Positions 1 to 64,000 of a stretch of 64,000 nucleotides of DNA are shown one piece after another. A program made the translations under genes and the position numbers. Where the stretch lies: assembly GCA_963730445.1 (NCBI GenBank), contig CAVSRX010000006.1, positions 26,082 through 90,081 on the forward strand. Reading direction: 5' to 3'. Under the pieces are notes generated by a model that saw nothing but the letters and a program-made list of their open reading frames with translations, ran no database searches and had not been told where the DNA came from. Position 1 is the first letter of the stretch, and every line of letters starts with the position of its first letter. This DNA is from Vicinamibacterales bacterium. Lineage in GTDB: Bacteria > Acidobacteriota > Vicinamibacteria > Vicinamibacterales > JAMQPK01.

Positions 1-360
1 TACGAGTAGACCGCCACCTTGAACGCCTTGTTCGAGTCTTGCGTTGCACCGAATGTCGGAGCCAGGGCGTTGATGATGAACGCGAGGATGAACACGCCGA
101 CGATCGCGAAGCAGAAGGCAAAGACGGCGCCGACGAGGCCGGTCATGATCGGGTACGCGATAGGTGCCGAGGAATGGCAGAGTCGTACCGACCAGGGAGC
201 CTCCGATGAAGCCGGCGATGGCTCCGATGGCGGCCAGCGGGATCACATAGCTGGTGACGACCGTTCCCGTCGGCGTGGGTTCCGCCTCGATTGCGGGCCA
301 TTCCGTAGCGGGCGTCAGCAGGATGTTCTTTACCCGTGATGTAATGTCCACGCGGTCCAC
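1..360 (-). CDS. Yip1 family membrane protein, N-terminal part (gene runs off the left edge); one apparent frameshift near 150
   Basis: Own minus-strand translation from GTG at 360: VDRVDITSRVKNILLTPATEWPAIEAEPT...SYVIPLAAIGAIAGFIGGSLVGTTLPFLGTYRVP. It continues one frame over as IMTGLVGAVFAFCFAIVGVFILAFIINALAPTFGATQDSNKAFKVAVYS. This is a typical Yip1/DUF1282 layout. It is not in the ORF track because it is split and edge-truncated. Confidence 0.6.
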   Translation of the reverse strand, partial: MDRVDITSRVKNILLTPATEWPAIEAEPTPTGTVVTSYVIPLAAIGAIAGFIGGSLVGTTLPFLGTYRVPDHDRPRRRRLCLLLRDRRRVHPRVHHQRPGSDIRCNARLEQGVQGGGLLV

Positions 361-992
361 CTTTCATCTGAGTTGCCTGGCTGTTGCGGGGGATGGGTGT
401 TTATACCGGCATCGCGCGGTTGCCGCAACAGGGAAGTTCGCCGGACCGCGTAGAAGGAGTTTCTGCGGCTGCGTGGGACCACGAACAGTGCAAACGATGC
501 GTCTGTCGAATTGGAGCGATGGAGTCATGTTGAGTGAGCACAGAGGGCTTCACGATTCTGTGTGAAGCCTGCCACAGTGATGTGGTGGACGTGATGAAAC
601 CTGAGCGAACACTTTCACCTCACACCCTCCTTCTCCTGACCCAATTGCGCGAATGGGTCCAAGGCTTCCACCTGGTGTAGTAACCGCTCGCGAGGACAAC
701 AATCCAGACTATGGTGGTCTTTTATTCGAGGTGCGGCCCGCCCGCCCGAATACGCTGAATATCACAGTGGGTGTCGGTGTGTCAGAAGAGGTCGACGTCT
801 TTTAGGGCAAAGAGTTCGTTGGGAGAATTGGAAGGCGTTGCCAGGAGAAGTCATTCGCTGTGTGAGGCGATCAAACAGGGCAGGCGGTCGAAGAAACGTG
901 GAAACTGGGATGGTTTGTACTTGAGCGGCGTTGCACGATTCGACTTCCTGCTGGGCCGGTGGTGACGGATCCTCTCCGATTCCGGCGTGGGT

Positions 993-1010
993 AAAACGGT
1001 GGGCGCACCG
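993..1010 (-). terminator. weak intrinsic-terminator-like hairpin downstream of the TIGR03435 gene
   Basis: The minus strand reads CGGTG-CGCC-CACCG followed by TTTTAC, about 37 nt after the TAG stop at 1047-1049. The stem is only 5 bp with four U. Confidence 0.3.
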
Positions 1011-1046
1011 ATCAGTCAGGGCCTATGCGCCATGGGTGAATTGATG

Positions 1047-1865
1047 CTAGTTCTCGGTCGGCCGTTCGATGTGATCGATGACCACGACGTCGAGTGGGCC
1101 GCGCGCAGGTTCGAGTTTCAATCCGAGCTGTTCCTGCAGCGCCGTGAAGATTGACACGCCATCGTTGCCGCCCATGAACTCCAGCGTGAACGCGTAATAG
1201 CCGGTCAGCCCCGTCTTGTCGAAAATAGGCCGGCCGGCATAACTGGAAATCGAATCGGCAAGACCCTGCATGCTGCGGCCTCCAGACATGAGAGACAGCG
1301 TCGTGCTGCCGCCGCTCAGCCGGTAGCCGCATGTGGGCGCATCCTTCACGTCTGGCTTTGCCGTGCCGGTGGATGGAACCGGCCTCTTGTATGTCGCGCA
1401 GTCGATCTCGATGTGACGCAGTTGAGGCCCGAGACGGCCGTCTCCGCGAGCGACGACGAGGTTATAAATCGGCCGCTCTTGCGTTTCGTAATGCGCGGCG
1501 AGTTTGAAGCGATCGGCGAGCAATGCGCGAAGCATCAGACGTTCCTGCTCAACCGTCGGCACGAACGTGGCCCGGGCGTCGACGTCGAACCGGTCGGATA
1601 CCGCCCACGCAGGTGCGCCGACCACCTCGTCAGCCTTCGTCGGGTAGGCCTGGCGTATCAGGAAGCCCGCGGTCAGGTTGATCATGAACCACCCGCCGCC
1701 CGGGTGCCGCCCCCACCGGTTACTACTCTCACTGCTTTTGTTCGGCTTGACCGACACCACGTCGAACGTGGGATTCACAACGTCGGCGGGCTTTGATTGC
1801 GCGCCAAGCATCGGGGCATTCAGAACTCCGGTTGCCAGGAGCGCTGCTGTCACTCTCATGCTCAT
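1047..1865 (-). CDS. TIGR03435 family (acidobacterial soil-associated) secreted protein
   Basis: ORF 1047..2075(-) trimmed to ATG 1865, where MSMRVTAALLATGVLNAPMLGAQS looks like a signal peptide. FDVVSVKPNK, FLIRQAYP, DRFDVDA, LLADRFKLAAHYETQERPIYNLVVARGDGRLGPQL and FDKTGLTGYYAFTLEF fit the TIGR03435 family. Confidence 0.85.
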   Translation of the reverse strand: MSMRVTAALLATGVLNAPMLGAQSKPADVVNPTFDVVSVKPNKSSESSNRWGRHPGGGWFMINLTAGFLIRQAYPTKADEVVGAPAWAVSDRFDVDARATFVPTVEQERLMLRALLADRFKLAAHYETQERPIYNLVVARGDGRLGPQLRHIEIDCATYKRPVPSTGTAKPDVKDAPTCGYRLSGGSTTLSLMSGGRSMQGLADSISSYAGRPIFDKTGLTGYYAFTLEFMGGNDGVSIFTALQEQLGLKLEPARGPLDVVVIDHIERPTEN

Positions 1866-1904
1866 GTGATCCTCGTGCCTGATGATACGATCCGCTCCTG
1901 ACAC

Positions 1905-2354
1905 ATGCTGAAGAAAATCGCCATCATCGTCTTGGGGGGGTTCCTGGCCCTTGTAGGCACTGGCGTCGCGATGTATTTCGTCAACGCCGCGCCTGTCGCG
2001 CCGGCAATCTCGTCGGCTGAGGCCTCGGATCCAGGCAGGCCGTTCGTCGTGAAGCTGCATTCTCAATGGTGCCACCTTTGCCTGATCACTACGCAGGCGT
2101 GGTCACAAATCGAGAAGGAGTATTCGGGCCGCGTCAATTTCCTGGTCCTCGATTTCACCGACGACCAGACGACGGACGCCAGCAAGGCAGCGGCCGAGCG
2201 CGTCGGATTGGGACGCGTCTTCGAAGAATCGGGATCGACCGGCGTCGTGCTGGTCGTGGACGGCCGCACGAAGGAGGTGACGGCGTCGATCGCCGGCAGC
2301 CGCAATGTTGCCGAGTATCGCGCGGCCATAGACAACGCGCTCAAAGCGCAGTGA
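1905..2354 (+). CDS. membrane-anchored thioredoxin-like protein
   Basis: ORF 1905..2354. N-terminal TM helix (IAIIVLGGFLALVGTGVAMYF) followed by a thioredoxin-fold region with a CxxC motif (HSQWCHLC). Confidence 0.7.
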   Translation: MLKKIAIIVLGGFLALVGTGVAMYFVNAAPVAPAISSAEASDPGRPFVVKLHSQWCHLCLITTQAWSQIEKEYSGRVNFLVLDFTDDQTTDASKAAAERVGLGRVFEESGSTGVVLVVDGRTKEVTASIAGSRNVAEYRAAIDNALKAQ

Positions 2355-2366
2355 TACGATGACCGC

Positions 2367-3374
2367 GTGACAGCATTCGAGCTCCATCCTGAAGACGGCT
2401 TCGACTCCCTGAAACTGGTAGAACGCCCGCGACCTGGTATGGCCCCAGGCGATGTGCGCGTCCGCGTGCGCGCCGTATCTCTGAACTATCGCGACCTGAT
2501 GGTTGCGCGCGGATCGAAGAAGCGAGCGAAGCGAATCGTTCCAGCCTCCGACGGCGCCGGCGAGGTCGTCGAGATTGGCAGCGACGTGAAGCGGCTCGCG
2601 ATGGGCGATCGCGTCGCAGCGGCGTTTTTTCCAACCTGGCTCGACGGTGCGTTCGCCGAAGAACACCATGCCAACGCTCTCGGCGGATCGCTCGACGGGA
2701 TGCTGGCGGAAGAGGTGGTGCTTCCCGAGCGGGCGTGGGTGAAGATTCCGGCGCGCTACTCGTTCGAACAGGCCTCGACGCTGCCGTGCGCGGGCGTTAC
2801 CGCGTGGCACGCGCTGTTCGAAGCCGCCACGTTGAGGCCGGGGGAGACGGTGCTCGTCCAGGGAGGAGGCGGCGTGTCGACGTTCGCGCTCCAGCTTGCG
2901 CGATACGCAGGTGCCGCGGTCATCGCCACATCGAGCTCGCCGGAAAAGCGGGCGCGCCTTGCGCAAATGGGCGCGACCTCGACGATCGACTACACCACGG
3001 ACGCGAAATGGGGCGACACGGCGCGCGTCGCCGCCGGCAACGGCGGCGTCGATCTCGTCGTCGAAGTGGGCGGAGCAGGCACTTTCGATCAGAGCATCGC
3101 GTCGCTGCGCTACGGCGGCGGGATGAGCCTGTTGGGGATCCTGGCAGGCACGCAGGGGCCCATAAACACCTACGCCATTTTTCACAAAAACATCCGCATC
3201 CGCGGCGTGTATGTCGGGTCGGTCGCGATGTTCGAGCGGCTGGTGCGCGTCCTTGAACAGTCGAGCGTCGATCCGGTCATCGATCGTGTCTTTTCATTCG
3301 AAGAAACGCGGGCCGCCTACGAGCACCTGGCGAGCGGCGCCCATTTCGGCAAAGTCGTCATTCGCCTCCCTTGA
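2367..3374 (+). CDS. MDR-superfamily NAD(P)-dependent oxidoreductase (alcohol dehydrogenase / quinone oxidoreductase-like)
   Basis: GTG start at 2367, 335 aa. Contains VRVRAVSLNYRDL, SDGAGEVVEIGSDV and the Rossmann motif GETVLVQGGGGVSTFALQLA. C-terminus GAHFGKVVIRL. Confidence 0.85.
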   Translation: MTAFELHPEDGFDSLKLVERPRPGMAPGDVRVRVRAVSLNYRDLMVARGSKKRAKRIVPASDGAGEVVEIGSDVKRLAMGDRVAAAFFPTWLDGAFAEEHHANALGGSLDGMLAEEVVLPERAWVKIPARYSFEQASTLPCAGVTAWHALFEAATLRPGETVLVQGGGGVSTFALQLARYAGAAVIATSSSPEKRARLAQMGATSTIDYTTDAKWGDTARVAAGNGGVDLVVEVGGAGTFDQSIASLRYGGGMSLLGILAGTQGPINTYAIFHKNIRIRGVYVGSVAMFERLVRVLEQSSVDPVIDRVFSFEETRAAYEHLASGAHFGKVVIRLP

Positions 3375-3425
3375 CGCGCCCTGCCGGGGGTATAGTTGTC
3401 CCATCTCTTGAAAGGAGCCGCCGCT

Positions 3426-4529
3426 ATGAAGTTGTTTGCCTTCAAACCTGTCCTTGTGTTGGCCCTCGTTGTCCTCGCGTCGTTGGCACCCTCGTCGGCC
3501 GTGCAGATCACGCGCACGGGTGAAGGCCCGACGTTCAGCTCGATCGGCCCGCTCGCGTTCGGTCCCGACGGCACGCTGTTCGCGGCCGACAACCAGGGCG
3601 CGGCGATCTTCGCGCTCGACCTCGGCGCGCAGGCCAACGGCGGCGCGGCCGGCGCAAAGGGGCTGGACGCGATCGATGAGAAGCTCGCGGCGCTGCTCGG
3701 CACCGGCGCGCGCGAAGTCGCCATCACCGATCTCGCCGTGCATCCGCGCACGCGCAATGCCTACGTGTCGGTGATGCGCGGCCAGGGCGCGGGCGCCGCG
3801 CCGGCGCTGTTCCGCATCGACGGCGCGGGCGCGATCGCCAACGTGCCGCTGCAGTCGCTGAAGTTCCAGAGGGTCGAGATTCCGAACGCGCCCGCCGCGA
3901 ACCCGACGGCGCGCAGAATCCGCGAACGCAGGTCATCACCGACATGGCGTTCGCGGACGGCCGCCTGTGGGTCGCCGGCCTCTCGAACGAGGAGTTCGCG
4001 TCGAAGCTCCGCGCGATCCCGTATCCGTTCGCCACCGTCGATCCGCGGCATGAGCGTCGAGATTTACCACGGCAACCACAAGGCGGTCGAGACGCGGTCG
4101 CCCGTCAACGCGTTCGTGCCCTACACGCTCAACAACCAGCAGCACCTGATCGCCGGCTACACCTGCACGCCGCTCGTGAAGTTCCCGATCGCCGATCTGA
4201 AGCCGGGCGAGAAAGTGCGCGGCACCACGATCGCCGAGTTCGGCGCGGGCAACCGGGTGCTCGACATGATCGTGTACCGCAAGGGCGGCCAGGAGTTCCT
4301 GCTGACGACGAACAACAGCCGCGGCGTGATGAAGATTCCGACCAACACCTTCGCCGCGGCCGCGCCGATTACGACGCCGGTCGAGACCGAGACGGGCGGC
4401 GTGCCGTTCGAGAAGGTCACGAGCATGACGGGCATCGAGCAGCTCGACAAGCTCGACGACAACAACTCGATCGTCGTCGCGCGCACGGCTGCCGGCGGCA
4501 TCAACCTGCAGGTCGTCGCCCTTCCGTAA
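3426..4529 (+). CDS. secreted hypothetical protein (beta-propeller-like) with a compensating frameshift pair
   Basis: ORF 3396..4529, likely start MKLFAFKPVLVLALVVLASLA (signal peptide) at 3426. Between about 3905 and 4045 the conserved-looking text sits in another frame (..QVITDMAFADGRLWVAGLSNEEFASKLRAIPYPFATVD, frame of ORF 3944). It then returns to frame (SVEIYHGNHKAVETRSPVNAFVPY). Family not recognised. Confidence 0.5.
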   Translation: MKLFAFKPVLVLALVVLASLAPSSAVQITRTGEGPTFSSIGPLAFGPDGTLFAADNQGAAIFALDLGAQANGGAAGAKGLDAIDEKLAALLGTGAREVAITDLAVHPRTRNAYVSVMRGQGAGAAPALFRIDGAGAIANVPLQSLKFQRVEIPNAPAANPTARRIRERRSSPTWRSRTAACGSPASRTRSSRRSSARSRIRSPPSIRGMSVEIYHGNHKAVETRSPVNAFVPYTLNNQQHLIAGYTCTPLVKFPIADLKPGEKVRGTTIAEFGAGNRVLDMIVYRKGGQEFLLTTNNSRGVMKIPTNTFAAAAPITTPVETETGGVPFEKVTSMTGIEQLDKLDDNNSIVVARTAAGGINLQVVALP

Positions 4530-5697
4530 TGCCCGTTCGGCTGCTGCGTGCCGCGGCGGTGACGGCCCGCTTGTCATCGCCACGGCATGCGGCCGCTCCG
4601 GCAATTCCGTTTCCACACCCGCAATCGGTTCTCGGCAATCAGAACGGCGGCCCGCGTACGTCGAGGTGACGGGGTTTTCGAACGCGCACCTGCGCGCCGA
4701 CGATGCCGCAGCATTCACCGCCGAACAATGGTCGCGGCTGTTTCGCGTGGCCGTCAGCGATACGGCACCGGGCATGCTGGGCACGTACTGCGTCACCGAC
4801 AGCGCGCTGCGGTTCACACCGCTGTTTCCCCTCGATCCCGGCCGTCCGTACATCGTCCGATTCGATCCGTCGCATCTGCCGGGAGCGAGCGCCGGCGCTG
4901 CGCCTCCGATCGTCGCCACCGTCACGGAGCCGGCGACGCACGCCTGCCTTCAACCACGGTCGCGCGCGTCTATCCGACGGGTGACGCCGTGCCGGAAAAC
5001 CTGCTGCGGATGTACATCGAGTTCTCGGGACCGATGGGACGGCCAAGCGGCATCCCGCACATGAAGCTGCTCGGCCCGGACGGCCGGGAGATCCAGGGCG
5101 CGTTCCTGCCGCTCGACTACGAGTTCTGGGACCGGGCACATACGCGGTTCACGGCGTTCTTCGATCCAGGCCGCGTGAAGTCAGGCATTCTGCCGAACCA
5201 GCAGATGGGACGCGCGCTCGACGCGGGCCGGACGGTGACGTTGGTCATCAGCCCCGAGTGGCGCGACCAGCACGGGCTGCCGCTGAAGGAAGAGTTCCGC
5301 CGGGTGTTCGGTCGCGCCGCCCGTGCAGAAGCCGCTCGACCCGCGTGCTGGCGCATCCAGCCGCCGGCTGCGGGCAGTCGCAACGCGCTCGTCGTGACCT
5401 TCCCGAAAGCCGCTCGACCATGGTCTGTTGATGCGCGCGCTCGGCGTGACGCGCGACGCCGTCGCAATCGCCGGCGACGTGACCGTCGAAGATGCGGAAA
5501 CACGGTGGCCGTTCATGCCGCGCGAACCGTGGCGGGCAGGCCAGCACGATCTGCTGGCGCTCGACATCCTCGAGGACGTCGCGGGCAATCAGATCGGCCA
5601 GGCGTTCGAGGTCGACAATTTCGACACCGTTGACAAGAGCCCCAATCCGCAGCGCATCACGGTTCCGTTTACGGTGCGTGCGGCCGCGACGAATTAG
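4529..5697 (+). pseudogene. conserved hypothetical secreted protein, at least 5 frame switches
   Basis: Coding text is spread over three frames. 4529: MPVRLLRAAAVTA. 4666: VTGFSNAHLRADDAAAFTAEQWSRLFRVAV..RPYIVRFDPSHLPG. About 4950: LPSTTVARVYPTGDAVPENLLRMYIEFSGPMGRPSG..DYEFWDRAHTRFTAFFDPGRVKSGILPNQQMGRAL. 5428..5697: MRALGVTRDAVAIAGDVTVED. Switches are near 4665, 4940, 5310, 5345 and 5405. Confidence 0.4.
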
Positions 5698-5708
5698 CAA
5701 GGGCATCC

Positions 5709-6547
5709 ATGATGCATCGCACTCTGCGATTACTGGGCACGGTTCTTTCGTTATTTCTGATCGCATCGTCCGGCTGGCAGCCCGCGCGAGCCCAGACGCA
5801 GCCCGCCGCGCAGACGCCCGAGGTGCAGATCTACGAGAAGTTCAGGGCATGGGCCACCAAACAGCCGCCGGCGCAGGGAGTCAATATCCTCGATCAGTAC
5901 CGGAAGGTGCTTGCAGGCGAAGGGTTGAGTGCTGCCGAGATCGAGCGTCAGGTCCGGGTCATCACCGAGCAGGGGGATCGGCTCGAAGTCGAGCGATGGA
6001 ATCGTATCCTCACGGCGCCGAAGCCTGCGTTCAACACCAAGCCGAACGCGTTCCTCGTCGAGACGACGAAAGGCATCGCGCCGGGCAAGGCGCTTGACGT
6101 CGGAATGGGTCAAGGACGCAACACCCTGTACTGGCCCAGCAGGGATGGGCCGTCACCGGATTTGATCCGGCGGAAAAAGCTGTCGCTGCTGCGCAAGACC
6201 AGGCAAAGCAACTTGGCGTAAAGATGACGACCCTGGTCGTCGGCGATGAGCAGTTTGACTTCGGCAACGAGCAGTGGGATCTCATCGTTCTGAGCTATGT
6301 AAGCCTGCGCCATCTCGTCCCACGCATCGTCGATGCGCTCAAGCCGGGAGGTTTGGTCGTGGTGGAAGGCTTTCATCGTGACGCAACCAAGAACGCTTCG
6401 ATTGGCGGTGGTGTCGTCTTCGATACGAACGAGCTGCTGACACTTTTCGAGCGTCTGCGCGTTGTGCGTTACGAGGACACCGCCGGCACCGGCGATTTCG
6501 GCTTGCAGGCGACCCGCCTCGTGCGGTTGGCGGCACAGAAGCCGTGA
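5709..6547 (+). CDS. class I SAM-dependent methyltransferase with N-terminal signal/extra domain; one frameshift near 6131
   Basis: ORFs 5709..6221 and 6224..6547. ALDVGMGQGRNTLY continues in the next frame as (L)AQQGWAVTGFDPAEKAVAAAQDQAKQLGVKMTTLVVGDEQFDFGNEQWDLIVLSYV..LKPGGLVVVEGF. One base appears to be missing after TAC at 6129-6131. Confidence 0.7.
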
Positions 6548-7887
6548 GAGCTGCGAATCAGCCTGTGACGAGCGATCTTCGCAGGGTCATCGGCTTCTGG
6601 AGCGGAACAGCGCTCATCGTCGGCATCACGATCGGCAGCGGCATCTTCCGGACGCCGCCGACGATTGCGGGCCTCGTGCCGAGCCCGCTCGTCATCATGG
6701 CGCTGTGGGTGGCCTTCGGCCTCATCAGCATCTGCGGCGCCCTCACCGTTGCCGAGCTCAGCTCGATGCTGCCGCGCACCGGCGGGGTGTACGTCTTTCT
6801 GCGCGAGGCGTGGGGCGATGCCGCGGCCTTCGTGTTCGGCTGGATTTATGTGCTCGTCACGACACCGGCGACCGTGGCTGCGCTGGCCACCGTGTTCGCG
6901 GAATTCCTGCTCAACCTGCTTCGCGTGCCCACGGACGTATTTACAGTGCAGGCGATCGGCATCGCCGCTATCGTCACGCTCACCTTCGCCAACGTGCTCG
7001 GCGCTCGCGTTGGCGCGGCGGTGAGTGGGGCGACCACCATCGTCAAAGTCGCGGCATTAGCCGCGATTATTTTCGGAGTGTTCCTGTTGGGGCAGGGCAG
7101 CGCGGCGAATCTGGTAGAGGGCGGACCGGTGAGAGCGGGCGGACTCGCGCGCGCCGTGGCGTCGGTCATCTTCACCTACGACGGCTGGATTGCGGTCAGC
7201 ATGATTGCCGGCGAGGTCATCGCGCCAGAGCGCGTGATGAAGCGCATCATCATCGCCGGCATGCTGACGATCGTGATCCTCTATGTCGGGGCCAATCTCG
7301 CCTACTTGTACATGATGCCGATCGGCATCCTGTCGCAGCAGAAAGAAGCCGTCGCGCGGACGGTGATGGAGTCGATCGCCGGCCAGGCCGGCGGCACCGC
7401 GATCATCCTGGCGGTGATCGTGAGCGTGTTCGGCGCGCTCAACGGCAACTGCCTCGCCAGGCCGCGCGTCGCCTTTGCGATGGCGCGCGACGGCCTCACG
7501 TTCTCGTTTCTCGGGAACGTGCACCCACGCTTTGCCACGCCATGGGTGGCCATGCTCATACAAAGCGCCGCCGCAATCGGTATGGTGCTCGTGCTGCGAG
7601 AATATGACACGCTCATCACCTACTTCGTCGTCGTCGAGTGGGCCGCGCTCATCTTCGCTGTCGGGGCGGTGTTCGTGCTGCGGAGGAAGATGCCCGATGC
7701 GCCACGTCCGTTTCGCACGCCCGGATATCCATTGGTGCCGATCTTCTTCCTGCTGGGGACGGTGATCGGCCTGACGGCAATCGTGTGGGGCGAAATCGAG
7801 GCGGGCAATTATTCACCGATCTACGGATTGTGCATTGCGGCGGCAGGCTTTCCTGTCCATCATGTGTGGAAGCGGGTGACTTCATGA
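6544..7887 (+). CDS. APC family amino acid permease
   Basis: Intact 447-aa ORF whose GTG start overlaps the previous stop (GTGA). GFWSGTALIVGITIGSGIFRTPPTIAG, about 12 TM segments, SVFGALNGNCLARPRV. Confidence 0.9.
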   Translation: MRAANQPVTSDLRRVIGFWSGTALIVGITIGSGIFRTPPTIAGLVPSPLVIMALWVAFGLISICGALTVAELSSMLPRTGGVYVFLREAWGDAAAFVFGWIYVLVTTPATVAALATVFAEFLLNLLRVPTDVFTVQAIGIAAIVTLTFANVLGARVGAAVSGATTIVKVAALAAIIFGVFLLGQGSAANLVEGGPVRAGGLARAVASVIFTYDGWIAVSMIAGEVIAPERVMKRIIIAGMLTIVILYVGANLAYLYMMPIGILSQQKEAVARTVMESIAGQAGGTAIILAVIVSVFGALNGNCLARPRVAFAMARDGLTFSFLGNVHPRFATPWVAMLIQSAAAIGMVLVLREYDTLITYFVVVEWAALIFAVGAVFVLRRKMPDAPRPFRTPGYPLVPIFFLLGTVIGLTAIVWGEIEAGNYSPIYGLCIAAAGFPVHHVWKRVTS

Positions 7888-8298
7888 AACTCGATATCTA
7901 CCTGAATTACCGCGGAAACTGCGAGCAGGCCTTCCGCTTCTATGAGCAACACCTTGGCGGTACGATCACCGAGGTGGCCCGACATGCGGAACAGCCCAAT
8001 CCCAACGTGCCGGCCGACTGGAAACAGAAGGTCCTTCACGCCCGCATCGAGATCGGCACGACTGTGCTGATGGGAGCGGACATTCCGCAGAGCGAGCCGA
8101 TGCGGAAGCGCATACCTTACGCTCACCCTGGATAGTGAGGCGGATGCGGAGCGGGTGTATGCCCTGCTCACGGACGGCGGGGAAATCTTCATGAAGATGG
8201 CGCAGACGCCGTTCGCCAATCGCTTCGCCATGTGTCGCGACAAGTTCGGGACATCGTGGATGCTTCTGCATCAGCCCGAATCAGAACAACGCGCGTAG
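7884..8298 (+). CDS. VOC family protein (PhnB-like); one frameshift near 8105
   Basis: ATG 7884 overlaps the permease stop (ATGA). MKLDIYLNYRGNCEQAFRFYEQHLGG..VLHARIEIGTTVLMGADIP continues one frame over as ..LTLDSEADAERVYALLTDGGEIFMKMAQTPFANRFAMCRDKFGTSWMLLHQPE, with stop TAG at 8296-8298. Paralog of 32561..32974. Confidence 0.7.
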
Positions 8299-8330
8299 GC
8301 GTGATCATGAAACCTGCTTGAGGATTACCG

Positions 8331-9071
8331 ATGAAACCATTTCTGCTTTTCATAGCCGCCCTCGCGATGCAAGCGCCGCCAACGCCCCCGGCGCCGATGC
8401 CCGAGCCGAAGTCGACGAGCGTCCCGCGAATCGACGCGCAGGTGAACGTCGACGGCGTGCTGGATGAACAAGCGTGGCAGAAAGCGGCGCGCGTGACGCC
8501 GTTCGTCCACCACGACACGATGAAGCCGGCTCGCGCCGGAACCGAGGTGCGCATCTGGTACGACGCGACGGCGTTGTATCTGGGTTGGATGTGCGAGGAC
8601 GTGGACATTCAGGCGACCTTTACCCAGCGAGACAGCAGGTTCTGGGAGGAGGAGGTCGCCGAGTTCTTCGTCACTCCCACCACGCTCGATCGCTACTTCG
8701 AGCTGCAATGGAATCCACTGGGCGGCACCTTCGACGCCATCATCACGAACGAGCTCGGCCCGGATGGCCGTTCGAAGCAGTTCAAAGGCGACTGGTCTTA
8801 CACTGCGCCAACGATGACGTTCGCCGTCAAGGTAGACGGCACGGTGCAGAACTCGAACGATCGCGATCGGCGCTGGACGGTCGAGGCACGCATCCCCTTC
8901 GCCGATCTGAAAGTCGCCACACCAAAACCCGGCGAGGTGTGGCGGGGCAACTTCTATCGCTTCAATCGCGACCAAGGTCAGGAGCCGGAGCTGCTCAGCT
9001 GGTCGCCGACGATCTTCCCGGGGTTCCATCAGCCCACACGGTTTGGGTATCTGCGGTTCTCCGGCAACTGA
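8331..9071 (+). CDS. carbohydrate-binding family 9 (CBM9/DOMON-like) secreted protein
   Basis: 246-aa ORF with a signal peptide. IDAQVNVDGVLDEQAW..VRIWYDATALYLGWMCEDVDI..FWEEEVAEFFV..YFELQWNPLG..WRGNFYRFNR fits the CBM9-like family. Confidence 0.7.
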   Translation: MKPFLLFIAALAMQAPPTPPAPMPEPKSTSVPRIDAQVNVDGVLDEQAWQKAARVTPFVHHDTMKPARAGTEVRIWYDATALYLGWMCEDVDIQATFTQRDSRFWEEEVAEFFVTPTTLDRYFELQWNPLGGTFDAIITNELGPDGRSKQFKGDWSYTAPTMTFAVKVDGTVQNSNDRDRRWTVEARIPFADLKVATPKPGEVWRGNFYRFNRDQGQEPELLSWSPTIFPGFHQPTRFGYLRFSGN

Positions 9072-9113
9072 CATTTGCCAGGTCGCGACGCTGAGCCGCA
9101 GAGGCGCGGAGAA

Positions 9114-9590
9114 ATGGCCGAACCGACGATCATTCGAGAGCAGGTGCTCGCACTGGTGGCACAACGCGGCGTCGCGTTGGCGCCGACGTGCCGGATTTCT
9201 GCGTTCGGGGACTCCTCTTTTATGGCAGCGAAGCTTGGGCGGCTCGTCGCGGCTGGGAAGAAGACGGCGACAAGTTCATTGCTGTGGGATTGGGAGGCGG
9301 ATGGCGAACCAATACCTGCTGCCGGAGAGGCAGAAATCCTGGTGGAATGGAGCGGCATCCCGTACGCGGTGATTCTCACCACAGACGTGAGGATTGTTCC
9401 GTTTCACGCCGTTCCGGAAGATTTCGCCTCGGCCGAGGGAGAAGGTGATGGCTCTTTGGAATGGTGGCGCACCACTCATTGGGAATTTTTTGGCAAGGTG
9501 TGCGCCAGAATTGAACGCACGGCCACGAGCGAAATGCCCGTGGTATGTCAGCGATTCACGATGGTTCATGATCTTCGTGAATGTCACCTG
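9114..9590 (+). CDS. ASCH domain protein (3' end uncertain)
   Basis: Within ORF 9075..9920 from MAEPTIIRE. FGDSSFMAAKLGRLVAAGKKTATSSLLWDWE..ILVEWSGIPYAVILTTDVRIVPFHAVPEDFASAEGEGDGSLEWWRTTHWEFF. ASCH-like text ends around ..VVCQRFTMVH. The ORF has no stop before 9920 but its tail overlaps the DinB gene, so a lost or shifted stop near 9570-9591 is likely. Confidence 0.6.
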
Positions 9591-10102
9591 AGGCGTGGCT
9601 GCGCGGGCCGGTCGAGGGAGTGCCCGATGTTCTGCAACCCATCGCGCATGCGTTGTTGCAGGCCAGGGAAGAAGCCAGAGGTCTGTTGCAGAATTTCCCG
9701 GCGGAGCTGCTCTGGCATTGCCCGGACGGACTCGCCTCTGTCGGCTTTCACCTTCAGCATATCGCCGGCGTCATCGACCGGCTGTTCACATACGCGCGCG
9801 GCGAAGCCCTGTCGCCGGAGCAGCAGAACATACTCGCCGTCGAGGGACGCGAACCGGCCACGGGCGGCAACGCCGATGATCTTCTCGCCGAAATCGACGC
9901 GCAGGTGGATCGCGCGTTGAATCATCTGCGTGCGATGAATACACACACATTGACCGACGCTCGCGTCGTGGGACGCAAGCAGCTTCCATCGACAGTGATG
10001 GGGCTGCTCTTTCATGCCGCCGAGCACGCCCAGCGGCATGTGGGACAGTTGCTGGTTACGGCGCGTTGGCTGCAGGGCGGATTCTCAAACAAGGAGACAT
10101 GA
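9581..10102 (+). CDS. DinB family protein
   Basis: 173-aa ORF. LASVGFHLQHIAGVIDRL and LLFHAAEHAQRHVGQL are typical DinB helix-bundle His motifs. Confidence 0.85.
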   Translation: MSPEAWLRGPVEGVPDVLQPIAHALLQAREEARGLLQNFPAELLWHCPDGLASVGFHLQHIAGVIDRLFTYARGEALSPEQQNILAVEGREPATGGNADDLLAEIDAQVDRALNHLRAMNTHTLTDARVVGRKQLPSTVMGLLFHAAEHAQRHVGQLLVTARWLQGGFSNKET

Positions 10103-10368
10103 TGGGACGCTACTGGGAGGCACTGAAAGCTGGCGTGAGAGCCTTCAACGAAGGCCCGGACCCGAGCGAGTATGCGATTGCAGGGAAGCCGGTCCGGTGT
10201 CCGCACTGTGGAGAGAGGAAGTTCGCAACGAGCCGCGCACTCCTCAACACCCGTGGTCGCACGGCGTTCGGCGTGGACTGGGCCGATCCCTCAGCCACCA
10301 TCCTCATCTGCGCCGAATGCGGCCGAATCGAATGGTATGCGACCGAGCCTGAGGCGCCCAATAGCTAG
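10099..10368 (+). CDS. small zinc-ribbon protein
   Basis: AAGGAG at 10091-10096 precedes ATG 10099/10102. MMGRYWEALKAG..VRCPHCGERKF..LICAECGRIEWY has two CxxC pairs. Confidence 0.55.
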   Translation: MMGRYWEALKAGVRAFNEGPDPSEYAIAGKPVRCPHCGERKFATSRALLNTRGRTAFGVDWADPSATILICAECGRIEWYATEPEAPNS

Positions 10369-12005
10369 GCGTCCTCGAGCACCATCAGGCTGCCCTTTTC
10401 CGCAATCATGTAGGCGGGCGCGTTCGTGTTGCCCGACGTGATCCGCGGCATGATCGATGCGTCGATCACTCTCAAGGATGCGACACCACGAACGCGCAGG
10501 CGGTCGTCGACCACCGCCATCTCGTCGTGTCCCATCCTGCACGTGCCAACCGGGTGAAAAATCGTCGTGCCTAGTTCGCCTGCCGCTCTCGTCAGTTCCT
10601 CGTCTGTGTGTGCGGCCGCGCCGGGCCGGAACTCTTCCGGCTCGAATCGCGCAAGCGCCTTCGCCGCCATGATGCGCCGCGTATAGCGCATGGCGTTGAC
10701 AGCGATGCGCCGATCCTCGGGCTCGCTCAGATAGTTGAGCTTGATCTCCGGATAGGTGGCGGGGTCGGGCGATGCGATGCGAACCCATCCGCGCGACAAG
10801 GGCCGCAGATTGCACACGCTCGGCGTGATCGCGGGAAACGTGTGGAGCGGGTCGCCGAACTTGTCGAGCGAGAGCGGCTGCACGTGCCATTCGATGTTCG
10901 CGGTCGGCTGGCTCGGGTCGCTTCTGCCGAACGCACCGAGCTGAGAGGGCGGCATCGTGAGCGGCCCGGTCTTGAACAGCGCGTACTCCAGCGCCATCGC
11001 CGCTTTTCCGATCAGACTGTTTGCGCGCTCGTTCAACGTCGAGGTGTTCTTCACCTTGTACTGCATGCGAATCTGAAGATGATCGTGCAGGTTCGCGCCG
11101 ACGCCGGCGAGATCGTGGACGGGCGTGATGCCCCGCGCCGCAACGAGCGCGGCCGGGCCCACGCCCGAAAGCTGCAGTAGCTGGGGCGATCCGATGCTGC
11201 CGGCCGCCAGAATGGTTTCCGCGTCTGCCTGCGCGAAGCACTGGCCGTCGCGCGCGTGAGCGAACTCGATGCCCTCGGCACGCAGGACGCCCTTCCGGCT
11301 GCCCATGCGGATACGCTCGACCAGCGCGTGCGTGATGACCGTGAGATTCGGGCGCGACAGCGCGGGCCTGAGAAACGCTTTCGTCGCATGCCAGCGCACA
11401 CCGCGCTTCTGGTTCATCTGGAAGAACGCGCTGCCGAAATTGTCGCCGCGATTGAACTCCCGGATTTTCGGAATGCCGCATTCCTCGGCGGCGTCGCGCC
11501 AGGCCTCTAAGATCTCCCAGCGTAGACGAGAGTCTTCGACGCGCAGCTCGCCGCCCGCACCGTGCATGTCGTCGGCGCCGTGCTGATAGTCCTCGACCTT
11601 CTTGAACAGCGGCAGCACGTCATCCCACGACCATCCCGCGTTGCCGAGCGAGGCCCAGTAGTCGTAGTCCTCTTTCTGGCCGCGCATGTAGATCATCGCG
11701 TTGATCGTGGAGCACCCGCCGAGCACCCGGCCGCGCGCGTAGTGGATCGATCGGCCCGCCAGGTGCTCGTCGGGCTGGGTCTTGTAGCACCAGTCGGTGC
11801 GTGGATTGGCGATCGTGTAGAGATAGCCGACGGGGATGTCGATCCAGAACCAGTCGTCCTGTCCTCCGGCCTCGACGAGCAGCACCCGCGTGGCAGGATT
11901 GGCCGACAGCCGGTTCGCCAGAACGCACCCGGCGCTGCCGGCGCCGACGATGACGTAGTCCCACACTCCGATGGTTCGCCTCGACACGGGCGTATTATGA
12001 ATCAT
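10365..12005 (-). CDS. GMC family oxidoreductase (choline dehydrogenase-like)
   Basis: Intact 546-aa ORF. WDYVIVGAGSAGCVLANRLSANPATRVLLVEAGG, GRVLGGCSTINAMIYMRG, ..TTIFHPVGTCRMG..LRVIDASIMPRITSGNTNAP. Confidence 0.92.
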   Translation of the reverse strand: MIHNTPVSRRTIGVWDYVIVGAGSAGCVLANRLSANPATRVLLVEAGGQDDWFWIDIPVGYLYTIANPRTDWCYKTQPDEHLAGRSIHYARGRVLGGCSTINAMIYMRGQKEDYDYWASLGNAGWSWDDVLPLFKKVEDYQHGADDMHGAGGELRVEDSRLRWEILEAWRDAAEECGIPKIREFNRGDNFGSAFFQMNQKRGVRWHATKAFLRPALSRPNLTVITHALVERIRMGSRKGVLRAEGIEFAHARDGQCFAQADAETILAAGSIGSPQLLQLSGVGPAALVAARGITPVHDLAGVGANLHDHLQIRMQYKVKNTSTLNERANSLIGKAAMALEYALFKTGPLTMPPSQLGAFGRSDPSQPTANIEWHVQPLSLDKFGDPLHTFPAITPSVCNLRPLSRGWVRIASPDPATYPEIKLNYLSEPEDRRIAVNAMRYTRRIMAAKALARFEPEEFRPGAAAHTDEELTRAAGELGTTIFHPVGTCRMGHDEMAVVDDRLRVRGVASLRVIDASIMPRITSGNTNAPAYMIAEKGSLMVLEDA

Positions 12006-12388
12006 GATGTCGCATAAGCCCGACGGCTACACTACTGTCTCTCCCTACCTGATTGTTGATGGCGCGAGCCGCACGATCGAGTTTCTTCGACACGTCTTTG
12101 GAGCCGCTGGAGCTTCGACGGTTTCCCGATCCGGCGGGGAAGGTCATGCACGCGGAGGTTCGCATCGATGACACGGTCGTGATGCTCGGGGATGGCGCCG
12201 ACGGGTGGCCGCCGGTCCCGTCTCATGTTCATGTGTACGTCCCCGACGTCGACGCGACATACAAGCGCGCGCTCGAAGCGGGGGCAACATCAGTGCAAGC
12301 GCCGGTCAAAAAACAGGATGCCGACAAACGCGGAGGTGTGAAGGACGCAGGCGGCACGACGTGGTGGATCGCGACGAAGGTGGACTAG
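12004..12388 (+). CDS. VOC family protein; one frameshift near 12100
   Basis: Own translation from ATG 12004: MMSHKPDGYTTVSPYLIVDGASRTIEFLRHVFGA. It joins ORF 12053..12388 one frame over (ELRRFPDPAGKVMHAEVRIDDTVVMLGDG..VYVPDVDATYKRALEAGA..GGVKDAGGTTWWIA). Confidence 0.65.
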
Positions 12389-12400
12389 CGACGGCGTGAG

Positions 12401-12844
12401 ATGTTCAAAGTCCTTCAGATCGATCACGTTGAGCTCTTCGTGCCCGACAGGTACGAGGCGGCGCGCTGGTATGAACGCGTGCTGGGATTACGGATCGTGC
12501 CCGAGTGCGAGGTGTGGGCGGCCGGGGGCGGGCCGCTGATGATCTCGAGCGATGAGGGCAGCACGAAGCTCGCCCTGTTTGAAGGGACGCCCGACGCCAG
12601 CACGCAGGCGGCGGCGTTTCGACGCGTCGCGTTCCGCGTGACGGCTGACGGCTTTGCGGAATTTCTGCGGCTCCTGCCCGAGCTTACGTTGCTCGATTCA
12701 CGGAACCGCCCGGTCGTGAGAGACTCGGTCGTCGACCACCAGCAGGCGTACTCGATCTATTTCAACGATCCATGGACGCATCAACTCGAAGTGACGACCT
12801 ACGAGTACGACGCCGTGTCCGCGCGGCTGCGAGCCTGGAAATAA
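12401..12844 (+). CDS. VOC family protein (glyoxalase/extradiol dioxygenase fold)
   Basis: 147-aa ORF. IDHVELFVPDRYEAARWYERVLGL..VAFRV..YFNDPWTHQLEV. Confidence 0.8.
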   Translation: MFKVLQIDHVELFVPDRYEAARWYERVLGLRIVPECEVWAAGGGPLMISSDEGSTKLALFEGTPDASTQAAAFRRVAFRVTADGFAEFLRLLPELTLLDSRNRPVVRDSVVDHQQAYSIYFNDPWTHQLEVTTYEYDAVSARLRAWK

Positions 12845-12856
12845 GCCGTCCGGCTT

Positions 12857-13078
12857 TCAACGCTTCTTGCCGCCTTTCCGCATCGGCTGATGATTTTCGG
12901 GACGGCCGTAACCGCCGCCACCCGGCTTTTCGCCACCGTGGTGAACCGCGTTCACGGTCGCCCACGCGCGCCGTTCGGCCTCGTCTTCGGATACGCCGCT
13001 TTTCTTGTATCCCTCTTCGATGTGTTCTGCCTGACGCTTCTGCTTCTCGGTGTATTTATCCTTGTCGCCTCTTGGCAT
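12857..13078 (-). CDS. small conserved basic protein (family often annotated 'plasmid stabilization protein')
   Basis: C-terminal 73 aa of ORF 12857..13612(-), starting at ATG 13078 with GGGAGG 7 nt upstream. MPRGDKDKYTEKQKRQAEHIEEGYKKSGVSEDEAERRAWATVNAVHHGGEKPGGGG. A GGCATATGCC palindrome lies at 13108-13117 in its upstream region. Confidence 0.7.
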   Translation of the reverse strand: MPRGDKDKYTEKQKRQAEHIEEGYKKSGVSEDEAERRAWATVNAVHHGGEKPGGGGYGRPENHQPMRKGGKKR

Positions 13079-13139
13079 GTTTGAGCCTCCCGAGTAAAAA
13101 GACGCAAGGCATATGCCCGCGGAGCAAGAAAAATAACGT

Positions 13140-13545
13140 TCAGGTGCTATACAACGTGACGAGCAGGCGACGACGAACGACAGCGCCATCAGCATGATGA
13201 GCGAGGGCGCATTCCTCGCTATCGCGTGATCGAACACCGGCGCATAGAGTTCGCGCGTTGTCTGCATCGACTCCAACCGATGCGATATCAATACTTGTGC
13301 GAACCCACTCCATGGTTGAGAGTGCAGGTGTGAGTCGAGTGGTGTCGTGAAGACCGTTCCGCCCGTCAGGGCTTCTGTCGCGAAAAACAGCGCGTTGGCA
13401 ATCAGGAACAAGGGAATCGGTCCGACGTACGGCTTCCGTTGTCCCTGCAGGTACACCACCGTCAGAAAGCCTGGCCGGCACACCAGATGCCGAAAGCTTC
13501 GAATGAGGCGGCCGTCGATGCTGGTGAACGCCGCATGGTGAAAGG
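13140..13545 (-). pseudogene. DUF3667-like membrane protein remnant (no N-terminal zinc ribbon, truncated C-terminus)
   Basis: Upstream part of ORF 12857..13612(-). HHAAFTSIDGRLIRSFRHLVCRPGFLTVVYLQGQRKPYVGPIPLFLIANALFFA resembles the DUF3667 core. The frame simply reads through AT-richer promoter-like DNA into the next gene. Confidence 0.4.
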
Positions 13546-13553
13546 AATATGAT

Positions 13554-14035
13554 TTGGCCGAGCCTATGCGATCTCCTCGAGGCTTCGCCGCGTCTGTCGT
13601 GTTCCTGCTCATGCTGCCTGTGGCATTCGTCTATCTCGCTGTTGTCGGTGCCGGAATCGACATCGCGATGCATGCAGCGCTCGCGCTTGGCTCGGCTCTC
13701 ATGGCATTTGCTGTTGTCGATTTCAAAACCGCGAGGTGGATCGCCTGGATTGGGGCCGCGTCAACTGGTGTGCTGGCTGCCATTTTCGCCCTCCAGGGCG
13801 TGAGCGACGTGGTACAGACCGCACCGTGCTGCTCGTCGACAGCCATGGCAAGACGAGAGTGCTTGGAATTATTGTGATGGCGATAGCCGTGTGCGTGGAG
13901 GCCTATGCGAACGGCCTCTCGTTTTTTGGCACGTCATTGAACGCGGAGGCGCCCGCGCTGAAGGTGCTTGTGCTGTTGCCGTTTGCATGGCTCCTTCTTG
14001 AAAGCAGGAAAACATCCGGTCTGGCAAGGGCATGA
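13554..14035 (+). CDS. hypothetical membrane protein; one frameshift near 13820
   Basis: ORF 13554..13877 (VVFLLMLPVAFVYLAVVGAGIDIAMHAALALGSALMAFAVV..) continues in the frame of ORF 13736..14035 (..RVLGIIVMAIAVCVEAYANGLSFFG..LKVLVLLPFAWLLLESRK). Confidence 0.4.
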
Positions 14036-14057
14036 ATCAGATGAAGGGAGCGTTGTG

Positions 14058-14963
14058 ATGAAGGCTGAGCATGTTTTCACGTTTTTGCTGTTCGCACTCG
14101 CCTGCGCCGCGCTGCCTGCGTTCGCGCAGGCGCCCTCTTTGCCGCAGCCCGACAGCGTGTTCCTCGAAGAGCTCACATGGATGGAGGTGCGCGACGCGAT
14201 TGCCGGCGGCAAAACCACGATCATCATTCCCACGGGCGGCACCGAGCAGAACGGTCCGCACCTCGTGCTCGGGAAACACAATTTTCTGGTCAAGTACAAA
14301 GCCGGCGAAATCGCGGCGCGCCTCGGGAACGCGCTCGTCGCGCCGGTCGTCGCATACGTGCCCGAAGGAGACGTCAATCCGCCAACCGGCCACATGCGCT
14401 ACGCCGGCACCATCACGACACCGCAGGACGTGTTCGTCAAAGTGCTCGAATATGCGGCGCGCAGCTTCAAGCAGCACGGGTTCCTCGACGTCGTCCTCAT
14501 CGGCGACAGCGGCGGCAACCAGGAAGGGCAGCGCCTCGTCGCGGAGGCGCTGAACAAGGAATGGGCGCCGACGCCTGCGCGCGTGCATCACATCACGGCG
14601 TATTACCCGGGACGCGGCGACGACTGGGTCGTCAGCCAGGGCGTGAGTGCGGAAGACGTCGGCTCGCACGCCGGCACGCACGATACGTCGAGCCTGATGT
14701 ACATCAACCCATCGATGCTGCGGTTCGACAAGTTAGTCGTCGGAAAGTCGGGCGACGGCCAGGGGCACACCGGCAACCCTGCGAAAGCGACGGCGCTCTT
14801 CGGCAGGCGTATTCTCGAGATGCAGATCGAGGACGCGACGGCGCAGATTCGAGAGCTGAGAAAAACTACTCGACGCCGAAGTGCCCCCGAAATAAGACCG
14901 TCAGTGCTACGATTATCGCCTTCATGTTTCGACAGGCGGATGCCGTTTGCGCGGTGTTTCTAG
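14058..14963 (+). CDS. creatininase family amidohydrolase, exported
   Basis: ATG 14058 after GAAGGGAG. Signal peptide MKAEHVFTFLLFALACAALPAFAQA. IIIPTGGTEQNGPHLVLGKHN, VLIGDSGGNQ, GSHAGTHDTSSLMY. The 3' end is uncertain because it overlaps the next gene by 40 nt. Confidence 0.85.
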   Translation: MKAEHVFTFLLFALACAALPAFAQAPSLPQPDSVFLEELTWMEVRDAIAGGKTTIIIPTGGTEQNGPHLVLGKHNFLVKYKAGEIAARLGNALVAPVVAYVPEGDVNPPTGHMRYAGTITTPQDVFVKVLEYAARSFKQHGFLDVVLIGDSGGNQEGQRLVAEALNKEWAPTPARVHHITAYYPGRGDDWVVSQGVSAEDVGSHAGTHDTSSLMYINPSMLRFDKLVVGKSGDGQGHTGNPAKATALFGRRILEMQIEDATAQIRELRKTTRRRSAPEIRPSVLRLSPSCFDRRMPFARCF

Positions 14964-15901
14964 GGGTCGCATGTGTCGTGGTGACTGCCGCCTCCGGCTG
15001 CGCGCGAAACCCGCGCGCCGCCGTGGCTCCGGCCTCGCCGGCCGCTTCTGCGCCTGCGCACTTCGTCGCGTCCGAGGTGATTGCCGAGGTCAAGGACTTC
15101 GCGGTCGAGCTCGGCGGACATGCGACAGAGAACTTCCTGCAGCTATCGGATAACCACACCTCAGACAACCGCTGTTACTTCACCGGCAAGCTGCAGCTGC
15201 CCGAGTTTTACAGCGCGCTCCACATGGTTCGAGAAGACGGAGAGCGTTGCGCCGCGCGCAGCAGCGAGCACGACGTGTTTTTCTATCCGGTGCAGGCGGT
15301 CGCCAGCGGCGAAGAGACGATCACGGTCTCGCTCGCCGAGGCGCCGACCGAGCGCCTGCTCGTCGTCGTGCCGCACGAAGATTTTCACAATCAGCGCGAA
15401 GCGCGGAAGGCGCCGACGGAAGTCGCCGAGGCGGCCGCGACGCTGGTGGGATTTCTGACGGCCAGCGAGTTTGCGAAGGATCGATTCGGCCCTGAATCGA
15501 CCACGGCGCGCATGCTGGCGCGAGACGCCGATCTGTTCCTGCGGAAGTCGTTCATCGTCAATCAGTATTACGAGAAGGTGCACGGGCTGTACCGCAATCT
15601 CGAGTCTGGCGCCCTGACGCCTGCGCAGACGCTCGAGCGGAAGGCCGAGTTGTTTGCCGAGCTGCAGCGGTCGTGCGCGCAAATCGCGCCGGACCCGGTC
15701 TCGTTCAACAAGTGTCCCAGCGTGTTGAACAACGCCGGCCTCTCGTTCGATCGCACCTATACGCGCCACTACCCGATGCTTCACGATCTCTACACGCTGC
15801 TCGGCCACGACACGTCGATGCTGGTGTCCACGCTGAAGCGCCTGATGGCGAACTGGCCCAGCTCTGCCGCGAACGCGTCCGATCTCATCAACGCGCATTA
15901 G
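14924..15901 (+). CDS. putative aminopeptidase-like lipoprotein (DUF2265-like)
   Basis: Within ORF 14177..15901 from ATG 14924. Lipobox MFRQADAVCAVFLGVACVVVTAASGC. HEDFHNQ metallopeptidase-like motif. Family assignment is tentative. Confidence 0.55.
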   Translation: MFRQADAVCAVFLGVACVVVTAASGCARNPRAAVAPASPAASAPAHFVASEVIAEVKDFAVELGGHATENFLQLSDNHTSDNRCYFTGKLQLPEFYSALHMVREDGERCAARSSEHDVFFYPVQAVASGEETITVSLAEAPTERLLVVVPHEDFHNQREARKAPTEVAEAAATLVGFLTASEFAKDRFGPESTTARMLARDADLFLRKSFIVNQYYEKVHGLYRNLESGALTPAQTLERKAELFAELQRSCAQIAPDPVSFNKCPSVLNNAGLSFDRTYTRHYPMLHDLYTLLGHDTSMLVSTLKRLMANWPSSAANASDLINAH

Positions 15902-15935
15902 GCATGCACGCCGCGCCGATGGGAGACTGGCGCAG

Positions 15936-17948
15936 ATGACTGACCCACGGGCCGTGCTGATCGTCGTCATGCTGCTGCTCCTGCCCTTCGGCCTGTACCA
16001 CAGGATCAAATCGCAGTCGACAGGGGAGAGTCTCGATCGCCGGCAGGAGGGGCGCTTCATCCTGGCGACGCTGCGCCCTCTGGGCCTGGTGTTCTGGCTC
16101 AGCGTGTGGGCCTGGATGATCAACCCGGCGTGGATGGCCTGGTCTTCGGTGCCGCTTCCGAACTGGTCGCGGTGGATTGGCGTCGGTCTTCTCCTGACCG
16201 GCGCTGCGCTGATCGTGTGGACCTTCCGATCTCTCGGGTCGAACCTGACGGATACCGTCGTCACTCGGAAGAAACATACGCTGGTGGTGCACGGCCCCTA
16301 TCGGTGGATTCGGCATCCGTTGTATTCCGCTGCGGGGCTGGTGATTCCCGCGGTGTCGCTCATTGCGGCGAACTGGTTCTTCTTCGCGCTCGGCATCACG
16401 CTGCTCTGCATACTGATCGTGAGAACGCGCACGGAAGAAGCGAACCTGGTGGCGCGGTTTGGCGACAGTTATCAAAAGTACATGGACCGAACCGGACGCT
16501 TCGTGCCCAGGATTCTTATCTTTCTGGTTTGTGCAGCGGCCCTCGCCTCGGTTGGCCCCATGGCGCACGCACAGCGGGCCGACGCTGTGCCAGTATTCGA
16601 AGTCGACGCGGCGTGGCCGAAGCCGCTTCCGAATAACTGGGCGGTCGGACCAGTCAGCGGCATTGCGGCCGACGCACGCGATCACATCTGGATCATTCAC
16701 CGTGTCGAAGGCGTGAAAGAGGCGGGCCGTGTGCCGGCGCCGCCGGTCATCGAGTTCGACCCGGCAGGCAACGTCGTTCAGACCTGGGGCGGACCGGGGC
16801 CCGGCTACGACTGGCCGCAGCAAGTGCATGGCATCACGGTCGACGATGCGAATGGGCGTGTGTGGATTACCGGGAACGGCGAAAAGGACACGCACATCCT
16901 GGCGTTTACGCGGGCAGGGAAGTTTCTGCGGCAGATCGGCCGCGCGGGCATGAGCGCCGGCAGCAACAACACGGCCAACGTTGCGCGGGCAACGCAGGTG
17001 CGCGTCGACGTGCGCGCCAAGGAAATCTTCGTGTCCGACGGCGAGCAGAACCAGAACCATCGAGTGATCGTCTTCGACTCGGAAACCGGCGCGTACAAGC
17101 GGCACTGGGGCGCCTTCGGCGAAAAGCCTGATGATGCCGCCATCGGCACCGATTCCGCACACATGCAGTTCGGCAACGCCGTGCACTGCGTCCACATCGA
17201 TCGCGACGATCGCGTGTACGTCTGCGACCGCAGCCACAGCCGTATACAGATCTTTCGCAAAGACGGTACGTATGAGGACAGTATTCTTGTACCGCGCGTG
17301 CCTGGAGGTGTCGGCACGGTGTACGACCTTGGTTTCTCCCCAGACCAGAAATTCGTCTATGTCGCCGACGGCGCGAATCAGAGAGTGTGGATTCTCCGCC
17401 GCGACGAGATGCGTGTCGTCGACTGGTTTGGCGAACGCGGTACCGGCGCAGGGCAGTTCGCCACCTCCCTCCACGATCTCGCAGTCGACTCGAAAGGCAA
17501 CATCTACACGGGCGAGGCTGCGGCTGCCGGCCGCGTGCAGAAATTTGCGCGGCGCGTCGTTCCGGCTGCGGTGTCCGTGCAGACATTGAGCGCGGGCGCC
17601 CGAGATGCCATCACCGATCTGGTTCTGAACGGTGGTCACGACCACATCAATCCGGCGACGTATCCGGCAGCCTTGAGGACGGAGATCAGGCAGTATCTCA
17701 ACCGATCAAAATCCTACCGATCGACCCGCAGGTTACCGAAAGACGCCGACGGCGTTGCTGAGATGGGCCACAGTCGTAACCTCAATCAGGAGCGCCGCCT
17801 TGCCGCGAGCACCGCCGACCCGCGCGCGGCCCGTGTTGCCGTGGCATATGTCGATGCACTTCAGCCGTGCTACGAATGGGAAGGGATGCCGCGATTGTCC
17901 CGAAGAAGAAGCGATCTTCGCCGACAGTTACCAGCTGGAGCATCCTGA
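15936..17948 (+). CDS. single ORF joining an ICMT-family methyltransferase (to about 16502) and an NHL-repeat beta-propeller protein (from GTG 16503), plus a tail of unclear origin
   Basis: N-terminal part: HGPYRWIRHPLYSAAG..RTRTEEANLVARFGDSYQKYMDRTGRFVPR, a complete ICMT-like end. It is directly followed in frame by a new signal peptide (V/M)PRILIFLVCAAALASVGPMAHAQ. NHL/PAL-like repeats follow (GIAADARDHIWIIHR, GITVDDANGRVWITG, VHIDRDDRVYVCDR, LAVDSKGNIYTGE). The text after about 17560 is unrecognised. Confidence 0.7.
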   Translation: MTDPRAVLIVVMLLLLPFGLYHRIKSQSTGESLDRRQEGRFILATLRPLGLVFWLSVWAWMINPAWMAWSSVPLPNWSRWIGVGLLLTGAALIVWTFRSLGSNLTDTVVTRKKHTLVVHGPYRWIRHPLYSAAGLVIPAVSLIAANWFFFALGITLLCILIVRTRTEEANLVARFGDSYQKYMDRTGRFVPRILIFLVCAAALASVGPMAHAQRADAVPVFEVDAAWPKPLPNNWAVGPVSGIAADARDHIWIIHRVEGVKEAGRVPAPPVIEFDPAGNVVQTWGGPGPGYDWPQQVHGITVDDANGRVWITGNGEKDTHILAFTRAGKFLRQIGRAGMSAGSNNTANVARATQVRVDVRAKEIFVSDGEQNQNHRVIVFDSETGAYKRHWGAFGEKPDDAAIGTDSAHMQFGNAVHCVHIDRDDRVYVCDRSHSRIQIFRKDGTYEDSILVPRVPGGVGTVYDLGFSPDQKFVYVADGANQRVWILRRDEMRVVDWFGERGTGAGQFATSLHDLAVDSKGNIYTGEAAAAGRVQKFARRVVPAAVSVQTLSAGARDAITDLVLNGGHDHINPATYPAALRTEIRQYLNRSKSYRSTRRLPKDADGVAEMGHSRNLNQERRLAASTADPRAARVAVAYVDALQPCYEWEGMPRLSRRRSDLRRQLPAGAS

Positions 17949-18153
17949 CGGACCATTCCGCGAAGTCCTGCCGCTGTTTGCAGCGCACCTGTGGTTGTGC
18001 ACGGCGGAATTTTCCAGGCCAGATTCCGATCGGGCTGCTCGTGCGCGGAAGGGATACGAGAGCGATATTGCGATTGCCACGAAATCGTCGTCGCTGCTGA
18101 TCCGCACCGCGGCCGAAGGGCTGAAAGCACGGGGCCGCTGCTCTTCGTTCTGA
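17755..18153 (+). CDS. hypothetical protein fragment, probably the continuation of the 15936..17948 tail after a frameshift near 17885
   Basis: ..ALQPCYEWEGMP (frame of 15936) continues plausibly as DCPEEEAIFADSYQLEHPDGPFREVLPLFAAHLWLCTAEF (frame of ORF 17755..18153). No family recognised. Confidence 0.3.
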   Translation: MLRWATVVTSIRSAALPRAPPTRARPVLPWHMSMHFSRATNGKGCRDCPEEEAIFADSYQLEHPDGPFREVLPLFAAHLWLCTAEFSRPDSDRAARARKGYESDIAIATKSSSLLIRTAAEGLKARGRCSSF

Positions 18154-18170
18154 CGATGCTCGTAAAACGA

Positions 18171-18197
18171 CGGTGGATGCGACATCCGCATCCACCG
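18171..18197. terminator. 11-bp perfect hairpin between convergent genes (no U-tract)
   Basis: CGGTGGATGCG-ACATC-CGCATCCACCG at 18171..18197, between the + strand ORF ending at 18153 and the - strand gene ending at 18215. Confidence 0.35.
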
Positions 18198-18214
18198 CCA
18201 CATCGCCTCTACTG

Positions 18215-18721
18215 TTACTGTCCGAGAACTCCGAGGATCTGATTCAGCAGCTTCGCCAGTCCGCCCGGATTGTCGAGCAGGCCGGCCACTGCGCAGAGTA
18301 GATTCCCCAGCAGATTTCCCGCGCCTGCCTGCGCTGTGATATCGAGCACGATTCGACTCAGGTCGACCTGCAACCCGAGCAGGTCGAGCGACAGCGGCCC
18401 GAGATCGAGGTGCAGAATCTCACACGTCGTGTTGCCGATGACGACCGGCAACGCGACAGTTCTGAGAATTGACCCGACCACGCCCGCCGCATTGGTGACG
18501 ACGCCACTGAGCGTCCCTAATGCGACGACCTGTCCGTCACGAACGGCAAACGACGTGAGCGTGAACGCGCCGGAAAACGCGCCGCCGGGCGCCGTCCCCG
18601 TGACGGGAATCGACAGCTGTGGAGTCGCCTGGCCCTGTGCCTGTGCCGCCGCCGGGATGAGCAGTGCCAACGCTACAACTGCCGCCGCCGCCGCCGATTT
18701 AGTACGCCGTAGTAATTTCAT
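18215..18721 (-). CDS. secreted hypothetical protein with Leu/Gly-rich C-terminal repeats
   Basis: 168-aa ORF with signal peptide MKLLRRTKSAAAAAVVALALLIPAAAQAQ. LHLDLGPLSLDLLGLQVDLSRIVLDITAQAGAGNLLGNLLCAVAGLL. A recurring hypothetical family, function unknown. Confidence 0.65.
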   Translation of the reverse strand: MKLLRRTKSAAAAAVVALALLIPAAAQAQGQATPQLSIPVTGTAPGGAFSGAFTLTSFAVRDGQVVALGTLSGVVTNAAGVVGSILRTVALPVVIGNTTCEILHLDLGPLSLDLLGLQVDLSRIVLDITAQAGAGNLLGNLLCAVAGLLDNPGGLAKLLNQILGVLGQ

Positions 18722-18885
18722 CCTTCTTTCCTCCCTGATAGCACGCGGAATGCGTCATGACTAATAAATATCCAATCGACATGCCAAGAATGCGTGCACG
18801 TGCAACCATGCGGTCGTCCCTTGTTCCGGGGGAGAACGCTGTTGCTCTTCTGATCGCCGAGCCGTTCATGTAATCTCTGCAGCTT

Positions 18886-20862
18886 ATGAAGCGAGTGTCT
18901 CTGCCGCTCGTCGCGTTCCTCGTGTGGACAACGCCTCTCTTGCACGGTCAGACAGGTGCGACCAACGGCGAGTGGCGCACGTACGGCGGCGATCTGGCGA
19001 GCACGCGATATGCGCCGCTCGATCAGATCAACGCGGGAAATTTCGGCAAGCTGCAGGTCGCCTGGCGATTCAAGACCGACGTCTTCGGCATCCGGCCCGA
19101 TTTCAATCTCCAGACGACCCCTCTGATGATCGACGGCGTGCTGTACGCCACCGTCGGTGCGAGGCGCGACGCCGTCGCGATCGATGCGGCGACAGGCGAG
19201 CTGCTGTGGATGTACCGCATCGACGAAGGCAAGCGCGCCGCTGCGGCGCCCCGCCTGCTGTCGGGGCGCGGCGTCGCGTACTGGACAGACGGACGCGGCG
19301 ACGAGCGCATCTTCATGGTGACGCTGGGCTATCAGCTCGTTGCGCTCGATGCGAAGAACGGCGATTCCGATCCGCACGTTCGGTCAGAACGGGATTCTCG
19401 ATCTGAAGCAGAACAACGATCAGGTGCTCGATCCGATTACCGGCGAAATCGGCTTGAACACGGGACCGATCGTGGCCAAGGACGTGGTCATCGTGGGAGC
19501 GGCGCATCGCGCCGGCGGCGCGCCGCGAAGCAAGACGAACGCGAAAGGGTACATCCGCGGCTTCGACGTCAAGACCGGAAAGCGCCTGTGGATCTTTCAC
19601 ACCATTCCGACGCCGGGAGAGTTCGGCAACGAGACCTGGGAGAACGACTCCTGGTCGTACTCGGGCAACGCCGGTATGTGGGGGCCGTTTTCCGTGGATG
19701 AAGAGCTCGGACATGGTCTATCTGCCGTCGAGCTGTCGACGGGCGACTATTACGGCGGCCACCGTCCCGGCGACAATCTCTTCACCGAGTCGCTCGTCGC
19801 CGTCGATCTGCAGACCGGGAAGCGCAAGTGGCACTTCCAGCTCGTCCATCACGGCATCTGGGATTACGACATTCCGTGCGCGCCCATCCTGGCCGACATC
19901 ACCGTCGACGGCAAGCGCATCAAGGCAGTCGCGCTGCCGAGCAAGCAAGGATTTCTGTATGTCTTCGATCGGCAGACAGGGCAACCCGTGTGGCCGATCG
20001 TCGAACGGCCCGTCGAGAAAGGCACCGTGCCCGGCGAATGGTATTCGCCGACGCAGCCGTTTCCGACCAAGCCGCCACCGTTCGAGCTGCAGGGCATTCA
20101 GGAAAAAGATCTGATCGACTTCACGCCCGAGATTCTTGCCGAGGCGAAGAAGGTGGCATCGACACATCAAGCTCGGTCCGCTGTTCACCCCGCCTATCGT
20201 GCGTGGCGACGGCGGCAAGATCGGGACGGCGTACATCGCCAACGGCGCCAACTGGCCGGGCGGTTCCTACGATCCGGAAACCGGAATCCTGTACGTGTTT
20301 TCCAACTCACTCACCCGCCTGCTCGTCCTCGCAAACGATCCGAAGCGATCGGACATGGATTACATCAACACCGGCGGGGGCGGAGACACCGGCGGTGGCG
20401 GCGGTTTTCCTGGATGCATTTGATGCCGTGCGCCATCACGGTGCAGGGACTGCCGTTCGTGAAACCGCCATGGGGGCGCATCACGGCCATCGATCTCAAC
20501 AAGGGAGAAATGGTCTGGCAGATCGCGCACGGCGAAACACTCGATGCCGTGACGAATCACCCGATGTTGAAAGGCGTCACGATTCCGCGCACGGGCCGCA
20601 TCGGCCCCATCGGGACGTTGACGACCAAGACGCTGGTCATCTCGGGGGAACGGGGCTTCACGACGCCGCCGTCGGGCAGCGGTTCGCGAAGCTGTACGCG
20701 TACGACAAGGCCACCGGCAAGGAAGTGGCGCACGTCGTCATGCCGGCGCCGCAGACCGGCAACCCGATGACCTACATGCTGAACGGCAAGCAGTATCTCG
20801 TGCTGGCGATCAGCGGGCCCGACTTTCCTGCGGAGCTCATCGCGTACACGGTCGCACCGTGA
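18886..20862 (+). pseudogene. PQQ-dependent dehydrogenase (glucose/quinate/shikimate type), at least 6 frame switches
   Basis: Signal peptide, then GEWRTYGGDLASTRYAPLDQI..TPLMIDGVLYA (frame of 18886). ..GYIRGFDVKTGKRLW..NLFTESLVAVDLQTGKRKWHFQLVHHGIWDYD (frame of 19340). IKLGPLFTPPIV..WPGGSYDPETGILYV (20136). GRITAIDLNKGEMVWQ (19340). KLYAYDKATGKEV..LVLAISG (19828). A compensating indel pair only about 17 nt apart flanks MVYLP at about 19712-19730. Confidence 0.8.
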
Positions 20863-20874
20863 GAGAGCTGTTGA

Positions 20875-21314
20875 TCACTCCTCGGCCAATTGCTCTGCCA
20901 TCATCGCGGTGTGCACGGCGGCCCCTTGCAGCATGGGCACGGCGATGGCGGTAATCGCGCGCCGCCAGTCGGCCTCGAGCGTGTCGTTCCATGCGGATGA
21001 TGAGAGGCGGATCGCGCGGATCAATGCCTCGCGCACGGTCACGTAATCTTCGGGCTTGGCGCCCCACCCCACATGCTGAGCGCCGAGATCGCGCAGCGGC
21101 TGTTCGAGCGTCCGCATTTCTTCCAGATTCTTAATCACCAGCGCGAGCGCGGCCTCGAAGTGTCCCTGCAGCGAAGTGAGTCGGTGGGAAAAAGCGTGCG
21201 CAGCTGAGGGGCCGCGGCGAACAGTTCCGTGTAGAAACGCGCCGCGAGCGCGCGAGGCTCCGCTGAAATTCCTGAAAAGCTGGTTCTGATGCGCGCGATC
21301 GCTTCGGGTGTCAT
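20875..21314 (-). CDS. single-domain globin; one frameshift near 21180
   Basis: Own translation from ATG 21314: MTPEAIARIRTSFSGISAEPRALAARFYTELFAAAPQLRTLFPTD. It joins ORF 20875..21345(-) text ..TSLQGHFEAALALVIKNLEEMRTLEQPLRDLGAQHVGWGAKPEDYVTVREALIRAI. Confidence 0.65.
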
Positions 21315-21331
21315 AATGACGCCGCTTTCGC

Positions 21332-21905
21332 ATGACGGCCCCCACCGATTCGGATGGAACGCGAGGAACGGCCGGCGAGCTGCTCCCGGAAGTGTATGAC
21401 GAACTGAGGAAGCTCGCGAAGGCCCGCCTCGCGCGCGAGCGCCAGCCGCATCAGACGCTGCAGCCGACGGCGCTCGTGCATGAAGCCTATCTCCGCGTCT
21501 CCGGCGACCGGCCGGCCCAGCAGTGGGATCGGCGCGGGCATTTTTTCGCGGCGGCTGCGCTGGCGATGCGGCGCATTCTCGTGGAGCGCGCCCGCCACTA
21601 TCAGCGGATCAAGCATGGCGCGGGCGGCGAACACGTCGAGCTCGACGAGGCCCTGTTGTCGTGCCGACCCTGCCTTGGACGACCTTGTCGCCGTGGACGA
21701 GGCACTGACGCAGCTCGAAACGATCGATCCCCGGAAAGCGAAAATTGTGACGCTGCGATATTTCGCCGGTCTCAGCGTTGAAGAAACCGCGAAGGCGCTC
21801 GACCTGTCTCCCGCCACGATCAAGAACGAATGGGCGTTCGCCCGTGCGTGGCTGTACCGGCAGCTCGGTCCGCCAGGCGCGCCACCTGTGGATGGCCAGG
21901 CGTGA
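21332..21905 (+). CDS. ECF sigma factor, TIGR02999 (kinase-associated) type; one frameshift near 21660
   Basis: ELLPEVYDELRKLAKARLARERQPHQTLQPTALVHEAYLRV..WDRRGHFFAAAALAMRRILVERAR (ORF 21332). Then ADPALDDLVAVDEALTQLETIDPRKAKIVTLRYFAGLSVEETAKALDLSPATIKNEWAFARAWL (ORF 21480..21905). Confidence 0.8.
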
Positions 21906-23189
21906 GACAGCGGGCGGCCAGCCGCGCCGAGGAAATATTTCTGGCGCTCGCCGATCTCGACAGCGCCGGCCGCGAAGCGGCCGTGCGCGAACGCTGCGGC
22001 GAAGACGCGCGGCTGCGCGCCGAAGTCGAAGCGCTCCTTCAGGCGCTGCACGCGCCTGAAGACGGGTTTCTGGACCCCACGACCATCCCGACGCTCGACA
22101 TGAACGCCGTCGACGGTCCGCTGCAGCCGGGCACGCCGCTCGGTCAGTTCCTCGTGCTGCATGCGATCGGCTCCGGCGGCATGGGCGTCGTCTACGCGGC
22201 ACAGCAGGATCGGCCACGACGCACCGTCGCGATCAAGGTGCTGCGTCGCGGATTCCGTCATCCGGAGATCGTCAAACGGTTCGAGCGCGAGGCCGAGGTG
22301 CTCGGCCGGCTGCAGCATCAGGGCATCGCTCAGGTGTTTGCGTTTCATCCGGTGACCGGCAGGCGCCGGCGCATCTCGTGATGGAGCTGATTGCCGGCCC
22401 GCCGATCACGGAATACGCTCAGGCTCGCGGCTCCAGTGTCGCCGATCGCGTCGAGCTGATGGCGAAAGTCTGCGAGGCGATGCACCACGCGCACGAGCGC
22501 GGAGTCGTGCATCGCGATCTGAAGCCGGCGAACGTGCTGGTGGGCGAAGACGGCTGGCCGAAGATTCTCGATTTCGGCATCGCGCGCGCCACCGGTCTCG
22601 ACGTGCAATCTGGCGTGCACACATCGCACGGACAGATCATCGGCACGCTCGCGTTCATGAGCCCCGAGCAGTTGCGCGGCGCCGTGGCCGACGTCGATCG
22701 GCGCAGCGACGTGTATGCGATGGGCGTGCTGCTGTTCCGCCTCATCGCCGGCCGCATGCCGTTCGACATCGCCGGCTTGCCTCTGGTGGCGGCGGTGCAG
22801 CGCATTCTTCAGAGCGAGACGCCGCGTCTCGGCACCGATGCGGCCTTCGTGCACGAATCGCTCGAGCAGATTGCCGCCCGCGCGATGGCGCGCGAGCGGG
22901 ACGCACGATACGAGTCTGCCGAGGACATGCGGAGCGACCTTCGAGCGTTTCTCGAAGGCCGCCGCACGAGCGCTGCCGACGTCGTGTCGACGAGAGCGTC
23001 GACGAGCGCCTGCTCGCCATCGGCCTCGCGAGCGGCACCATCAGCGTCATCGACGCGCGCACCGGCAAGACGCTCGTGACATTCGAGCGCGGCTCCGGTC
23101 CCGTCAGCACGCTTCGTTTCCGGGACGATGGCGCGGCTTGCCGTCGAGTGGAGCGACGGCCGGTCGGACAGCTGCGGCTGCCAATGTAG
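21902..23189 (+). pseudogene. Ser/Thr protein kinase with a residual WD40 blade; frameshifted and internally truncated
   Basis: GTG 21902 overlaps the sigma stop (GTGA). AEEIFLALADLD..RLRAEVEALL, GSGGMGVVYAA..VAIKVL (ORF 21830). After a switch near 22345: HRDLKPANVLV..KILDFGIA..GTLAFMSPEQ (ORF 22378). After about 22975 a third frame reads DERLLAIGLASGTISVIDARTGKTLVTFERGSGPVSTLRFRDDGA (one WD40-like blade) and stops at 23187-23189. The usual TM/linker and the remaining blades are absent. Confidence 0.75.
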
Positions 23190-23192
23190 AAA

Positions 23193-23622
23193 TCAGGCTC
23201 CGACCAGCGATTCCTTCGCCGCGTTCTTCATCGTGCCGGCGAGCAGATCCGTACACGCGACCCACGCGTCCTTCACTTCTGGCGTGAAGCGTCTGGCCGA
23301 GCCCCTTTTCGAGCGTCCACAGCAGCGCCGCGCCAACCGTGTCGTAATGCGCGTCCGGCGACGCCGTACCCGGCATGACGCCGTCCGAGATCCTCGACGA
23401 CCGGCACGAGCTGCTCGAGACGGTCGAGACCTTTCACGGCCGCCGTGAGCATCTGCATCAGCTTCCGGCGTTGCTCGGCCATGTCGCCCTTGAACATCCG
23501 CTCGAGGGAGGGATCCAGCTCGAACAGCCGCCGGTAGAACAGCGCCGCGGCATCATCGGCAATCGGGGCGACCAGCGGCAAAGCTTTGCTGCACAAGGAC
23601 TTTCTGCTTTGTCGGTCAACAT
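23193..23622 (-). pseudogene. second single-domain globin, at least 3 frame switches
   Basis: AAGGAG then ATG 23622 (MLTDK..). ORF 23273..23596(-): KALPLVAPIADDAAALFYRRLFELDPSLERMFKGDMAEQRRKLMQMLTAAVKGLDRLEQLVPVVEDLGRRHAGYGV. ORF 23104..23376(-): PDAHYDTVGAALLWTLEKGLG. Own translation of the end: FTPEVKDAWVACTDLLAGTMKNAAKESLVGA, with stop at 23193-23195. Confidence 0.6.
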
Positions 23623-23700
23623 CGGTTGATCTCCTTTGACAACCAATGCGACGTTTTGGGGAAGAAGGGCTAATGCGCTACCTTTTCAGCACAAAGAGGC

Positions 23701-24367
23701 ATGATCAAGGCCGTCATATTCGATCTCTACGAGACCCTCGTCACGCAGTCGGGACAGACGTTCCGCGCGCCGGCGCGCTGGGCGAATCGCTCGGACTCGA
23801 TGCGACCGCCTATCGGCGCGAATGGAAGCAGCTGCGGCCGCTGGTCCTGCGCGGCCAACTGACGTTTCAACAAGCGCTAATCGAGGTTGGCAGACGGTTG
23901 GGTGTGACGATCCCGGATGAACGCGTGCAGCACGCGCGTGACGCGCGCATACGCGCAAATACAGCCGTGTTTCAAAAGGTCGATCCCGAAATCGTCGCGC
24001 TTGACGCGCGACCTCCATGCCCGCGGCGTACGTCTGGCGACGATCAGCAACTGCATGGCTGAAGATGTCGTCGCATGGCCGGGCGTCTGCGCTTGCGCCG
24101 CAGTTCGGGTACGCGGCGTTTTCATTCGCGGTCGGGTGCGTGAAGCCCGATCCTCAGATCTATCTCACGACGATCGAACAGCTGGGCGTGAACCCGGCAG
24201 AGACGTTGTACATCGGCGACGGCGGCGATGACGAGCTGGCGGGCGCCGAACGCGCCGGATTGCGCGCGGCACAGGCAGGCTGGTTCGTCCAGCGCGAGGC
24301 GTCGGCCGGGATTCCATTTCTGGCCAGTCCGCAGGATGTCATGAACACTGTGATCGAGTCTCACGTG
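23701..24367 (+). pseudogene. HAD family hydrolase, about 3 frame switches, no stop before the next gene
   Basis: Own translation from ATG 23701: MIKAVIFDLYETLVTQS (DxD-type motif I). Then ORF 23646 frame (..LGLDATAYRREWKQLRPLVLRGQLTFQQALIEVGRRLG..). ORF 23917 frame (RDLHARGVRLATISNCMAEDVVAWPG). ORF 24017 frame (FGYAAFSFAVGCVKPDPQIYLTTIEQLGVNPAETLYIGDGGDDELAGAERAGL). Confidence 0.6.
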
Positions 24368-25442
24368 ATGATGGGCACGACGCGCACTCACGATTCGCTG
24401 CGGCGGGTTCTGGGCACAGCGTTGCCGATTATTCAAGCGCCGATGGCGGGCGCGCAGGCAGGCGCGCTTGCCGTGGCTGTCTCGAATGTGGGCGGCCTCG
24501 GATCGTTGCCATGCGCGCTCCTCGGTGTCGACGCGATGCGCGCCGAGCTGACGGCGCTGGCATCGGGCACGGCAGCGCCATTCAATGTCAATTTCTTCTG
24601 TCATAAGGCGCCACGGGCCGACGGCGAGCGCGACGCGCGCTGGCGAGCGGTGCTCGCTCCGTACTACAAGGAGCTCGGCATCGAGCCGGACACGACTCCG
24701 GCTGCCGGTGCCCGCATAGCCTTCAGCCCGGACGCCGCCGACGTGCTTGAAGAGTTCAAACCGCGGGTTGTGAGCTTTCATTTCGGCCTCCCGTCTGCCG
24801 AGCTGCTGGCTCGAGTCAAGAGCTGGGGCGCGAAGGTGCTCTCGTCAGCGACGACCATGGATGAAGCGTTGTGGCTCGAAGCGCACGGCGCAGATGCGAT
24901 CGTCGCGCAGGGTGTGGAAGCCGGTGGCCATCGCGGCATGTTCTTGTCGGAGGATGTGAGCACACAGGTCGGCACGTTCGCACTGCTGCCTCAGATCGTT
25001 CGCGCTGTCGGCGTGCCCGTCGTAGCGGCGGGCGGAATCGCCGACGCCCGCGGCGTTTCGGCGGCTCTTGCGCTCGGCGCGGCCGGAGTAGCAGGTCGGC
25101 ACCGCCTATCTGCTCTGTCCGGAAGCGACGACGAGCCCCCTTCACCGAGCGGCGCTCAAGAGCGAGTCTGCCCGTCACACAGCGCTCACGAACGTCTTCA
25201 CCGGTCGGCCCGCGCGCAGCATTGTGAATCGCATCATGCGCGAGCTTGGTCCGATGAGCCCGGTCGCGCCCGAGTTTCCATTGGCCGCCTTCGCCATCGG
25301 CCCGTTGCGCGCGAAAGCGGAAGCACAGGCCAGCACCGATTTCTCCCCGATGTGGTCGGGGCAGAACGCGAGTGGCTGCAGGGAAGTGCCGGCCGCCGAA
25401 CTGACGCAGCAGCTGGCCGAGGGGCTGACGAGCGCGACATGA
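24368..25442 (+). CDS. nitronate monooxygenase (NMO / 2-nitropropane dioxygenase family); one frameshift near 25092
   Basis: MMGTTRTHDSLRRVLGTALPIIQAPMAG..AIVAQGVEAGGHRG..VPVVAAGGIADARG (ORF 24017 frame). Own translation one frame over: QVGTAYLLCPEATTSPLHRAALKSESARHTALTNVFTGRPARSIVNRIMRELGP, ending with ORF 25224..25442. Confidence 0.8.
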
Positions 25443-25819
25443 TCTTTGCAAAACGCGTCTTCCTCACCGCCGCCATCTACGGCTTCATCGTATTGGTGCC
25501 GCAATATTTTCTCGAGGCGAAGACCGGCCGAGACTTCCCGCCGGCGATCACGCATCCCGAGGACCACTACGGCTTCATCGGTGTCGCCGTCGCGTGGCAG
25601 ATGGTGTTTCTCATGATCTCGCGCGATCCGATTCGGTATCGTCCGATCATGCTCGCGGCGATCGTCGAAAAGGCGAGCTTCGGGCTGCCGGCGATTGCGC
25701 TGTATCTCGGCGGCCGGCTCAGCGCCCAAATGCTCGGCGCGGGCATTCTCGATCTGATCCTCGGAGTCCTCTTCATCCTGGCGTATGCTCGAACAGCGCC
25801 AATTATTCAAAGACCTTGA
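25439..25819 (+). CDS. hypothetical membrane protein
   Basis: ATG 25439 overlaps the NMO stop (ATGA). MIFAKRVFLTAAIYGFIVLVPQYF..GFIGVAVAWQMVFLMISRDP..LDLILGVLFILAYA has about 4 TM segments. Confidence 0.6.
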   Translation: MIFAKRVFLTAAIYGFIVLVPQYFLEAKTGRDFPPAITHPEDHYGFIGVAVAWQMVFLMISRDPIRYRPIMLAAIVEKASFGLPAIALYLGGRLSAQMLGAGILDLILGVLFILAYARTAPIIQRP

Positions 25820-25820
25820 A

Positions 25821-25884
25821 ACCACGAAGGCGCGACGAGCACGAAGACGTGCAGTCGACGTAGATCGTCGCGTCTTCGTGTTCG
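25821..25884 (+). repeat. CACGAAG-word hairpin with GTAGATCG apex
   Basis: Directly after the TGA stop: ACCACGAAGG CGCGACGA GCACGAAGACG (8-nt words). CACGAAGACG (25840-25849) pairs perfectly with CGTCTTCGTG (25871-25880). Inner stem CGACG/CGTCG with loop TAGAT. Confidence 0.75.
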
Positions 25885-25893
25885 CATTCAATC

Positions 25894-26301
25894 ATGTATA
25901 AAGGTCGACGCGTGTTTCGCAACGGGCCCGGAGTGGTCATGCTCTTTGTTGGCCTCACGGGCCTGTTTGCCGCAGGAGCGTTCGTCACCTACAGACAGAA
26001 CGGCTGGACCTGGGTGTCGATGGGGCTTACAGGTGCGACCGTGATCCTCGGGCTGGGCAGCATCCTCGAAAGCCTGGTGCTGCGCATCGAGCTGACGGAG
26101 GATGCGCTCATCGCAACGGATTTGACAGGGCGCAAACGGTACGAGATCGCAGCGATCGACAGAATCGAGGAAGCCAAAGGATGTCCGCCCGCGCTCCTGC
26201 TCAAGGACGGCAGCTGGGCGAAGCTGCCGTCGGTCGGCGACAACGTGGGCAACTCGGTCCGCTCGTGGCTCAAGCACTCGCAGTCAAGGCACCAGACATG
26301 A
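25894..26301 (+). CDS. hypothetical membrane protein with bacterial PH-like domain
   Basis: 135-aa ORF. Two TM segments (VVMLFVGLTGLFAAGAFV, VSMGLTGATVILGLGSILESLVL), then RIELTEDALIATDLTGRKRYEIAAIDRIEE. Confidence 0.5.
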   Translation: MYKGRRVFRNGPGVVMLFVGLTGLFAAGAFVTYRQNGWTWVSMGLTGATVILGLGSILESLVLRIELTEDALIATDLTGRKRYEIAAIDRIEEAKGCPPALLLKDGSWAKLPSVGDNVGNSVRSWLKHSQSRHQT

Positions 26302-26393
26302 ACGACGTAGGGCTCGCCATCGCCGCTGATGCGAAGACGCACGCCGAGTTGCTGGGTCTTGTGCGCAAGCACTTCGATTAAGCTTCGCGTACC

Positions 26394-27185
26394 GTGCTGT
26401 CTCATCGGCTCGCGACGTCGGCAGAACTGCCCGAGCTCAAAGCGCTGATGGACGCGTCCATACGAGCGCTCGTCGGCGCGTATCTCGACCCGGCGCGCGT
26501 CGAAGCCTCATTCGATTTCATGGGGCTCGATACGCAGCTCATCGAAGACGGCACCTATTTCGTCGTCGAGTGCGAGAATCGCCTCGCAGGCTGTGGCGGC
26601 TGGGGCCGTCGCGCGACGCTGTTTGGTGGTGACCACACACGAGGGCGCGATGCGCGTCTCCTCGATCCCGCGACGGAGCCCGCTCGCGTGCGCGCGATGT
26701 ACACCCACCCCGATTTCGTGAGGCGCGGAGTCGGCCGGCTTGTGCTGTCATTGTGCGAGGCCGCGGCCGCGCGGGAAGGATTTCGATCGCTCGAACTGGT
26801 CGCGACCGTCGCGGGCGAGCCGCTGTATCTTGCCTGCGGGTTTACGATCATCGAGCGGATCGACCTGCCGACGACGAAGGGCTTGACGGTTCCAGGCGCC
26901 CGTATGTCAAAGCGAATCGAGGTCCCTATGCAGGATGACATTTGCGTGTTCAGGGCGAGCGGCGAAATGCAGGCGCAGCAAATCCAGGGGTTTCTGGCCG
27001 GCTCCGGCATCGCCAGCGAGTTGAGAGGGGAATCGCTGCGGAAGACGCACGGGCTCACCATTGACGGACTCGGGATGGTGGAGGTCGTCGTCTCCAGCGC
27101 CGACGAAGAACAGGCGCGCGCGCTGCTGGCCTCGGCCGAGAACGGAGCGTTTCGCCTCGACGAAGATGCGCCGGTGCAGGAATGA
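26394..27185 (+). CDS. GNAT family N-acetyltransferase fused in frame to a DUF2007 (putative signal-transducing) domain
   Basis: GTG start. GNAT core ..YFVVECENRLAGCGGWG..MYTHPDFVRRGVGRLVLSLCEAAAAREGFRSLELVAT. Then from MQDDICVFRASGEMQAQQIQGFLAGSGIASEL..GMVEVVVSSADEEQARALL (DUF2007-like). There is no stop between the two parts. Confidence 0.7.
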   Translation: MLSHRLATSAELPELKALMDASIRALVGAYLDPARVEASFDFMGLDTQLIEDGTYFVVECENRLAGCGGWGRRATLFGGDHTRGRDARLLDPATEPARVRAMYTHPDFVRRGVGRLVLSLCEAAAAREGFRSLELVATVAGEPLYLACGFTIIERIDLPTTKGLTVPGARMSKRIEVPMQDDICVFRASGEMQAQQIQGFLAGSGIASELRGESLRKTHGLTIDGLGMVEVVVSSADEEQARALLASAENGAFRLDEDAPVQE

Positions 27186-28582
27186 GTGCGAGACGCACGG
27201 CACTGATCGTTCTCGTCGCTGCCGGCCTCATCAGCGACACCGCCGTCGACAGCCGGCAGCAGAAACCATCGCGCCCCAACATCCTCCTGATTCAGGCCGA
27301 CGATCTCGGGTACGGCGATCTCAGCGCCTACGGGCAGGCGCGCTTTTCCACACCGTCGCTCGATCGCCTCGCACGCGGAGGCATGAGGTTTACGGAGTAC
27401 TACTCGGGCAGCACGGTGTGCGCACCGTCACGCACGACGCTGATGACCGGGATGCACACCGGCCACGCCTGGATCCGCGGAAACGGCGACATTCCGCTGC
27501 GGCCCGAAGATGTCACCATCGCCGAGATGCTGCGCGACGTGGGGTACCGCACCGCCGTGATCGGCAAATGGGGGCTCGGGTCTCCGGGCTCGACCGGCAT
27601 GCCCGATCGACAGGGATTCGACCACGCCTTCGGCTTCCTCGATCATCGGCATGCGCATCGCCAGTACACCGATCATCTATGGCGCAACGGCGAGCGGGCC
27701 GCGACCGACCTCGAGCGCGATTACGTCAACGACCTGTTCACCAGAGAGACCACAGAGTTCATCGAACGCAGCGACACGCGTCCGTTCTTCGTCTACTTGA
27801 ACTACACGGTGCCGCACGCCGAGATGCGCGCGCCTGAAGATTCGATGGCCGCCCATCGCGGCCACTTTCCCGAGAAACCGTTCGAGAACCAGAAAGCCGA
27901 CGCGCGGCCAACCGGTGCCAGCCCCGAGCTTCCGACACTCGGGTACCGGTCGCAGCCCACGCCGCATGCGGCCTTCGCGGCGATGATTACGCGCATGGAC
28001 CGCGACATCGGTACGCTGGCCGATCTCCTGCGTGCGCGCGGCATCGAGCGCAACACCCTGATCATGTTCGTCAGTGACAACGGCCCGCATCAGGAAGGGG
28101 GCGGCGATCCGGTGTTCTTCAAGAGCTCGGGGCCGCTGCGCGGCATCAAGCGCGATCTGTACGAAGGCGGCATCCGCGTGCCGATGATCGCGAGCTGGCC
28201 CGGCACCATTCCGGCCGGCCGTGTCAGCAACCACCCGTGGGCGCACTGGGATATGCTGCCGACCATCGGCGACATCGCCACAGCGAAGGCGCCTGCAGGC
28301 ATCGACGGCCTCTCGATGGCGCGCGCGCTTCGCGGCCAATCGCAGCGGCCGCACGATTTCCTGTATTGGGAATTCCATGAGCGCGGCTTTCAGCAGGCCG
28401 TGCGCATGGGAACGTGGAAAGCCGTTCGCCTGAAAAAAGATGCGCCGCTCGAGCTCTACAATCTCGCGGCCGATCCCGGCGAGCAGCGCGATGTGGCCGC
28501 CGGCAATCCGAAGATCGTGGCGCGCATCGAGGAATATCTGAAGACCGCGAGAACCGAATCGGAACGCTGGCCCGTAAAGTAA
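27182..28582 (+). CDS. arylsulfatase (formylglycine-dependent sulfatase family), exported
   Basis: Intact 466 aa. ATG overlaps the previous stop (ATGA). PNILLIQADDLGYGDLSAYG, STVCAPSRTTLMTGMHTGH (C-x-P-x-R), FVSDNGPH, GIKRDLYEGGIRVP. Confidence 0.9.
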   Translation: MSARRTALIVLVAAGLISDTAVDSRQQKPSRPNILLIQADDLGYGDLSAYGQARFSTPSLDRLARGGMRFTEYYSGSTVCAPSRTTLMTGMHTGHAWIRGNGDIPLRPEDVTIAEMLRDVGYRTAVIGKWGLGSPGSTGMPDRQGFDHAFGFLDHRHAHRQYTDHLWRNGERAATDLERDYVNDLFTRETTEFIERSDTRPFFVYLNYTVPHAEMRAPEDSMAAHRGHFPEKPFENQKADARPTGASPELPTLGYRSQPTPHAAFAAMITRMDRDIGTLADLLRARGIERNTLIMFVSDNGPHQEGGGDPVFFKSSGPLRGIKRDLYEGGIRVPMIASWPGTIPAGRVSNHPWAHWDMLPTIGDIATAKAPAGIDGLSMARALRGQSQRPHDFLYWEFHERGFQQAVRMGTWKAVRLKKDAPLELYNLAADPGEQRDVAAGNPKIVARIEEYLKTARTESERWPVK

Positions 28583-28586
28583 AACC

Positions 28587-29806
28587 ATGAATAGACGATC
28601 GCTGCTCACGATTGGCGCGAAGGCGGCTGCAGGCGTGGTGTTGTGTCCGCGCCTTCTCGATGCCGCTCCCAAATTGCGCGTCACCACGCTCGAGCTGTTG
28701 CCGATGCGCGCGACCGCTCGCACGGTGTGGCTGTTCGTTCGTCTCGGCACCGACGCCGGGCTGACAGGACTCGGCGAAGCGTCCGACGCGTTCGGGTTCG
28801 CCAACACGAGCCAGAAAAATGCGATGCAGATGGAGTCGGAGCTGCGCACGTTCTTCAAGCTCGCCGAAGGAAAGTCGCCGCTCGAGATCGCGCGCATACC
28901 GGCGAGAGGGAGAGCGGCTCGCGACCGGTCGAGGCTTGATTCCCGCGACGGCCTACAGCGCGATTGAGCAGGCGTTGTGGGATCTCGCTGGAAAAGCGCT
29001 CGATGTGCCGACCTACAGCCTGTTCGGCGGGAAGCGCGAGAGATACGCTGCCCGTGTACGCCAACGTGAATCGCGCGACGAACCCTCGCACGCCCGCAGG
29101 TTTCGCGGCCACTGCGCGCGCGGCGGTGAAAGAGGGATTCCGCGCGGTGAAGGCGGCGCCGTGGGACGGATTCCCTCCGCTCAGTTCGACGCCGGCCGTC
29201 ATTGACGCCGCAGCCGAGAACGGCATCGCGTGCGTCGCAGCGATGCGCGACGCCATCGGGCCCGACATCGAGCTGATGGTCGACTGCCACAGTTTTTTCG
29301 ACGTGCCGCTTGCCGAGCGCGTCGCGCGCAGGCTCGAGCCGCAGAAGCTTGCGTGGTACGAAGAGCCGGTGGCACCCGAGCGCACGGAAGAGACGCTCGA
29401 GATTCGCAAGCGCATTCAGCAGCCGATGGCGGGTGGAGAAATTCTGTTCGGCATCGCAGGTTTCGCGCCGCTGTGCCGCACGCGTGCGGTGCACGTGATT
29501 ATGCCCGACGTCAAACACTGCGGCGGCCTGCTCGAGCTCACTCGGATTGCGGCAATGGCCGAAGCGGACGGCGTGGAAGTGGCGCCGCACAATCCGAGCG
29601 GCCCCGTCTCTACCGCCGCGAGCGTCCAGGTGTGCGCGGTGTTGAAGAACTTCCGGCTCCTCGAGCTCCAGTGGGGCGAGGTCGACTGGCGACACGAAGT
29701 TCTGCAGCCGCACGAGCTGTTCGTGAAGGGCACCATCGCCGTGCCCGATCGCCCTGGCTTCGGCATCGAGCTGAACGATCGGGTCGTCAAGGCTCACCCG
29801 GTATAG
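28587..29806 (+). CDS. enolase-superfamily enzyme (mandelate racemase/muconate lactonizing family) with Tat-like signal; two frameshifts (about 28895, 29035)
   Basis: [19 protein letters not shown] (RR motif) ..[19 protein letters not shown] (ORF 28587). [32 protein letters not shown] (ORF 28819 frame). [51 protein letters not shown] (ORF 28964..29806). Confidence 0.8.
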
Positions 29807-29828
29807 GACCATCAAAAGGAGATCGCGT

Positions 29829-30447
29829 ATGCGCATCGCATTGGGTTTCGCGGCGGCCGCGTGCGTCACAACCGTGCTGTTGGCGCAGGGAAGAGTGAAT
29901 CCTACCGACCCGCAGCCGACCTGCAACATGTGCCCGGGAACCTACATCCCGCTGTCCGAGCTCGGCGCCTACACGAAGAAAGCGATGGCGGAGAAACTGA
30001 CCGACCAGCAGATGAGAGATATCGACATCGGCAAAGGCCATGTCGGCATCGCGATGGTGTATCGCCCACGTCTGGACAAGCCGTTGCCGAATTCGGTGGC
30101 GGAACACGATCTCGTCAGCGAGGTCTATCACATCATTTCAGGATCGGCCACGCTCGTCCTCGGCCCAGACATCGTCAACCGGCAGCGCCGCCCGGCGACA
30201 CTTCGCACCGTCGTCGAGTTCAACGGCCCGGGACACTGCCGGATCGGAGATTCGGAACGGAGTGGCGCACGAGATCAAGGCGGGCGACGTCGTCGTGATT
30301 CCAGCCGGCACCGGCCACTGGTTTACGAAGATCGACGATCACATCAACTACCTGATGGTCCGCATCGACCCCGACGAAGTGACGCCGCTCAAGAGCGAAG
30401 CGCAGTCGAGGGAATACCTGAGCAAGCCGGCGACGTGGGACAAGTAA
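29829..30447 (+). CDS. exported cupin domain protein; one frameshift near 30235
   Basis: Signal peptide MRIALGFAAAACVTTVLLAQG ..AEHDLVSEVYHIISGSATLVLG (ORF 29829 frame). Then GVAHEIKAGDVVVIPAGTGHWFTKIDDHINYLMVRIDP (ORF 30040..30447). Confidence 0.6.
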
Positions 30448-31730
30448 TCACACTCCGGCGTGAGCTCGGGAAGTGGGATCTCACCGCCATCGGCATCAAC
30501 CAGACGATCGGCAGCGCCATCTTCATCCTGCCGTCCCAGGTGGCCGCGCAAATCGGCACCTGGAGCCCGTTCGCATTTGTAGCCATCGGGCTCGCGTCGC
30601 TGCTCGTCGCGCTCTGCTTCGCCGAAGTAGGCAGCCGGTTCGAAAGGACCGGCGGACCGTATCTTTACACCCGCGCGGCCTTCGGGCGATTCGTCGGATT
30701 CGAGGTCGGGTGGATGCAGTGGGTGACGCGCGTGACCAGCCAGGCCGGCGTCGCGAATGGCATCGTGCTCGCCCTGGGTTTCTACTGGCCGGCCTTCACG
30801 GCGGGCGCTGTCCGTGCGACCACACTTGCGGCCATCACGCTCGCCATGGGATGGATCAACCTGCGCGGCATCCGCCTCAGTGCATTTGCGATCGACTTCT
30901 TCACGATTGCCAAACTGCTGCCGCTCGCGCTCTTCATCCTCGTCGGGCTCTGGTTCGTCGACGCCAGCCGCCTCTCGCCGTCGGGCGCGGTCTCGATGAC
31001 GCAGATCTCGACGGCGGCGCTCCTGTTGATTTTCGCGTTCGGCGGTTACGACGTCATCGGCGTACCGGCAGGTGAATCCGCGGATCCGCGCAAGCACCTG
31101 CCATTCGCGTTCGTCGCGACGATTCTCACCGTGACGGCCGTCATGACGATGGCCGACATCGTGGCGCTCGGCACGCTGCCGAATCTGGTGTCGTCGAGGA
31201 CACCGCTGGCCGATGCGTCGATGCTCTTCGTCGGCGCCGCCGGGGCGCTGATCATCAGCGCGGGATCGGTCGCGTCGATGACGGGCAACAACCTCGGCGG
31301 CACGCTGACCGGTTCGCGCATGCTCTTTGCACTCGCCGAGAACGGCGCGCTGCCGCAGTTCTTTGCGAAGATTCACCCGCGCTATCGCACGCCGTCGAAT
31401 GCCGTGATCTTCACGACCCTTGTGGCGCTGGTCCTTGCATTGTCGGGATCGTTCGTCATACTGGCGGTGGCCAGCGCGGTCGCGCGGCTTATCACTTATA
31501 CGGGCGCCTGCGCGGCGACGCTGCGGCTGCGCCATCCGCGTTTTCACGGCAGCGTCAATCCGGCCACATTTGTCATCCCGCTGGGTCCCGTGGTGCCGCT
31601 GCTGGCTATTGTCGTGTCGCTGCTAATTCTCGCCGGCGCCACGCGCGCACAGTTGCTCGGCGGCGCAGCCGGCCTTGCCGCAGGCGCGGTGCTGTTCGTG
31701 ATGAATGACAGATTTCGAGGTCCTGTATGA
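30435..31730 (+). CDS. APC family amino acid permease (second copy)
   Basis: GTG 30435 in the frame of ORF 29829..31730. (M)GQVITLRRELGKWDLTAIGINQTIGSAIFILPSQVA..CFAEVGSRFERTGGPYLY..FAFGGYD. About 12 TM segments. Confidence 0.85.
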   Translation: MGQVITLRRELGKWDLTAIGINQTIGSAIFILPSQVAAQIGTWSPFAFVAIGLASLLVALCFAEVGSRFERTGGPYLYTRAAFGRFVGFEVGWMQWVTRVTSQAGVANGIVLALGFYWPAFTAGAVRATTLAAITLAMGWINLRGIRLSAFAIDFFTIAKLLPLALFILVGLWFVDASRLSPSGAVSMTQISTAALLLIFAFGGYDVIGVPAGESADPRKHLPFAFVATILTVTAVMTMADIVALGTLPNLVSSRTPLADASMLFVGAAGALIISAGSVASMTGNNLGGTLTGSRMLFALAENGALPQFFAKIHPRYRTPSNAVIFTTLVALVLALSGSFVILAVASAVARLITYTGACAATLRLRHPRFHGSVNPATFVIPLGPVVPLLAIVVSLLILAGATRAQLLGGAAGLAAGAVLFVMNDRFRGPV

Positions 31731-31905
31731 TAAGATCCTCGCTCTATGACGCTGCGTAACATTCGCACGACGGCGAGTCTCCCTCCTTTCGGCCGCTAGC
31801 TTCGCTGGCTCCGAACGGGCCAGACTCTCACCAACAATCCACTTTCGTTTTCAGCGATAGCCAGGCGTTCGCGCGTGTACGCACGCGCGTGCGCAGGAGA
31901 AGATC

Positions 31906-32505
31906 ATGTCGACCATCGTCGTCGTAAAAAAGAATGGGCTTGCCGTCATCGCGGCGGACACGCTCACCTCATACGGGAGCCGCAGATTGTCGGTCGACAA
32001 TAATGCGAAGCCGGAAAAAATTATCCCTATACGGGATTCCTTTATCGGTGTGACCGGGAGCTCAGCCCACGTGTTAGTGCTCGAGCACTTGTTTGGCTCA
32101 CTCGAACAGGCACCGCAACTGTCGTCTCGGCAGGAGATCTTCGACTTGTTCCGGGGCGCGCATCCACGCCTGAAGCAGGATTACTTTCTCAATCCGAGAG
32201 AGGATGAACGTGCTCCGTACGAGTCGAACCAGATGGATTTGCTCATCGCGAATCGTCACGGGATCTTCGGGTGCTATTCATTGAGAGAGGTCTTTGAATA
32301 CGACCGGTTCTGGGCGACCGGCTCGGGGAGTGACTATGCGCTCGGCGCCATGCACGCGGTTTACGATCGCGACATGGATGCTCCGGAGATTGCCCAGACT
32401 GGCGTACGCGCCGCCATAGATTTCGACGAGGCATCCGGCGCGCCTATGATGCTGTATGCGGTGCCGCTTGCGGCCATCGAGCCAAGGGAGGTAGCGGTGA
32501 TTTGA
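31906..32505 (+). CDS. putative proteasome/HslV-like Ntn-hydrolase family protein
   Basis: 199-aa ORF after AGGAGA. MSTIVVVKKNGLAVIAADTLTSYG.. resembles the Thr-nucleophile N-terminus of HslV-type proteins, and ..FWATGSGSDYALGAM follows. Assignment is tentative. Confidence 0.5.
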   Translation: MSTIVVVKKNGLAVIAADTLTSYGSRRLSVDNNAKPEKIIPIRDSFIGVTGSSAHVLVLEHLFGSLEQAPQLSSRQEIFDLFRGAHPRLKQDYFLNPREDERAPYESNQMDLLIANRHGIFGCYSLREVFEYDRFWATGSGSDYALGAMHAVYDRDMDAPEIAQTGVRAAIDFDEASGAPMMLYAVPLAAIEPREVAVI

Positions 32506-32560
32506 GGATGGTGCGTCGAGACACGGGCGTGCCATCATCACACGAGCTCTTCTGGAGGAC

Positions 32561-32974
32561 GTGCCCATCATGCAGATCGCTCCGTACCTGAGCTTCAAGG
32601 GAGAGTGCGAGGAAGCGTTCAAGTTCTATGAGCGGTGTCTCGGCGGCCGGCTCGGAGCGATCTTCCGATACGCCGGGTCACCGATGGCGGATCAAGCTCC
32701 GGCCGGCTGGCAGGACAAGGTGATGCACGGCAGTGTGACGGTTGACGAGCTCGTGTTGATGGGTGCCGACATAGCGCCAGAGAGCTATGAGGCTCCCAAG
32801 GGCTTCACGCTTTCGATTCAAATCAAAGGCGTGGCTGACGCCGAGCGTATCTTCCGCGAACTGGCCAACGGCGGCAGGGTTGTCCTGGCGCTCGAGAAAA
32901 CGTTCTGGGCCGCGCGTTTTGGCATGCTCGTCGATCGCTTCGGCATCCCATGGCAGATCAACTGCGAGGAATGA
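32561..32974 (+). CDS. VOC family protein (PhnB-like)
   Basis: MQIAPYLSFKGECEEAFKFYERCLGG..VMHGSVTVDELVLMGADIAP..FWAARFGMLVDRFGIPWQINCE. Paralog of 7884..8298. Confidence 0.8.
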   Translation: MPIMQIAPYLSFKGECEEAFKFYERCLGGRLGAIFRYAGSPMADQAPAGWQDKVMHGSVTVDELVLMGADIAPESYEAPKGFTLSIQIKGVADAERIFRELANGGRVVLALEKTFWAARFGMLVDRFGIPWQINCEE

Positions 32975-33068
32975 AGCGAGCAAGACTTCCCTTTGCCTTC
33001 TGCGTATTTGCGGTGAGGCATGGAAGACTGTATTCGTCCCAAGGTAACATCCTGGGGAATCAACCGAT

Positions 33069-34821
33069 ATGAACCTGACCCATCGCCGCCTCATCACCTT
33101 GTTTGTTGCGATTCTGTGCGCCACGTCGTGCGCGTCATCCACGCCGCCGCCGCCACCCGCGAGCGTGCCATCCAGTAGCGCGGCGTTCGACGAGGTCTCG
33201 CGTGCCTTTCTCGAAGATGTCTATCAACGGCAACCGACATGGGCCACCTATCTCGGCATCCATAAGTACAACGATCGGCTCGACGATTACTCTCGCAAGG
33301 CCGTCGACGACGCCGTCGCGTCGGCGAAGCAGTTTCGCGGGCGTGTGGCCGCCATCGATGCGGCGTCGCTGCCGCTCGAGAAGCAGCTCGATCGCGAGCA
33401 GCTGCTGCGCGCGATCGACGCGCGGCTGTTGTCGCTCGAAGTCGTGCGGCCGTGGGCCGTCGATCCCGACTCCTACAGCAGCGGCCTCACGCGCACGGCC
33501 TACATCATGATCAAGCGCAATTTTGCGCCGCCCGACGATCGCCTGCGGCAGCTGATCGCGCGTGAGAAGGCGATGCCAGCGGCGCTTGCGCACGCGCGGA
33601 CGAATCTGCAGAACCCGCCGAAGATTTACACCGAGATCGCCATCGAGCAGATGGATGGCAACCGCGGGTTCTTCGAGACGGCCGTGGCCGCGGCGTTTCC
33701 AACCGTCACGGATAAAGCGCTGCTGGCAGAATTCAAGCAGGCGAATGACGCTGTCATCGCGGCGATGGTCGACTACAAGAAGTGGCTCCAGGACGATCTG
33801 CTGAAGCGCTCCAATGGAAACTTCGCCATCGGTGAGGAGACATACCGTAAGAAGCTCGCCGCCGACGAGATGATCGAGCTGCCGCTCGACGAGCTGCTTC
33901 AGATCGCCGAGCGCGATTTGCGGAAGAACCAGGCGGCGTTCACTGAAGCCGCGCGCGCCATCGATCCGAAGCGATCGGCGTTCCGCTGTGCTCAAGACGC
34001 TCGAAGCCGATCACCCTCCAGCGGAAAAACTGTTGTCGACGACGCAGGCCGAGCTGGATGCGCTGGGCCGCTTCATGACCGAGAAGCGTATCGTCACGAT
34101 TCCGAAGGCCGCGCCGGCGCGAGTGGAGGAGACGCCGCCGTTCCTGCGCGCCACGACCTCGGCATCGATGGATATTCCGGGGCCGTTCGAGACGGTGGCG
34201 ACCGAGGCGTACTACAACATGACGCTGCCCGATCCGAAGTTGTCGGCGGCGGAAAAGAACGAATTCATGACGCAGTGGTACTACCCGGCGATTTCGAATG
34301 TCTCGGTGCACGAAGTCTGGCCCGGACACTATCTGCAGTTTCTCTACGCGCGCAACTTTCCCTCTGATATTCGCAAAGTGCTCGGCGCCGCCACCAACAG
34401 CGAAGGATGGGCGCACTACTGCGAGCAGATGGTCATCGACGAGGGGTTTCACGCTGACGATCCGCGTTATCGCCTGGCCCAGGTTCAGGACGCGCTGCTC
34501 CGCGATGTGCGGTTCATCGTGGGCATCCGCCTGCACACCAGGGGCATGACCGTCGCGGAGGCGGAAGAGTTCTTCGTGAAGGAGGGCTACCAGTCGCGGC
34601 CCGTCGCGCGATCGGAGAGCAAGCGCGGCACATCGGACGCGACCTACGGTTACTACACCATGGGCAAGCTGATGATCCTGAAGCTCCGGGAGGATTACCG
34701 GGCGAAAATGGGCGCCCAGTTCTCGCTGCAGGATTTCCACGACGCATTCATCAAATTGGGGCCGCTGCCGCTGCCCCTCGTGCGCAAGGCGATGCTCGGC
34801 GAAAGCGGCGGACTGTTCTAG
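33069..34821 (+). CDS. DUF885 family lipoprotein/metallopeptidase-like protein; one frameshift near 33975
   Basis: ORF 33069 (lipobox LCATSCAS; ..YLGIHKYNDRLDDYS..) joins ORF 33988..34821 (..SVHEVWPGHYLQFLY..EGWAHYCEQM..YYTMGKLMILKLRE). Confidence 0.8.
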
Positions 34822-34862
34822 GTACTCCTGGCTTTTGGCTGTCCCTGCCACAGACTTTACTA

Positions 34863-35171
34863 TCTCGACACAGAGGCACGGAGGCACAGAGTTCGAAATC
34901 CGACACACGCCGAGTGGCCTTGTGCCCTGTGCGCCAGGGAACTCCGTGGCGCGCGTTGACGTGGCGCCGTAGGCGCCACCGGACAAAACACAAGGCACAA
35001 ACACAAGACCGTAGATCGAGTCGGTCTTGATGTTTGTACCTTGTGCTTTGTCCGACGATGGCCGCGCAGCGGCCATCGTGTCAACGCGTCGCCCGTGTCT
35101 CCGTGTTGAGGACAGCAAAGATCAACTGTCTCTTTGCTTTCCTCTGCGCCTCTGCGTCTCTGTGTCGAGAC
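34863..35171. repeat. gene-free nested imperfect palindrome of about 310 bp between convergent genes
   Basis: Outer arms 34863-34891 and 35141-35170 are reverse complements apart from 4 transitions. Central 31/32-nt arms are 34981-35011 and 35022-35053 with loop TAGATCGAGT. Side hairpins lie at 34961-34979 (8 bp) and 35055-35079 (11 bp perfect). See findings. Confidence 0.85.
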
Positions 35172-35225
35172 AGCGAGTGTCTGGTGCAGACGCGTTCAGA
35201 AATCTCCAATAATTCTCCTGCTCTT

Positions 35226-35993
35226 CTAGCGCGCTGACGTGTCAGCGCAGATGGCCGGCAGCACGTCGCCGATCCGCTGCTGAATCACCGCATCGGCCAT
35301 CGCGTCGAATTGCGTCGGCTCGGCATTAACGATCACGACGCGGGCGCCTGCCGCTTTTGCGCGCGGAACGGCGCCTGCCACCGGATACACCTGCAACGTG
35401 CTGCCGATGGCGAGCAATACGTCGGCTTCACCGGCCGCCTGCATCGCCCGATCGATCACCTCGGGCACGAGCGCCTGGCCGAACGAGATCGTGGCGCTCT
35501 TGAGTATCCCGTTGCAGTCCCTGCACGGCGGATCTTCTTCGCCGGCGCGCACGCGATCCAGCACCACCGGCATCGGCCCGCGGCTGCCGCAGCTCATGCA
35601 CACGTATTCGTGCACGGTGCCATGCACCTCGATGACCTTGTCTGGCGAGTTCCCAGCCTTCTGGTGCAGGCCGTCGATGTTCTGCGTGATCAGCGCGTGC
35701 AGCCGTCCGGCGCGCTCGAGATCGACCAGCGCGCGATGGCCGGCATTCGGTTGAGCGTGCCAGGCGGGATGATCCAGACGCTGCTGCCACGCCAGCTTGC
35801 GCACGTCTGGATCTGACATGTAGTAGTGGATGTTCGAGAGCTTCTCGGCCTTCGGATTTTTCGTCCAGATTCCCTGCGGACCGCGGAAATCTGGAACGCC
35901 GGATTCGGTCGAGATGCCTGCGCCGGTAAGCACGACGATGCGCCGTGATGCAGATACCCAGCGGCGTACCTGATCAATGTCATCCGTCATCAC
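35226..35993 (-). CDS. cobB: Sir2 family NAD-dependent protein deacylase
   Basis: Intact 255 aa. IVVLTGAGISTESGVPDFRGPQGIW, ITQNIDGLH, Zn ribbon CMSCG..CRDCNG, GSTLQVYP. Confidence 0.9.
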   Translation of the reverse strand: MMTDDIDQVRRWVSASRRIVVLTGAGISTESGVPDFRGPQGIWTKNPKAEKLSNIHYYMSDPDVRKLAWQQRLDHPAWHAQPNAGHRALVDLERAGRLHALITQNIDGLHQKAGNSPDKVIEVHGTVHEYVCMSCGSRGPMPVVLDRVRAGEEDPPCRDCNGILKSATISFGQALVPEVIDRAMQAAGEADVLLAIGSTLQVYPVAGAVPRAKAAGARVVIVNAEPTQFDAMADAVIQQRIGDVLPAICADTSAR

Positions 35994-36011
35994 GCCAGTC
36001 TATGACGAATA

Positions 36012-36046
36012 CTTAGCTTGTAGCTGGTGGCCTGTAACTTGTAGCC
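36012..36046 (+). repeat. left inverted-repeat arm (GTAGCYN heptamer words) of the cupin cassette
   Basis: CTTAGCTTGTAGCTGGTGGCCTGTAACTTGTAGCC. TAG/TAA at 36014, 36021, 36035 and 36042 (7-nt period). The reverse complement of 36737-36770 matches about 29 of 34 positions. Confidence 0.8.
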
Positions 36047-36053
36047 TTCGAGC

Positions 36054-36443
36054 ATGGAGAAAGTGAATCTCGCTCAGAAGCTGTCACAGATCGGAGAGTA
36101 CTGGCGACCCAAGGTCGTCGGCGAGCTCAACGGCCAGGAGGTGAAGCTCGTCAAATTCAAGGGCGAGTTCGTGTGGCATCATCACGAGCACGAGGACGAG
36201 CTCTTTCTCGTCGTGCGCGGCACGTTCCGTGTCGAGTTTCGCGACCGCGTCGTCACGCTCGCAGAAGGTGAATTCGTCATCGTCCCTCGGGGCGTCGAGC
36301 ACCGAACGGCTGCGGATGCTGAAGTCCACGTGCTGATCTTCGAGCCTGCGGCAACGCGGAACACCGGGAACATCGAGCATGAGACATTGACCGCGCCGAA
36401 TAGGTGGCGATCATTTGTAACAGTTTCATCCGGGAGGTTGTGA
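36054..36443 (+). CDS. cupin domain protein
   Basis: 129-aa ORF. YWRPKVVGELNGQEVKLVKFKGEFVWHHHEHEDELFLVVRGTFRVEF..EGEFVIVPRGVEHRT. Confidence 0.8.
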   Translation: MEKVNLAQKLSQIGEYWRPKVVGELNGQEVKLVKFKGEFVWHHHEHEDELFLVVRGTFRVEFRDRVVTLAEGEFVIVPRGVEHRTAADAEVHVLIFEPAATRNTGNIEHETLTAPNRWRSFVTVSSGRL

Positions 36444-36515
36444 TGTCTCTCGAAACGGACACCACGTTACAGAAGTCCCTCGAATTCCATTGACAGTATT
36501 CGCAAGCGCATTTAC

Positions 36516-36734
36516 ATGTCGGGCTGGATTGTTGTCGCGGTCACCATCGGGATGTACGCGCGCTTCGCATACCTTCAGCGGACTACGGACGACTTCGAGC
36601 GGCTGCTCAGCGCAGCGGTCTCCGCGTTGAGCTTCCTGATTGTGTGGGCCGCATTCGCAGTTATCATGTGCGTCATGCGGATGACCAAGCGAATTATGCG
36701 CGCGATTGAATTGTCGTCTCGCGCGCCGAGCTAG
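36516..36734 (+). CDS. small hypothetical membrane protein (2 TM)
   Basis: 72-aa ORF. GWIVVAVTIGMYARFAYL and LSFLIVWAAFAVIMCVM. G+C is lower than in the neighbours. No homolog recognised. Confidence 0.4.
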   Translation: MSGWIVVAVTIGMYARFAYLQRTTDDFERLLSAAVSALSFLIVWAAFAVIMCVMRMTKRIMRAIELSSRAPS

Positions 36735-36736
36735 CT

Positions 36737-36772
36737 GGCTACGAGCTACAGGCTACCAGCTACGAGCTACTA
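36737..36772 (-). repeat. right inverted-repeat arm of the cupin cassette
   Basis: GGCTACGAGCTACAGGCTACCAGCTACGAGCTAC. CTA at 36739, 36746, 36753, 36760 and 36767, which gives TAG on the minus strand at a 7-nt period. Confidence 0.8.
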
Positions 36773-36779
36773 TTGCCCT

Positions 36780-37319
36780 GTGGCCCTTACCGCAACGCTC
36801 TACAACTTCGACACCGAGCTCGCCGACATCGATCGCGGCGTGTACCAGACGCTCGCATTGCGGCTCGCCCGCCACCCATCGGAAACATCAGAATTCATGC
36901 TGACACGATTGCTCGCGTACTGCCTCGAGTACACCGAAGGCATCGAGTTCACCGATGGCGTCTCAGCCGGAGACGATCCGGCCGTATTGGTCCGCGACAT
37001 GACAGGCCGTATTACGGCGTGGATCGAAGTGGGAATGCCTGATGCCGCGCGACTTCATCGCGGCAGCAAGCTGGCGGGACGTGCGGCTGTGTACACGCAT
37101 CGCAACATCGCCAAGGTGCTGGAGGGCTTGAACGGCAAGCAGGTGCAGCGCGCGGCGGAGATTCCGGTCTACGAGTTCGGCGCCGGGTTCGTGGACGCCG
37201 TCGCGGCAGTGCTGCAGCGGCGCGAGAAAATCTCCGTGTCGATCACCGAGCGCCAACTGTATCTGGATGTCAGCGGGCAGACATTCAGCACGACGGTCGT
37301 GGAGCACAGATTTCGATAG
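36780..37319 (+). CDS. YaeQ family protein
   Basis: GTG start, 179 aa. ATLYNFDTELADIDRGVYQTLALRLARHPSETSEFMLTRLLAYCLEY..AWIEVG.PDA.RLH fits YaeQ. Confidence 0.85.
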   Translation: MALTATLYNFDTELADIDRGVYQTLALRLARHPSETSEFMLTRLLAYCLEYTEGIEFTDGVSAGDDPAVLVRDMTGRITAWIEVGMPDAARLHRGSKLAGRAAVYTHRNIAKVLEGLNGKQVQRAAEIPVYEFGAGFVDAVAAVLQRREKISVSITERQLYLDVSGQTFSTTVVEHRFR

Positions 37320-37365
37320 CGTCTCCGCAACATCAGTGTGCTATTGATAGGGTGAGCGCATTCGC

Positions 37366-37518
37366 ATGATTCGCAAGCTGGCGTCCGGCAAGTACCGCCT
37401 TTACTCCCGCAAGAAACATCCCCGCACGGGCAAGCGCCGCAATCTCGGCACCTTCAGCACTCGCGCTGCGGCGGAACGTCACGAGCGCGCCGTCCAGTTC
37501 TTCAAGCGCGGCGGTTAA
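37366..37518 (+). CDS. small conserved basic protein (50 aa)
   Basis: Own translation: MIRKLASGKYRLYSRKKHPRTGKRRNLGTFSTRAAAERHERAVQFFKRGG, stop TAA at 37516-37518. It is below the ORF-track length cut-off. It resembles a recurrent small protein family. Confidence 0.55.
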   Translation: MIRKLASGKYRLYSRKKHPRTGKRRNLGTFSTRAAAERHERAVQFFKRGG

Positions 37519-37552
37519 GACAATCATTTGACGTTGAAAGACGGAGGCACGC

Positions 37553-37951
37553 ATGAAAATGAACTCGGTTGTGCATTTCGAAATCTACGCGACAGACGCG
37601 AAGAAGCTCGCCAAGTTTTACTCCAGCCTGTTCGACTGGTCGATCGAGCCAACGCCGGGGATGGATTATCACTATGTCAAGACCACAGAGACGGACGCCA
37701 AGGGAATGCCGACCCAGCCGGGCGGCATCAATGGCGGACTCGTCGTGCGCCCGGCCGGATATGAAGATAAGGGGTGGATCAATTACGTCAACGTCGACTC
37801 GCTCGACCCGGCCGTCAAACGCGCGCAGGATCTCGGCGCGAAAGTGATGAAGCCGCGAGCGCCAGTGCCGGGCATGGGCTGGTTCGCGATGCTGGTCGAC
37901 CCTCAGGGAAACACCTTCGCCATGTGGGAGCGCGATCCAGACGCCAAGTAG
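37553..37951 (+). CDS. VOC family protein
   Basis: 132 aa. VVHFEIYATDAKKLAKFYSSLFDW..GWINYVNVDSLDPAVKRAQDLGAKV..GMGWFAMLVDPQGNTFAMWE. Confidence 0.8.
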   Translation: MKMNSVVHFEIYATDAKKLAKFYSSLFDWSIEPTPGMDYHYVKTTETDAKGMPTQPGGINGGLVVRPAGYEDKGWINYVNVDSLDPAVKRAQDLGAKVMKPRAPVPGMGWFAMLVDPQGNTFAMWERDPDAK

Positions 37952-37996
37952 GTGGTATGCACCGGCCGTGATATACCAACCGGGCAGGAGGTCTCG

Positions 37997-38563
37997 ATGG
38001 TGTCGCTCACGTCGCTGCTTATCCCCATAGTGGTCTCGGCGGTCGTCATCTTCTTTGCCAGCTTCCTCATTCATATGGTGCTGGGCTATCACAAAGGGGA
38101 TGTGCGCAAGATGCCCGACGCGCAGGAGGATGACATCCTCGCGGCTGTCCGGAAGCTCAACCTCGCCCCCGGTGAGTATGGCGTGCCGCATCCAGGATCG
38201 CCCGAGCACATGAAGGATCCCGCGTTCGTGGCGAAGATGGCAAAGGGCCCGCTGCTGCTCATGAACGTCGCGCCTGGCGCCGCGATGAACATGGGGAAGC
38301 CACTCGCGATGTGGTTCGTCTACACGCTCGTCGTCAGCTTCTTTGCGGCCTACATCACCAGCCGCGCCGTCGCGCCCGGCACCTCGTATCTGTCGGTGTT
38401 TCGATTCATCGGCACGACCGCCTTCATGGCATACGCGCTGGGTCAGATTCCCGAATCGATTTGGTACCGGCGCAATTGGACGAGAACGTTCGTCTCGATC
38501 TTCGACAGCCTGATCTACGCGTTGCTGACGGCAGGAGTGTTCGGATGGCTGTGGCCGGCCTAA
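37997..38563 (+). CDS. hypothetical membrane protein
   Basis: ORF 37952..38563 trimmed to MVSLTSLLIPIVVSAVVIFFASFLIHMVL. About 4 TM segments. No family name recalled. Confidence 0.55.
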   Translation: MVSLTSLLIPIVVSAVVIFFASFLIHMVLGYHKGDVRKMPDAQEDDILAAVRKLNLAPGEYGVPHPGSPEHMKDPAFVAKMAKGPLLLMNVAPGAAMNMGKPLAMWFVYTLVVSFFAAYITSRAVAPGTSYLSVFRFIGTTAFMAYALGQIPESIWYRRNWTRTFVSIFDSLIYALLTAGVFGWLWPA

Positions 38564-38581
38564 GAGAAGGGTGGTTGTAGC

Positions 38582-39268
38582 ATGTCGCTGGCGGTTGAAA
38601 GCCGGCGGCTCGGCGACGTCATCCTCATTTCCTGCACTGGGCGCATTGTCGAAGGCGACGAGTCCGCGGCGCTGCGCGAGCTCGTGGAAAGCGCACTTCC
38701 GCACGATCCGTACTTCGTGTTCGATCTCTCCGCGGTCGACTCGATCGATAGTGGCGGCCTTGGTCTGCTCGTCCGGCTGCTCAGCCGGGCCCAGAGCGCC
38801 GGCGGCGATCTGAAATTGTGCGCCCTGCCCCCGAGGGTGAGCGAAATTCTGCGCATCACCAGGCTGCAGACGATATTCGATACGCATCCGTCGCCCGAGG
38901 ATGCCGTCGCAGCGTTCTATCGCGGTGTGAGCACGGCGACACATGCGGATCGGCTGAAGACCGACATACTGTGCGTAGCGTCGTCGCGCGACGTCATCGC
39001 CTACGTGCGCGAGGTGCTGGGTCAGGCGGGGCATGGCGTGATGACCTCTGACAACCTGCCGGACGCGGTGATGCTCCTGAGGGCGACGCGGCCGAAGCTC
39101 ATCGTCATCGGCGCCGACCTTCGAGCCGCGCAGAACACCCCGGCCGCCGACGTGTTCAACGGCATCGCCAAGGGGTATTCTGTCATCGAGCTGCCGCTCG
39201 ATTTTTCTCATCGCGACGCAGGCGAGGCGGCTCGCCTGCTCGTCGAGCAGGTGCGCAGCGCGTTGTAA
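38582..39268 (+). CDS. STAS domain (anti-sigma-factor antagonist-like) fused to a receiver-like domain
   Basis: VILISCTGRIVEGDESAALRELV..FVFDLSAVDSIDSGGLGLLVRLL..LKLCALPPRVSEILRITRL (STAS). Then DILCVASSRDVIAYVREVLGQAGHGVMTSDNLPDAVMLLRATRPKLIVIGADL (CheY-like fold). Confidence 0.7.
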   Translation: MSLAVESRRLGDVILISCTGRIVEGDESAALRELVESALPHDPYFVFDLSAVDSIDSGGLGLLVRLLSRAQSAGGDLKLCALPPRVSEILRITRLQTIFDTHPSPEDAVAAFYRGVSTATHADRLKTDILCVASSRDVIAYVREVLGQAGHGVMTSDNLPDAVMLLRATRPKLIVIGADLRAAQNTPAADVFNGIAKGYSVIELPLDFSHRDAGEAARLLVEQVRSAL

Positions 39269-39295
39269 TCCACACAATCCCCGGAGGATCAAGGC

Positions 39296-39901
39296 ATGCG
39301 AGCACTAATGGTCGGAGTCGTTGTCGGTGCGGCGCTGTTGTGCGATCCGTCTGTCACCCGTGCGCACTTCAAACTGCTCGAGCCCGCATCGTGGCTGGTC
39401 TCGAACGATCGCGGCGATCCGCAGAAGGCCGCGCCGTGCGGTGGTGACGCGAAAGACAAAGGCACCCCAAGCAACATTGTGGGTAAAGCGGTGGGCGGCC
39501 AGAAGCTGCATATCCGTGTGCTCGAGACCATTTACCATCCCGGCCACTATCGCGTCGCGCTTGCCGTGAACTCGCGCGACGAGCTGCCGCCCGATCCGGT
39601 CACCACGACGAGACAAACCGAGAAAGGTCCTCGCTCGGTGTGGGCGGTCGTGCAGAGTCCGCCGCAGAAGCCTGTCCTGGCCGACGGCCTCTTCCCGCAC
39701 TACACGCGTCCGGCGCAGCCGCAGACCTACGAAGCCGATATCGAGCTGCCGAACATCAACTGCGCGAAGTGCACGCTGCAGATTGTTCAGTGGATGGCCG
39801 AGCACGGATTGAACGTTCCCGGCGAATACACGTATCACCATTGCGCCGATCTTCAGATCACAGCCGACCCGGCCAAGCCGATCGATACAGGATGGAAGTG
39901 A
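39296..39901 (+). CDS. exported LPMO-like protein (His-1 after predicted signal cleavage)
   Basis: Signal peptide ..DPSVTRA then HFKLLEPASW, so a mature N-terminal His as in a copper histidine brace. ..HPGHYRVALA..CAKCTLQIVQWM..YHHCADL. Resembles the SCE4755-type polysaccharide-monooxygenase-like family, assigned from memory. Confidence 0.55.
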   Translation: MRALMVGVVVGAALLCDPSVTRAHFKLLEPASWLVSNDRGDPQKAAPCGGDAKDKGTPSNIVGKAVGGQKLHIRVLETIYHPGHYRVALAVNSRDELPPDPVTTTRQTEKGPRSVWAVVQSPPQKPVLADGLFPHYTRPAQPQTYEADIELPNINCAKCTLQIVQWMAEHGLNVPGEYTYHHCADLQITADPAKPIDTGWK

Positions 39902-39903
39902 AG

Positions 39904-40434
39904 ATGCGTACGATCAGTGTGTTCGTCGCGGGAATCGTTATCGGCGTTGCGATCGAGTCCGGGCTGGCCCAGCAGGCCCGGGGTCCCCAACGCGGCAGCC
40001 GCGTTGGGGTGGCCTGGAGTATCGTTGGGCTCAATCACGTCGCGGTCAGCGTTTCCGACTACAAAGGCGCCATCGATTTTTATGGCAGGAAGATGGGATT
40101 TCGCGAGGCGTTTTCGTTTCGCGAGGCAGACGGCTCGCCGTATCTCACGTACTTTCAAGTCAACCGCAACACGTTCGTCGAGGTGATGCAGGCGACGCCG
40201 GCGCGCCCGGCTGGATGTCCGCATTTCGGCCTGGAAGTCGAGCATCTCGATTCCGCCATCGAACAGTTGAAGCAGCGCGGTGTCGAGGTGCGAGCGCCTT
40301 CACTGAGCCCGCGCACGGGCACACGAATCGCGCTCGCGACCGCGCCGGGCGGCGTGAACATCGAGCTGCTCGAGTTCGGCCCCGCGTCACTCCACAGGAA
40401 AGTGATCGAGTCCTGGAAAGTAAGTGGAAAGTGA
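39904..40434 (+). CDS. VOC family protein with N-terminal signal/anchor
   Basis: ATG 39904. LNHVAVSVSDYKGAIDFYGRKMGF..CPHFGLEVEHLDSAIEQLKQRGVEV..GGVNIELLEF. Confidence 0.75.
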   Translation: MRTISVFVAGIVIGVAIESGLAQQARGPQRGSRVGVAWSIVGLNHVAVSVSDYKGAIDFYGRKMGFREAFSFREADGSPYLTYFQVNRNTFVEVMQATPARPAGCPHFGLEVEHLDSAIEQLKQRGVEVRAPSLSPRTGTRIALATAPGGVNIELLEFGPASLHRKVIESWKVSGK

Positions 40435-42581
40435 AAAGTAAAACGCTGGCCATCTGCGCGGTATCGCTGCTTGTGCTGGTTCGTGCGCATGCGCAGGCTC
40501 CGCAGTCGACCTTCCAGGCCGAAGTCAACCTCATCGAGGTCGACACCATCGTCACCGACGACCAGGGACATACGGTCGTCGGACTGACAGCCGACGACTT
40601 CGAGCTGTTCGACAACGGGGATCCGCAGAAGATCGTCGCCTTGTCGTTCGTCGACCTGGCGCTCGCGATACCGACCGAATTCCCCGGCGTCGAGAGGCCG
40701 GTTGAGCGGGACGTGCGCTCGAATCGCGAGCCGGTGAGCGGGCGGATGTACGTCATCGTGCTCGACGACATGAACATCGACGCGCTGCGCTCGTCTGTCG
40801 TGCGCCAACACGCGCGCGAGTTCGTCGAGTCGTACTTCGGCGCGGGCGACATCGCCGCTGTGACCTACACCAGCGGCCGCGTCGACGCATCGCAGGACTT
40901 CACCTCCGATCCGCAGTTGCTGCTCGCCTCGATCGACAAGTTCATGGGGCGCGGCGCCCGATCGGCCGCCATGGAATCGCTTGCCAAGTACTACGAAGAT
41001 CGGTTGACGCTCGAGCTTGACGCTCCGCCTGGTACAAAGCCCGAGAACATCCCGCAGATGGCGGCCGACATGCAGGACAGCCGGATGCGGACGCTGGGCC
41101 AGAGCGCAAAGCCGACGGTCGACATCACCGATTTCGATCGGGCGCAGCGCGTGGTCACCGTCTTCGATTCGGTGCGCACGCTGGCGGATGCTCTTGCGCC
41201 GGTTCGTGGCCGTCGCAAGGCGGTCGTCATGTTCAGCGAAGGATTCAACTACCAGATGACCGAACCCTTCGGTATGCGCAGCGTCTCCGATGTCATCCGC
41301 GCGACACAGGACACGCTCAGCGCTGCTGCTCGCGCCAACGTCAATTTCTATACGATCGATCCGCGCGCCCTCGTGGGCGCCGGCACCGACTTCATGCAGA
41401 TGACGGGGCCCGGCATGCCCACCGGCGGCACGCAGACTGCGATCGCCGACGAGCTGCAAAGAACGCGGGACAGCTTGCGTGTGCTGGCCGAGGAAACAGG
41501 CGGTTTCGCCACGATCGATGCGAATTCGCTCTCGTCCGCCTTCGATCGCATCGTCGACAGCAACAGCCGCTACTACATCCTCGGCTACACGCCGCCCGAC
41601 GATGCGCAGAACGGGCGGTTTCACAAGATCGACGTGCGCGTGAAGCGGCCCGGGTTGAAGGTGATCGCGCGTCGCGGATATGCGACGCCGCGCGCGCAGA
41701 CCCTGGAAGATCGCAAGAGAGATGAAGCGCGCCGCCGCGCACGGGAAGCGCGACGGCCGGACGGCGATACGACATCGACCGAGCTTCGCGGCGTCCTCGA
41801 AAGCGCGCTGCAGCAGCGAGGGGTGAGCGTGTCCGTGCAGGCCGCGCCCTTCAGGAATCGGGACAACGAAGCGTCGGTGGCGCTGGCGATCGAGGTCGAC
41901 GGCGCGCGGCTGCCGCTGTCGCCGCCCGGCACGCTGGAAGTGTCGTTCTACAGCGTGAACGACCAGGGCAGAGCGGGCGCTGGAGTGCGGAAAGAGATCA
42001 ATCTGGCGCTGAAGCCCGACACCGTCGCCCGCGTGAAATCGCACGGCATCCGGCTGAACCCGCGGATGGCGCTCGCGCCCGGGCGCTACCAGCTGCGCTT
42101 CGGCGCGCGCGAGTCGTCTGGCGGACAGAATGGTTCAGTGTTCTACGACTTGATCGTGCCCGACTTCCGCAAAGAAGACCTGGCTATGAGCGGGTTGCTG
42201 CTGACGTCGGTCGCGGCGCAGCAGACGCCGACGGCCGATCCCGATCCGCTCACCGCGAAGCAGCTGCCGGGCGCTGTGACGAGCCGGCGTGATTTTCCCG
42301 TCGGAGATACGCTGGCGGTATACGCCGAGGTGTACGACAACAACCCATCACGGCAGCCGAGGCAAATCGACGTGGCCGTGCGCCTGATTTCGGCGACGGG
42401 CAGCGACGTGTTCACGGCGGCCGATTCGATGTCGACCACTGCGCCGGCGCCGTCGAATATTTTCGCGCAGTTCAAGCTGGAAGATCTCGAGCCCGGCACG
42501 TACCTTTTGCGCGTCGAAGCCAAAGCCAGCGGAAGCGCGGCGCCGATCGGCCGCGAGACGCTGATTCATGTGACGCGATAA
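40431..42581 (+). CDS. VWA domain protein, acidobacterial TIGR03436 type
   Basis: GTG 40431 overlaps the VOC stop (GTGA). (M)KSKTLAICAVSLLVLVRAHAQA, FQAEVNLIEVDTIVTDDQGHTVVGLTADDFELFDNGDPQKI, YVIVLDDMN, ..VNFYTIDPRAL, RYYILGYTPPD..FHKIDVRVKRPGLKV. Confidence 0.85.
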   Translation: MKSKTLAICAVSLLVLVRAHAQAPQSTFQAEVNLIEVDTIVTDDQGHTVVGLTADDFELFDNGDPQKIVALSFVDLALAIPTEFPGVERPVERDVRSNREPVSGRMYVIVLDDMNIDALRSSVVRQHAREFVESYFGAGDIAAVTYTSGRVDASQDFTSDPQLLLASIDKFMGRGARSAAMESLAKYYEDRLTLELDAPPGTKPENIPQMAADMQDSRMRTLGQSAKPTVDITDFDRAQRVVTVFDSVRTLADALAPVRGRRKAVVMFSEGFNYQMTEPFGMRSVSDVIRATQDTLSAAARANVNFYTIDPRALVGAGTDFMQMTGPGMPTGGTQTAIADELQRTRDSLRVLAEETGGFATIDANSLSSAFDRIVDSNSRYYILGYTPPDDAQNGRFHKIDVRVKRPGLKVIARRGYATPRAQTLEDRKRDEARRRAREARRPDGDTTSTELRGVLESALQQRGVSVSVQAAPFRNRDNEASVALAIEVDGARLPLSPPGTLEVSFYSVNDQGRAGAGVRKEINLALKPDTVARVKSHGIRLNPRMALAPGRYQLRFGARESSGGQNGSVFYDLIVPDFRKEDLAMSGLLLTSVAAQQTPTADPDPLTAKQLPGAVTSRRDFPVGDTLAVYAEVYDNNPSRQPRQIDVAVRLISATGSDVFTAADSMSTTAPAPSNIFAQFKLEDLEPGTYLLRVEAKASGSAAPIGRETLIHVTR

Positions 42582-42595
42582 GCCAGCCAAGACGA

Positions 42596-43473
42596 ATGCC
42601 CATGCGATTCATCGCGGATCGCGCGTTCGACCGTCGTGCTTCTCTGCGCGCACGTTCCGCGCGCAGCAGGCATTTACTGTCGAGCAGTTGCTCGATCGCG
42701 CATCCGCATACGTCGAGGATCTTGTCGCGAAGTTTTCACGCGTGGTCGCCGAGGAGCAGTACGCCCAGGAATACCTCATATCCGGCCAACCTGAAGGCAG
42801 CCGTGGCTCCTTTATCGGGGCCCCGAAGGTTGTCGAGCGCCGGGCCCTCAAGTCTGATCTGCTTCTCGTGAAACCCGCCGGGCTCGACCAGTGGTTCATC
42901 TTCCGCGACGTCTTCGAGGTCGATGCGCGGCCTGTTCGCGATCGCGAGAACAGGCTCGCGAAGCTCTTTCTCGAATCGCGGGACACCGTCACCGCCATCG
43001 AACGTGCGTATGAAATTGCGAAAGCAAGCGCGGACTTCAATATCCGGCAGATGGGCACGGTCGACAATCCCATGCTTGCGCTCGGATTCCTGCAGCGCGT
43101 CTATCGCCCGCGCTTCCGGTTCACGCTGCGCGGACGGGACGCCGCAGTTGGGCCGGACGTGTGGATTGTCGAGTATCGCGAAACGGCCCGGCCCACGTTG
43201 ATGAGAAGCAATGACAACAAGGACATCATTGCGAATGGGAAGTATTGGGTCGATTCCCGCACCGGGCGGATTTTCAGAACAGAAGTCGTGTTCAACGCGA
43301 TTGGAACCGAATCAACCGTCACGACGTCATTCGAAACTGACGAGCGGCTCGAGACGTCGGTCCCAACTGAGATGCGGTTCAAGCGCGGCGGCACGAAAAA
43401 CGAAGTGCGCGGCGTGGCCACTTACGGCCGCTTCCGCCAGTTCGAGGTCGGCACGGAAGAGTCCCTTAAATAA
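42596..43473 (+). CDS. hypothetical exported protein; N-terminus disturbed by frame switches (about 42620-42670)
   Basis: ORF 42688..43473 is well formed (..FIFRDVFEVDARPVRDRENRLAKLF..WIVEYRETARPTLM..YWVDSRTGRIFRTEVVF..). A signal-peptide-like text (MRFIAIARSTVVLLCAHV.RAQQ) can only be assembled from three frames upstream. Confidence 0.5.
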
Positions 43474-43715
43474 TGGCTCGCGGATGGGAAAGCAAGTCGG
43501 TCGAGGATCAAATCGCGGCGTCAGAAGACCGCAAGGCGACGGTAACGACACGCGCGCGCACGGCTGACGACATCGAGCGCGAGACACGCAGGCAGGGCTT
43601 GCTGCTGTCGCGAAGCAAGATCGTGAGAGACATCGAGAACGCGCGCGACGATCGCCACCGCACCGCATTGCGACAGGCGCTCGACTACATCGACGCGCAG
43701 ATACACGCGCTGTGA
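43473..43715 (+). CDS. small hypothetical protein (80 aa)
   Basis: ATG overlaps the previous TAA (TAATG). [35 protein letters not shown]. Charged and helical. Confidence 0.5.
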   Translation: MARGWESKSVEDQIAASEDRKATVTTRARTADDIERETRRQGLLLSRSKIVRDIENARDDRHRTALRQALDYIDAQIHAL

Positions 43716-44569
43716 AAAGGTATCTCCTCTCGCTGCCAGAGCGGCTCGTGCGCTCGACCCTGGGGCTCGGCGCGGGTGCGGCGCGCGAAGTTGGCGAGGT
43801 CGTACTGCCCGATGCTGTGCGCGGCAGCCAGCTCTACAGGAACCTCGTCGACACGACGCTGCGCTTCGTCATCGAGCAGGTTGGCGGCGTCGAGGGCGTG
43901 TACGAGAAGCCGGATGAACTGCAGGAGAATTTCCTCGCACGGCGGACTGCCGGCAATGCCGTCGAGATTCTCGGCATCGTCGCATTTCGCGCATCGCCCG
44001 TGTGGGTCCTGGCGGCGCTCGCCGATGTGTGCGGCGCCGGCCGGCAGCTGATTCCCGAGATCGCCGATGCACTGAAGGAGCAAGGACTACTCGACAAAGA
44101 CGCACAGGTCACCAGCGTCGATCAAATGCTGAATGGTCTCGAACGGACATCGTCGCGTCTCGCCTCTACGATCAACACGCCTCCGCTCGACATCGCGGGT
44201 CTTCGGAGCGAGTGGGAGGCGATACGCACCGAGGCGCGAACGATTCAGCCCGGAGCGTTTCCGACGCGAGAAACGGTCGGAGAGATGTGGGGGCAGTTGA
44301 AGGCGGAGTCGGCGCGGCAGGAGCGATCGGTGTTCGCAACCTCGTCAGCGATCGCCGTATCTGCCGTGCGTGCCGGTGTCGTGCGAAGCGGTGGGATGGT
44401 CGGCGGCGCGGTGCTCGACCACTACAGCCGGACCCTCGCCGAAATGCGGCAGACCGGCTACGCGACGTTTGCCGCAAGACAGTTTCGCCCGTATGTTCGG
44501 GCTGCGATCGATCAGTTCTCTCCGAAGCGGCGCACGCTCACCGAGCGCCTGCTCGAGAAATTTCGATGA
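43712..44569 (+). CDS. conserved hypothetical protein
   Basis: GTG overlaps the previous stop (GTGA). 285 aa. No family recognised. Confidence 0.55.
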
Positions 44570-45324
44570 TGGATATTCGAGCGCACAATCGCATCGCCTG
44601 GGACACGCTGGCCGACCGCGGCGATCAATGGACGGTACCGGTGTCGCCGCAGAAGATCGAAGAGGCGAGACAGGGGCGCTGGACGATCGTCCTCACGCCG
44701 ATCAAGCCGGTGCCGCGTGAGTGGCTCGACATCGCAGGACGACATGTGTTGTGCTTGGCGTCGGGCGGCGGACAGCAGGCGCCCATCCTCGCGGCGGCGG
44801 GCGCGACTGTCACGGTTCTCGATAACTCGCCGAAGCAGTTGGAGAGCGATGCGCGCATGGCCGAGCGGCATGGCCTGGCCATTTCGACGGTGTTGGGCGA
44901 CATGGCAAATCTGCACATGTTCGCGGACGACTCCTTCGATCTCATCGTGCACCCGGTTTCCAATTGCTTTGTGCCCGACGTGCGCCCGGTCTGGAGGGAA
45001 GCGTTTCGCGTGCTGCGGCGCGGAGGCTGTCTGCTCGCCGGCTTTGCCAATCCCGCCATGTATATTTTCGATCTGGATCTCGTCGATCGCACGGGACGCC
45101 TCGAGGTGACACATTCATTGCCGTATGCGGACAGCTCTCGCAAGGCGGATGAGCCGCTGGAATTCGGCCACACGTTGGAAGATCAGATCGGTGGTCAGAT
45201 TGCCGCCGGGTTTTCCATTACAGGTCTGTACGAGGATGTTTGGGGCCCAGGCGACAGCCATCCTCTGAACAAGCACATGCCCACGTTCATTGCGACGCGC
45301 GCGTTGAAATCGAACCTGCCATGA
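44566..45324 (+). CDS. class I SAM-dependent methyltransferase
   Basis: ATGA overlap. [66 protein letters not shown]. Confidence 0.85.
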
Positions 45325-45896
45325 CAGCCACCATGGCCTTTGTATTTGCCAGCGGGTTGTCGGCAGTATTCGGGCTTGTGTATCTTCCCGTGCTCATGCG
45401 GCAGCCCAAGGCGTTCGTCTCGCCCTATCCAAAAGCTGATGTGCGGAAGCGGGCGGCGGCAGCGATTGCGGATGGCATGTTGCTGCTGACCTGCGCCGTT
45501 CTCGCCGGAACACAGCAGTCGATACTCTTCGCTGCGATCGGCGCGGTGTATCTGTTGCTGCGCGACGCGCTCTTCATTCCGGGCCAGAGCGTCGGCAAGT
45601 TCCTGTTCGGGCTGCGCGTGATCAGCCTCGGGCACGGCCGCCCCTGCAGCCGCCTGCAGTCGGCCCAGCGAAATTTCATCCTCGTCGTGCCAGGATTGAA
45701 CGCCGTGGCGACCGTTCTCGAAGCGGTCGCCGTCACGCGCGATCCGCAGGGGCAGCGGTTGGGCGACATGCTTGCGAACACACAGGTCATCGAAGGATTC
45801 GGCGCCAGAGAGTTCGCGACGTCGCTTCAGCGCGCGTTGCTCGACAGCGTCGAGATCGAACAGTCGCGCAGAAAGCGGCCGGTGGAGGTCAAGTGA
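45321..45896 (+). CDS. RDD family membrane protein
   Basis: ATGA overlap. ..[36 protein letters not shown]. Confidence 0.7.
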
Positions 45897-46357
45897 TGAA
45901 GCTGCCGTTCCTTCTGACGATGATCGCTGGCGTGGCGGCGCTGTCCGCTGCGCAGGGTGTTCCGCCGCCCGATCTTGTGGCGATGGCGGCAAAGGCGCGC
46001 GTGGACGGCCAGCTCGCCAGCTGGTGTCGAGGCCAATTTCGAGCCGGCCGCCGCAATGCGTACGCGGCCGCCGTCACGTCTGCAGCCGGGGGCGGACGTT
46101 ATCTTGTGCTCGACGGCGATGCGGCTGTCGTGGAACTCGCCCCTTTCAAGGGCACTCCCGAAGTGCAGTGCCACACGCCGGCCGAGGCGCGCAAGATCGA
46201 CGTGGCGATTCGCGAGTCGGAGGCGATTAGCGGCCGGATCGCTCCCGCATTCGCGACCACGGTCGTATGCGCGTTCGTCGAAGATCACAATGCCGTGTGC
46301 TGGCAGTATTCGCCAAAGACGCGCACGTTCGTCGAGGTCGGAGGGTGGCAGACATGA
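45893..46357 (+). CDS. secreted hypothetical protein
   Basis: GTGATG overlap. Signal peptide [22 protein letters not shown]. Four Cys. No family recognised. Confidence 0.5.
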   Translation: MMKLPFLLTMIAGVAALSAAQGVPPPDLVAMAAKARVDGQLASWCRGQFRAGRRNAYAAAVTSAAGGGRYLVLDGDAAVVELAPFKGTPEVQCHTPAEARKIDVAIRESEAISGRIAPAFATTVVCAFVEDHNAVCWQYSPKTRTFVEVGGWQT

Positions 46358-47398
46358 GCATGAAAACACGACAATCGTTCCTGTGTCTTTGCCTCGCACT
46401 TTCTCCCGCCGTGATTGCCGGGCAGACAGTGCAGCCGGAAATGACTGAGTTCATTTTCGAGTCCGCCCCGTTCGCCAGCGCGCACGCGTCCACGATCGTC
46501 GAGACGCGCGAGGGGCTGGCGGCGGCCTGGTTTGGCGGCACGCGCGAAGGCGCGAGCGACGTGGGCATCTGGTTGTCGCGCCGCGTCGCGGGAAAGTGGA
46601 CCGCTCCCGTCGAAGTCGCGACGGGCGTGAATGATTGACGCGCGGTTCCCGACGTGGAATCCGGTTCTGTTCGAGCTGCGAAAAGGAGAGCTGGCGCTCT
46701 TTTATAAAGTCGGCCCTAATCCTCGCGAATGGTGGGGCATGGTGCGTACGTCGGAAGACGAGGGTCGAACGTGGAGCGGTCTGCGACAGCTGCCCGAGGG
46801 AATCCTCGGCCCGATCAAGAACAAGCCCGTGCGACTTGCGGACGGAACCATCATCGCGCCGAGCAGCACGGAAACTCCGCAGACGCCGAGCACGTGGCGC
46901 ATCCACTTCGAGCGCTCACGTGACAACGGCAAGACATGGAGCGTGTCGCGTCCGCCGGCCAGCGCCGGCGCCGCTCCCATTGATGCCATTCAGCCGAGCA
47001 TCCTCATGCACAGCGGCGGCCGCTTGCAGGCGATCGGCCGCACGCGCTCGGGCCGCGTGTTCGAGACCTGGTCTGCCGATGGCGGGCAAACGTGGACGCC
47101 GGTGACGCTCACGGAGCTGCCCAACCCGAGCGCCGGCACCGATGCCGTCACGTTGAGGGACGGCCGGCACCTTCTTGTTTACAATCACACGCCAAAGGGG
47201 CGCACGCCTCTGAACGTCGCGCTCACGCGCGACGGAAAGACGTGGGAAACCGTGCACGTGCTCGAAAGCGAGCCCGGAGAATATTCCTATCCGGCGATTA
47301 TTCAAACCGCCGATGGTCTCGTGCACATCACGTACACATGGAAGCGCCAGCGCATCAAGCACGTCGTCATCGATCCGGCGAAGCTGAAGAATCGGTAG
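46354..47398 (+). CDS. BNR/Asp-box sialidase-like glycoside hydrolase; one frameshift near 46630
   Basis: ATGA overlap. MSMKTRQSFLCLCLALSPAVIAGQ..ASAHASTIVETREGLAAAWFGG (ORF 46267 frame) joins ORF 46631..47398 (SEDEGRTWS, SRDNGKTWS, SADGGQTWT, TRDGKTWE Asp-boxes). Confidence 0.75.
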
Positions 47399-47418
47399 TG
47401 TCCGGCTTCAGCCGGACC
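47396..47418 (+). promoter_or_regulatory. conserved small hairpin motif, copy 1 (TAGT, 7-bp stem, TTCA, stem, C)
   Basis: TAGT GTCCGGC TTCA GCCGGAC C. The TAG is the sialidase stop. The hairpin ends 21 nt before ATG 47439, with GAGGAG in between. Confidence 0.6.
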
Positions 47419-47438
47419 GCGAAGTCGAGGAGTGCAAC

Positions 47439-47666
47439 ATGGAGCAGGTGAAGCGTCTTCAGGTATACGAAACTCCCGATGTGACCGTGACGTTCGATCC
47501 GAACCTGTGCCAGCACACCGGCATTTGTCTTCGGGGGCTTCCGAACGTGTTCGACATTCGTCACAAGCGCTGGGTGCGCCCCGAGCTTGCAAGCGCCGAT
47601 GAAGTGATCGCACAAGTCGGCCGCTGCCCGTCCGGTGCACTGCAGATTCGGAGGTCCGATGACTAA
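47439..47666 (+). CDS. divergent 4Fe-4S mono-cluster (DUF1271-like) protein
   Basis: 75 aa. VTVTFDPNLCQHTGICLRGLPNVFD..RWVRPE..VIAQVGRCPSGAL. Confidence 0.7.
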   Translation: MEQVKRLQVYETPDVTVTFDPNLCQHTGICLRGLPNVFDIRHKRWVRPELASADEVIAQVGRCPSGALQIRRSDD

Positions 47667-48681
47667 GAGCGTTCTTGCCGTCGCATTGGTCGCACTCTTC
47701 GGCGCGGATCAGGGAGTCGCGTCCGCACAGTCGAAGCCGATCGTGGCGGAGACCTACTACAACACGTTCTCGCGCGCGCATGCCCCGCTTGCGCGCATCC
47801 GTCCGGGCCAGACCGTGGTGACAAAGACGATTGATGCGAGCGGCCTCGACGACACCGGCACCGTTCGTGGAGTACGGCCGAACCCGCTGACGGGGCCGTT
47901 CTATGTCGAAGGCGCCGAGCCGGGCGACGCGCTCGTCGTGCGTTTTACGCGCGTCCGCATGAACCGCAACTGGGGATGGAGCTGGTACCGCCTCGGGTTG
48001 TACTCGATCACACCAGAATCGATCGAAGGGATTTATCCCAACCGCTACAAGCCGGGCGAAATCATCAAAGACCGCGAGAACGTCGTGCCGTGGGATCTCG
48101 ACCTGACGCGCCAGACCGTGCGGCTCAGAGAACCCTCGAGCGCCGTTCACAGGTTGGAATTTCCCGCGAAGCCCATGCTCGGATGCGTCGGCGTCGCACC
48201 CGCCGGCGACTTCGCGCCGACGTCGAGCCCGTCAGGGTCGTACGGCGGCAATCTCGACTACAACGAGATCGGCGAAGGTTCGACCGTCATCCTCCCGGTC
48301 TATCATCCGGGCGCGCTGCTGTTCATCGGTGACGGCCACGCGCTGCAGGGCGACGGCGAGCCGACCGGAACCGGCGTCGAAACGTCGATGGCCGTCGAGT
48401 TCATTGTCGAGCTGCGCAAGAAAACGGCACTCTCGGGACCGCGTGTCGAAACCAGCGAGCACATCATCAGCGTGGGAAGCCAACCCGAGTTCGCCAGCTC
48501 GACGAATCGCGGACTGCAGATGGCCACAAGCGACATGGTGAACTGGCTGACGTCGGAGTACAAGATGGAGCCGTGGGCCGCCCATCTTCTCATCGGCTAT
48601 CAAGGGCGCTACGACATCGTCACCGTGGCGGGATCGGTGGCGTTGAGAATTCCAAAAAAACAGCTGCCGCCACAACGTTGA
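47659..48681 (+). CDS. acetamidase/formamidase family protein, exported
   Basis: ORF 47635..48681 trimmed to MTKSVLAVALVALFG. GPFYVEGAEPGDALVV, GGNLDYNEIGEGSTVILPVYHPGALLFIGDGHALQGDGE. Confidence 0.85.
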   Translation: MTKSVLAVALVALFGADQGVASAQSKPIVAETYYNTFSRAHAPLARIRPGQTVVTKTIDASGLDDTGTVRGVRPNPLTGPFYVEGAEPGDALVVRFTRVRMNRNWGWSWYRLGLYSITPESIEGIYPNRYKPGEIIKDRENVVPWDLDLTRQTVRLREPSSAVHRLEFPAKPMLGCVGVAPAGDFAPTSSPSGSYGGNLDYNEIGEGSTVILPVYHPGALLFIGDGHALQGDGEPTGTGVETSMAVEFIVELRKKTALSGPRVETSEHIISVGSQPEFASSTNRGLQMATSDMVNWLTSEYKMEPWAAHLLIGYQGRYDIVTVAGSVALRIPKKQLPPQR

Positions 48682-48724
48682 TACCTAGAGATCTATAGAT
48701 CTTAGATCTATAGATCTTTAGGTA
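48682..48724. repeat. AT-rich 43-nt near-perfect palindrome built from TAGATCT words
   Basis: TACCTAGAGATCTATAGATCTTAGATCTATAGATCTTTAGGTA. Only one non-central mismatch pair (G:T). Four AGATCT. 13 of 43 bases are G/C. TAG at 48686, 48696, 48703, 48711 and 48719 covers all frames. Confidence 0.85.
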
Positions 48725-48741
48725 CAGTTTGAGAGGTTTTC

Positions 48742-49125
48742 ATGGAACAACAACCGACGTGCGGCCAAGGGCTCGCCCACAACGCCGCGCTTCCTGCAAA
48801 ACTGGCAGAGGTCTTTGCCGCCGTCGCCGAGGTTCTCGAGACCCATTTGACCGCGCTCGATCCGAAAGACAAGGGCTCGCGGCCCGAGTTCGATGCGTAC
48901 GTCGCGCTTGCGACGGCGCATCGCGAGCTCGAATCGCGCGTGCGCGCGCTTGCAATGCAGATGGAGAGCTATCGAGACTTGCCGATGGCCAAACACGATA
49001 TGTCTGTCATGACATCGGCGAAGGCCACCGAGGCGTTCGAGCAGCTCGTCGCTCAAAAGGAAGCGCTCGCCGCATTGTTACGGGAGTGGGTCGACGAGCA
49101 CCGCGCCATGTTGAAGGCACGCTGA
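48742..49125 (+). CDS. hypothetical protein
   Basis: 127-aa helical ORF (..LAEVFAAVAEVLETHLTALDP..). No family recognised. It is flanked by the two hairpin elements. Confidence 0.5.
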   Translation: MEQQPTCGQGLAHNAALPAKLAEVFAAVAEVLETHLTALDPKDKGSRPEFDAYVALATAHRELESRVRALAMQMESYRDLPMAKHDMSVMTSAKATEAFEQLVAQKEALAALLREWVDEHRAMLKAR

Positions 49126-49130
49126 AAGAT

Positions 49131-49215
49131 GGGTTCCAGGTTCCAGGTTCAGGTTGCGTCCAGGTTCCGGTTCCGGGTTCTGGTTCCGCGTCCAGAACCT
49201 GGAACTCGGAACCTG
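49131..49215 (+). repeat. GGTTCCR-word array ending in a 22-23 bp hairpin
   Basis: GGGTTCCAGGTTCCAGGTTCAGGTTGCGTC, then CAGGTTCCGGTTCCGGGTTCTGG (49161-49183), loop TTCCGCGT, then CCAGAACCTGGAACTCGGAACCTG (49192-49215). One bulge and one mismatch. Confidence 0.8.
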
Positions 49216-49236
49216 TCCCGTTGTAATTTAGAAAGT

Positions 49237-49503
49237 ATGTGCAGGAACATCAAGACACTGGCCAATTTCGAGCCGCCCGCAACGGGAGATGAGATCCGCG
49301 CGTCGGCCCTTCAGTTCGTGCGCAAGCTCAGCGGGATGAACAAGCCGTCGCGCGCCAATGAAGCCGCGTTCAATCGCGCCGTCGAGGAAGTGACCGACGC
49401 CGCGCAGCGGCTCATTGCCTCGATCGCGACGAGCGCGCCGCCGCGCAATCGTGAAGAGGAAGCGCGAAAAGCGCAGGAGCGTGCCCGCGAGCGATTTGCC
49501 TGA
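49237..49503 (+). CDS. DUF2277 domain protein
   Basis: MCRNIKTLANFEPPATGDEIRASALQFVRKLSG.. is the characteristic DUF2277 N-terminus. Confidence 0.8.
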   Translation: MCRNIKTLANFEPPATGDEIRASALQFVRKLSGMNKPSRANEAAFNRAVEEVTDAAQRLIASIATSAPPRNREEEARKAQERARERFA

Positions 49504-49504
49504 C

Positions 49505-50542
49505 GTGCCCGCGAACGCCGAGCTCGACGCGATCGCGCAGCGCTTCACGCGGTTTGCGGACGAAGCGCGGACGTATGCGGGGCCGTTGTACGAAGAACTG
49601 TCGTTGCAGATCGCCGCAGATGAAGATCTGCTTGCCGTCGCGCGCCACGTCCGCCGCCCGCCGATCCCGAACGTGTTTTTCGCCGCCGTGCATTTCCTGC
49701 TCGCCGAAAAGCCGGAGCACGGCCTGTCGATGTTTTACGGCAGTGTGTGTGACGACCCACGGCCTGCATCGGACGCCGGTCCTGCGTTTCGCGATTTCGT
49801 GCTCTCCAACACAGATTCGCTGATTCCGCTGCTCGAGACGCGCATCACGCAGACCAACGAGGTGGGCCGCTGCTCGTATCTGCTGCCGGCCTTTGTCGTC
49901 GCGCATCAGTCGGCGGGCGGCCGGCCGCTCGCGTTAATCGACGTCGGATGCAGCGCCGGGTTGCACTTGCACTGGGATCGCTACCACTACGATTACGGCG
50001 TCGCGCAGGTGGGCGACCCGCGCTCCGCCGTGTCCATCAGGTGCGAGCTGCGCGGTCCCTTGCGGCCGCCGCTGCCGGCGACATTTCCAGAGTGCCGCTT
50101 CAGGCTCGGCATCGATCTCAATCCGGTGGACGTGCGCAATCCCACCGAACGGCGCTGGTTCGAAGCGCTTATATGGCCCGACCACCCAGCGCGCCGCCGG
50201 CTCGCAGCCGCGGCGATCGAGGAGCTGCTGCGCGACCCACCCGCGCTCGTCAAAGGCGATGCGGTGGACGTGCTTGGTGAACAGCTGGAACGTGTTCCAC
50301 CAGATACGTCTCTTGTGGTGTACAACAGCGCCGCACTCTGTCAGGGCGGGGAGGTCGACCAGCAGGCGATTGCGCAGGTGCTCACCACGTTCTCGTCGCG
50401 CCGGCCGCTCCACTGGCTGCACTGCGAAAGCCTGGAGATGCTGCTTCGCGCGATCGACGGTGGCATCGTGGAAACAAAGTTAGCCAACATAGACGGGCAC
50501 GGCCGCTGGCTGGAGTGGCTCGCCGGAGAGGAGCGTGTGTGA
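49505..50542 (+). CDS. DUF2332 family protein
   Basis: GTG 49505 in ORF 49415..50542. ..FTRFADEARTYAGPLYEELSLQIAADEDLLAV..LIDVGCSAGLHLHWDRY.. Confidence 0.75.
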   Translation: MPANAELDAIAQRFTRFADEARTYAGPLYEELSLQIAADEDLLAVARHVRRPPIPNVFFAAVHFLLAEKPEHGLSMFYGSVCDDPRPASDAGPAFRDFVLSNTDSLIPLLETRITQTNEVGRCSYLLPAFVVAHQSAGGRPLALIDVGCSAGLHLHWDRYHYDYGVAQVGDPRSAVSIRCELRGPLRPPLPATFPECRFRLGIDLNPVDVRNPTERRWFEALIWPDHPARRRLAAAAIEELLRDPPALVKGDAVDVLGEQLERVPPDTSLVVYNSAALCQGGEVDQQAIAQVLTTFSSRRPLHWLHCESLEMLLRAIDGGIVETKLANIDGHGRWLEWLAGEERV

Positions 50543-51068
50543 CGAAGGAACGGTCATGGCATGTCGTTCGCGCGACGGTCGGTTCGCATTCTGGTTTGGC
50601 GTGGCGGCTCATCGGCGTTCGGCGCGATCTTCAGTGCGGTGCAGGTCGGGATACGGTTCAGGAGCAGCAATACGGGCGCGAAGGGCAGACTCGATCGATG
50701 GCGTCGTGGTGAGCAAGGACCATCAGGCGCGCCACGCGCGGCGGGTCGAGCGGCACGGCACCGAGTACACGGTCGCGTATCGCTTCACGGTCGGCGGACA
50801 GACCTACAACGGCGAAGACGTCGGTCTCGTCGAGGAGTGGGAACAGTTGCGCGAGCTGGAGCCGGTGCCGATTCAATACGTCGCAGTCGAATCCGCGCGA
50901 GAGAACCGGATCGCCGGCCGCACGACAGGCGCTCGATGTGGTCGTGTGCTATCAGTATCGGATGGCGTACGGGGCCGTACGGCGCTCACGGAGGGAAGTG
51001 TCCATGGTGAAATCGATCGGTTCTGCAAAGACGAAAGCGCGTATCTGGACACACGGCACTGCCAGTGA
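50535..51068 (+). pseudogene. DUF3592-like membrane protein, several frame switches
   Basis: Core IDGVVVSKD..YTVAYRFTVGGQTYNGED..PVPIQYV..ENRI (ORF 50535 frame). The N-terminal TM text FGAIFSAVQVGIRF lies in the ORF 50561 frame. The C-terminus is unclear. Confidence 0.35.
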
Positions 51069-51133
51069 GAGCCACTGTCGGCCGAGTCGACGGAATACGA
51101 ACGTCAAATCGACAGAGCCCCGGATCTGAGCGT

Positions 51134-52082
51134 GTGGTTGTCCTGATTACCGGGGCTGCCGGCAATCTCGGCAGCCTGCTCTCGCGCCATCTGCTGACGA
51201 GCGGGCACGAGCTTCGGCTGATGTATCACCGCACACCGCTCGCCGCCGATGTCGTCGCGGCGCCGAATGTACGTGCCGTCAAAGCCGATCTCGCCGATCC
51301 TTCCACATTGCCGGCCGTCGTCGACGGCGCCGACGTCATCGTGCATTTCGCGGGGCGGCTGTTTGCTCCGCGGCCGGAGAGATTTCTGCACGAGACCAAC
51401 ACGCGATGGTTTTCGAATCTCGTGACAGCAGCGATCGATGCCAGAGTGAACCGGATTATCCTCACGTCGTTCCCTCACGTGGAAGGACCGACGTCTGTGG
51501 AGCAGCCGGCGACAGGCCGTCTCGATCGCACAGCCCATCTCGGCTCATGCCGCAACGCGACTCGAGGAAGAGCGTCTGTTGTTCGAGCGCACGAAGAACA
51601 CATCAACGATACCCGTGGTGCTTCGGCTGGGCGCCGTGTACGGGCGCGGCATCCTGATGGTCGAGGCGGCTCGATGGCTCGCGAAGCGGCGCCTCCTCTG
51701 TGTCTGGCGGGAGCCGACGCTCTTTCATCTGCTCTCCACGGCGGACTTTCTGCGGGCGACCGAAGCGGCCATCTTCAAATCAGGCGTGCACGGCATTTAT
51801 CACATCGGCGACGAGCAGCCGGTGACCGCACAGGAATTTCTGGACGCCGCGTGCCGGGTCTGGGGTTATCCCGCACCACGCCGGTTGCCGTTCTGGATGA
51901 TCTACGCGGCGGCATGCGTCTGCGAAGGCGTTGCTCTGGTGGCGCGCACGCCATCGCCGCTTACGCGAGACTTCGTGCGGCTCGGACGCGTGCCGCATTG
52001 GGGTGACACGCGCCGCGCGCGCGAAGAGCTGATTCCAGAGCTGATGTATCCGACGCTCGAATCCGGACTCTCGACGCTTTGA
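51134..52082 (+). CDS. NAD-dependent epimerase/dehydratase (SDR) family protein; one frameshift near 51540
   Basis: GTG 51134: VVLITGAAGNLGSLLSRHLL..VIVHFAG (ORF 51065 frame) joins ORF 51579..52082 (..VVLRLGAVYGRG..GIYHIGDEQPVT..). Confidence 0.75.
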
Positions 52083-52102
52083 CATAAGATAGCCGGCGCG
52101 TC

Positions 52103-52467
52103 GTGGCCAGCAGGCAATCGTTCCGCGCGCGAATGAAGATTCGCGACGGCAATCCCTACGTCGACATCAGCACATCTCGTGCACGAGCCTTGAAGCCGGG
52201 CTGGCGCCGGCCGCTGCCCGTGCTTGTCAGGGTGAACGGACAACCGGCTTCGACGCCATGGCGCATCAACCTGATGCCGACCGGCACCGGCGCCTTCTAT
52301 CTGTACAAGCGGCGAAAGCATGGGACGCGCTCATCCCGAGCCGCAAGAAGGAAATTCTTCGCTACTTCTCGTGGCTCAAGTCGCCGGCGGCACGCGATCG
52401 CAATGTTGCGCGCGCGATACACGTGTTGTCGGGCAAAGGGGGCCGGTTTATGGCCCGATCGTGGTGA
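52103..52467 (+). CDS. DUF1905 / YdeI-OmpD-associated family protein; one frameshift near 52305
   Basis: FRARMKIRDGNPYVDI..PVLVRVNGQPASTPWRINLMPTGTGAFYLY (ORF 52103). Then AAKAWDALIPSRKKEILRYFSWLKSPAARDRNVARAIHVLSG (ORF 52258..52467). Confidence 0.6.
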
Positions 52468-52476
52468 GGAGTCTAG

Positions 52477-52962
52477 ATGGATACCAGAGTTGCGCCGCTC
52501 GCCGACATTCTTCGCCTTAATACGGTGCTCTTCCGCAACTGCCTCGATGGTCTCAGCGACGAGCAGGCGGCGATGCGGCCAACGGGCGCCACCAACAACG
52601 CCGCGTTCGTGGCTGCGCATCTGACGAACTCGCGCTTCTATCTGCTGAAGGTGCTGGGTGTTGCGGACGAGGATCCGCTCGCACCGTATCTGGACGGGCA
52701 GAAGAGCCTCGACGAGATCGAGCGGCTTCCTCCGCTCAGCGAGATTCAAACCGCCTGGTCGAAAGCCGCACATCTGTTACGCGATCGTCTCGCGGCGCTC
52801 ACGCCGGCCGATTTGGATGGGCCTTCGGCTACTCGTTTTCCGCTGTCCAACGGAACGCTGCTGGCGACGCTGACATTCCTCGTGCAGCACGACAGCTACC
52901 ACGTTGGTCAGCTGTCCTTGCTGCGAAAGTACTGCGGTCTGCCGGCCATGCGTTTTCAGTAG
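52477..52962 (+). CDS. DinB family protein
   Basis: 161 aa. ..NNAAFVAAHLTNSRFYL..LTFLVQHDSYHVGQLSLL. Confidence 0.8.
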   Translation: MDTRVAPLADILRLNTVLFRNCLDGLSDEQAAMRPTGATNNAAFVAAHLTNSRFYLLKVLGVADEDPLAPYLDGQKSLDEIERLPPLSEIQTAWSKAAHLLRDRLAALTPADLDGPSATRFPLSNGTLLATLTFLVQHDSYHVGQLSLLRKYCGLPAMRFQ

Positions 52963-53018
52963 CGCTTGGATTCCCGGCGCTCCCCGCGCTAGACTTCGCG
53001 CCACTCACAGGAGGCCGA

Positions 53019-53951
53019 ATGAAAGTACCGCGTACAGGTCTGGTCGCTGCGGGCTGCGTGCTTGCCGGCGTTCTCATGGCAATGCCGCAAGGCGTGCAAG
53101 GGCAGGCAGGCGGCCATGGCCAGGCCGGTCCCGGTCACGGCCCGAACGGCGCGCCGGGAAAAGCCACGGCGACGCCCGTCGATCCGGGACGGCCGTGGGG
53201 TTGGGCCGTTCGCGCCTTCATGGACGATCCGAAGCAGCCGCTCTACAACACGACGAAGCAGAAGATGCTCGAGGGCAAGCAGGTCTTCAGCCAGACCATC
53301 ACGTCGTTCGACGTCAAGGCGTACTGCGACGGCGCGGCGAAGTTCGACTTCTCCCGCTTTGAAATGCAGCATTCGACGCTGCGCTTCGACGAGATCGAGA
53401 AAATGATCGCGGCGTGCCCGCGCGCGGCCGCCACGCCGATCATTCGCATTCCGGACGCAACCGAAACGCAGGTGCAGCGCGCAGCTGACGTGGGCGCCCT
53501 CGGCATCATCGTGCCGACCGTCGACGATGCCATCGAGTCGCGATCGGTGGCGATGTTCGCGCGCTTTCCGCCGATTGGGCGCCGCAGCACGGGCGGCGGC
53601 CAGGCGGGCAGCATCTGGAGTCCGGTGATCACGAAGCCGAACACCTTCCGCTCGACGATCAACGACAACATGCTCGTCATCGTCATGATCGAGACGCAGG
53701 AGGCCGTGAAGAACGCGCTCGAGATTGCTTCGCAGCCGGGCGTCGACGTCGTGATTATCGGCAACGCCGACTTCGAGTCGTTCTCGGGCTTCCCTCCGAC
53801 CAGTGCCGGCTATCTCGACCTGCAGACGCGCGTTCGCAATGCCACGTATCTCGCGGGAAAGTTCTGGGGCAACGCGAACCCCGGCTTCTCGCGAAACAAT
53901 CCGCTCGCGGCAGAATCGCGCTTCCACCTCGGCGTTCCACCGGCGAAATGA
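53019..53951 (+). CDS. HpcH/HpaI aldolase/citrate-lyase family protein with N-terminal signal peptide and Gly/Pro-rich linker
   Basis: MKVPRTGLVAAGCVLAGVLMAMPQGVQGQAGGHGQAGPGHGPNGAPG.. Then FDFSRFEMQHS, IIRIPDATETQVQRAADVGALGIIVPTVDD, VIVMIETQEAVKNALEIAS.PGVDVVIIGNADF. Confidence 0.8.
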   Translation: MKVPRTGLVAAGCVLAGVLMAMPQGVQGQAGGHGQAGPGHGPNGAPGKATATPVDPGRPWGWAVRAFMDDPKQPLYNTTKQKMLEGKQVFSQTITSFDVKAYCDGAAKFDFSRFEMQHSTLRFDEIEKMIAACPRAAATPIIRIPDATETQVQRAADVGALGIIVPTVDDAIESRSVAMFARFPPIGRRSTGGGQAGSIWSPVITKPNTFRSTINDNMLVIVMIETQEAVKNALEIASQPGVDVVIIGNADFESFSGFPPTSAGYLDLQTRVRNATYLAGKFWGNANPGFSRNNPLAAESRFHLGVPPAK

Positions 53952-53952
53952 C

Positions 53953-54476
<524 letters not shown>

Positions 54477-54486
54477 TGGAGGCGTC

Positions 54487-54895
54487 ATGCTGAGAGCGAA
54501 GACTCGCATCGGCGGTCGTCGTGGTGGCGATGGTGTGGATTGGATCGGCGGTTGTGGCGCAGACGCCGGGTACCGCCGGCGCTCTCGTGCTGAACCCGAT
54601 CGCGGCAACCTCGGGCACCGGCGTGAGCAATGCGCAGCTCATCAACCGCGACGAGATTCGCGTGCTGCGCGTCGACGTGGTGCCGGGCGGCGTGCGCAAC
54701 ATTCACTCGCACGACGACATGCAGTATCACCTCTTCATACCGACGGCGGCCGGCATGCAGTTCGAGAGCGCGTCGGAGAAGCCGGCACAGATGGCGGCGT
54801 GGCAGGCGCAATTCGTCAAGGGCGGCACCCAGCACGGCTTCAAGAACACGGGCTCGTCCACCGTGACGATCGTGGAAATTTTCGTCAAGAAGTAA
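54487..54895 (+). CDS. exported cupin domain protein (start region frameshifted, or GTG 54521 start)
   Basis: ORF 54521..54895: RVLRVDVVPGGVRNIHSHDDMQYHLFIP..FVKGGTQHGFKNTGSSTVTIVEIF. ATG 54487 (MLRAKTRI) lies one frame off the hydrophobic AVVVVAMVWIGSAVVAQ segment. Confidence 0.7.
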
Positions 54896-55130
54896 CCACG
54901 AAGACACGAAGGCACGAAGAGCGCGAAGACACGATGAAATGCCGCGTCACGCGTTCTTCGCGGCTTAATCGCGGCTTCGATTGCGCCGGCTGCAAAGCAA
55001 GCCGCCGCCGTGAGAACAACGGCAAAACATGAATGGCTGGAGCGAAACCAATTCATGTTCTTGCCGTTGTTCTCACGGCGGCGCCGACGGCGCGCAATCG
55101 AAGCGTAGCCTTCGAGCCTTCGTGTTCGTA
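54896..55130. repeat. gene-free nested palindrome with CACGAAGR-word arms
   Basis: Word array CACGAAGA CACGAAGG CACGAAGA GCGCGAAGA CACGA (54898-54934). Partner CCTTCGAGCCTTCGTGTTCG (55109-55128). Perfect 13-bp pair GCTTCGATTGCGC (54975-54987) with GCGCAATCGAAGC (55091-55103). Central 31/32-nt arms 55004-55034 and 55051-55082, one bulge, 16-nt loop. Confidence 0.85.
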
Positions 55131-55146
55131 TTTTTGTGATCGGGAA

Positions 55147-55176
55147 CTCTGCGTCTCTGCGCCTCTGCGTCGAGAC
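55147..55176 (-). repeat. CTCTGCGY-word unit, dispersed copy of the 35142-35171 arm
   Basis: CTCTGCGT CTCTGCGC CTCTGCGT CGAGAC matches CTCTGCGC CTCTGCGT CTCTGTGT CGAGAC at 35142-35171 at 27 of 30 positions. Both lie just 3' of a minus-strand gene. Confidence 0.8.
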
Positions 55177-55185
55177 GGGCAAAAG

Positions 55186-55815
55186 CTATGGTTTGGGAAT
55201 TCTCAGCGTCGCGCTGATCATCGCGCTGCCGCTCACGCCGTAGACGAGGGCCATCGGGTGGAGCAGCGCGGGGCCGATCTGGTAGGCGCCGAACCACAGG
55301 CGATCGTCGATGCGCCCTAGATATGACGCGACGCCGAGCAGCAGGACGATGACGATGCTCGTCGGTATCGGCGTGCCCTCGAAATATTTCACCTTGCCGG
55401 TCTCACTGTCGGAGAGCGCGGCGGCCGTCACGTTGAAGCGGGCGAGACGGCTGACGCCGCAGATGACGAAGTAGGTGAGGATGAGCATGTCCCATCCTCC
55501 CCGCATGCCGAGCGTGAAGCCGAGCACGGCCGGCGCGACGCCGAACGAGATGACGTCGGCCAGCGAGTCGAGATCGGCGCCGAGCACCGACTGCCGCCGG
55601 CGGTTCAGCCGCGCCACATAGCCGTCCAGCACGTCGCACACGAGCGCGAGCGGCAGCAGCAGGAAAGCCGTCCACAGGAACCGCCGGTTGTCCGCGGCGA
55701 TGTAGTCGAGGCACAGGAAGATGGCGATCGTGCCGCACGCCGCGTTGCCGATCGTCAAGGCGTCGGCGGGCGTGTAGGACCGCAGCATCGACATGTGGCG
55801 GCGCTGTGTGTTCAT
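55186..55815 (-). CDS. pssA: CDP-diacylglycerol--serine O-phosphatidyltransferase (CDP-alcohol phosphatidyltransferase family)
   Basis: ORF 55186..56010(-) trimmed to MNTQRRHMSMLRS (ATG 55815; alternative ATG 55794). DVLDGYVARLNRRRQSVLGADLDSLAD matches the D-G-x2-A-R..G-x3-D-x3-D motif. Confidence 0.85.
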   Translation of the reverse strand: MNTQRRHMSMLRSYTPADALTIGNAACGTIAIFLCLDYIAADNRRFLWTAFLLLPLALVCDVLDGYVARLNRRRQSVLGADLDSLADVISFGVAPAVLGFTLGMRGGWDMLILTYFVICGVSRLARFNVTAAALSDSETGKVKYFEGTPIPTSIVIVLLLGVASYLGRIDDRLWFGAYQIGPALLHPMALVYGVSGSAMISATLRIPKP

Positions 55816-55837
55816 AGTGTCCGCCTTTAGGCGGACC
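55815..55837 (+). promoter_or_regulatory. conserved small hairpin motif, copy 2
   Basis: TAGT GTCCGCC TTTA GGCGGAC C. Ends 22 nt before ATG 55859. Relative to copy 1 the stem differs by compensatory changes (GGC/GCC versus GCC/GGC). Confidence 0.6.
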
Positions 55838-55858
55838 CTGTTAGAGTATCTCCAATCG

Positions 55859-56280
55859 ATGAGCCGTCGCGAGCAGGCTGGAGTCATCCCCTTCCGTCGA
55901 AAGAAAGATGGCATCCAGGTCTGCCTGATTCGCAACAAGGGCCGCAAGAAGTGGAAAATTCCGAAAGGGTTTGTCGATCCTGGTGAGACGGTCGAGCAGG
56001 CGGCGCTCAAGGAAGCCTGGGAAGAGGCCGGACTGACGGGGCGCCTGGTCGGCGAGCGCGATCGGATCCTACGACTACGACAAGTGGGGATTCGATTTCA
56101 GAGTGTCTGTCTATCTTGATGGAAGTGACCGATCAGGAAGATGAGTGGGAGGAATCACGATTTCGTGAGCGCCGCTGGTCGCCGGTCGGCGAGGCGTTCG
56201 ACATGCTGAGAAAGCATCCGATCCGGCCGTTGCTCGAGGCAGCGGCGACCAAGCTCGAGAGGAGAAAGAAGCCGCGATGA
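55859..56280 (+). CDS. NUDIX hydrolase; two frameshifts (about 56055, 56115)
   Basis: MSRREQAGVIPFRRKKDGIQVCLIRNKGRKKWKIPKGFVDPGETVEQAALKEAWEEAGL (Nudix box). Own translation of the other frames: IGSYDYDKWGFDFRVSVYL, then MEVTDQEDEWEESRFRERRWSPVGEAFDMLRKHPIRPLLEAA, stop at 56278-56280. Confidence 0.7.
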
Positions 56281-56733
56281 AGATGTTCCTGGTGGTGCTG
56301 ATGATGGCGTTGCTGCCTGCTGTCGCCGGCGCACAAACGAAGCCGCCGGCCGACAACAAGGCGATTGCGCGGCGATACTTCGACGAGATCCTCAACAAGG
56401 GCAGCGCGGCCGCGACTCGACTCGATCATTGCGGCCGACGTGGTGTTTCGCAATCCGCCGGCCGTCGTCAAGGGCATCGCAGAGTTTCGGAAGCTCATTG
56501 CGTCGCTGCGCGGCGCGTTTCCCGATCTCCATTTCACGCTCGAAGACGAGCTCGCCGAAGGCAACAAGGTTGCGACCCGCTGGGTGATGCGCGGCACGCA
56601 GGGCGCCCGCAAGGTGGACGTCAGCGGCATGGACATCTTTCTGATCGAGAACGGGAAAATCAGGGAGATCTGGGTGAACATGGATTCGCTGGCGCAAGCG
56701 CAGCAGATGGGCGCTGTGCCCGCGCAGATGATG
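56277..56733 (+). CDS. SnoaL-like ester cyclase, exported; one frameshift near 56410, 3' end uncertain
   Basis: MKMFLVVLMMALLPAVAGAQ..NKAIARRYFDEILNKG (ORF 56277). Then LDSIIAADVVFRNPP..GIAEFRKLIASLRGAFPDLHFTLEDELAEGNKVATRWVMRGT..IENGKIREIWVNMD (ORF 56365). No stop before the next gene's signal peptide. Confidence 0.7.
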
Positions 56734-58128
56734 ATGAAGACGGCTTCCGCGCTCTCGGCGTGTGCTGTCGTCCTCGTCTTCGTGCGGCAGCCATGCGGGC
56801 GCGCAGCCAGCGCCCTCTGCCGATCGCGCGCTCGCGCGCGAGATTCTCGAAGAGCTCGTTGAGATTCAAACCACAGAGGAACAGGGCACGGCGCGCGCGG
56901 CCGCAGGCGATGGCCGCACGGCTGATTGCCGCCGGGTTTCCAAAAGACGACGTGCACGTCATCGGCCACGATGCGCGAACGCAGAATCTGGTTGCGCGCT
57001 TTCGGGGACCGAACCCCGGCGCGCGCGGCGTACTGCTGATGGCGCACATCGACGTCGTGCCCGCGCGGCGCGAAGACTGGTCGGTCGATCCGTGGACCTT
57101 TCTGGAGCGCGACGGTTGGTTTTACGGTCGAGGTTCGACCGACAACAAAGCCGGCGCGGCGATGCTCGTCGCCAACTTCATCACGTTGAAGCGCGCGGGA
57201 TGGAAGCCGGCCCGCGATCTCGTCATCGTGCTGACCGGAGACGAAGAAACGGCGCAGAAGAGCATTCAGTGGCTGCTTGCCGAACGGCGCGCGCTGGTCG
57301 ATGCCGAGATCGCTTTCAACACCGATGGCGGCGGCGTAAAGCTGAGGGATGGCCGTCCGGCTGTCTTCGAAATGCAGGCGAGCGAAAAAATCTACGCGGA
57401 CTATCAGCTCGAAGTGACCGACGTGGGCGGCCACAGTTCGCTCGTGCGGCCCGATAATCCGATTTACACGCTGGCCGCGGCGCTCACGCGCATCGGCGAA
57501 CATCAGTTTCCGCTGCATGTGAACGAGGTGACGCGGATGTTTCTCGAGCGGGCGGCCGCGACGGAGAGCGGACAGACCGCGATCGACATGCGCGCCGTCG
57601 CCGCCGTGAAGCCCGACCTGGCCGCCGCCGCGCGGCTGTCGCGCACGCCGTTCTACAACGCGCAGATTCGCACGACGTGCGTGGCCACAAAAGTCGAGGC
57701 AGGGCCACGCGAACAACGCGCTGCCGCAGATGGCGCGCGCGGTGGTGAACTGCCGGATTCTCCCCGGACTGCCTGGCGCAGACGTCGAGGCTGTCGTCCG
57801 CCGCCTCGCCGGCGAGAAGGTGAAGGTGACGGTGCTCGAGCCGCCGATCGCCAGCCCACCGTCGACGCTCACGCCGGCGCTGTTGTCGCGCCTCGAACCG
57901 CTCATCGCAAAACACTGGCCGAATATTCCCGTGATTCCTTTGATGCAGGCGGGCGCGACCGATGGGATGTACACGAGGAACGCCGGGATTCCCACCTACG
58001 GCGTCTCCGGGATTGATGAGAATCCGGAGGATGTGCGCGCGCACGGAAAGGACGAGCGGGTCGGCGTCGAGTCGTTTTACAGGGCCACGCAGTTCTGGCT
58101 CGAGCTCATGAGGGAATTTGGACAATGA
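56734..58128 (+). pseudogene. M20 family metallopeptidase, 3 frame switches (about 56790, 56895, 57710)
   Basis: MKTASALSACAVVLVFV. REILEELVEIQTTEEQGT (ORF 56762 frame). LLMAHIDVVPA..FYGRGSTDNKAG..VIVLTGDEE..EVTDVGGHSS (ORF 56277 frame). ARAVVNCRILPG..AGATDGMY..DERVGVESF (ORF 57730..58128). Confidence 0.8.
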
Positions 58129-58934
58129 CTAAATCCATCGTACTCATCGCGCTGATGCTCACCGCCACCGTATCGGGCCAGCAGAAGCCGGCGCCAATCG
58201 GCTACGACGACACGCCCATGCAGCCCAACGGGAAGTGGCGCGTGCACCAAACCGCGCGCCCGTACCCGGCCGTCATCACGCCGCCACCGGCCGGCGGTCC
58301 TGTCGCGCCTCCATCCGACGCCATCGTGCTGCTCGGTGCGGCCGACGATCTCAGCGCGTGGCAGATGGACGATGGATCGGCAGCCACATGGGCGATGAAG
58401 GGCGGCGTGCTGCACACAGGCAAGGGGATGCTGCGCACCAAATACCAGTTCACCGATGTGCAGCTGCATGTCGAGTTCGCGACGCCGTCCGAGGTGAAAG
58501 GCGACAGCCAGGGACGCGGCAACAGCGGCGTGTTCCTGCTCGGCCACTTCGAGATCCAGGTGCTCGACAGCTATCGCAACATCACGTATGCCGATGGCCA
58601 GGCCGCGTCGATGTACGGGCAGTATCCGCCGCTCGTGAACGTGGCGCGCGCGCCGGGAGAGTGGCAAGCCTACGACATCATCTTCAGAGCGCCGCGTTTC
58701 GCCGGCGACGGACAACTCGCGAAGCCTGCCCTCGTCACCGTGCTGCACAATGGCGTCGTCGTGCACCACGCCACGCCGTTCTGGGGCCCGACGCGCCATC
58801 GCAGCGTCCTGCCCTACACACCGGCCATGGCGAGGGGACCGCTCGCCCTGCAGGACCACGGAAACCCCGTCCGCTATCGCAATATCTGGATTCGCGCGCT
58901 GAGGGATTACGACACCGGGGGTGACGGGTGGTAG
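58125..58934 (+). CDS. DUF1080 (3-keto-disaccharide hydrolase) family protein, exported
   Basis: Intact 269 aa. GNSGVFLLGHFEIQVLDSY, PGEWQAYDIIFRAPRF, VLHNGVVV, GPLALQDHGNPVRYRNIWIR. Confidence 0.85.
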   Translation: MTKSIVLIALMLTATVSGQQKPAPIGYDDTPMQPNGKWRVHQTARPYPAVITPPPAGGPVAPPSDAIVLLGAADDLSAWQMDDGSAATWAMKGGVLHTGKGMLRTKYQFTDVQLHVEFATPSEVKGDSQGRGNSGVFLLGHFEIQVLDSYRNITYADGQAASMYGQYPPLVNVARAPGEWQAYDIIFRAPRFAGDGQLAKPALVTVLHNGVVVHHATPFWGPTRHRSVLPYTPAMARGPLALQDHGNPVRYRNIWIRALRDYDTGGDGW

Positions 58935-59017
58935 CTACTAGCTGGTAGCTGGTAGCTTGTAGCCGGTAGCCTGTAGCACGTGGCTGTAGCTCGAAGCTGA
59001 TAGCTTGTAGTTAGTAG
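58931..59017 (+). repeat. GTAGCTN heptamer array (about 13 units), left inverted-repeat arm of the four-helix-bundle cassette
   Basis: GTAGCTA CTAGCTG GTAGCTG GTAGCTT GTAGCCG GTAGCCT GTAGCAC GTGGCT GTAGCTC GAAGCT GATAGCTT GTAGTTA GTAGCGG. TAG at 58932, 58939, 58946, 58953, 58960, 58967 and 58974. Spans the whole gap between two convergent stops. Confidence 0.9.
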
Positions 59018-59385
59018 CGGCCCTCCGGGCGCATGGATGCGATCAGGCCGTTCAACATCTTGCCCACTTCTTCGACGATTTCTTGAATCCGATCGTAGTC
59101 ATGCGTGGCGAGAAACCCCACACGCTTTGCGATTTCTAGCTGAACTTCGACCTCGGCCTGAGACCCGAGCGCGATGTCGAGGTGATTCAAGAATACTGTC
59201 TGACGCTTGCGGCGTTTTCCCTCACCGATGTTTGAAGGAATTGAAACGCTTGCCCGACGGATCTGAGACGTGAGGCCAAATTGCTCGGAGCGCGGGAATG
59301 ATTTGGTGACGCTGTAAATTTCCTCAACGAGCGTCATCGATCGCTGCCACACCGTCAGATTGCGAAACGATTCATGGTTAGTCAT
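59011..59385 (-). CDS. four-helix-bundle protein (TIGR02436 / 23S rRNA intervening-sequence protein / Avd-like family)
   Basis: ORF 59011..59490(-) trimmed to ATG 59385. MTNHESFRNLTVWQRSMTLVEEIYSVTKSFPRSEQFGLTSQIRRASVSIPSNIGEGKRRKRQTVFLNHLDIALGSQAEVEVQLEIAKRVGFL.. Confidence 0.85.
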   Translation of the reverse strand: MTNHESFRNLTVWQRSMTLVEEIYSVTKSFPRSEQFGLTSQIRRASVSIPSNIGEGKRRKRQTVFLNHLDIALGSQAEVEVQLEIAKRVGFLATHDYDRIQEIVEEVGKMLNGLIASMRPEGRY

Positions 59386-59494
59386 GCTGCGACAGGCTGC
59401 AAGGTGCGTGCTGCGCAGAATTGCGGGAAATCGCGAGATTTCATGTAGACGTTGCAATTTCTGCGATCCGCAGGATCGCAATTTCTGCAACGCC

Positions 59495-59565
59495 CGGCTA
59501 CCGGCTACCGGCTTATGGGCTACCAGCCACAGGCTACAAGCTACCGGCTACCAGCTACCAGCTAG
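59495..59565 (-). repeat. right inverted-repeat arm (reverse-complement GTAGCYN heptamers, about 10 units)
   Basis: CGGCTAC CGGCTAC CGGCTTATG GGCTAC CAGCCAC AGGCTAC AAGCTAC CGGCTAC CAGCTAC CAGCTAG. CTA at 59498, 59505, 59520, 59534, 59541, 59548, 59555 and 59562. Confidence 0.9.
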
Positions 59566-59596
59566 ACGTGTAAAGTACCGCCCCGGAGGACAGCTC

Positions 59597-60394
59597 ATGA
59601 GATCGTTATTGATTGCCACTGCGCTCCTCATTGCGCAGCCTGCGTTCGCGCAGCTTGCGCCGCACAACGAAGCGGGCGTTACCTTCGGACATGTGCATCT
59701 GAGCGTAGCCGACCCGAAGGTGCATCATCAGATGTGGGTGGAGCAGTTCGGCGGTGTGGTAGCCACCAAGGGCACCTTCACCATCGTGAAGCTGCCCAAC
59801 ATGATGATCGCCTTTCGCGGCACGAAGCCGACGGGCGGCACCGAGACGACGGCGCTGAACCACTTCGGGCTGAAGGTGCCGAGCATGGCCAACGCCATCG
59901 CAAAGTGGAAAGCCGCGGGCTACGAAGTACAGCGCGAGTTCAAGGGCAGCGAGGGATTTCCGAACGCGTTCCTGATCGGTCCCGACGGCCTGCGCTTCGA
60001 GCTCCAGGAAGACACCACGTTGAAGGCGCCGGCCGTCGCGTATCACCTGCACTTCCAGGTGCCCGAGCCGGCGAAGCTTCGCGATTGGTACGTGGACACC
60101 TACGGGCTGAAGGCCGGCAAGCAGGGCAACTTCGAAGTGGCCGAGGCGCCGGGCATGCGGTTGCTGTTCGCGCCCTCGAAGGAAGCGCCCACGATGGGCA
60201 CGCGCGGCACGACGGTCGATCACATCGGCTTCGAGATTCGCAATCTCGCCGAGTTCCTGAAGAAGCTCGAGGCGAAAGGCATCAAGCTGGAGACCGCGTA
60301 TCGCGAGATTCCGGCGATCGGCCTCAACATCTCGTATCTCTACGATCCGTTGAACGTGTATATCGAGATGACGGAAGGGTATACGGGGTACTGA
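59597..60394 (+). CDS. two-domain VOC family protein, exported
   Basis: GGAGGA then ATG 59597. MRSLLIATALLIAQPAFAQ. FGHVHLSVADPKVHHQMW..NHFGLKVPS and ..YHLHFQVPEP..VDHIGFEIRNLAEFLKKLEAKG. Confidence 0.8.
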   Translation: MRSLLIATALLIAQPAFAQLAPHNEAGVTFGHVHLSVADPKVHHQMWVEQFGGVVATKGTFTIVKLPNMMIAFRGTKPTGGTETTALNHFGLKVPSMANAIAKWKAAGYEVQREFKGSEGFPNAFLIGPDGLRFELQEDTTLKAPAVAYHLHFQVPEPAKLRDWYVDTYGLKAGKQGNFEVAEAPGMRLLFAPSKEAPTMGTRGTTVDHIGFEIRNLAEFLKKLEAKGIKLETAYREIPAIGLNISYLYDPLNVYIEMTEGYTGY

Positions 60395-60450
60395 GTCGAA
60401 GAGTCGAAGAGTCGGAGAGAGTCGAAGAGTCGGGGAGTCGAAGAGTCGGG
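60393..60450 (+). repeat. tandem octamer array GAGTCGRR x7
   Basis: GAGTCGAA GAGTCGAA GAGTCGGA GAGAGTCGAA GAGTCGGG GAGTCGAA GAGTCGGGG. Starts inside the TGA stop (60392-60394) of the VOC gene. Confidence 0.85.
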
Positions 60451-60483
60451 GCGATGGCGGTGAGCTGTCGCCCCGTTTTGTTT

Positions 60484-61122
60484 ATGGGTGGATTGATCGA
60501 TCTTCGGACATGGAAGCGGCGCGACCACTATTTGTGGTTCCGCAACTACGCGCAGCCGTTCTTCAGCGTGACGGTTGACGTCGATGTGACCCCCGTGTGG
60601 AACAAATGCCGCAAGCCGGGGGCGCCGTCCTTCTTTCTGTCGTCTGTGTTTCCGATGTTGAAAGCCGCGAACGATGTCGAGGCGTTCCGCCTGCGCCTTC
60701 GCCCGCGTGGCGTGTGGCGCCACGATCGTGTGGCCGTCGGTCCAACCATCATGCGGCCGGATGACACATTCGGCTTCGTGCGCCTTGAGCCGGCGGCGAG
60801 CTTCGAGGAATTTTCCGCGCATAGTCGAGCGGCGATCGCGCGTGCCGCGGAGCGGAAAGCACTGGCGCCGTCTAAAAAGATCACCGACGACATCATCTTC
60901 CAGTCGGTGCTGCCGTGGCTGCGCTTCACGTCGTTCACGAACGCCTTGCCGGGTAAGGGCGACTCGATTCCACGCGTGGTGTTCGGCCAGTGCGCGCGCC
61001 AGGGCTCGCGGATGACCATGCCGGTGGCCGTCGAGGTGCACCATGCGCTCGTCGACGGTCTCGACGTGGCGCGATTCTTCGAGCGCTTCGGCGAGTACAT
61101 TCATAGTAGTGCTGACCTTTAG
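60484..61122 (+). CDS. CatA-like (chloramphenicol-type) O-acetyltransferase family protein
   Basis: In the frame of ORF 59734..61122. MGGLIDLRTWKRRDHYLWFRNYAQPFFSVTVDVDVT..FQSVLPWLRFTSFTN..MPVAVEVHHALVDGLDVARFF. An alternative ATG lies at 60454. Confidence 0.75.
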   Translation: MGGLIDLRTWKRRDHYLWFRNYAQPFFSVTVDVDVTPVWNKCRKPGAPSFFLSSVFPMLKAANDVEAFRLRLRPRGVWRHDRVAVGPTIMRPDDTFGFVRLEPAASFEEFSAHSRAAIARAAERKALAPSKKITDDIIFQSVLPWLRFTSFTNALPGKGDSIPRVVFGQCARQGSRMTMPVAVEVHHALVDGLDVARFFERFGEYIHSSADL

Positions 61123-61129
61123 GTCAGCC
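61107..61129 (+). promoter_or_regulatory. conserved small hairpin motif, copy 3
   Basis: TAGT GCTGACC TTTA GGTCAGC C. The stop TAG of the acetyltransferase (61120-61122) spans the loop-stem junction. Ends 23 nt before ATG 61152, with GGAGG in between. A further GGTCAGCC repeat follows at 61131-61138. Confidence 0.6.
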
Positions 61130-61151
61130 AGGTCAGCCTGGAGGCACACAT

Positions 61152-62209
61152 ATGAAGCGCGCATCGCTCGTGCTCGTCGCTGCGGTCTTGTGTGCCGCGT
61201 TTCCTGCCGCGCAATCGAAGACGCTCGACATCTACGTCCTCGACGTCGAAGGTGGAAACGCGACGCTGTTCGTGACGCCGTCTCGCGAATCGGTGCTGAT
61301 CGACACCGGCAACGGCGGGCCTGCGGCTGTGCGCGACGCCGATCGCATCATGGCCGCCGTCAAGGACGCAGGGCTCGCGCAGATTGATGCGCTCGTGACG
61401 TCGCACTGGCACGGCGATCACATGGGCGCGATGGCCGAGCTGGCGAGCCGTATCCCGATTCGCCACTACCTCGATCACGGCGGCAACGTGCAGCCGGCAG
61501 CCGCGATCGACGCGTTTCTGAAGGACACCTATCCCGGGCTGTTCGCGAAATCGAAGCACACGGTCGTGAAAGCAGGTGAGACGGCTGCCGCTGAAGGGTG
61601 TCGAGTGGCGTTTCGTCACGTCGGCCCGCGAGAGCATCAGGAATCCGCTGCCCGGTGCGGGCCGCCCGAATCCGCACTGCGCGGGATTCAAGCCGCACGA
61701 CGGTGAATCCGGTGTCGGGCCAGCCGGTCGGCAACACCGAAGACGAGCACTCAGTCGGCTCGCACGTGACCTTCGGCAAATTCCGCGCGCTGTATCTCGC
61801 CGATTTTCCGTGGAACAAAGAGTTCGAGCTGATGTGCCCCACCAATCGTCTGGGGACGGTCGAGTTTCTCCTGGTGTCGCGCCACGGCCAGCACAGCTCG
61901 AATTCCGAAGCACTGGTGCACGCGTTGCGGCCGCGCGTGGCGGTCATCAACAACGGCATCCGCAAGGGCGGACAGCCCGAGACGATGCGGGTGCTGTATT
62001 CGAGTCCGGGGTTGGAAGATATCTGGCAGGGTCACGTCGCGCAGCTGAGCGGGCCGGAGCATGCCATCCCCGGAATTTTCGTCAGCAATATCGTCGACGA
62101 TCCGCAGCACAGCCCGGCGTATTGGATTAAGGTGTCGGCGCAGTCGGACGGTTCGTTTACGGTGACGAACAGCCGCAACGGGTTCAGCAAGACTTACTCC
62201 CCGCCCTGA
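61152..62209 (+). CDS. MBL-fold metallo-hydrolase (ComEC-type beta-lactamase domain), exported; two frameshifts (about 61575, 61700)
   Basis: LDIYVLDVEGGNATLFVTP..VLIDTGNGG..DALVTSHWHGDHMGAM (ORF 61152). RLPLKGVEWRFVTSA (ORF 61576 frame). GSHVTFGKFRALYLADF..EFLLVSRHGQHSSNS..VAVINNG (ORF 61598..62209). Confidence 0.7.
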
Positions 62210-62231
62210 GCGAGCGGAGCGAGTCGAAGGG

Positions 62232-62637
62232 TTACGCCGCTTCCGCGGTGAGGATTTTCTCGAGGCGCTGCACGACCTCGCGGTAGCCGAAGCGCTTGTA
62301 CAGAAGGTGAGCGCCGTGGCGCTGGATGATCTCGTCTTCCGTCGCGTCGACCTCGGTCACGCCCGTCAGCACGACCACCGGCACGTCGTCGTAGCGCGCC
62401 TCGAGCCGCATCTGTTCGAGCACTTCCAGTCCCGATCGTTCCTCCGCCAGCCGCAGGTCGAGAATGACGGCATCGATGTTCGCCGACCTCAAACGCAACA
62501 GAGCAGTCTCAGGATCGCTCGCGTGCAGCACGTCGCAGCCTGCGCGCGCGAAAAACTGTTCGAGAATGCACCGTGTCGTCAGCGCGTCCTCGACGACGAG
62601 GACTGTGCGCCGGGGACTGGGCTTGAGGATCAGTCAT
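62232..62637 (-). CDS. single-domain response regulator (CheY-like); one frameshift near 62605
   Basis: Own translation from ATG 62637: MTDPQAQSPA. One frame over: TVLVVEDALTTRCILEQFFARAGCDV, joining ORF 62232..62531(-) LHASDPETALLRLRSANIDAVILDLRLAEERSGLEVLEQMR..VPVVVLTG. Confidence 0.7.
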
Positions 62638-62793
62638 GCCAGTCACCGGGGCAACATCGATACCACAATAAACCGTCGATTAAGCCCTTTGTTCATGGCA
62701 CTTTCTGGGTTGCACAGTCCTGCACGGGGCACAGCGTGTGCCGTGCTGGAACAAGAAGTTGCACCGTTGTAAGCGGTACTCTACCGTTAGAGG

Positions 62794-64000
62794 ATGAAAA
62801 AACTCGCTGCTGCCGCGCTTCTGGTGACCGCGGCGGCTGCTCGCTGCCGCCTTCGCGCAAGGCGCAGCAGGAAACAACCCCCATTTTCCGGGCCGGAACG
62901 ACGCTGGTGGAGTTCTCGATTGTCGCGACCGACGAGCGGGGGCAGCCGGTCACCGATCTCAAGCAGAACGAAATCGCCATCGTGCAGAACGGCAAGCCGC
63001 AGCCGGTCGCGTTCTTCCGATTCGAGGGCTCGGCGTTCGCGCCGGATGCCGCCGAGCCGGTGCGCGAGTCGATCGCGCCAGGCATCTTCACCAACCGCGT
63101 CGAGTACTCGCCCGGGCCGGCGCGCAACGTGACGGCCATCGTCATCGACACCCTCAACACGCTGCCCGAAGATCAGGTGGCGGTGAAGGCGCAGGTGATG
63201 CAGTACCTCCGCGCGCTCGCGCCCAACACGCGCGTGGCGGTGTACATGCTCGGAGCGAACCTGCGCATCCTCCACGACTTCACCGACGATCTCGACGCGC
63301 TGCGCGCGCGGCTCGCGAAGCACAACATCGAGTTCAACGTTCAGGCGATCTCGGCCGACGAGCTGAACCGCCGGCAGCTGCAGGAGGCCGAGCATTTCAA
63401 TGACGCGGTCGACCAGTACGCCGAGGACGGCGCTGATGAAGACGCGAGAGTTCGAGGCCGAGCGCCAGGCAGAGCTCAACAAAGTGCGCGGCCACATCGC
63501 CAGGGCTGAAGAATATTTTCAGGAACAGCTGCACATGCGCCGCATGAACCAGACGGTTGCGTCGCTCGAGGCGCTGGGCAATCACCTGTCAGGCATTCCC
63601 GGGCGGAAGAACATGGTCTGGATTAGCGGCGGCATCGCGGTGCTGACGCAGGGCGCGCAGGATCGCTGGGTCAACACCTACGCGACGCAGGTGCGCGGGC
63701 TGGCGCAACGTCTGGCGACGCAGGGCATCACGGTGTATCCGGTGCAGGCCACTGGGCTCGCAGGTCGGCATTCTCGGAACGAATACGACGGCGCAAGGCT
63801 CGAGCAAGGGGCAGGAGGAGAAGATGCAGCTGCGCCCCATGACGAGAGAGAACGATCTGCGCATCTGGGGCACGATGGATATGCTGGCCGATATCACCGG
63901 CGGCCGCGCCTTCCGGAACACGAACGAGCTGACGGCCGGCGTGCGCGCGGCAGCCACCGACATGCGCGGCTCGTACTCGGTCGGCTTCTACGTTCCTGAA
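62794..64000 (+). pseudogene. second TIGR03436-type VWA domain protein, at least 3 frame switches, runs off the right edge
   Basis: MKKLAAAALLVTAAAA (ORF 62794). IFRAGTTLVEFSIVATDERGQPVTDLKQNEIAIVQNGKPQPVAFFRFEG..VTAIVIDTLN (ORF 62307 frame). ..GRKNMVWISGG..GITVYPVQA (ORF 63400). Own translation of the last frame: ..WGTMDMLADITGGRAFRNTNELTAGVRAAATDMRGSYSVGFYVPE. Confidence 0.7.

Follow-up and report, generated by a model that had tools for sequence, protein, structure and literature searches.

Results

Architecture of the locus

The window, by which we mean the whole 64-kb stretch of DNA that was analysed, comes from a Vicinamibacterales acidobacterium and carries on its minus strand, at 59011-59385, a gene for a four-helix-bundle (4HB) protein of the PF05635/TIGR02436 family. 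The gene sits between a DUF1080 gene and a glyoxalase/VOC-family gene, and it is bracketed by two arrays of 7-nt units that are inverted with respect to each other. Arrays of the same word family also bracket a second cassette near 36 kb. The features of the two loci are as follows.

58125-58934, plus strand: left neighbour, a DUF1080 / 3-keto-disaccharide hydrolase family gene (ORF and Pfam)
58929-59018, unstranded: left array, 13 degenerate GTAGCYN heptamers (TRF, inverted-repeat search, word search)
59011-59385, minus strand: 4HB protein gene, 124 aa (PF05635, TIGR02436 and NF008911 profiles)
59398-59412, minus strand: conserved AGCACG-N4-TTGCA element, -24/-12-like as well as palindromic (GCA-N7-TGC), with its end 12 nt from the ATG
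59450-59492, minus strand: leader palindrome with two GCAGAAATTGC words (inverted-repeat search; a predicted local hairpin on the fold)
59494-59565, unstranded: right array, 10 CCGGCTA/CAGCTAC heptamers that reverse-complement the left array (TRF, inverted-repeat search, word search)
59566-60394, plus strand: right neighbour, a conserved 5' UTR (ACGTGTAAAGTA..GGAGGA) and a glyoxalase/VOC-family gene (59597-60394)
36013-36770, unstranded: second cassette, whose arms belong to this word family and lie at 36013-36046 (plus) and 36737-36770 (reverse complement)
36054-36443: cupin gene inside the second cassette
36516-36734: 72-aa membrane-like ORF inside the second cassette

The 4HB protein matches PF05635 over its full length (E 1.9e-38; 131.4 bits, cut-off 33.8), and it also exceeds the thresholds of TIGR02436 (126.5 bits, cut-off 24) and NF008911 (139.4 bits, cut-off 137). 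By sequence similarity, its closest solved structure is 2GSC (XCC0516; E 3e-23), followed by 2RLD (E 1e-8), and both depositions contain five chains. An exact-sequence look-up with the window's protein found no record.

Pfam scans of genes between 47.6 and 62.2 kb identified acetamidase, DUF2277, DinB, cupin-like, CDP-OH transferase, SnoaL, M20, DUF1080, VOC, CAT and MBL genes; there is no reverse transcriptase (RT) among them, and the neighbours scanned in this way include no transposase or recombinase. Because no Rfam family matches the 64-kb window, we conclude that it holds no rRNA. No direct repeat of at least 40 nt, and hence no TR/VR-like pair of that length, lies in 44000-64000. The initial annotation regarded the locus as neither a DGR nor a true intervening sequence (IVS), and this is upheld by an Avd score below cut-off and by the absence of RT, TR/VR and rRNA from the parts searched. 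The left and right arrays adjoin the DUF1080 stop codon and the conserved UTR, respectively; no direct repeats lie at either edge, and no target-site duplication was found.

The left array begins at the DUF1080 stop codon and overlaps that of the 4HB gene. As annotated initially, TAG occurs at 58932, 58939, 58946, 58953, 58960, 58967 and 58974, the first of these being the stop of the ORF at 58125-58934, and CTA occurs in the right array at 59498, 59505, 59520, 59534, 59541, 59548, 59555 and 59562. The 4HB stop is a minus-strand TAA (59011-59013 on the plus strand) inside the final left-array units. TRF assigns both arrays a period of 7, with 13.0 copies on the left (58929-59018) and 10.0 on the right (59494-59564). 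On the sense (minus) strand of the gene, the right array forms a G/T-rich 5' arm and the left array a C/A-rich 3' arm.

The inverted-repeat search aligns the two arms over 41 nt at 90%, 46 nt at 85% or 47 nt at 83% complementarity. The word pair GTAGCYNGTAGCY, with at most one mismatch, occurs 21 times where 0.25 occurrences are expected, a count reached in none of 100 shuffles, and every match falls in one of four arrays, at 36013-36046(+), 36737-36770(-), 58931-58998(+) and 59496-59565(-). Folding of both strands agrees with the earlier proposal that the arms could pair: a long terminal stem formed by the arrays is predicted in the MFE and centroid folds of each strand, with energies of -265.9 kcal/mol (z -6.6) and -277.6 kcal/mol (z -7.1). 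The locus thus has the terminal inverted repeats, making a long enclosing stem, by which an IVS is recognised. For the second locus singled out at 36012-36772, the word search and the fold bear out the claim that its arms belong to the same word family; the arms form the terminal stem of its MFE fold, with a weak overall z of -2.7 (1 of 20 shuffles was as good).

Upstream of the 4HB gene, 39 of 69 non-redundant loci have a -24/-12-like motif whose end lies 12-15 nt from the start, as against 0.5% of control windows. An SD-like word is present in 2 of the 69 and is absent from the window's gene. A sigma-70 promoter scan of 58700-59800 found none, and the sole terminator-like match was at chance level. 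From its sequence and position, we infer that the AGCACG-N4-TTGCA element is the promoter or operator of a near-leaderless transcript. Its assignment as a -24/-12 promoter is uncertain, as the -24 'GG' reads 'AG' in the window's clade and the motif is also palindromic. The GCAGAAATTGC word (GC....A.TGC) is kept in the leaders of orthologues, and the leader palindrome that contains it is possibly a binding site for a regulator. Because the promoter-like element lies 3' of the 5' arm, the stem would form only in read-through transcripts and not in the gene's own mRNA.

The junction in related genomes

At the orthologous DUF1080/VOC junction of relatives, the 4HB gene is found in either orientation, or decayed, or replaced by a short array hairpin, and the final codons and stop of the DUF1080 gene are part of this variable module. 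Against its orthologues, the 4HB gene has dN/dS values of 0.04-0.10, with dS above 1 between most lineages; by this measure, it is under strong purifying selection. Despite saturated dS between lineages, the arms still match within each genome. They also switch unit jointly, such that TAGCTGG/CCAGCTA alternates with TAGGTGG/CCACCTA between lineages at one junction.

The initial annotation envisaged a cassette type that fits no described class of mobile element. Recent mobility is contradicted by dS above 1 between most lineages and by a tree in which the 4HB clade agrees with genomic context. On these comparisons, the locus is an old, mostly vertically inherited resident of the DUF1080/VOC junction. 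Inversion, decay, loss and whole-allele replacement are all seen there.

We count at least five orientation flips within the syntenic clade, and further flips in the LapB/CoaE/FolD context. Both orientations are observed between species, with no recombinase among the neighbours, and in a 98%-identical contig (L081) the segment faces the same way as in the window. The gene has been lost in L001, L003, L004 and L006 while the arrays persist, and L003 has a decaying copy between intact arms. L124 and L006 differ by presence and absence of the gene within flanks that are 93-94% identical; relative to L124, the 'empty' allele of L006 has the whole junction module replaced, including the last DUF1080 codons, rather than a clean excision. 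The window and each related locus (20-64 kb sampled each) have a single 4HB copy, and none are near-identical. Extra arrays of the 4HB-arm word follow the VOC gene in L005 and L009. We also considered whether the VOC gene missing from L082 had been deleted between direct arrays, and dropped this idea because the breakpoints lie away from the arrays.

Survey of flanking arrays

The median flank inverted-repeat score is 53 for 4HB genes compared to 17.5-20 for DUF1080, VOC, CAT and M20 controls, and shuffles reach at most 27. When a score of at least 34 is taken to mark an arm-bearing relative, inverted arms are present in 57 of 74 relatives, whereas inverted flanks occur at none of the control genes (0/81 DUF1080, 0/16 VOC, 0/11 CAT). 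Other copies of the gene lacking arrays would have spoken against the bracket; arms were found in these relatives and in most of the distant members examined, while about one fifth of the relatives, like the cyanobacterial loci L173, L174 and L168, are without clear inverted arms.

In 13 of 32 loci the two arms share their dominant unit; 2000 permutations averaged 4.8 such loci and never exceeded 12. Arm mismatches fit G-U pairing in 93 cases on the gene's sense strand and 61 on the antisense strand, a modest bias that is uncorrected for phylogeny, and 148 of the mismatches are transversions, at which pairing in the best register is lost. The arms have a polarity, in that G exceeds C in the 5' arm. 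The arm unit family (TGGTAG/TGGTT-like) is kept across 4HB clades that are ~63% identical and lie in different contexts, whereas the units of gene-less hairpins turn over.

Such hairpins are abundant: the 1.34 Mb scanned contain 30 inverted same-unit array pairs and 6 direct ones. Their units are diverse, and the loops of most measure 7-47 nt. Relatives differ in the arrays that they have at a given junction, and a small common vocabulary of units recurs across Vicinamibacterales genomes at shifting positions. Most arrays in these genomes have units other than those of the 4HB arms. Inverted arrays of short units whose loops contain nothing, or just a non-coding hairpin, are widespread in these genomes. 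Since gene-less inverted arrays are so common, the 4HB arms are one case of a broader genome feature and need not serve the 4HB gene. We rejected the idea that the gene-less hairpins are remnants of lost 4HB loci, given that their units are too diverse and that they far outnumber 4HB genes.

The array bracket accompanies 4HB genes in at least five phyla of bacteria. One example is a true rRNA IVS, the Azospirillum lipoferum copy (L163), in which a heptamer-repeat stem surrounds the same gene family within 23S rRNA. Gemmatirosa has a 4HB gene of the same array-bracketed design, and cyanobacterial plasmids carry bracketed copies at sites that include nrdB/nrdA, cas10/cmr3 and cas6/cas4. On Nostoc PCC 7120 plasmids, the arms are TCTGCCC and not the genome's dominant GGGGAYT repeat. 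In Xanthomonadaceae, the gene lies inside accB-accC with GGGAATC-repeat arms, the same word as in the genome-wide arrays of Xanthomonas, which number ~186 and include 70-75 convergent pairs in each genome (Rehm et al. 2015, PMC4692102). The Coxiella IVS has a 28-bp terminal stem with tandem heptamers around an ORF of the 4HB family, and RNase III cuts it at the start of the first repeat (PMC4990558).

Discussion

Our analysis of the window describes a 4HB gene enclosed by inverted heptamer arrays, a design with relatives in several known systems. ORF-bearing rRNA IVSs have been known since the early 1990s. Those of 23S rRNA (Leptospira, Coxiella 'S23p', alphaproteobacterial, L163) have the same protein family in the loop, tandem-heptamer terminal inverted repeats, a long stem, variable heptamer copy number and a position within a transcribed unit. 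Unlike them, the window cassette lies between protein-coding genes with no rRNA in 64 kb, is found in either orientation, and has a 110-nt leader with a promoter-like motif; its processing by RNase III is proposed by analogy. A 23S IVS is inserted in helix 9, 25 or 45 of the 23S rRNA gene, and here the flanks are DUF1080 and VOC. The initial picture of IVS architecture in a protein-coding neighbourhood is supported by the heptamer stem and gene family, which the Azospirillum and Coxiella IVSs share. In the searchable literature, the Coxiella IVS paper is the only one to link the 4HB/S23p family with flanking heptamer arrays, although curators or subscription journals may have noted the link.

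The genome-wide heptanucleotide arrays, such as GGGAATC in Xanthomonas (PMC4692102), also consist of tandem 7-nt intergenic units that vary in copy number and often form inverted stem-loop pairs. They differ in that the window and Xanthomonadaceae arrays bracket a PF05635 gene, and searchable descriptions of the genome-wide arrays mention no link to PF05635 genes or IVSs. The window arrays have the properties of long SSRs, being head-to-tail 7-nt units in non-coding DNA with copy numbers that vary among relatives. Cyanobacterial STRR and, reportedly, the long SSRs of Mrazek et al. are further genome-wide heptanucleotide arrays of this kind.

In REPIN-RAYT systems, the RAYT gene is single-copy, vertically inherited and bracketed by inverted REPs that are also dispersed as intergenic hairpin-forming pairs. 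The 4HB locus is likewise a single-copy vertical gene between inverted copies of a short dispersed repeat, and flanking by a dispersed repeat is seen fully in Xanthomonadaceae and partly at the window locus. However, the 4HB protein does not have the HUH/Y1 transposase fold, its arms are tandem arrays instead of single palindromes, and most arrays have other units. Like invertible segments bounded by inverted repeats, the segment between the arms occurs in both directions among relatives, but there is no adjacent recombinase and the flips separate lineages with saturated dS. An inversion would carry the promoter-like element along with the gene and so would not act as an on/off switch. The DGR accessory Avd (bAvd, PDB 4DWL) has a homologous four-helix-bundle fold and is a basic protein; unlike Avd, the 4HB locus has no RT or TR/VR in the parts searched and a score below the Avd cut-off, and the three DGR Avd genes examined have no inverted arrays.

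Our best reading, which we would give about an even chance of being right, is that the locus is a resident IVS-type cassette, a functional PF05635 gene with a promoter-like leader set between inverted heptamer arrays that pair in read-through RNA. Whenever transcription of the host genes runs on through the insert, a duplex of 45-70 bp would form between the 5' arm, rich in G/U, and the 3' arm, rich in C/A, and the insert would be looped out of the read-through RNA. By analogy with rRNA IVSs, RNase III would probably cut this duplex. Looping-out and cleavage could make the insert tolerable within transcription units and rRNA, in either orientation. The 4HB gene's own transcript would begin downstream of the 5' arm and would therefore carry just the unpaired C-rich 3' arm. 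Arm complementarity may be kept through selection for pairing, template-switch correction between the arms, or both, and as DNA the inverted arms would be substrates for homologous inversion. We also considered that the C-rich 3' arm is a Rho loading site masked by the 5' arm in read-through RNA, which fits the G-first polarity. Since cyanobacteria, which we take to lack Rho, show the same polarity in their 4HB arms, this is kept as an idea only.

Processes acting on DNA alone could suffice to maintain complementarity, and the whole arrangement might be a by-product of this. In this unlikely scenario, slippage would create tandem heptamer/octamer arrays in intergenic DNA, gene conversion or template-switch (quasi-palindrome) correction would preserve the likeness of inverted pairs, and the 4HB gene would be in the loop by chance; the arms would have no RNA function, and their sole consequence would be inversion or deletion. 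The excess of inverted over direct same-unit pairs, their short loops and diverse units, the array content that differs between relatives at one junction, and the many transversion mismatches in the arms are all as expected, and heptanucleotide arrays with inverted pairs are already known across Xanthomonas genomes (PMC4692102). A by-product would not, however, be expected to flank most 4HB genes and none of the control genes, to recur with this gene family in five phyla and inside rRNA genes, or to retain its unit family across ~63%-identical clades while the units of gene-less hairpins turn over, and slippage alone leaves the G-over-C polarity of the 5' arm unexplained. A trans-acting partnership, in which the basic, presumably pentameric 4HB protein would be a putative binder or propagator of heptamer arrays as RNA or ssDNA, is in our view unlikely. 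The gene's own arms would then be cognate sites, serving autoregulation like that of TRAP/HutP or marking a 'master copy' like the REP-flanked RAYT genes. This would suit the five chains of 2GSC and 2RLD, the use of the genome-wide GGGAATC word in Xanthomonadaceae arms, the recurrence of the GTAGCYN word within the window only at the second cassette, the extra same-word arrays in L005 and L009, and the small unit vocabulary common to Vicinamibacterales genomes. The homologue bAvd binds nucleic acid and a polymerase, which we also count in favour of a partnership. Yet the 4HB fold lacks any catalytic motif, the units of most arrays in these genomes are unlike those of the 4HB arms, the Nostoc PCC 7120 plasmid arms differ from the genome's dominant repeat, and arrays stay where the gene has repeatedly been lost.

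A mobile element, with the arrays as terminal inverted repeats and some enzyme moving the cassette, is very unlikely. Hairpin loops or terminators might be its targets, as rRNA helix loops are for IVSs, whose mobility has long been suspected (PMC4990558). The presence and absence of the gene in L124 and L006, cassettes at several junctions among LapB, CoaE and FolD, insertion within operons and rRNA, and array-stem elements that come and go at one junction could all reflect movement. But the 4HB tree follows genomic context at a fixed location with saturated dS, the 'empty' allele is a replacement of the whole module, and inversions of segments bounded by arrays can account for the LapB/CoaE/FolD arrangements. 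With no target-site duplication, neighbouring transposase or recombinase, or near-identical copies found in the DNA sampled, the sequence data do not support a transposon at the window locus. That the gene is an orphan Avd of a degenerate DGR, or that the arrays are inward-facing all-frame stop ladders insulating an insert, is extremely improbable. The protein does have a weak bAvd match (PF22296, E 1e-13), but it reaches 51.6 bits with the Avd equivalog model NF033474, whose cut-off is 80, the annotated neighbours include no RT, 44000-64000 contains no TR/VR-like direct repeat of at least 40 nt, and three phage DGR Avd genes adjoin RT and are free of flanking inverted arrays, so we rejected a DGR remnant. 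The stop ladder, suggested in the initial annotation, is real at the window locus, where TAG recurs every 7 nt and hence in all three frames. It is not a general feature, because many other members have arm units with no stop codon (GGGAATC, TGGTTCG, GTGGTTG, GGCAGAA).

A bolder extension of the trans-acting model is that a PF05635 pentamer recognises a 7-nt periodic word in RNA or ssDNA and regulates, protects or propagates arrays, with the bracketed gene, including that of ORF-bearing 23S IVSs, as the 'master copy'. We consider this quite doubtful. If true, the PF05635-array partnership would be analogous to RAYT/REPIN and mechanistically related to Avd beside a polymerase.

To our knowledge, neither the origin of ORF-bearing rRNA IVSs nor the role of their ORF has ever been explained, and we know of no function assigned to the abundant heptanucleotide arrays of Xanthomonas, cyanobacteria and others. 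With the same bracket and gene family recurring across phyla, the rRNA IVS inserts look like one case of a wider element. Array arms around this gene family in rRNA, in essential operons including accB-accC, in cas operons and between unrelated genes tie the two puzzles together, and in our comparisons such arms prove to be active substrates for rearrangement of the local genome. Both puzzles thereby become concrete experiments in tractable organisms, among them Xanthomonas campestris, whose XCC0516 protein has a crystal structure.

Inverted heptamer arrays enclose the four-helix-bundle gene

The protein encoded at 59011-59385(-) is a clear PF05635/TIGR02436 member in profile searches, and among solved structures 2GSC (Xanthomonas XCC0516) is the nearest to it. 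Against the model for Avd, the accessory protein of diversity-generating retroelements (DGRs), its score stays under the cut-off. The initial annotation had described this four-helix-bundle (4HB) gene as lying between two inverted arrays of a degenerate heptamer, and its description agrees with the sequence of the locus:

58125-58934 (+): ORF upstream of the left array; its stop TAG is the first TAG of the array
58929-59018: left array, 13 degenerate GTAGCYN heptamers (TRF, period 7)
59011-59385 (-): 4HB ORF, 124 aa; its 3' end lies within the left array
59494-59564: right array, 10 reverse-complement heptamers (TRF)

The two arms, which we name 5' and 3' on the 4HB sense strand, match at 83-90% over 41-47 nt. 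Folding of both strands bore out the proposal that they could form a long terminal stem (z ~ -7). Searching the window for the double word GTAGCYNGTAGCY gave 21 occurrences versus 0.25 expected, all of them confined to this array pair and a second inverted pair (36013-36046 and 36737-36770), the GTAGCYN arms of a cupin cassette. Frames at 56277-58128 (SnoaL/M20 peptidase) and 61152-62209 (metallo-beta-lactamase) are apparently split by frameshifts. These may be long-read MAG assembly errors rather than pseudogenes, in which case the array copy numbers of the window could be slightly off too.

Relatives keep the arms alike

A metagenome scan using an alignment of close 4HB homologues gave 80 loci (63-98% identity). 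Nearly all share one layout, in which the 4HB gene has a G/T-rich array (units TAGCTGG, TAGGTGG, TAGTTGG(A), TGGTTCG or GTGGTTG) 120-180 nt to its 5' side and, immediately 3' of the stop, the reverse complement of that array. The inverted-repeat score of the 4HB flanks has a median of 53 and is at least 34 in 57 of the 74 loci with usable flanks, whereas control flanks (DUF1080, VOC, CAT and M20 genes) have medians of 17.5-20 and shuffles reach at most 27. The same unit dominates both arms in 13/32 loci (permutation mean 4.8, maximum 12). The 4HB gene has a dN/dS of 0.04-0.10, with dS >1 between most lineages, and is therefore functional and old. Since the arms of so old a gene still match, their likeness within each genome must be kept by selection or concerted evolution.

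The window was assigned to Vicinamibacterales, Acidobacteriota, from its DUF1080 protein, and related MAGs keep the gene order M20 peptidase, DUF1080, variable slot, VOC, CAT.

Content of the variable slot in the window and in related loci (L-numbers)
Window, L005: 4HB gene, minus strand
L007, L009: 4HB gene, plus strand
L001 (10977-12750): 4HB pseudogene, with an IS-like ORF of ~1.4 kb between it and the right arm
L003: 53-aa 4HB remnant
L004, L006: 79-106-nt gap with only a CAGGAGA/TCTCCTA hairpin

Inverted arrays surround every 4HB copy present at this junction; the unit is GTAGCYN or GGTAGGT by lineage, and the two arms always share it. On the host-gene tree every 'empty' genome neighbours an occupied one. 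Flank identity between L124 (occupied) and L006 (empty) is 93-94%, and what distinguishes the two is replacement of the whole junction module, from the last DUF1080 codons to ~15-20 nt before the VOC start. L082 lacks VOC, so that the conserved ACGTGTAAAGTA motif is directly followed by CAT.

Loci at this junction group as one clade of the 4HB tree, inside which there are at least five orientation switches. Other clades are located among KpsF, LapB, CoaE and FolD, where arrangements are set apart from each other by a flip of 4HB alone or of 4HB plus one neighbour; the arms therefore act as inversion breakpoints.

The leader of the 4HB gene

Two features are conserved among orthologues in the stretch from the 5' arm to the ATG: a pair of GCAGAAATTGC-like words (59450-59492 in the window) and a (G/A)GCAC-N5-TTGC element (59398-59412) whose spacing to the start codon is constant. 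This element ends 12-15 nt 5' of the start in 39/69 non-redundant loci versus 0.5% of control windows, only 2 of the 69 loci have a Shine-Dalgarno-like word, and no sigma-70-type promoter was found at the window locus. Judged from sequence, these features suggest a regulated, near-leaderless transcript, for which the -24/-12-like element may be the gene's own promoter, possibly of sigma-54 type. It could instead be an operator, because the motif is palindromic and its -24 'GG' reads 'AG' in the window's clade. If the element is a promoter, the 4HB mRNA would lack the 5' arm, and read-through transcripts alone would form the long stem. The distance from 5' arm to 4HB ATG is 12-45 nt in Xanthomonas and cyanobacteria, so there the gene must be co-transcribed with the arm.

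The design recurs in distant family members

The same design is common to distant 4HB members in cyanobacterial plasmids, Gemmatirosa, Azospirillum and Xanthomonadaceae:

Calothrix plasmid: arms AGGGTGT/CTACACC
Nostoc edaphicum plasmid: arms TAGGGAG/CTCCCTA, between nrdB and nrdA
Stanieria plasmid: arms GGCAGAA/TCTGCCC
Picosynechococcus plasmid: arms AGGAGAT/ATCTCCT, between cas10 and cmr3
Gemmatirosa: octamer arms

Additional cyanobacterial cases are found in Geminocystis, Leptolyngbya and Pseudanabaena. The Azospirillum lipoferum copy lies inside a 23S rRNA gene and is a true intervening sequence (IVS), and the XCC0516 family of Xanthomonadaceae lies within the accB-accC operon with GGGAATC arms. 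As exceptions, an IS cuts the 5' side in two loci, one locus is flanked on either side by purine-rich arrays in direct orientation, and two have weak arms.

In three Xanthomonas and Stenotrophomonas loci (L175, L177, L179), where the XCC0516-family gene sits inside this essential operon, the accC ATG immediately abuts the C-rich arm without an obvious Shine-Dalgarno. In X. sacchari the canonical terminator after accC gives way to another inverted GGGAATC pair, whose loop is 195 nt long. On cyanobacterial plasmids (L165, L172), cassettes stand between cas6/cas4 and cas10/cmr3. The 4HB family is flagged as CRISPR-associated in large-scale screens, and such cas-operon insertions may explain the flag, with no CRISPR function implied.

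Array pairs without a 4HB gene

Across 1.34 Mb (window plus related loci), same-unit array pairs number 30 inverted versus 6 direct. Most inverted pairs enclose a loop of 7-47 nt and vary in their unit, and 4HB genes occur there at the DUF1080 junction only. In 16/20 non-4HB inverted pairs (p 0.012; window and L001-L080), G exceeds C in whichever arm comes first in the 5'-to-3' direction, on either strand, as it does in every 4HB cassette examined, cyanobacterial, Xanthomonas and IVS copies among them. Two array-stemmed elements in the window are non-coding:

34869-35166: ~300 nt, no ORF, -187.6 kcal/mol, z -14
54896-55125 (to 55171 with a CTCTGCG array): z -9.2

The former, with a terminal stem of octamer arrays (CACAGAGG x3 and CCTCTGCG x3) and three near-perfect internal hairpins, resembles a 4HB cassette without its ORF. 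The latter consists of CACGAAGA x4.6 and its reverse complement around a perfect hairpin of ~170 nt, then the CTCTGCG array. L001, L003 and L009 lack it at the orthologous junction, where a GAACAGAA/TCTGATCT array hairpin is seen in L004 and a GAGTCCAAA/GACTCTTTT pair in L005.

Vicinamibacterales genomes share a small unit vocabulary (GAAAGTA, GAGTCGAA, GGTAGC, GGTTCC, CTCTGCG; in the window at 40422-40443, 54436-54475, 60391-60448, 49130-49215, 35140-35166 and 55146-55171) whose intergenic positions change, and the spacer 3' of VOC holds a different combination in each species (L001, L005, L007, L009). Array units seem conserved, but their locations do not. An ORF of 127 aa (48742-49125) that matches nothing in Pfam is bordered by a self-palindromic CTATAGAT array on one side and a GGTTCCA array hairpin on the other (48685-49215). 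L001 and L009 have this ORF, whereas L003, L004, L006 and L007 do not; it is another small array-flanked gene, patchy among relatives.

An IVS-type reading of the cassette

Rfam returned neither rRNA nor any other family in the whole 64-kb window, no template-like repeat lies within ~15 kb of the locus, and no reverse transcriptase or transposase is among the genes scanned (47.6-62.2 kb), consistent with what the initial annotation had stated on rRNA, template repeats and reverse transcriptases. Three Avd genes from phage DGRs each neighbour a reverse transcriptase, and their flanks lack inverted repeats. At least one test goes against a DGR remnant, a classical transposon and the earlier idea that the arrays serve as stop-codon ladders, and a recombinase-driven switch seems unlikely.

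The evidence best supports a resident IVS-type cassette whose arms would pair within host read-through RNA, the duplex probably being cut by RNase III on the model of rRNA IVSs. The Coxiella IVS has a 28-bp terminal stem and tandem GACAGAT heptamers of strain-variable number, and its RNase III cleavage site is where the first repeat begins (PMC4990558). We put the chances of this reading at about even, because the complementarity of the arms may possibly have a purely DNA-level origin. An attractive proposal is that the 4HB protein recognises the arrays in trans. The appeal of this putative role comes from Xanthomonas, in which GGGAATC, the arm unit of the XCC0516 family, forms ~186 arrays and 70-75 convergent pairs per genome (PMC4692102).

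Previously known are ORF-bearing IVSs, the 4HB family, Avd and heptamer arrays, which in Xanthomonas also form inverted pairs. We found no description in the literature searched of inverted heptamer-array arms on this family outside rRNA across phyla, of their co-evolution or of cassettes flipping in place, and these seem to be what is new here. Under the IVS-type reading, pairing and cutting of the arms would let operons and rRNA tolerate the insert, whichever way it faces, and the same arms, as DNA, would give rise to inversions.
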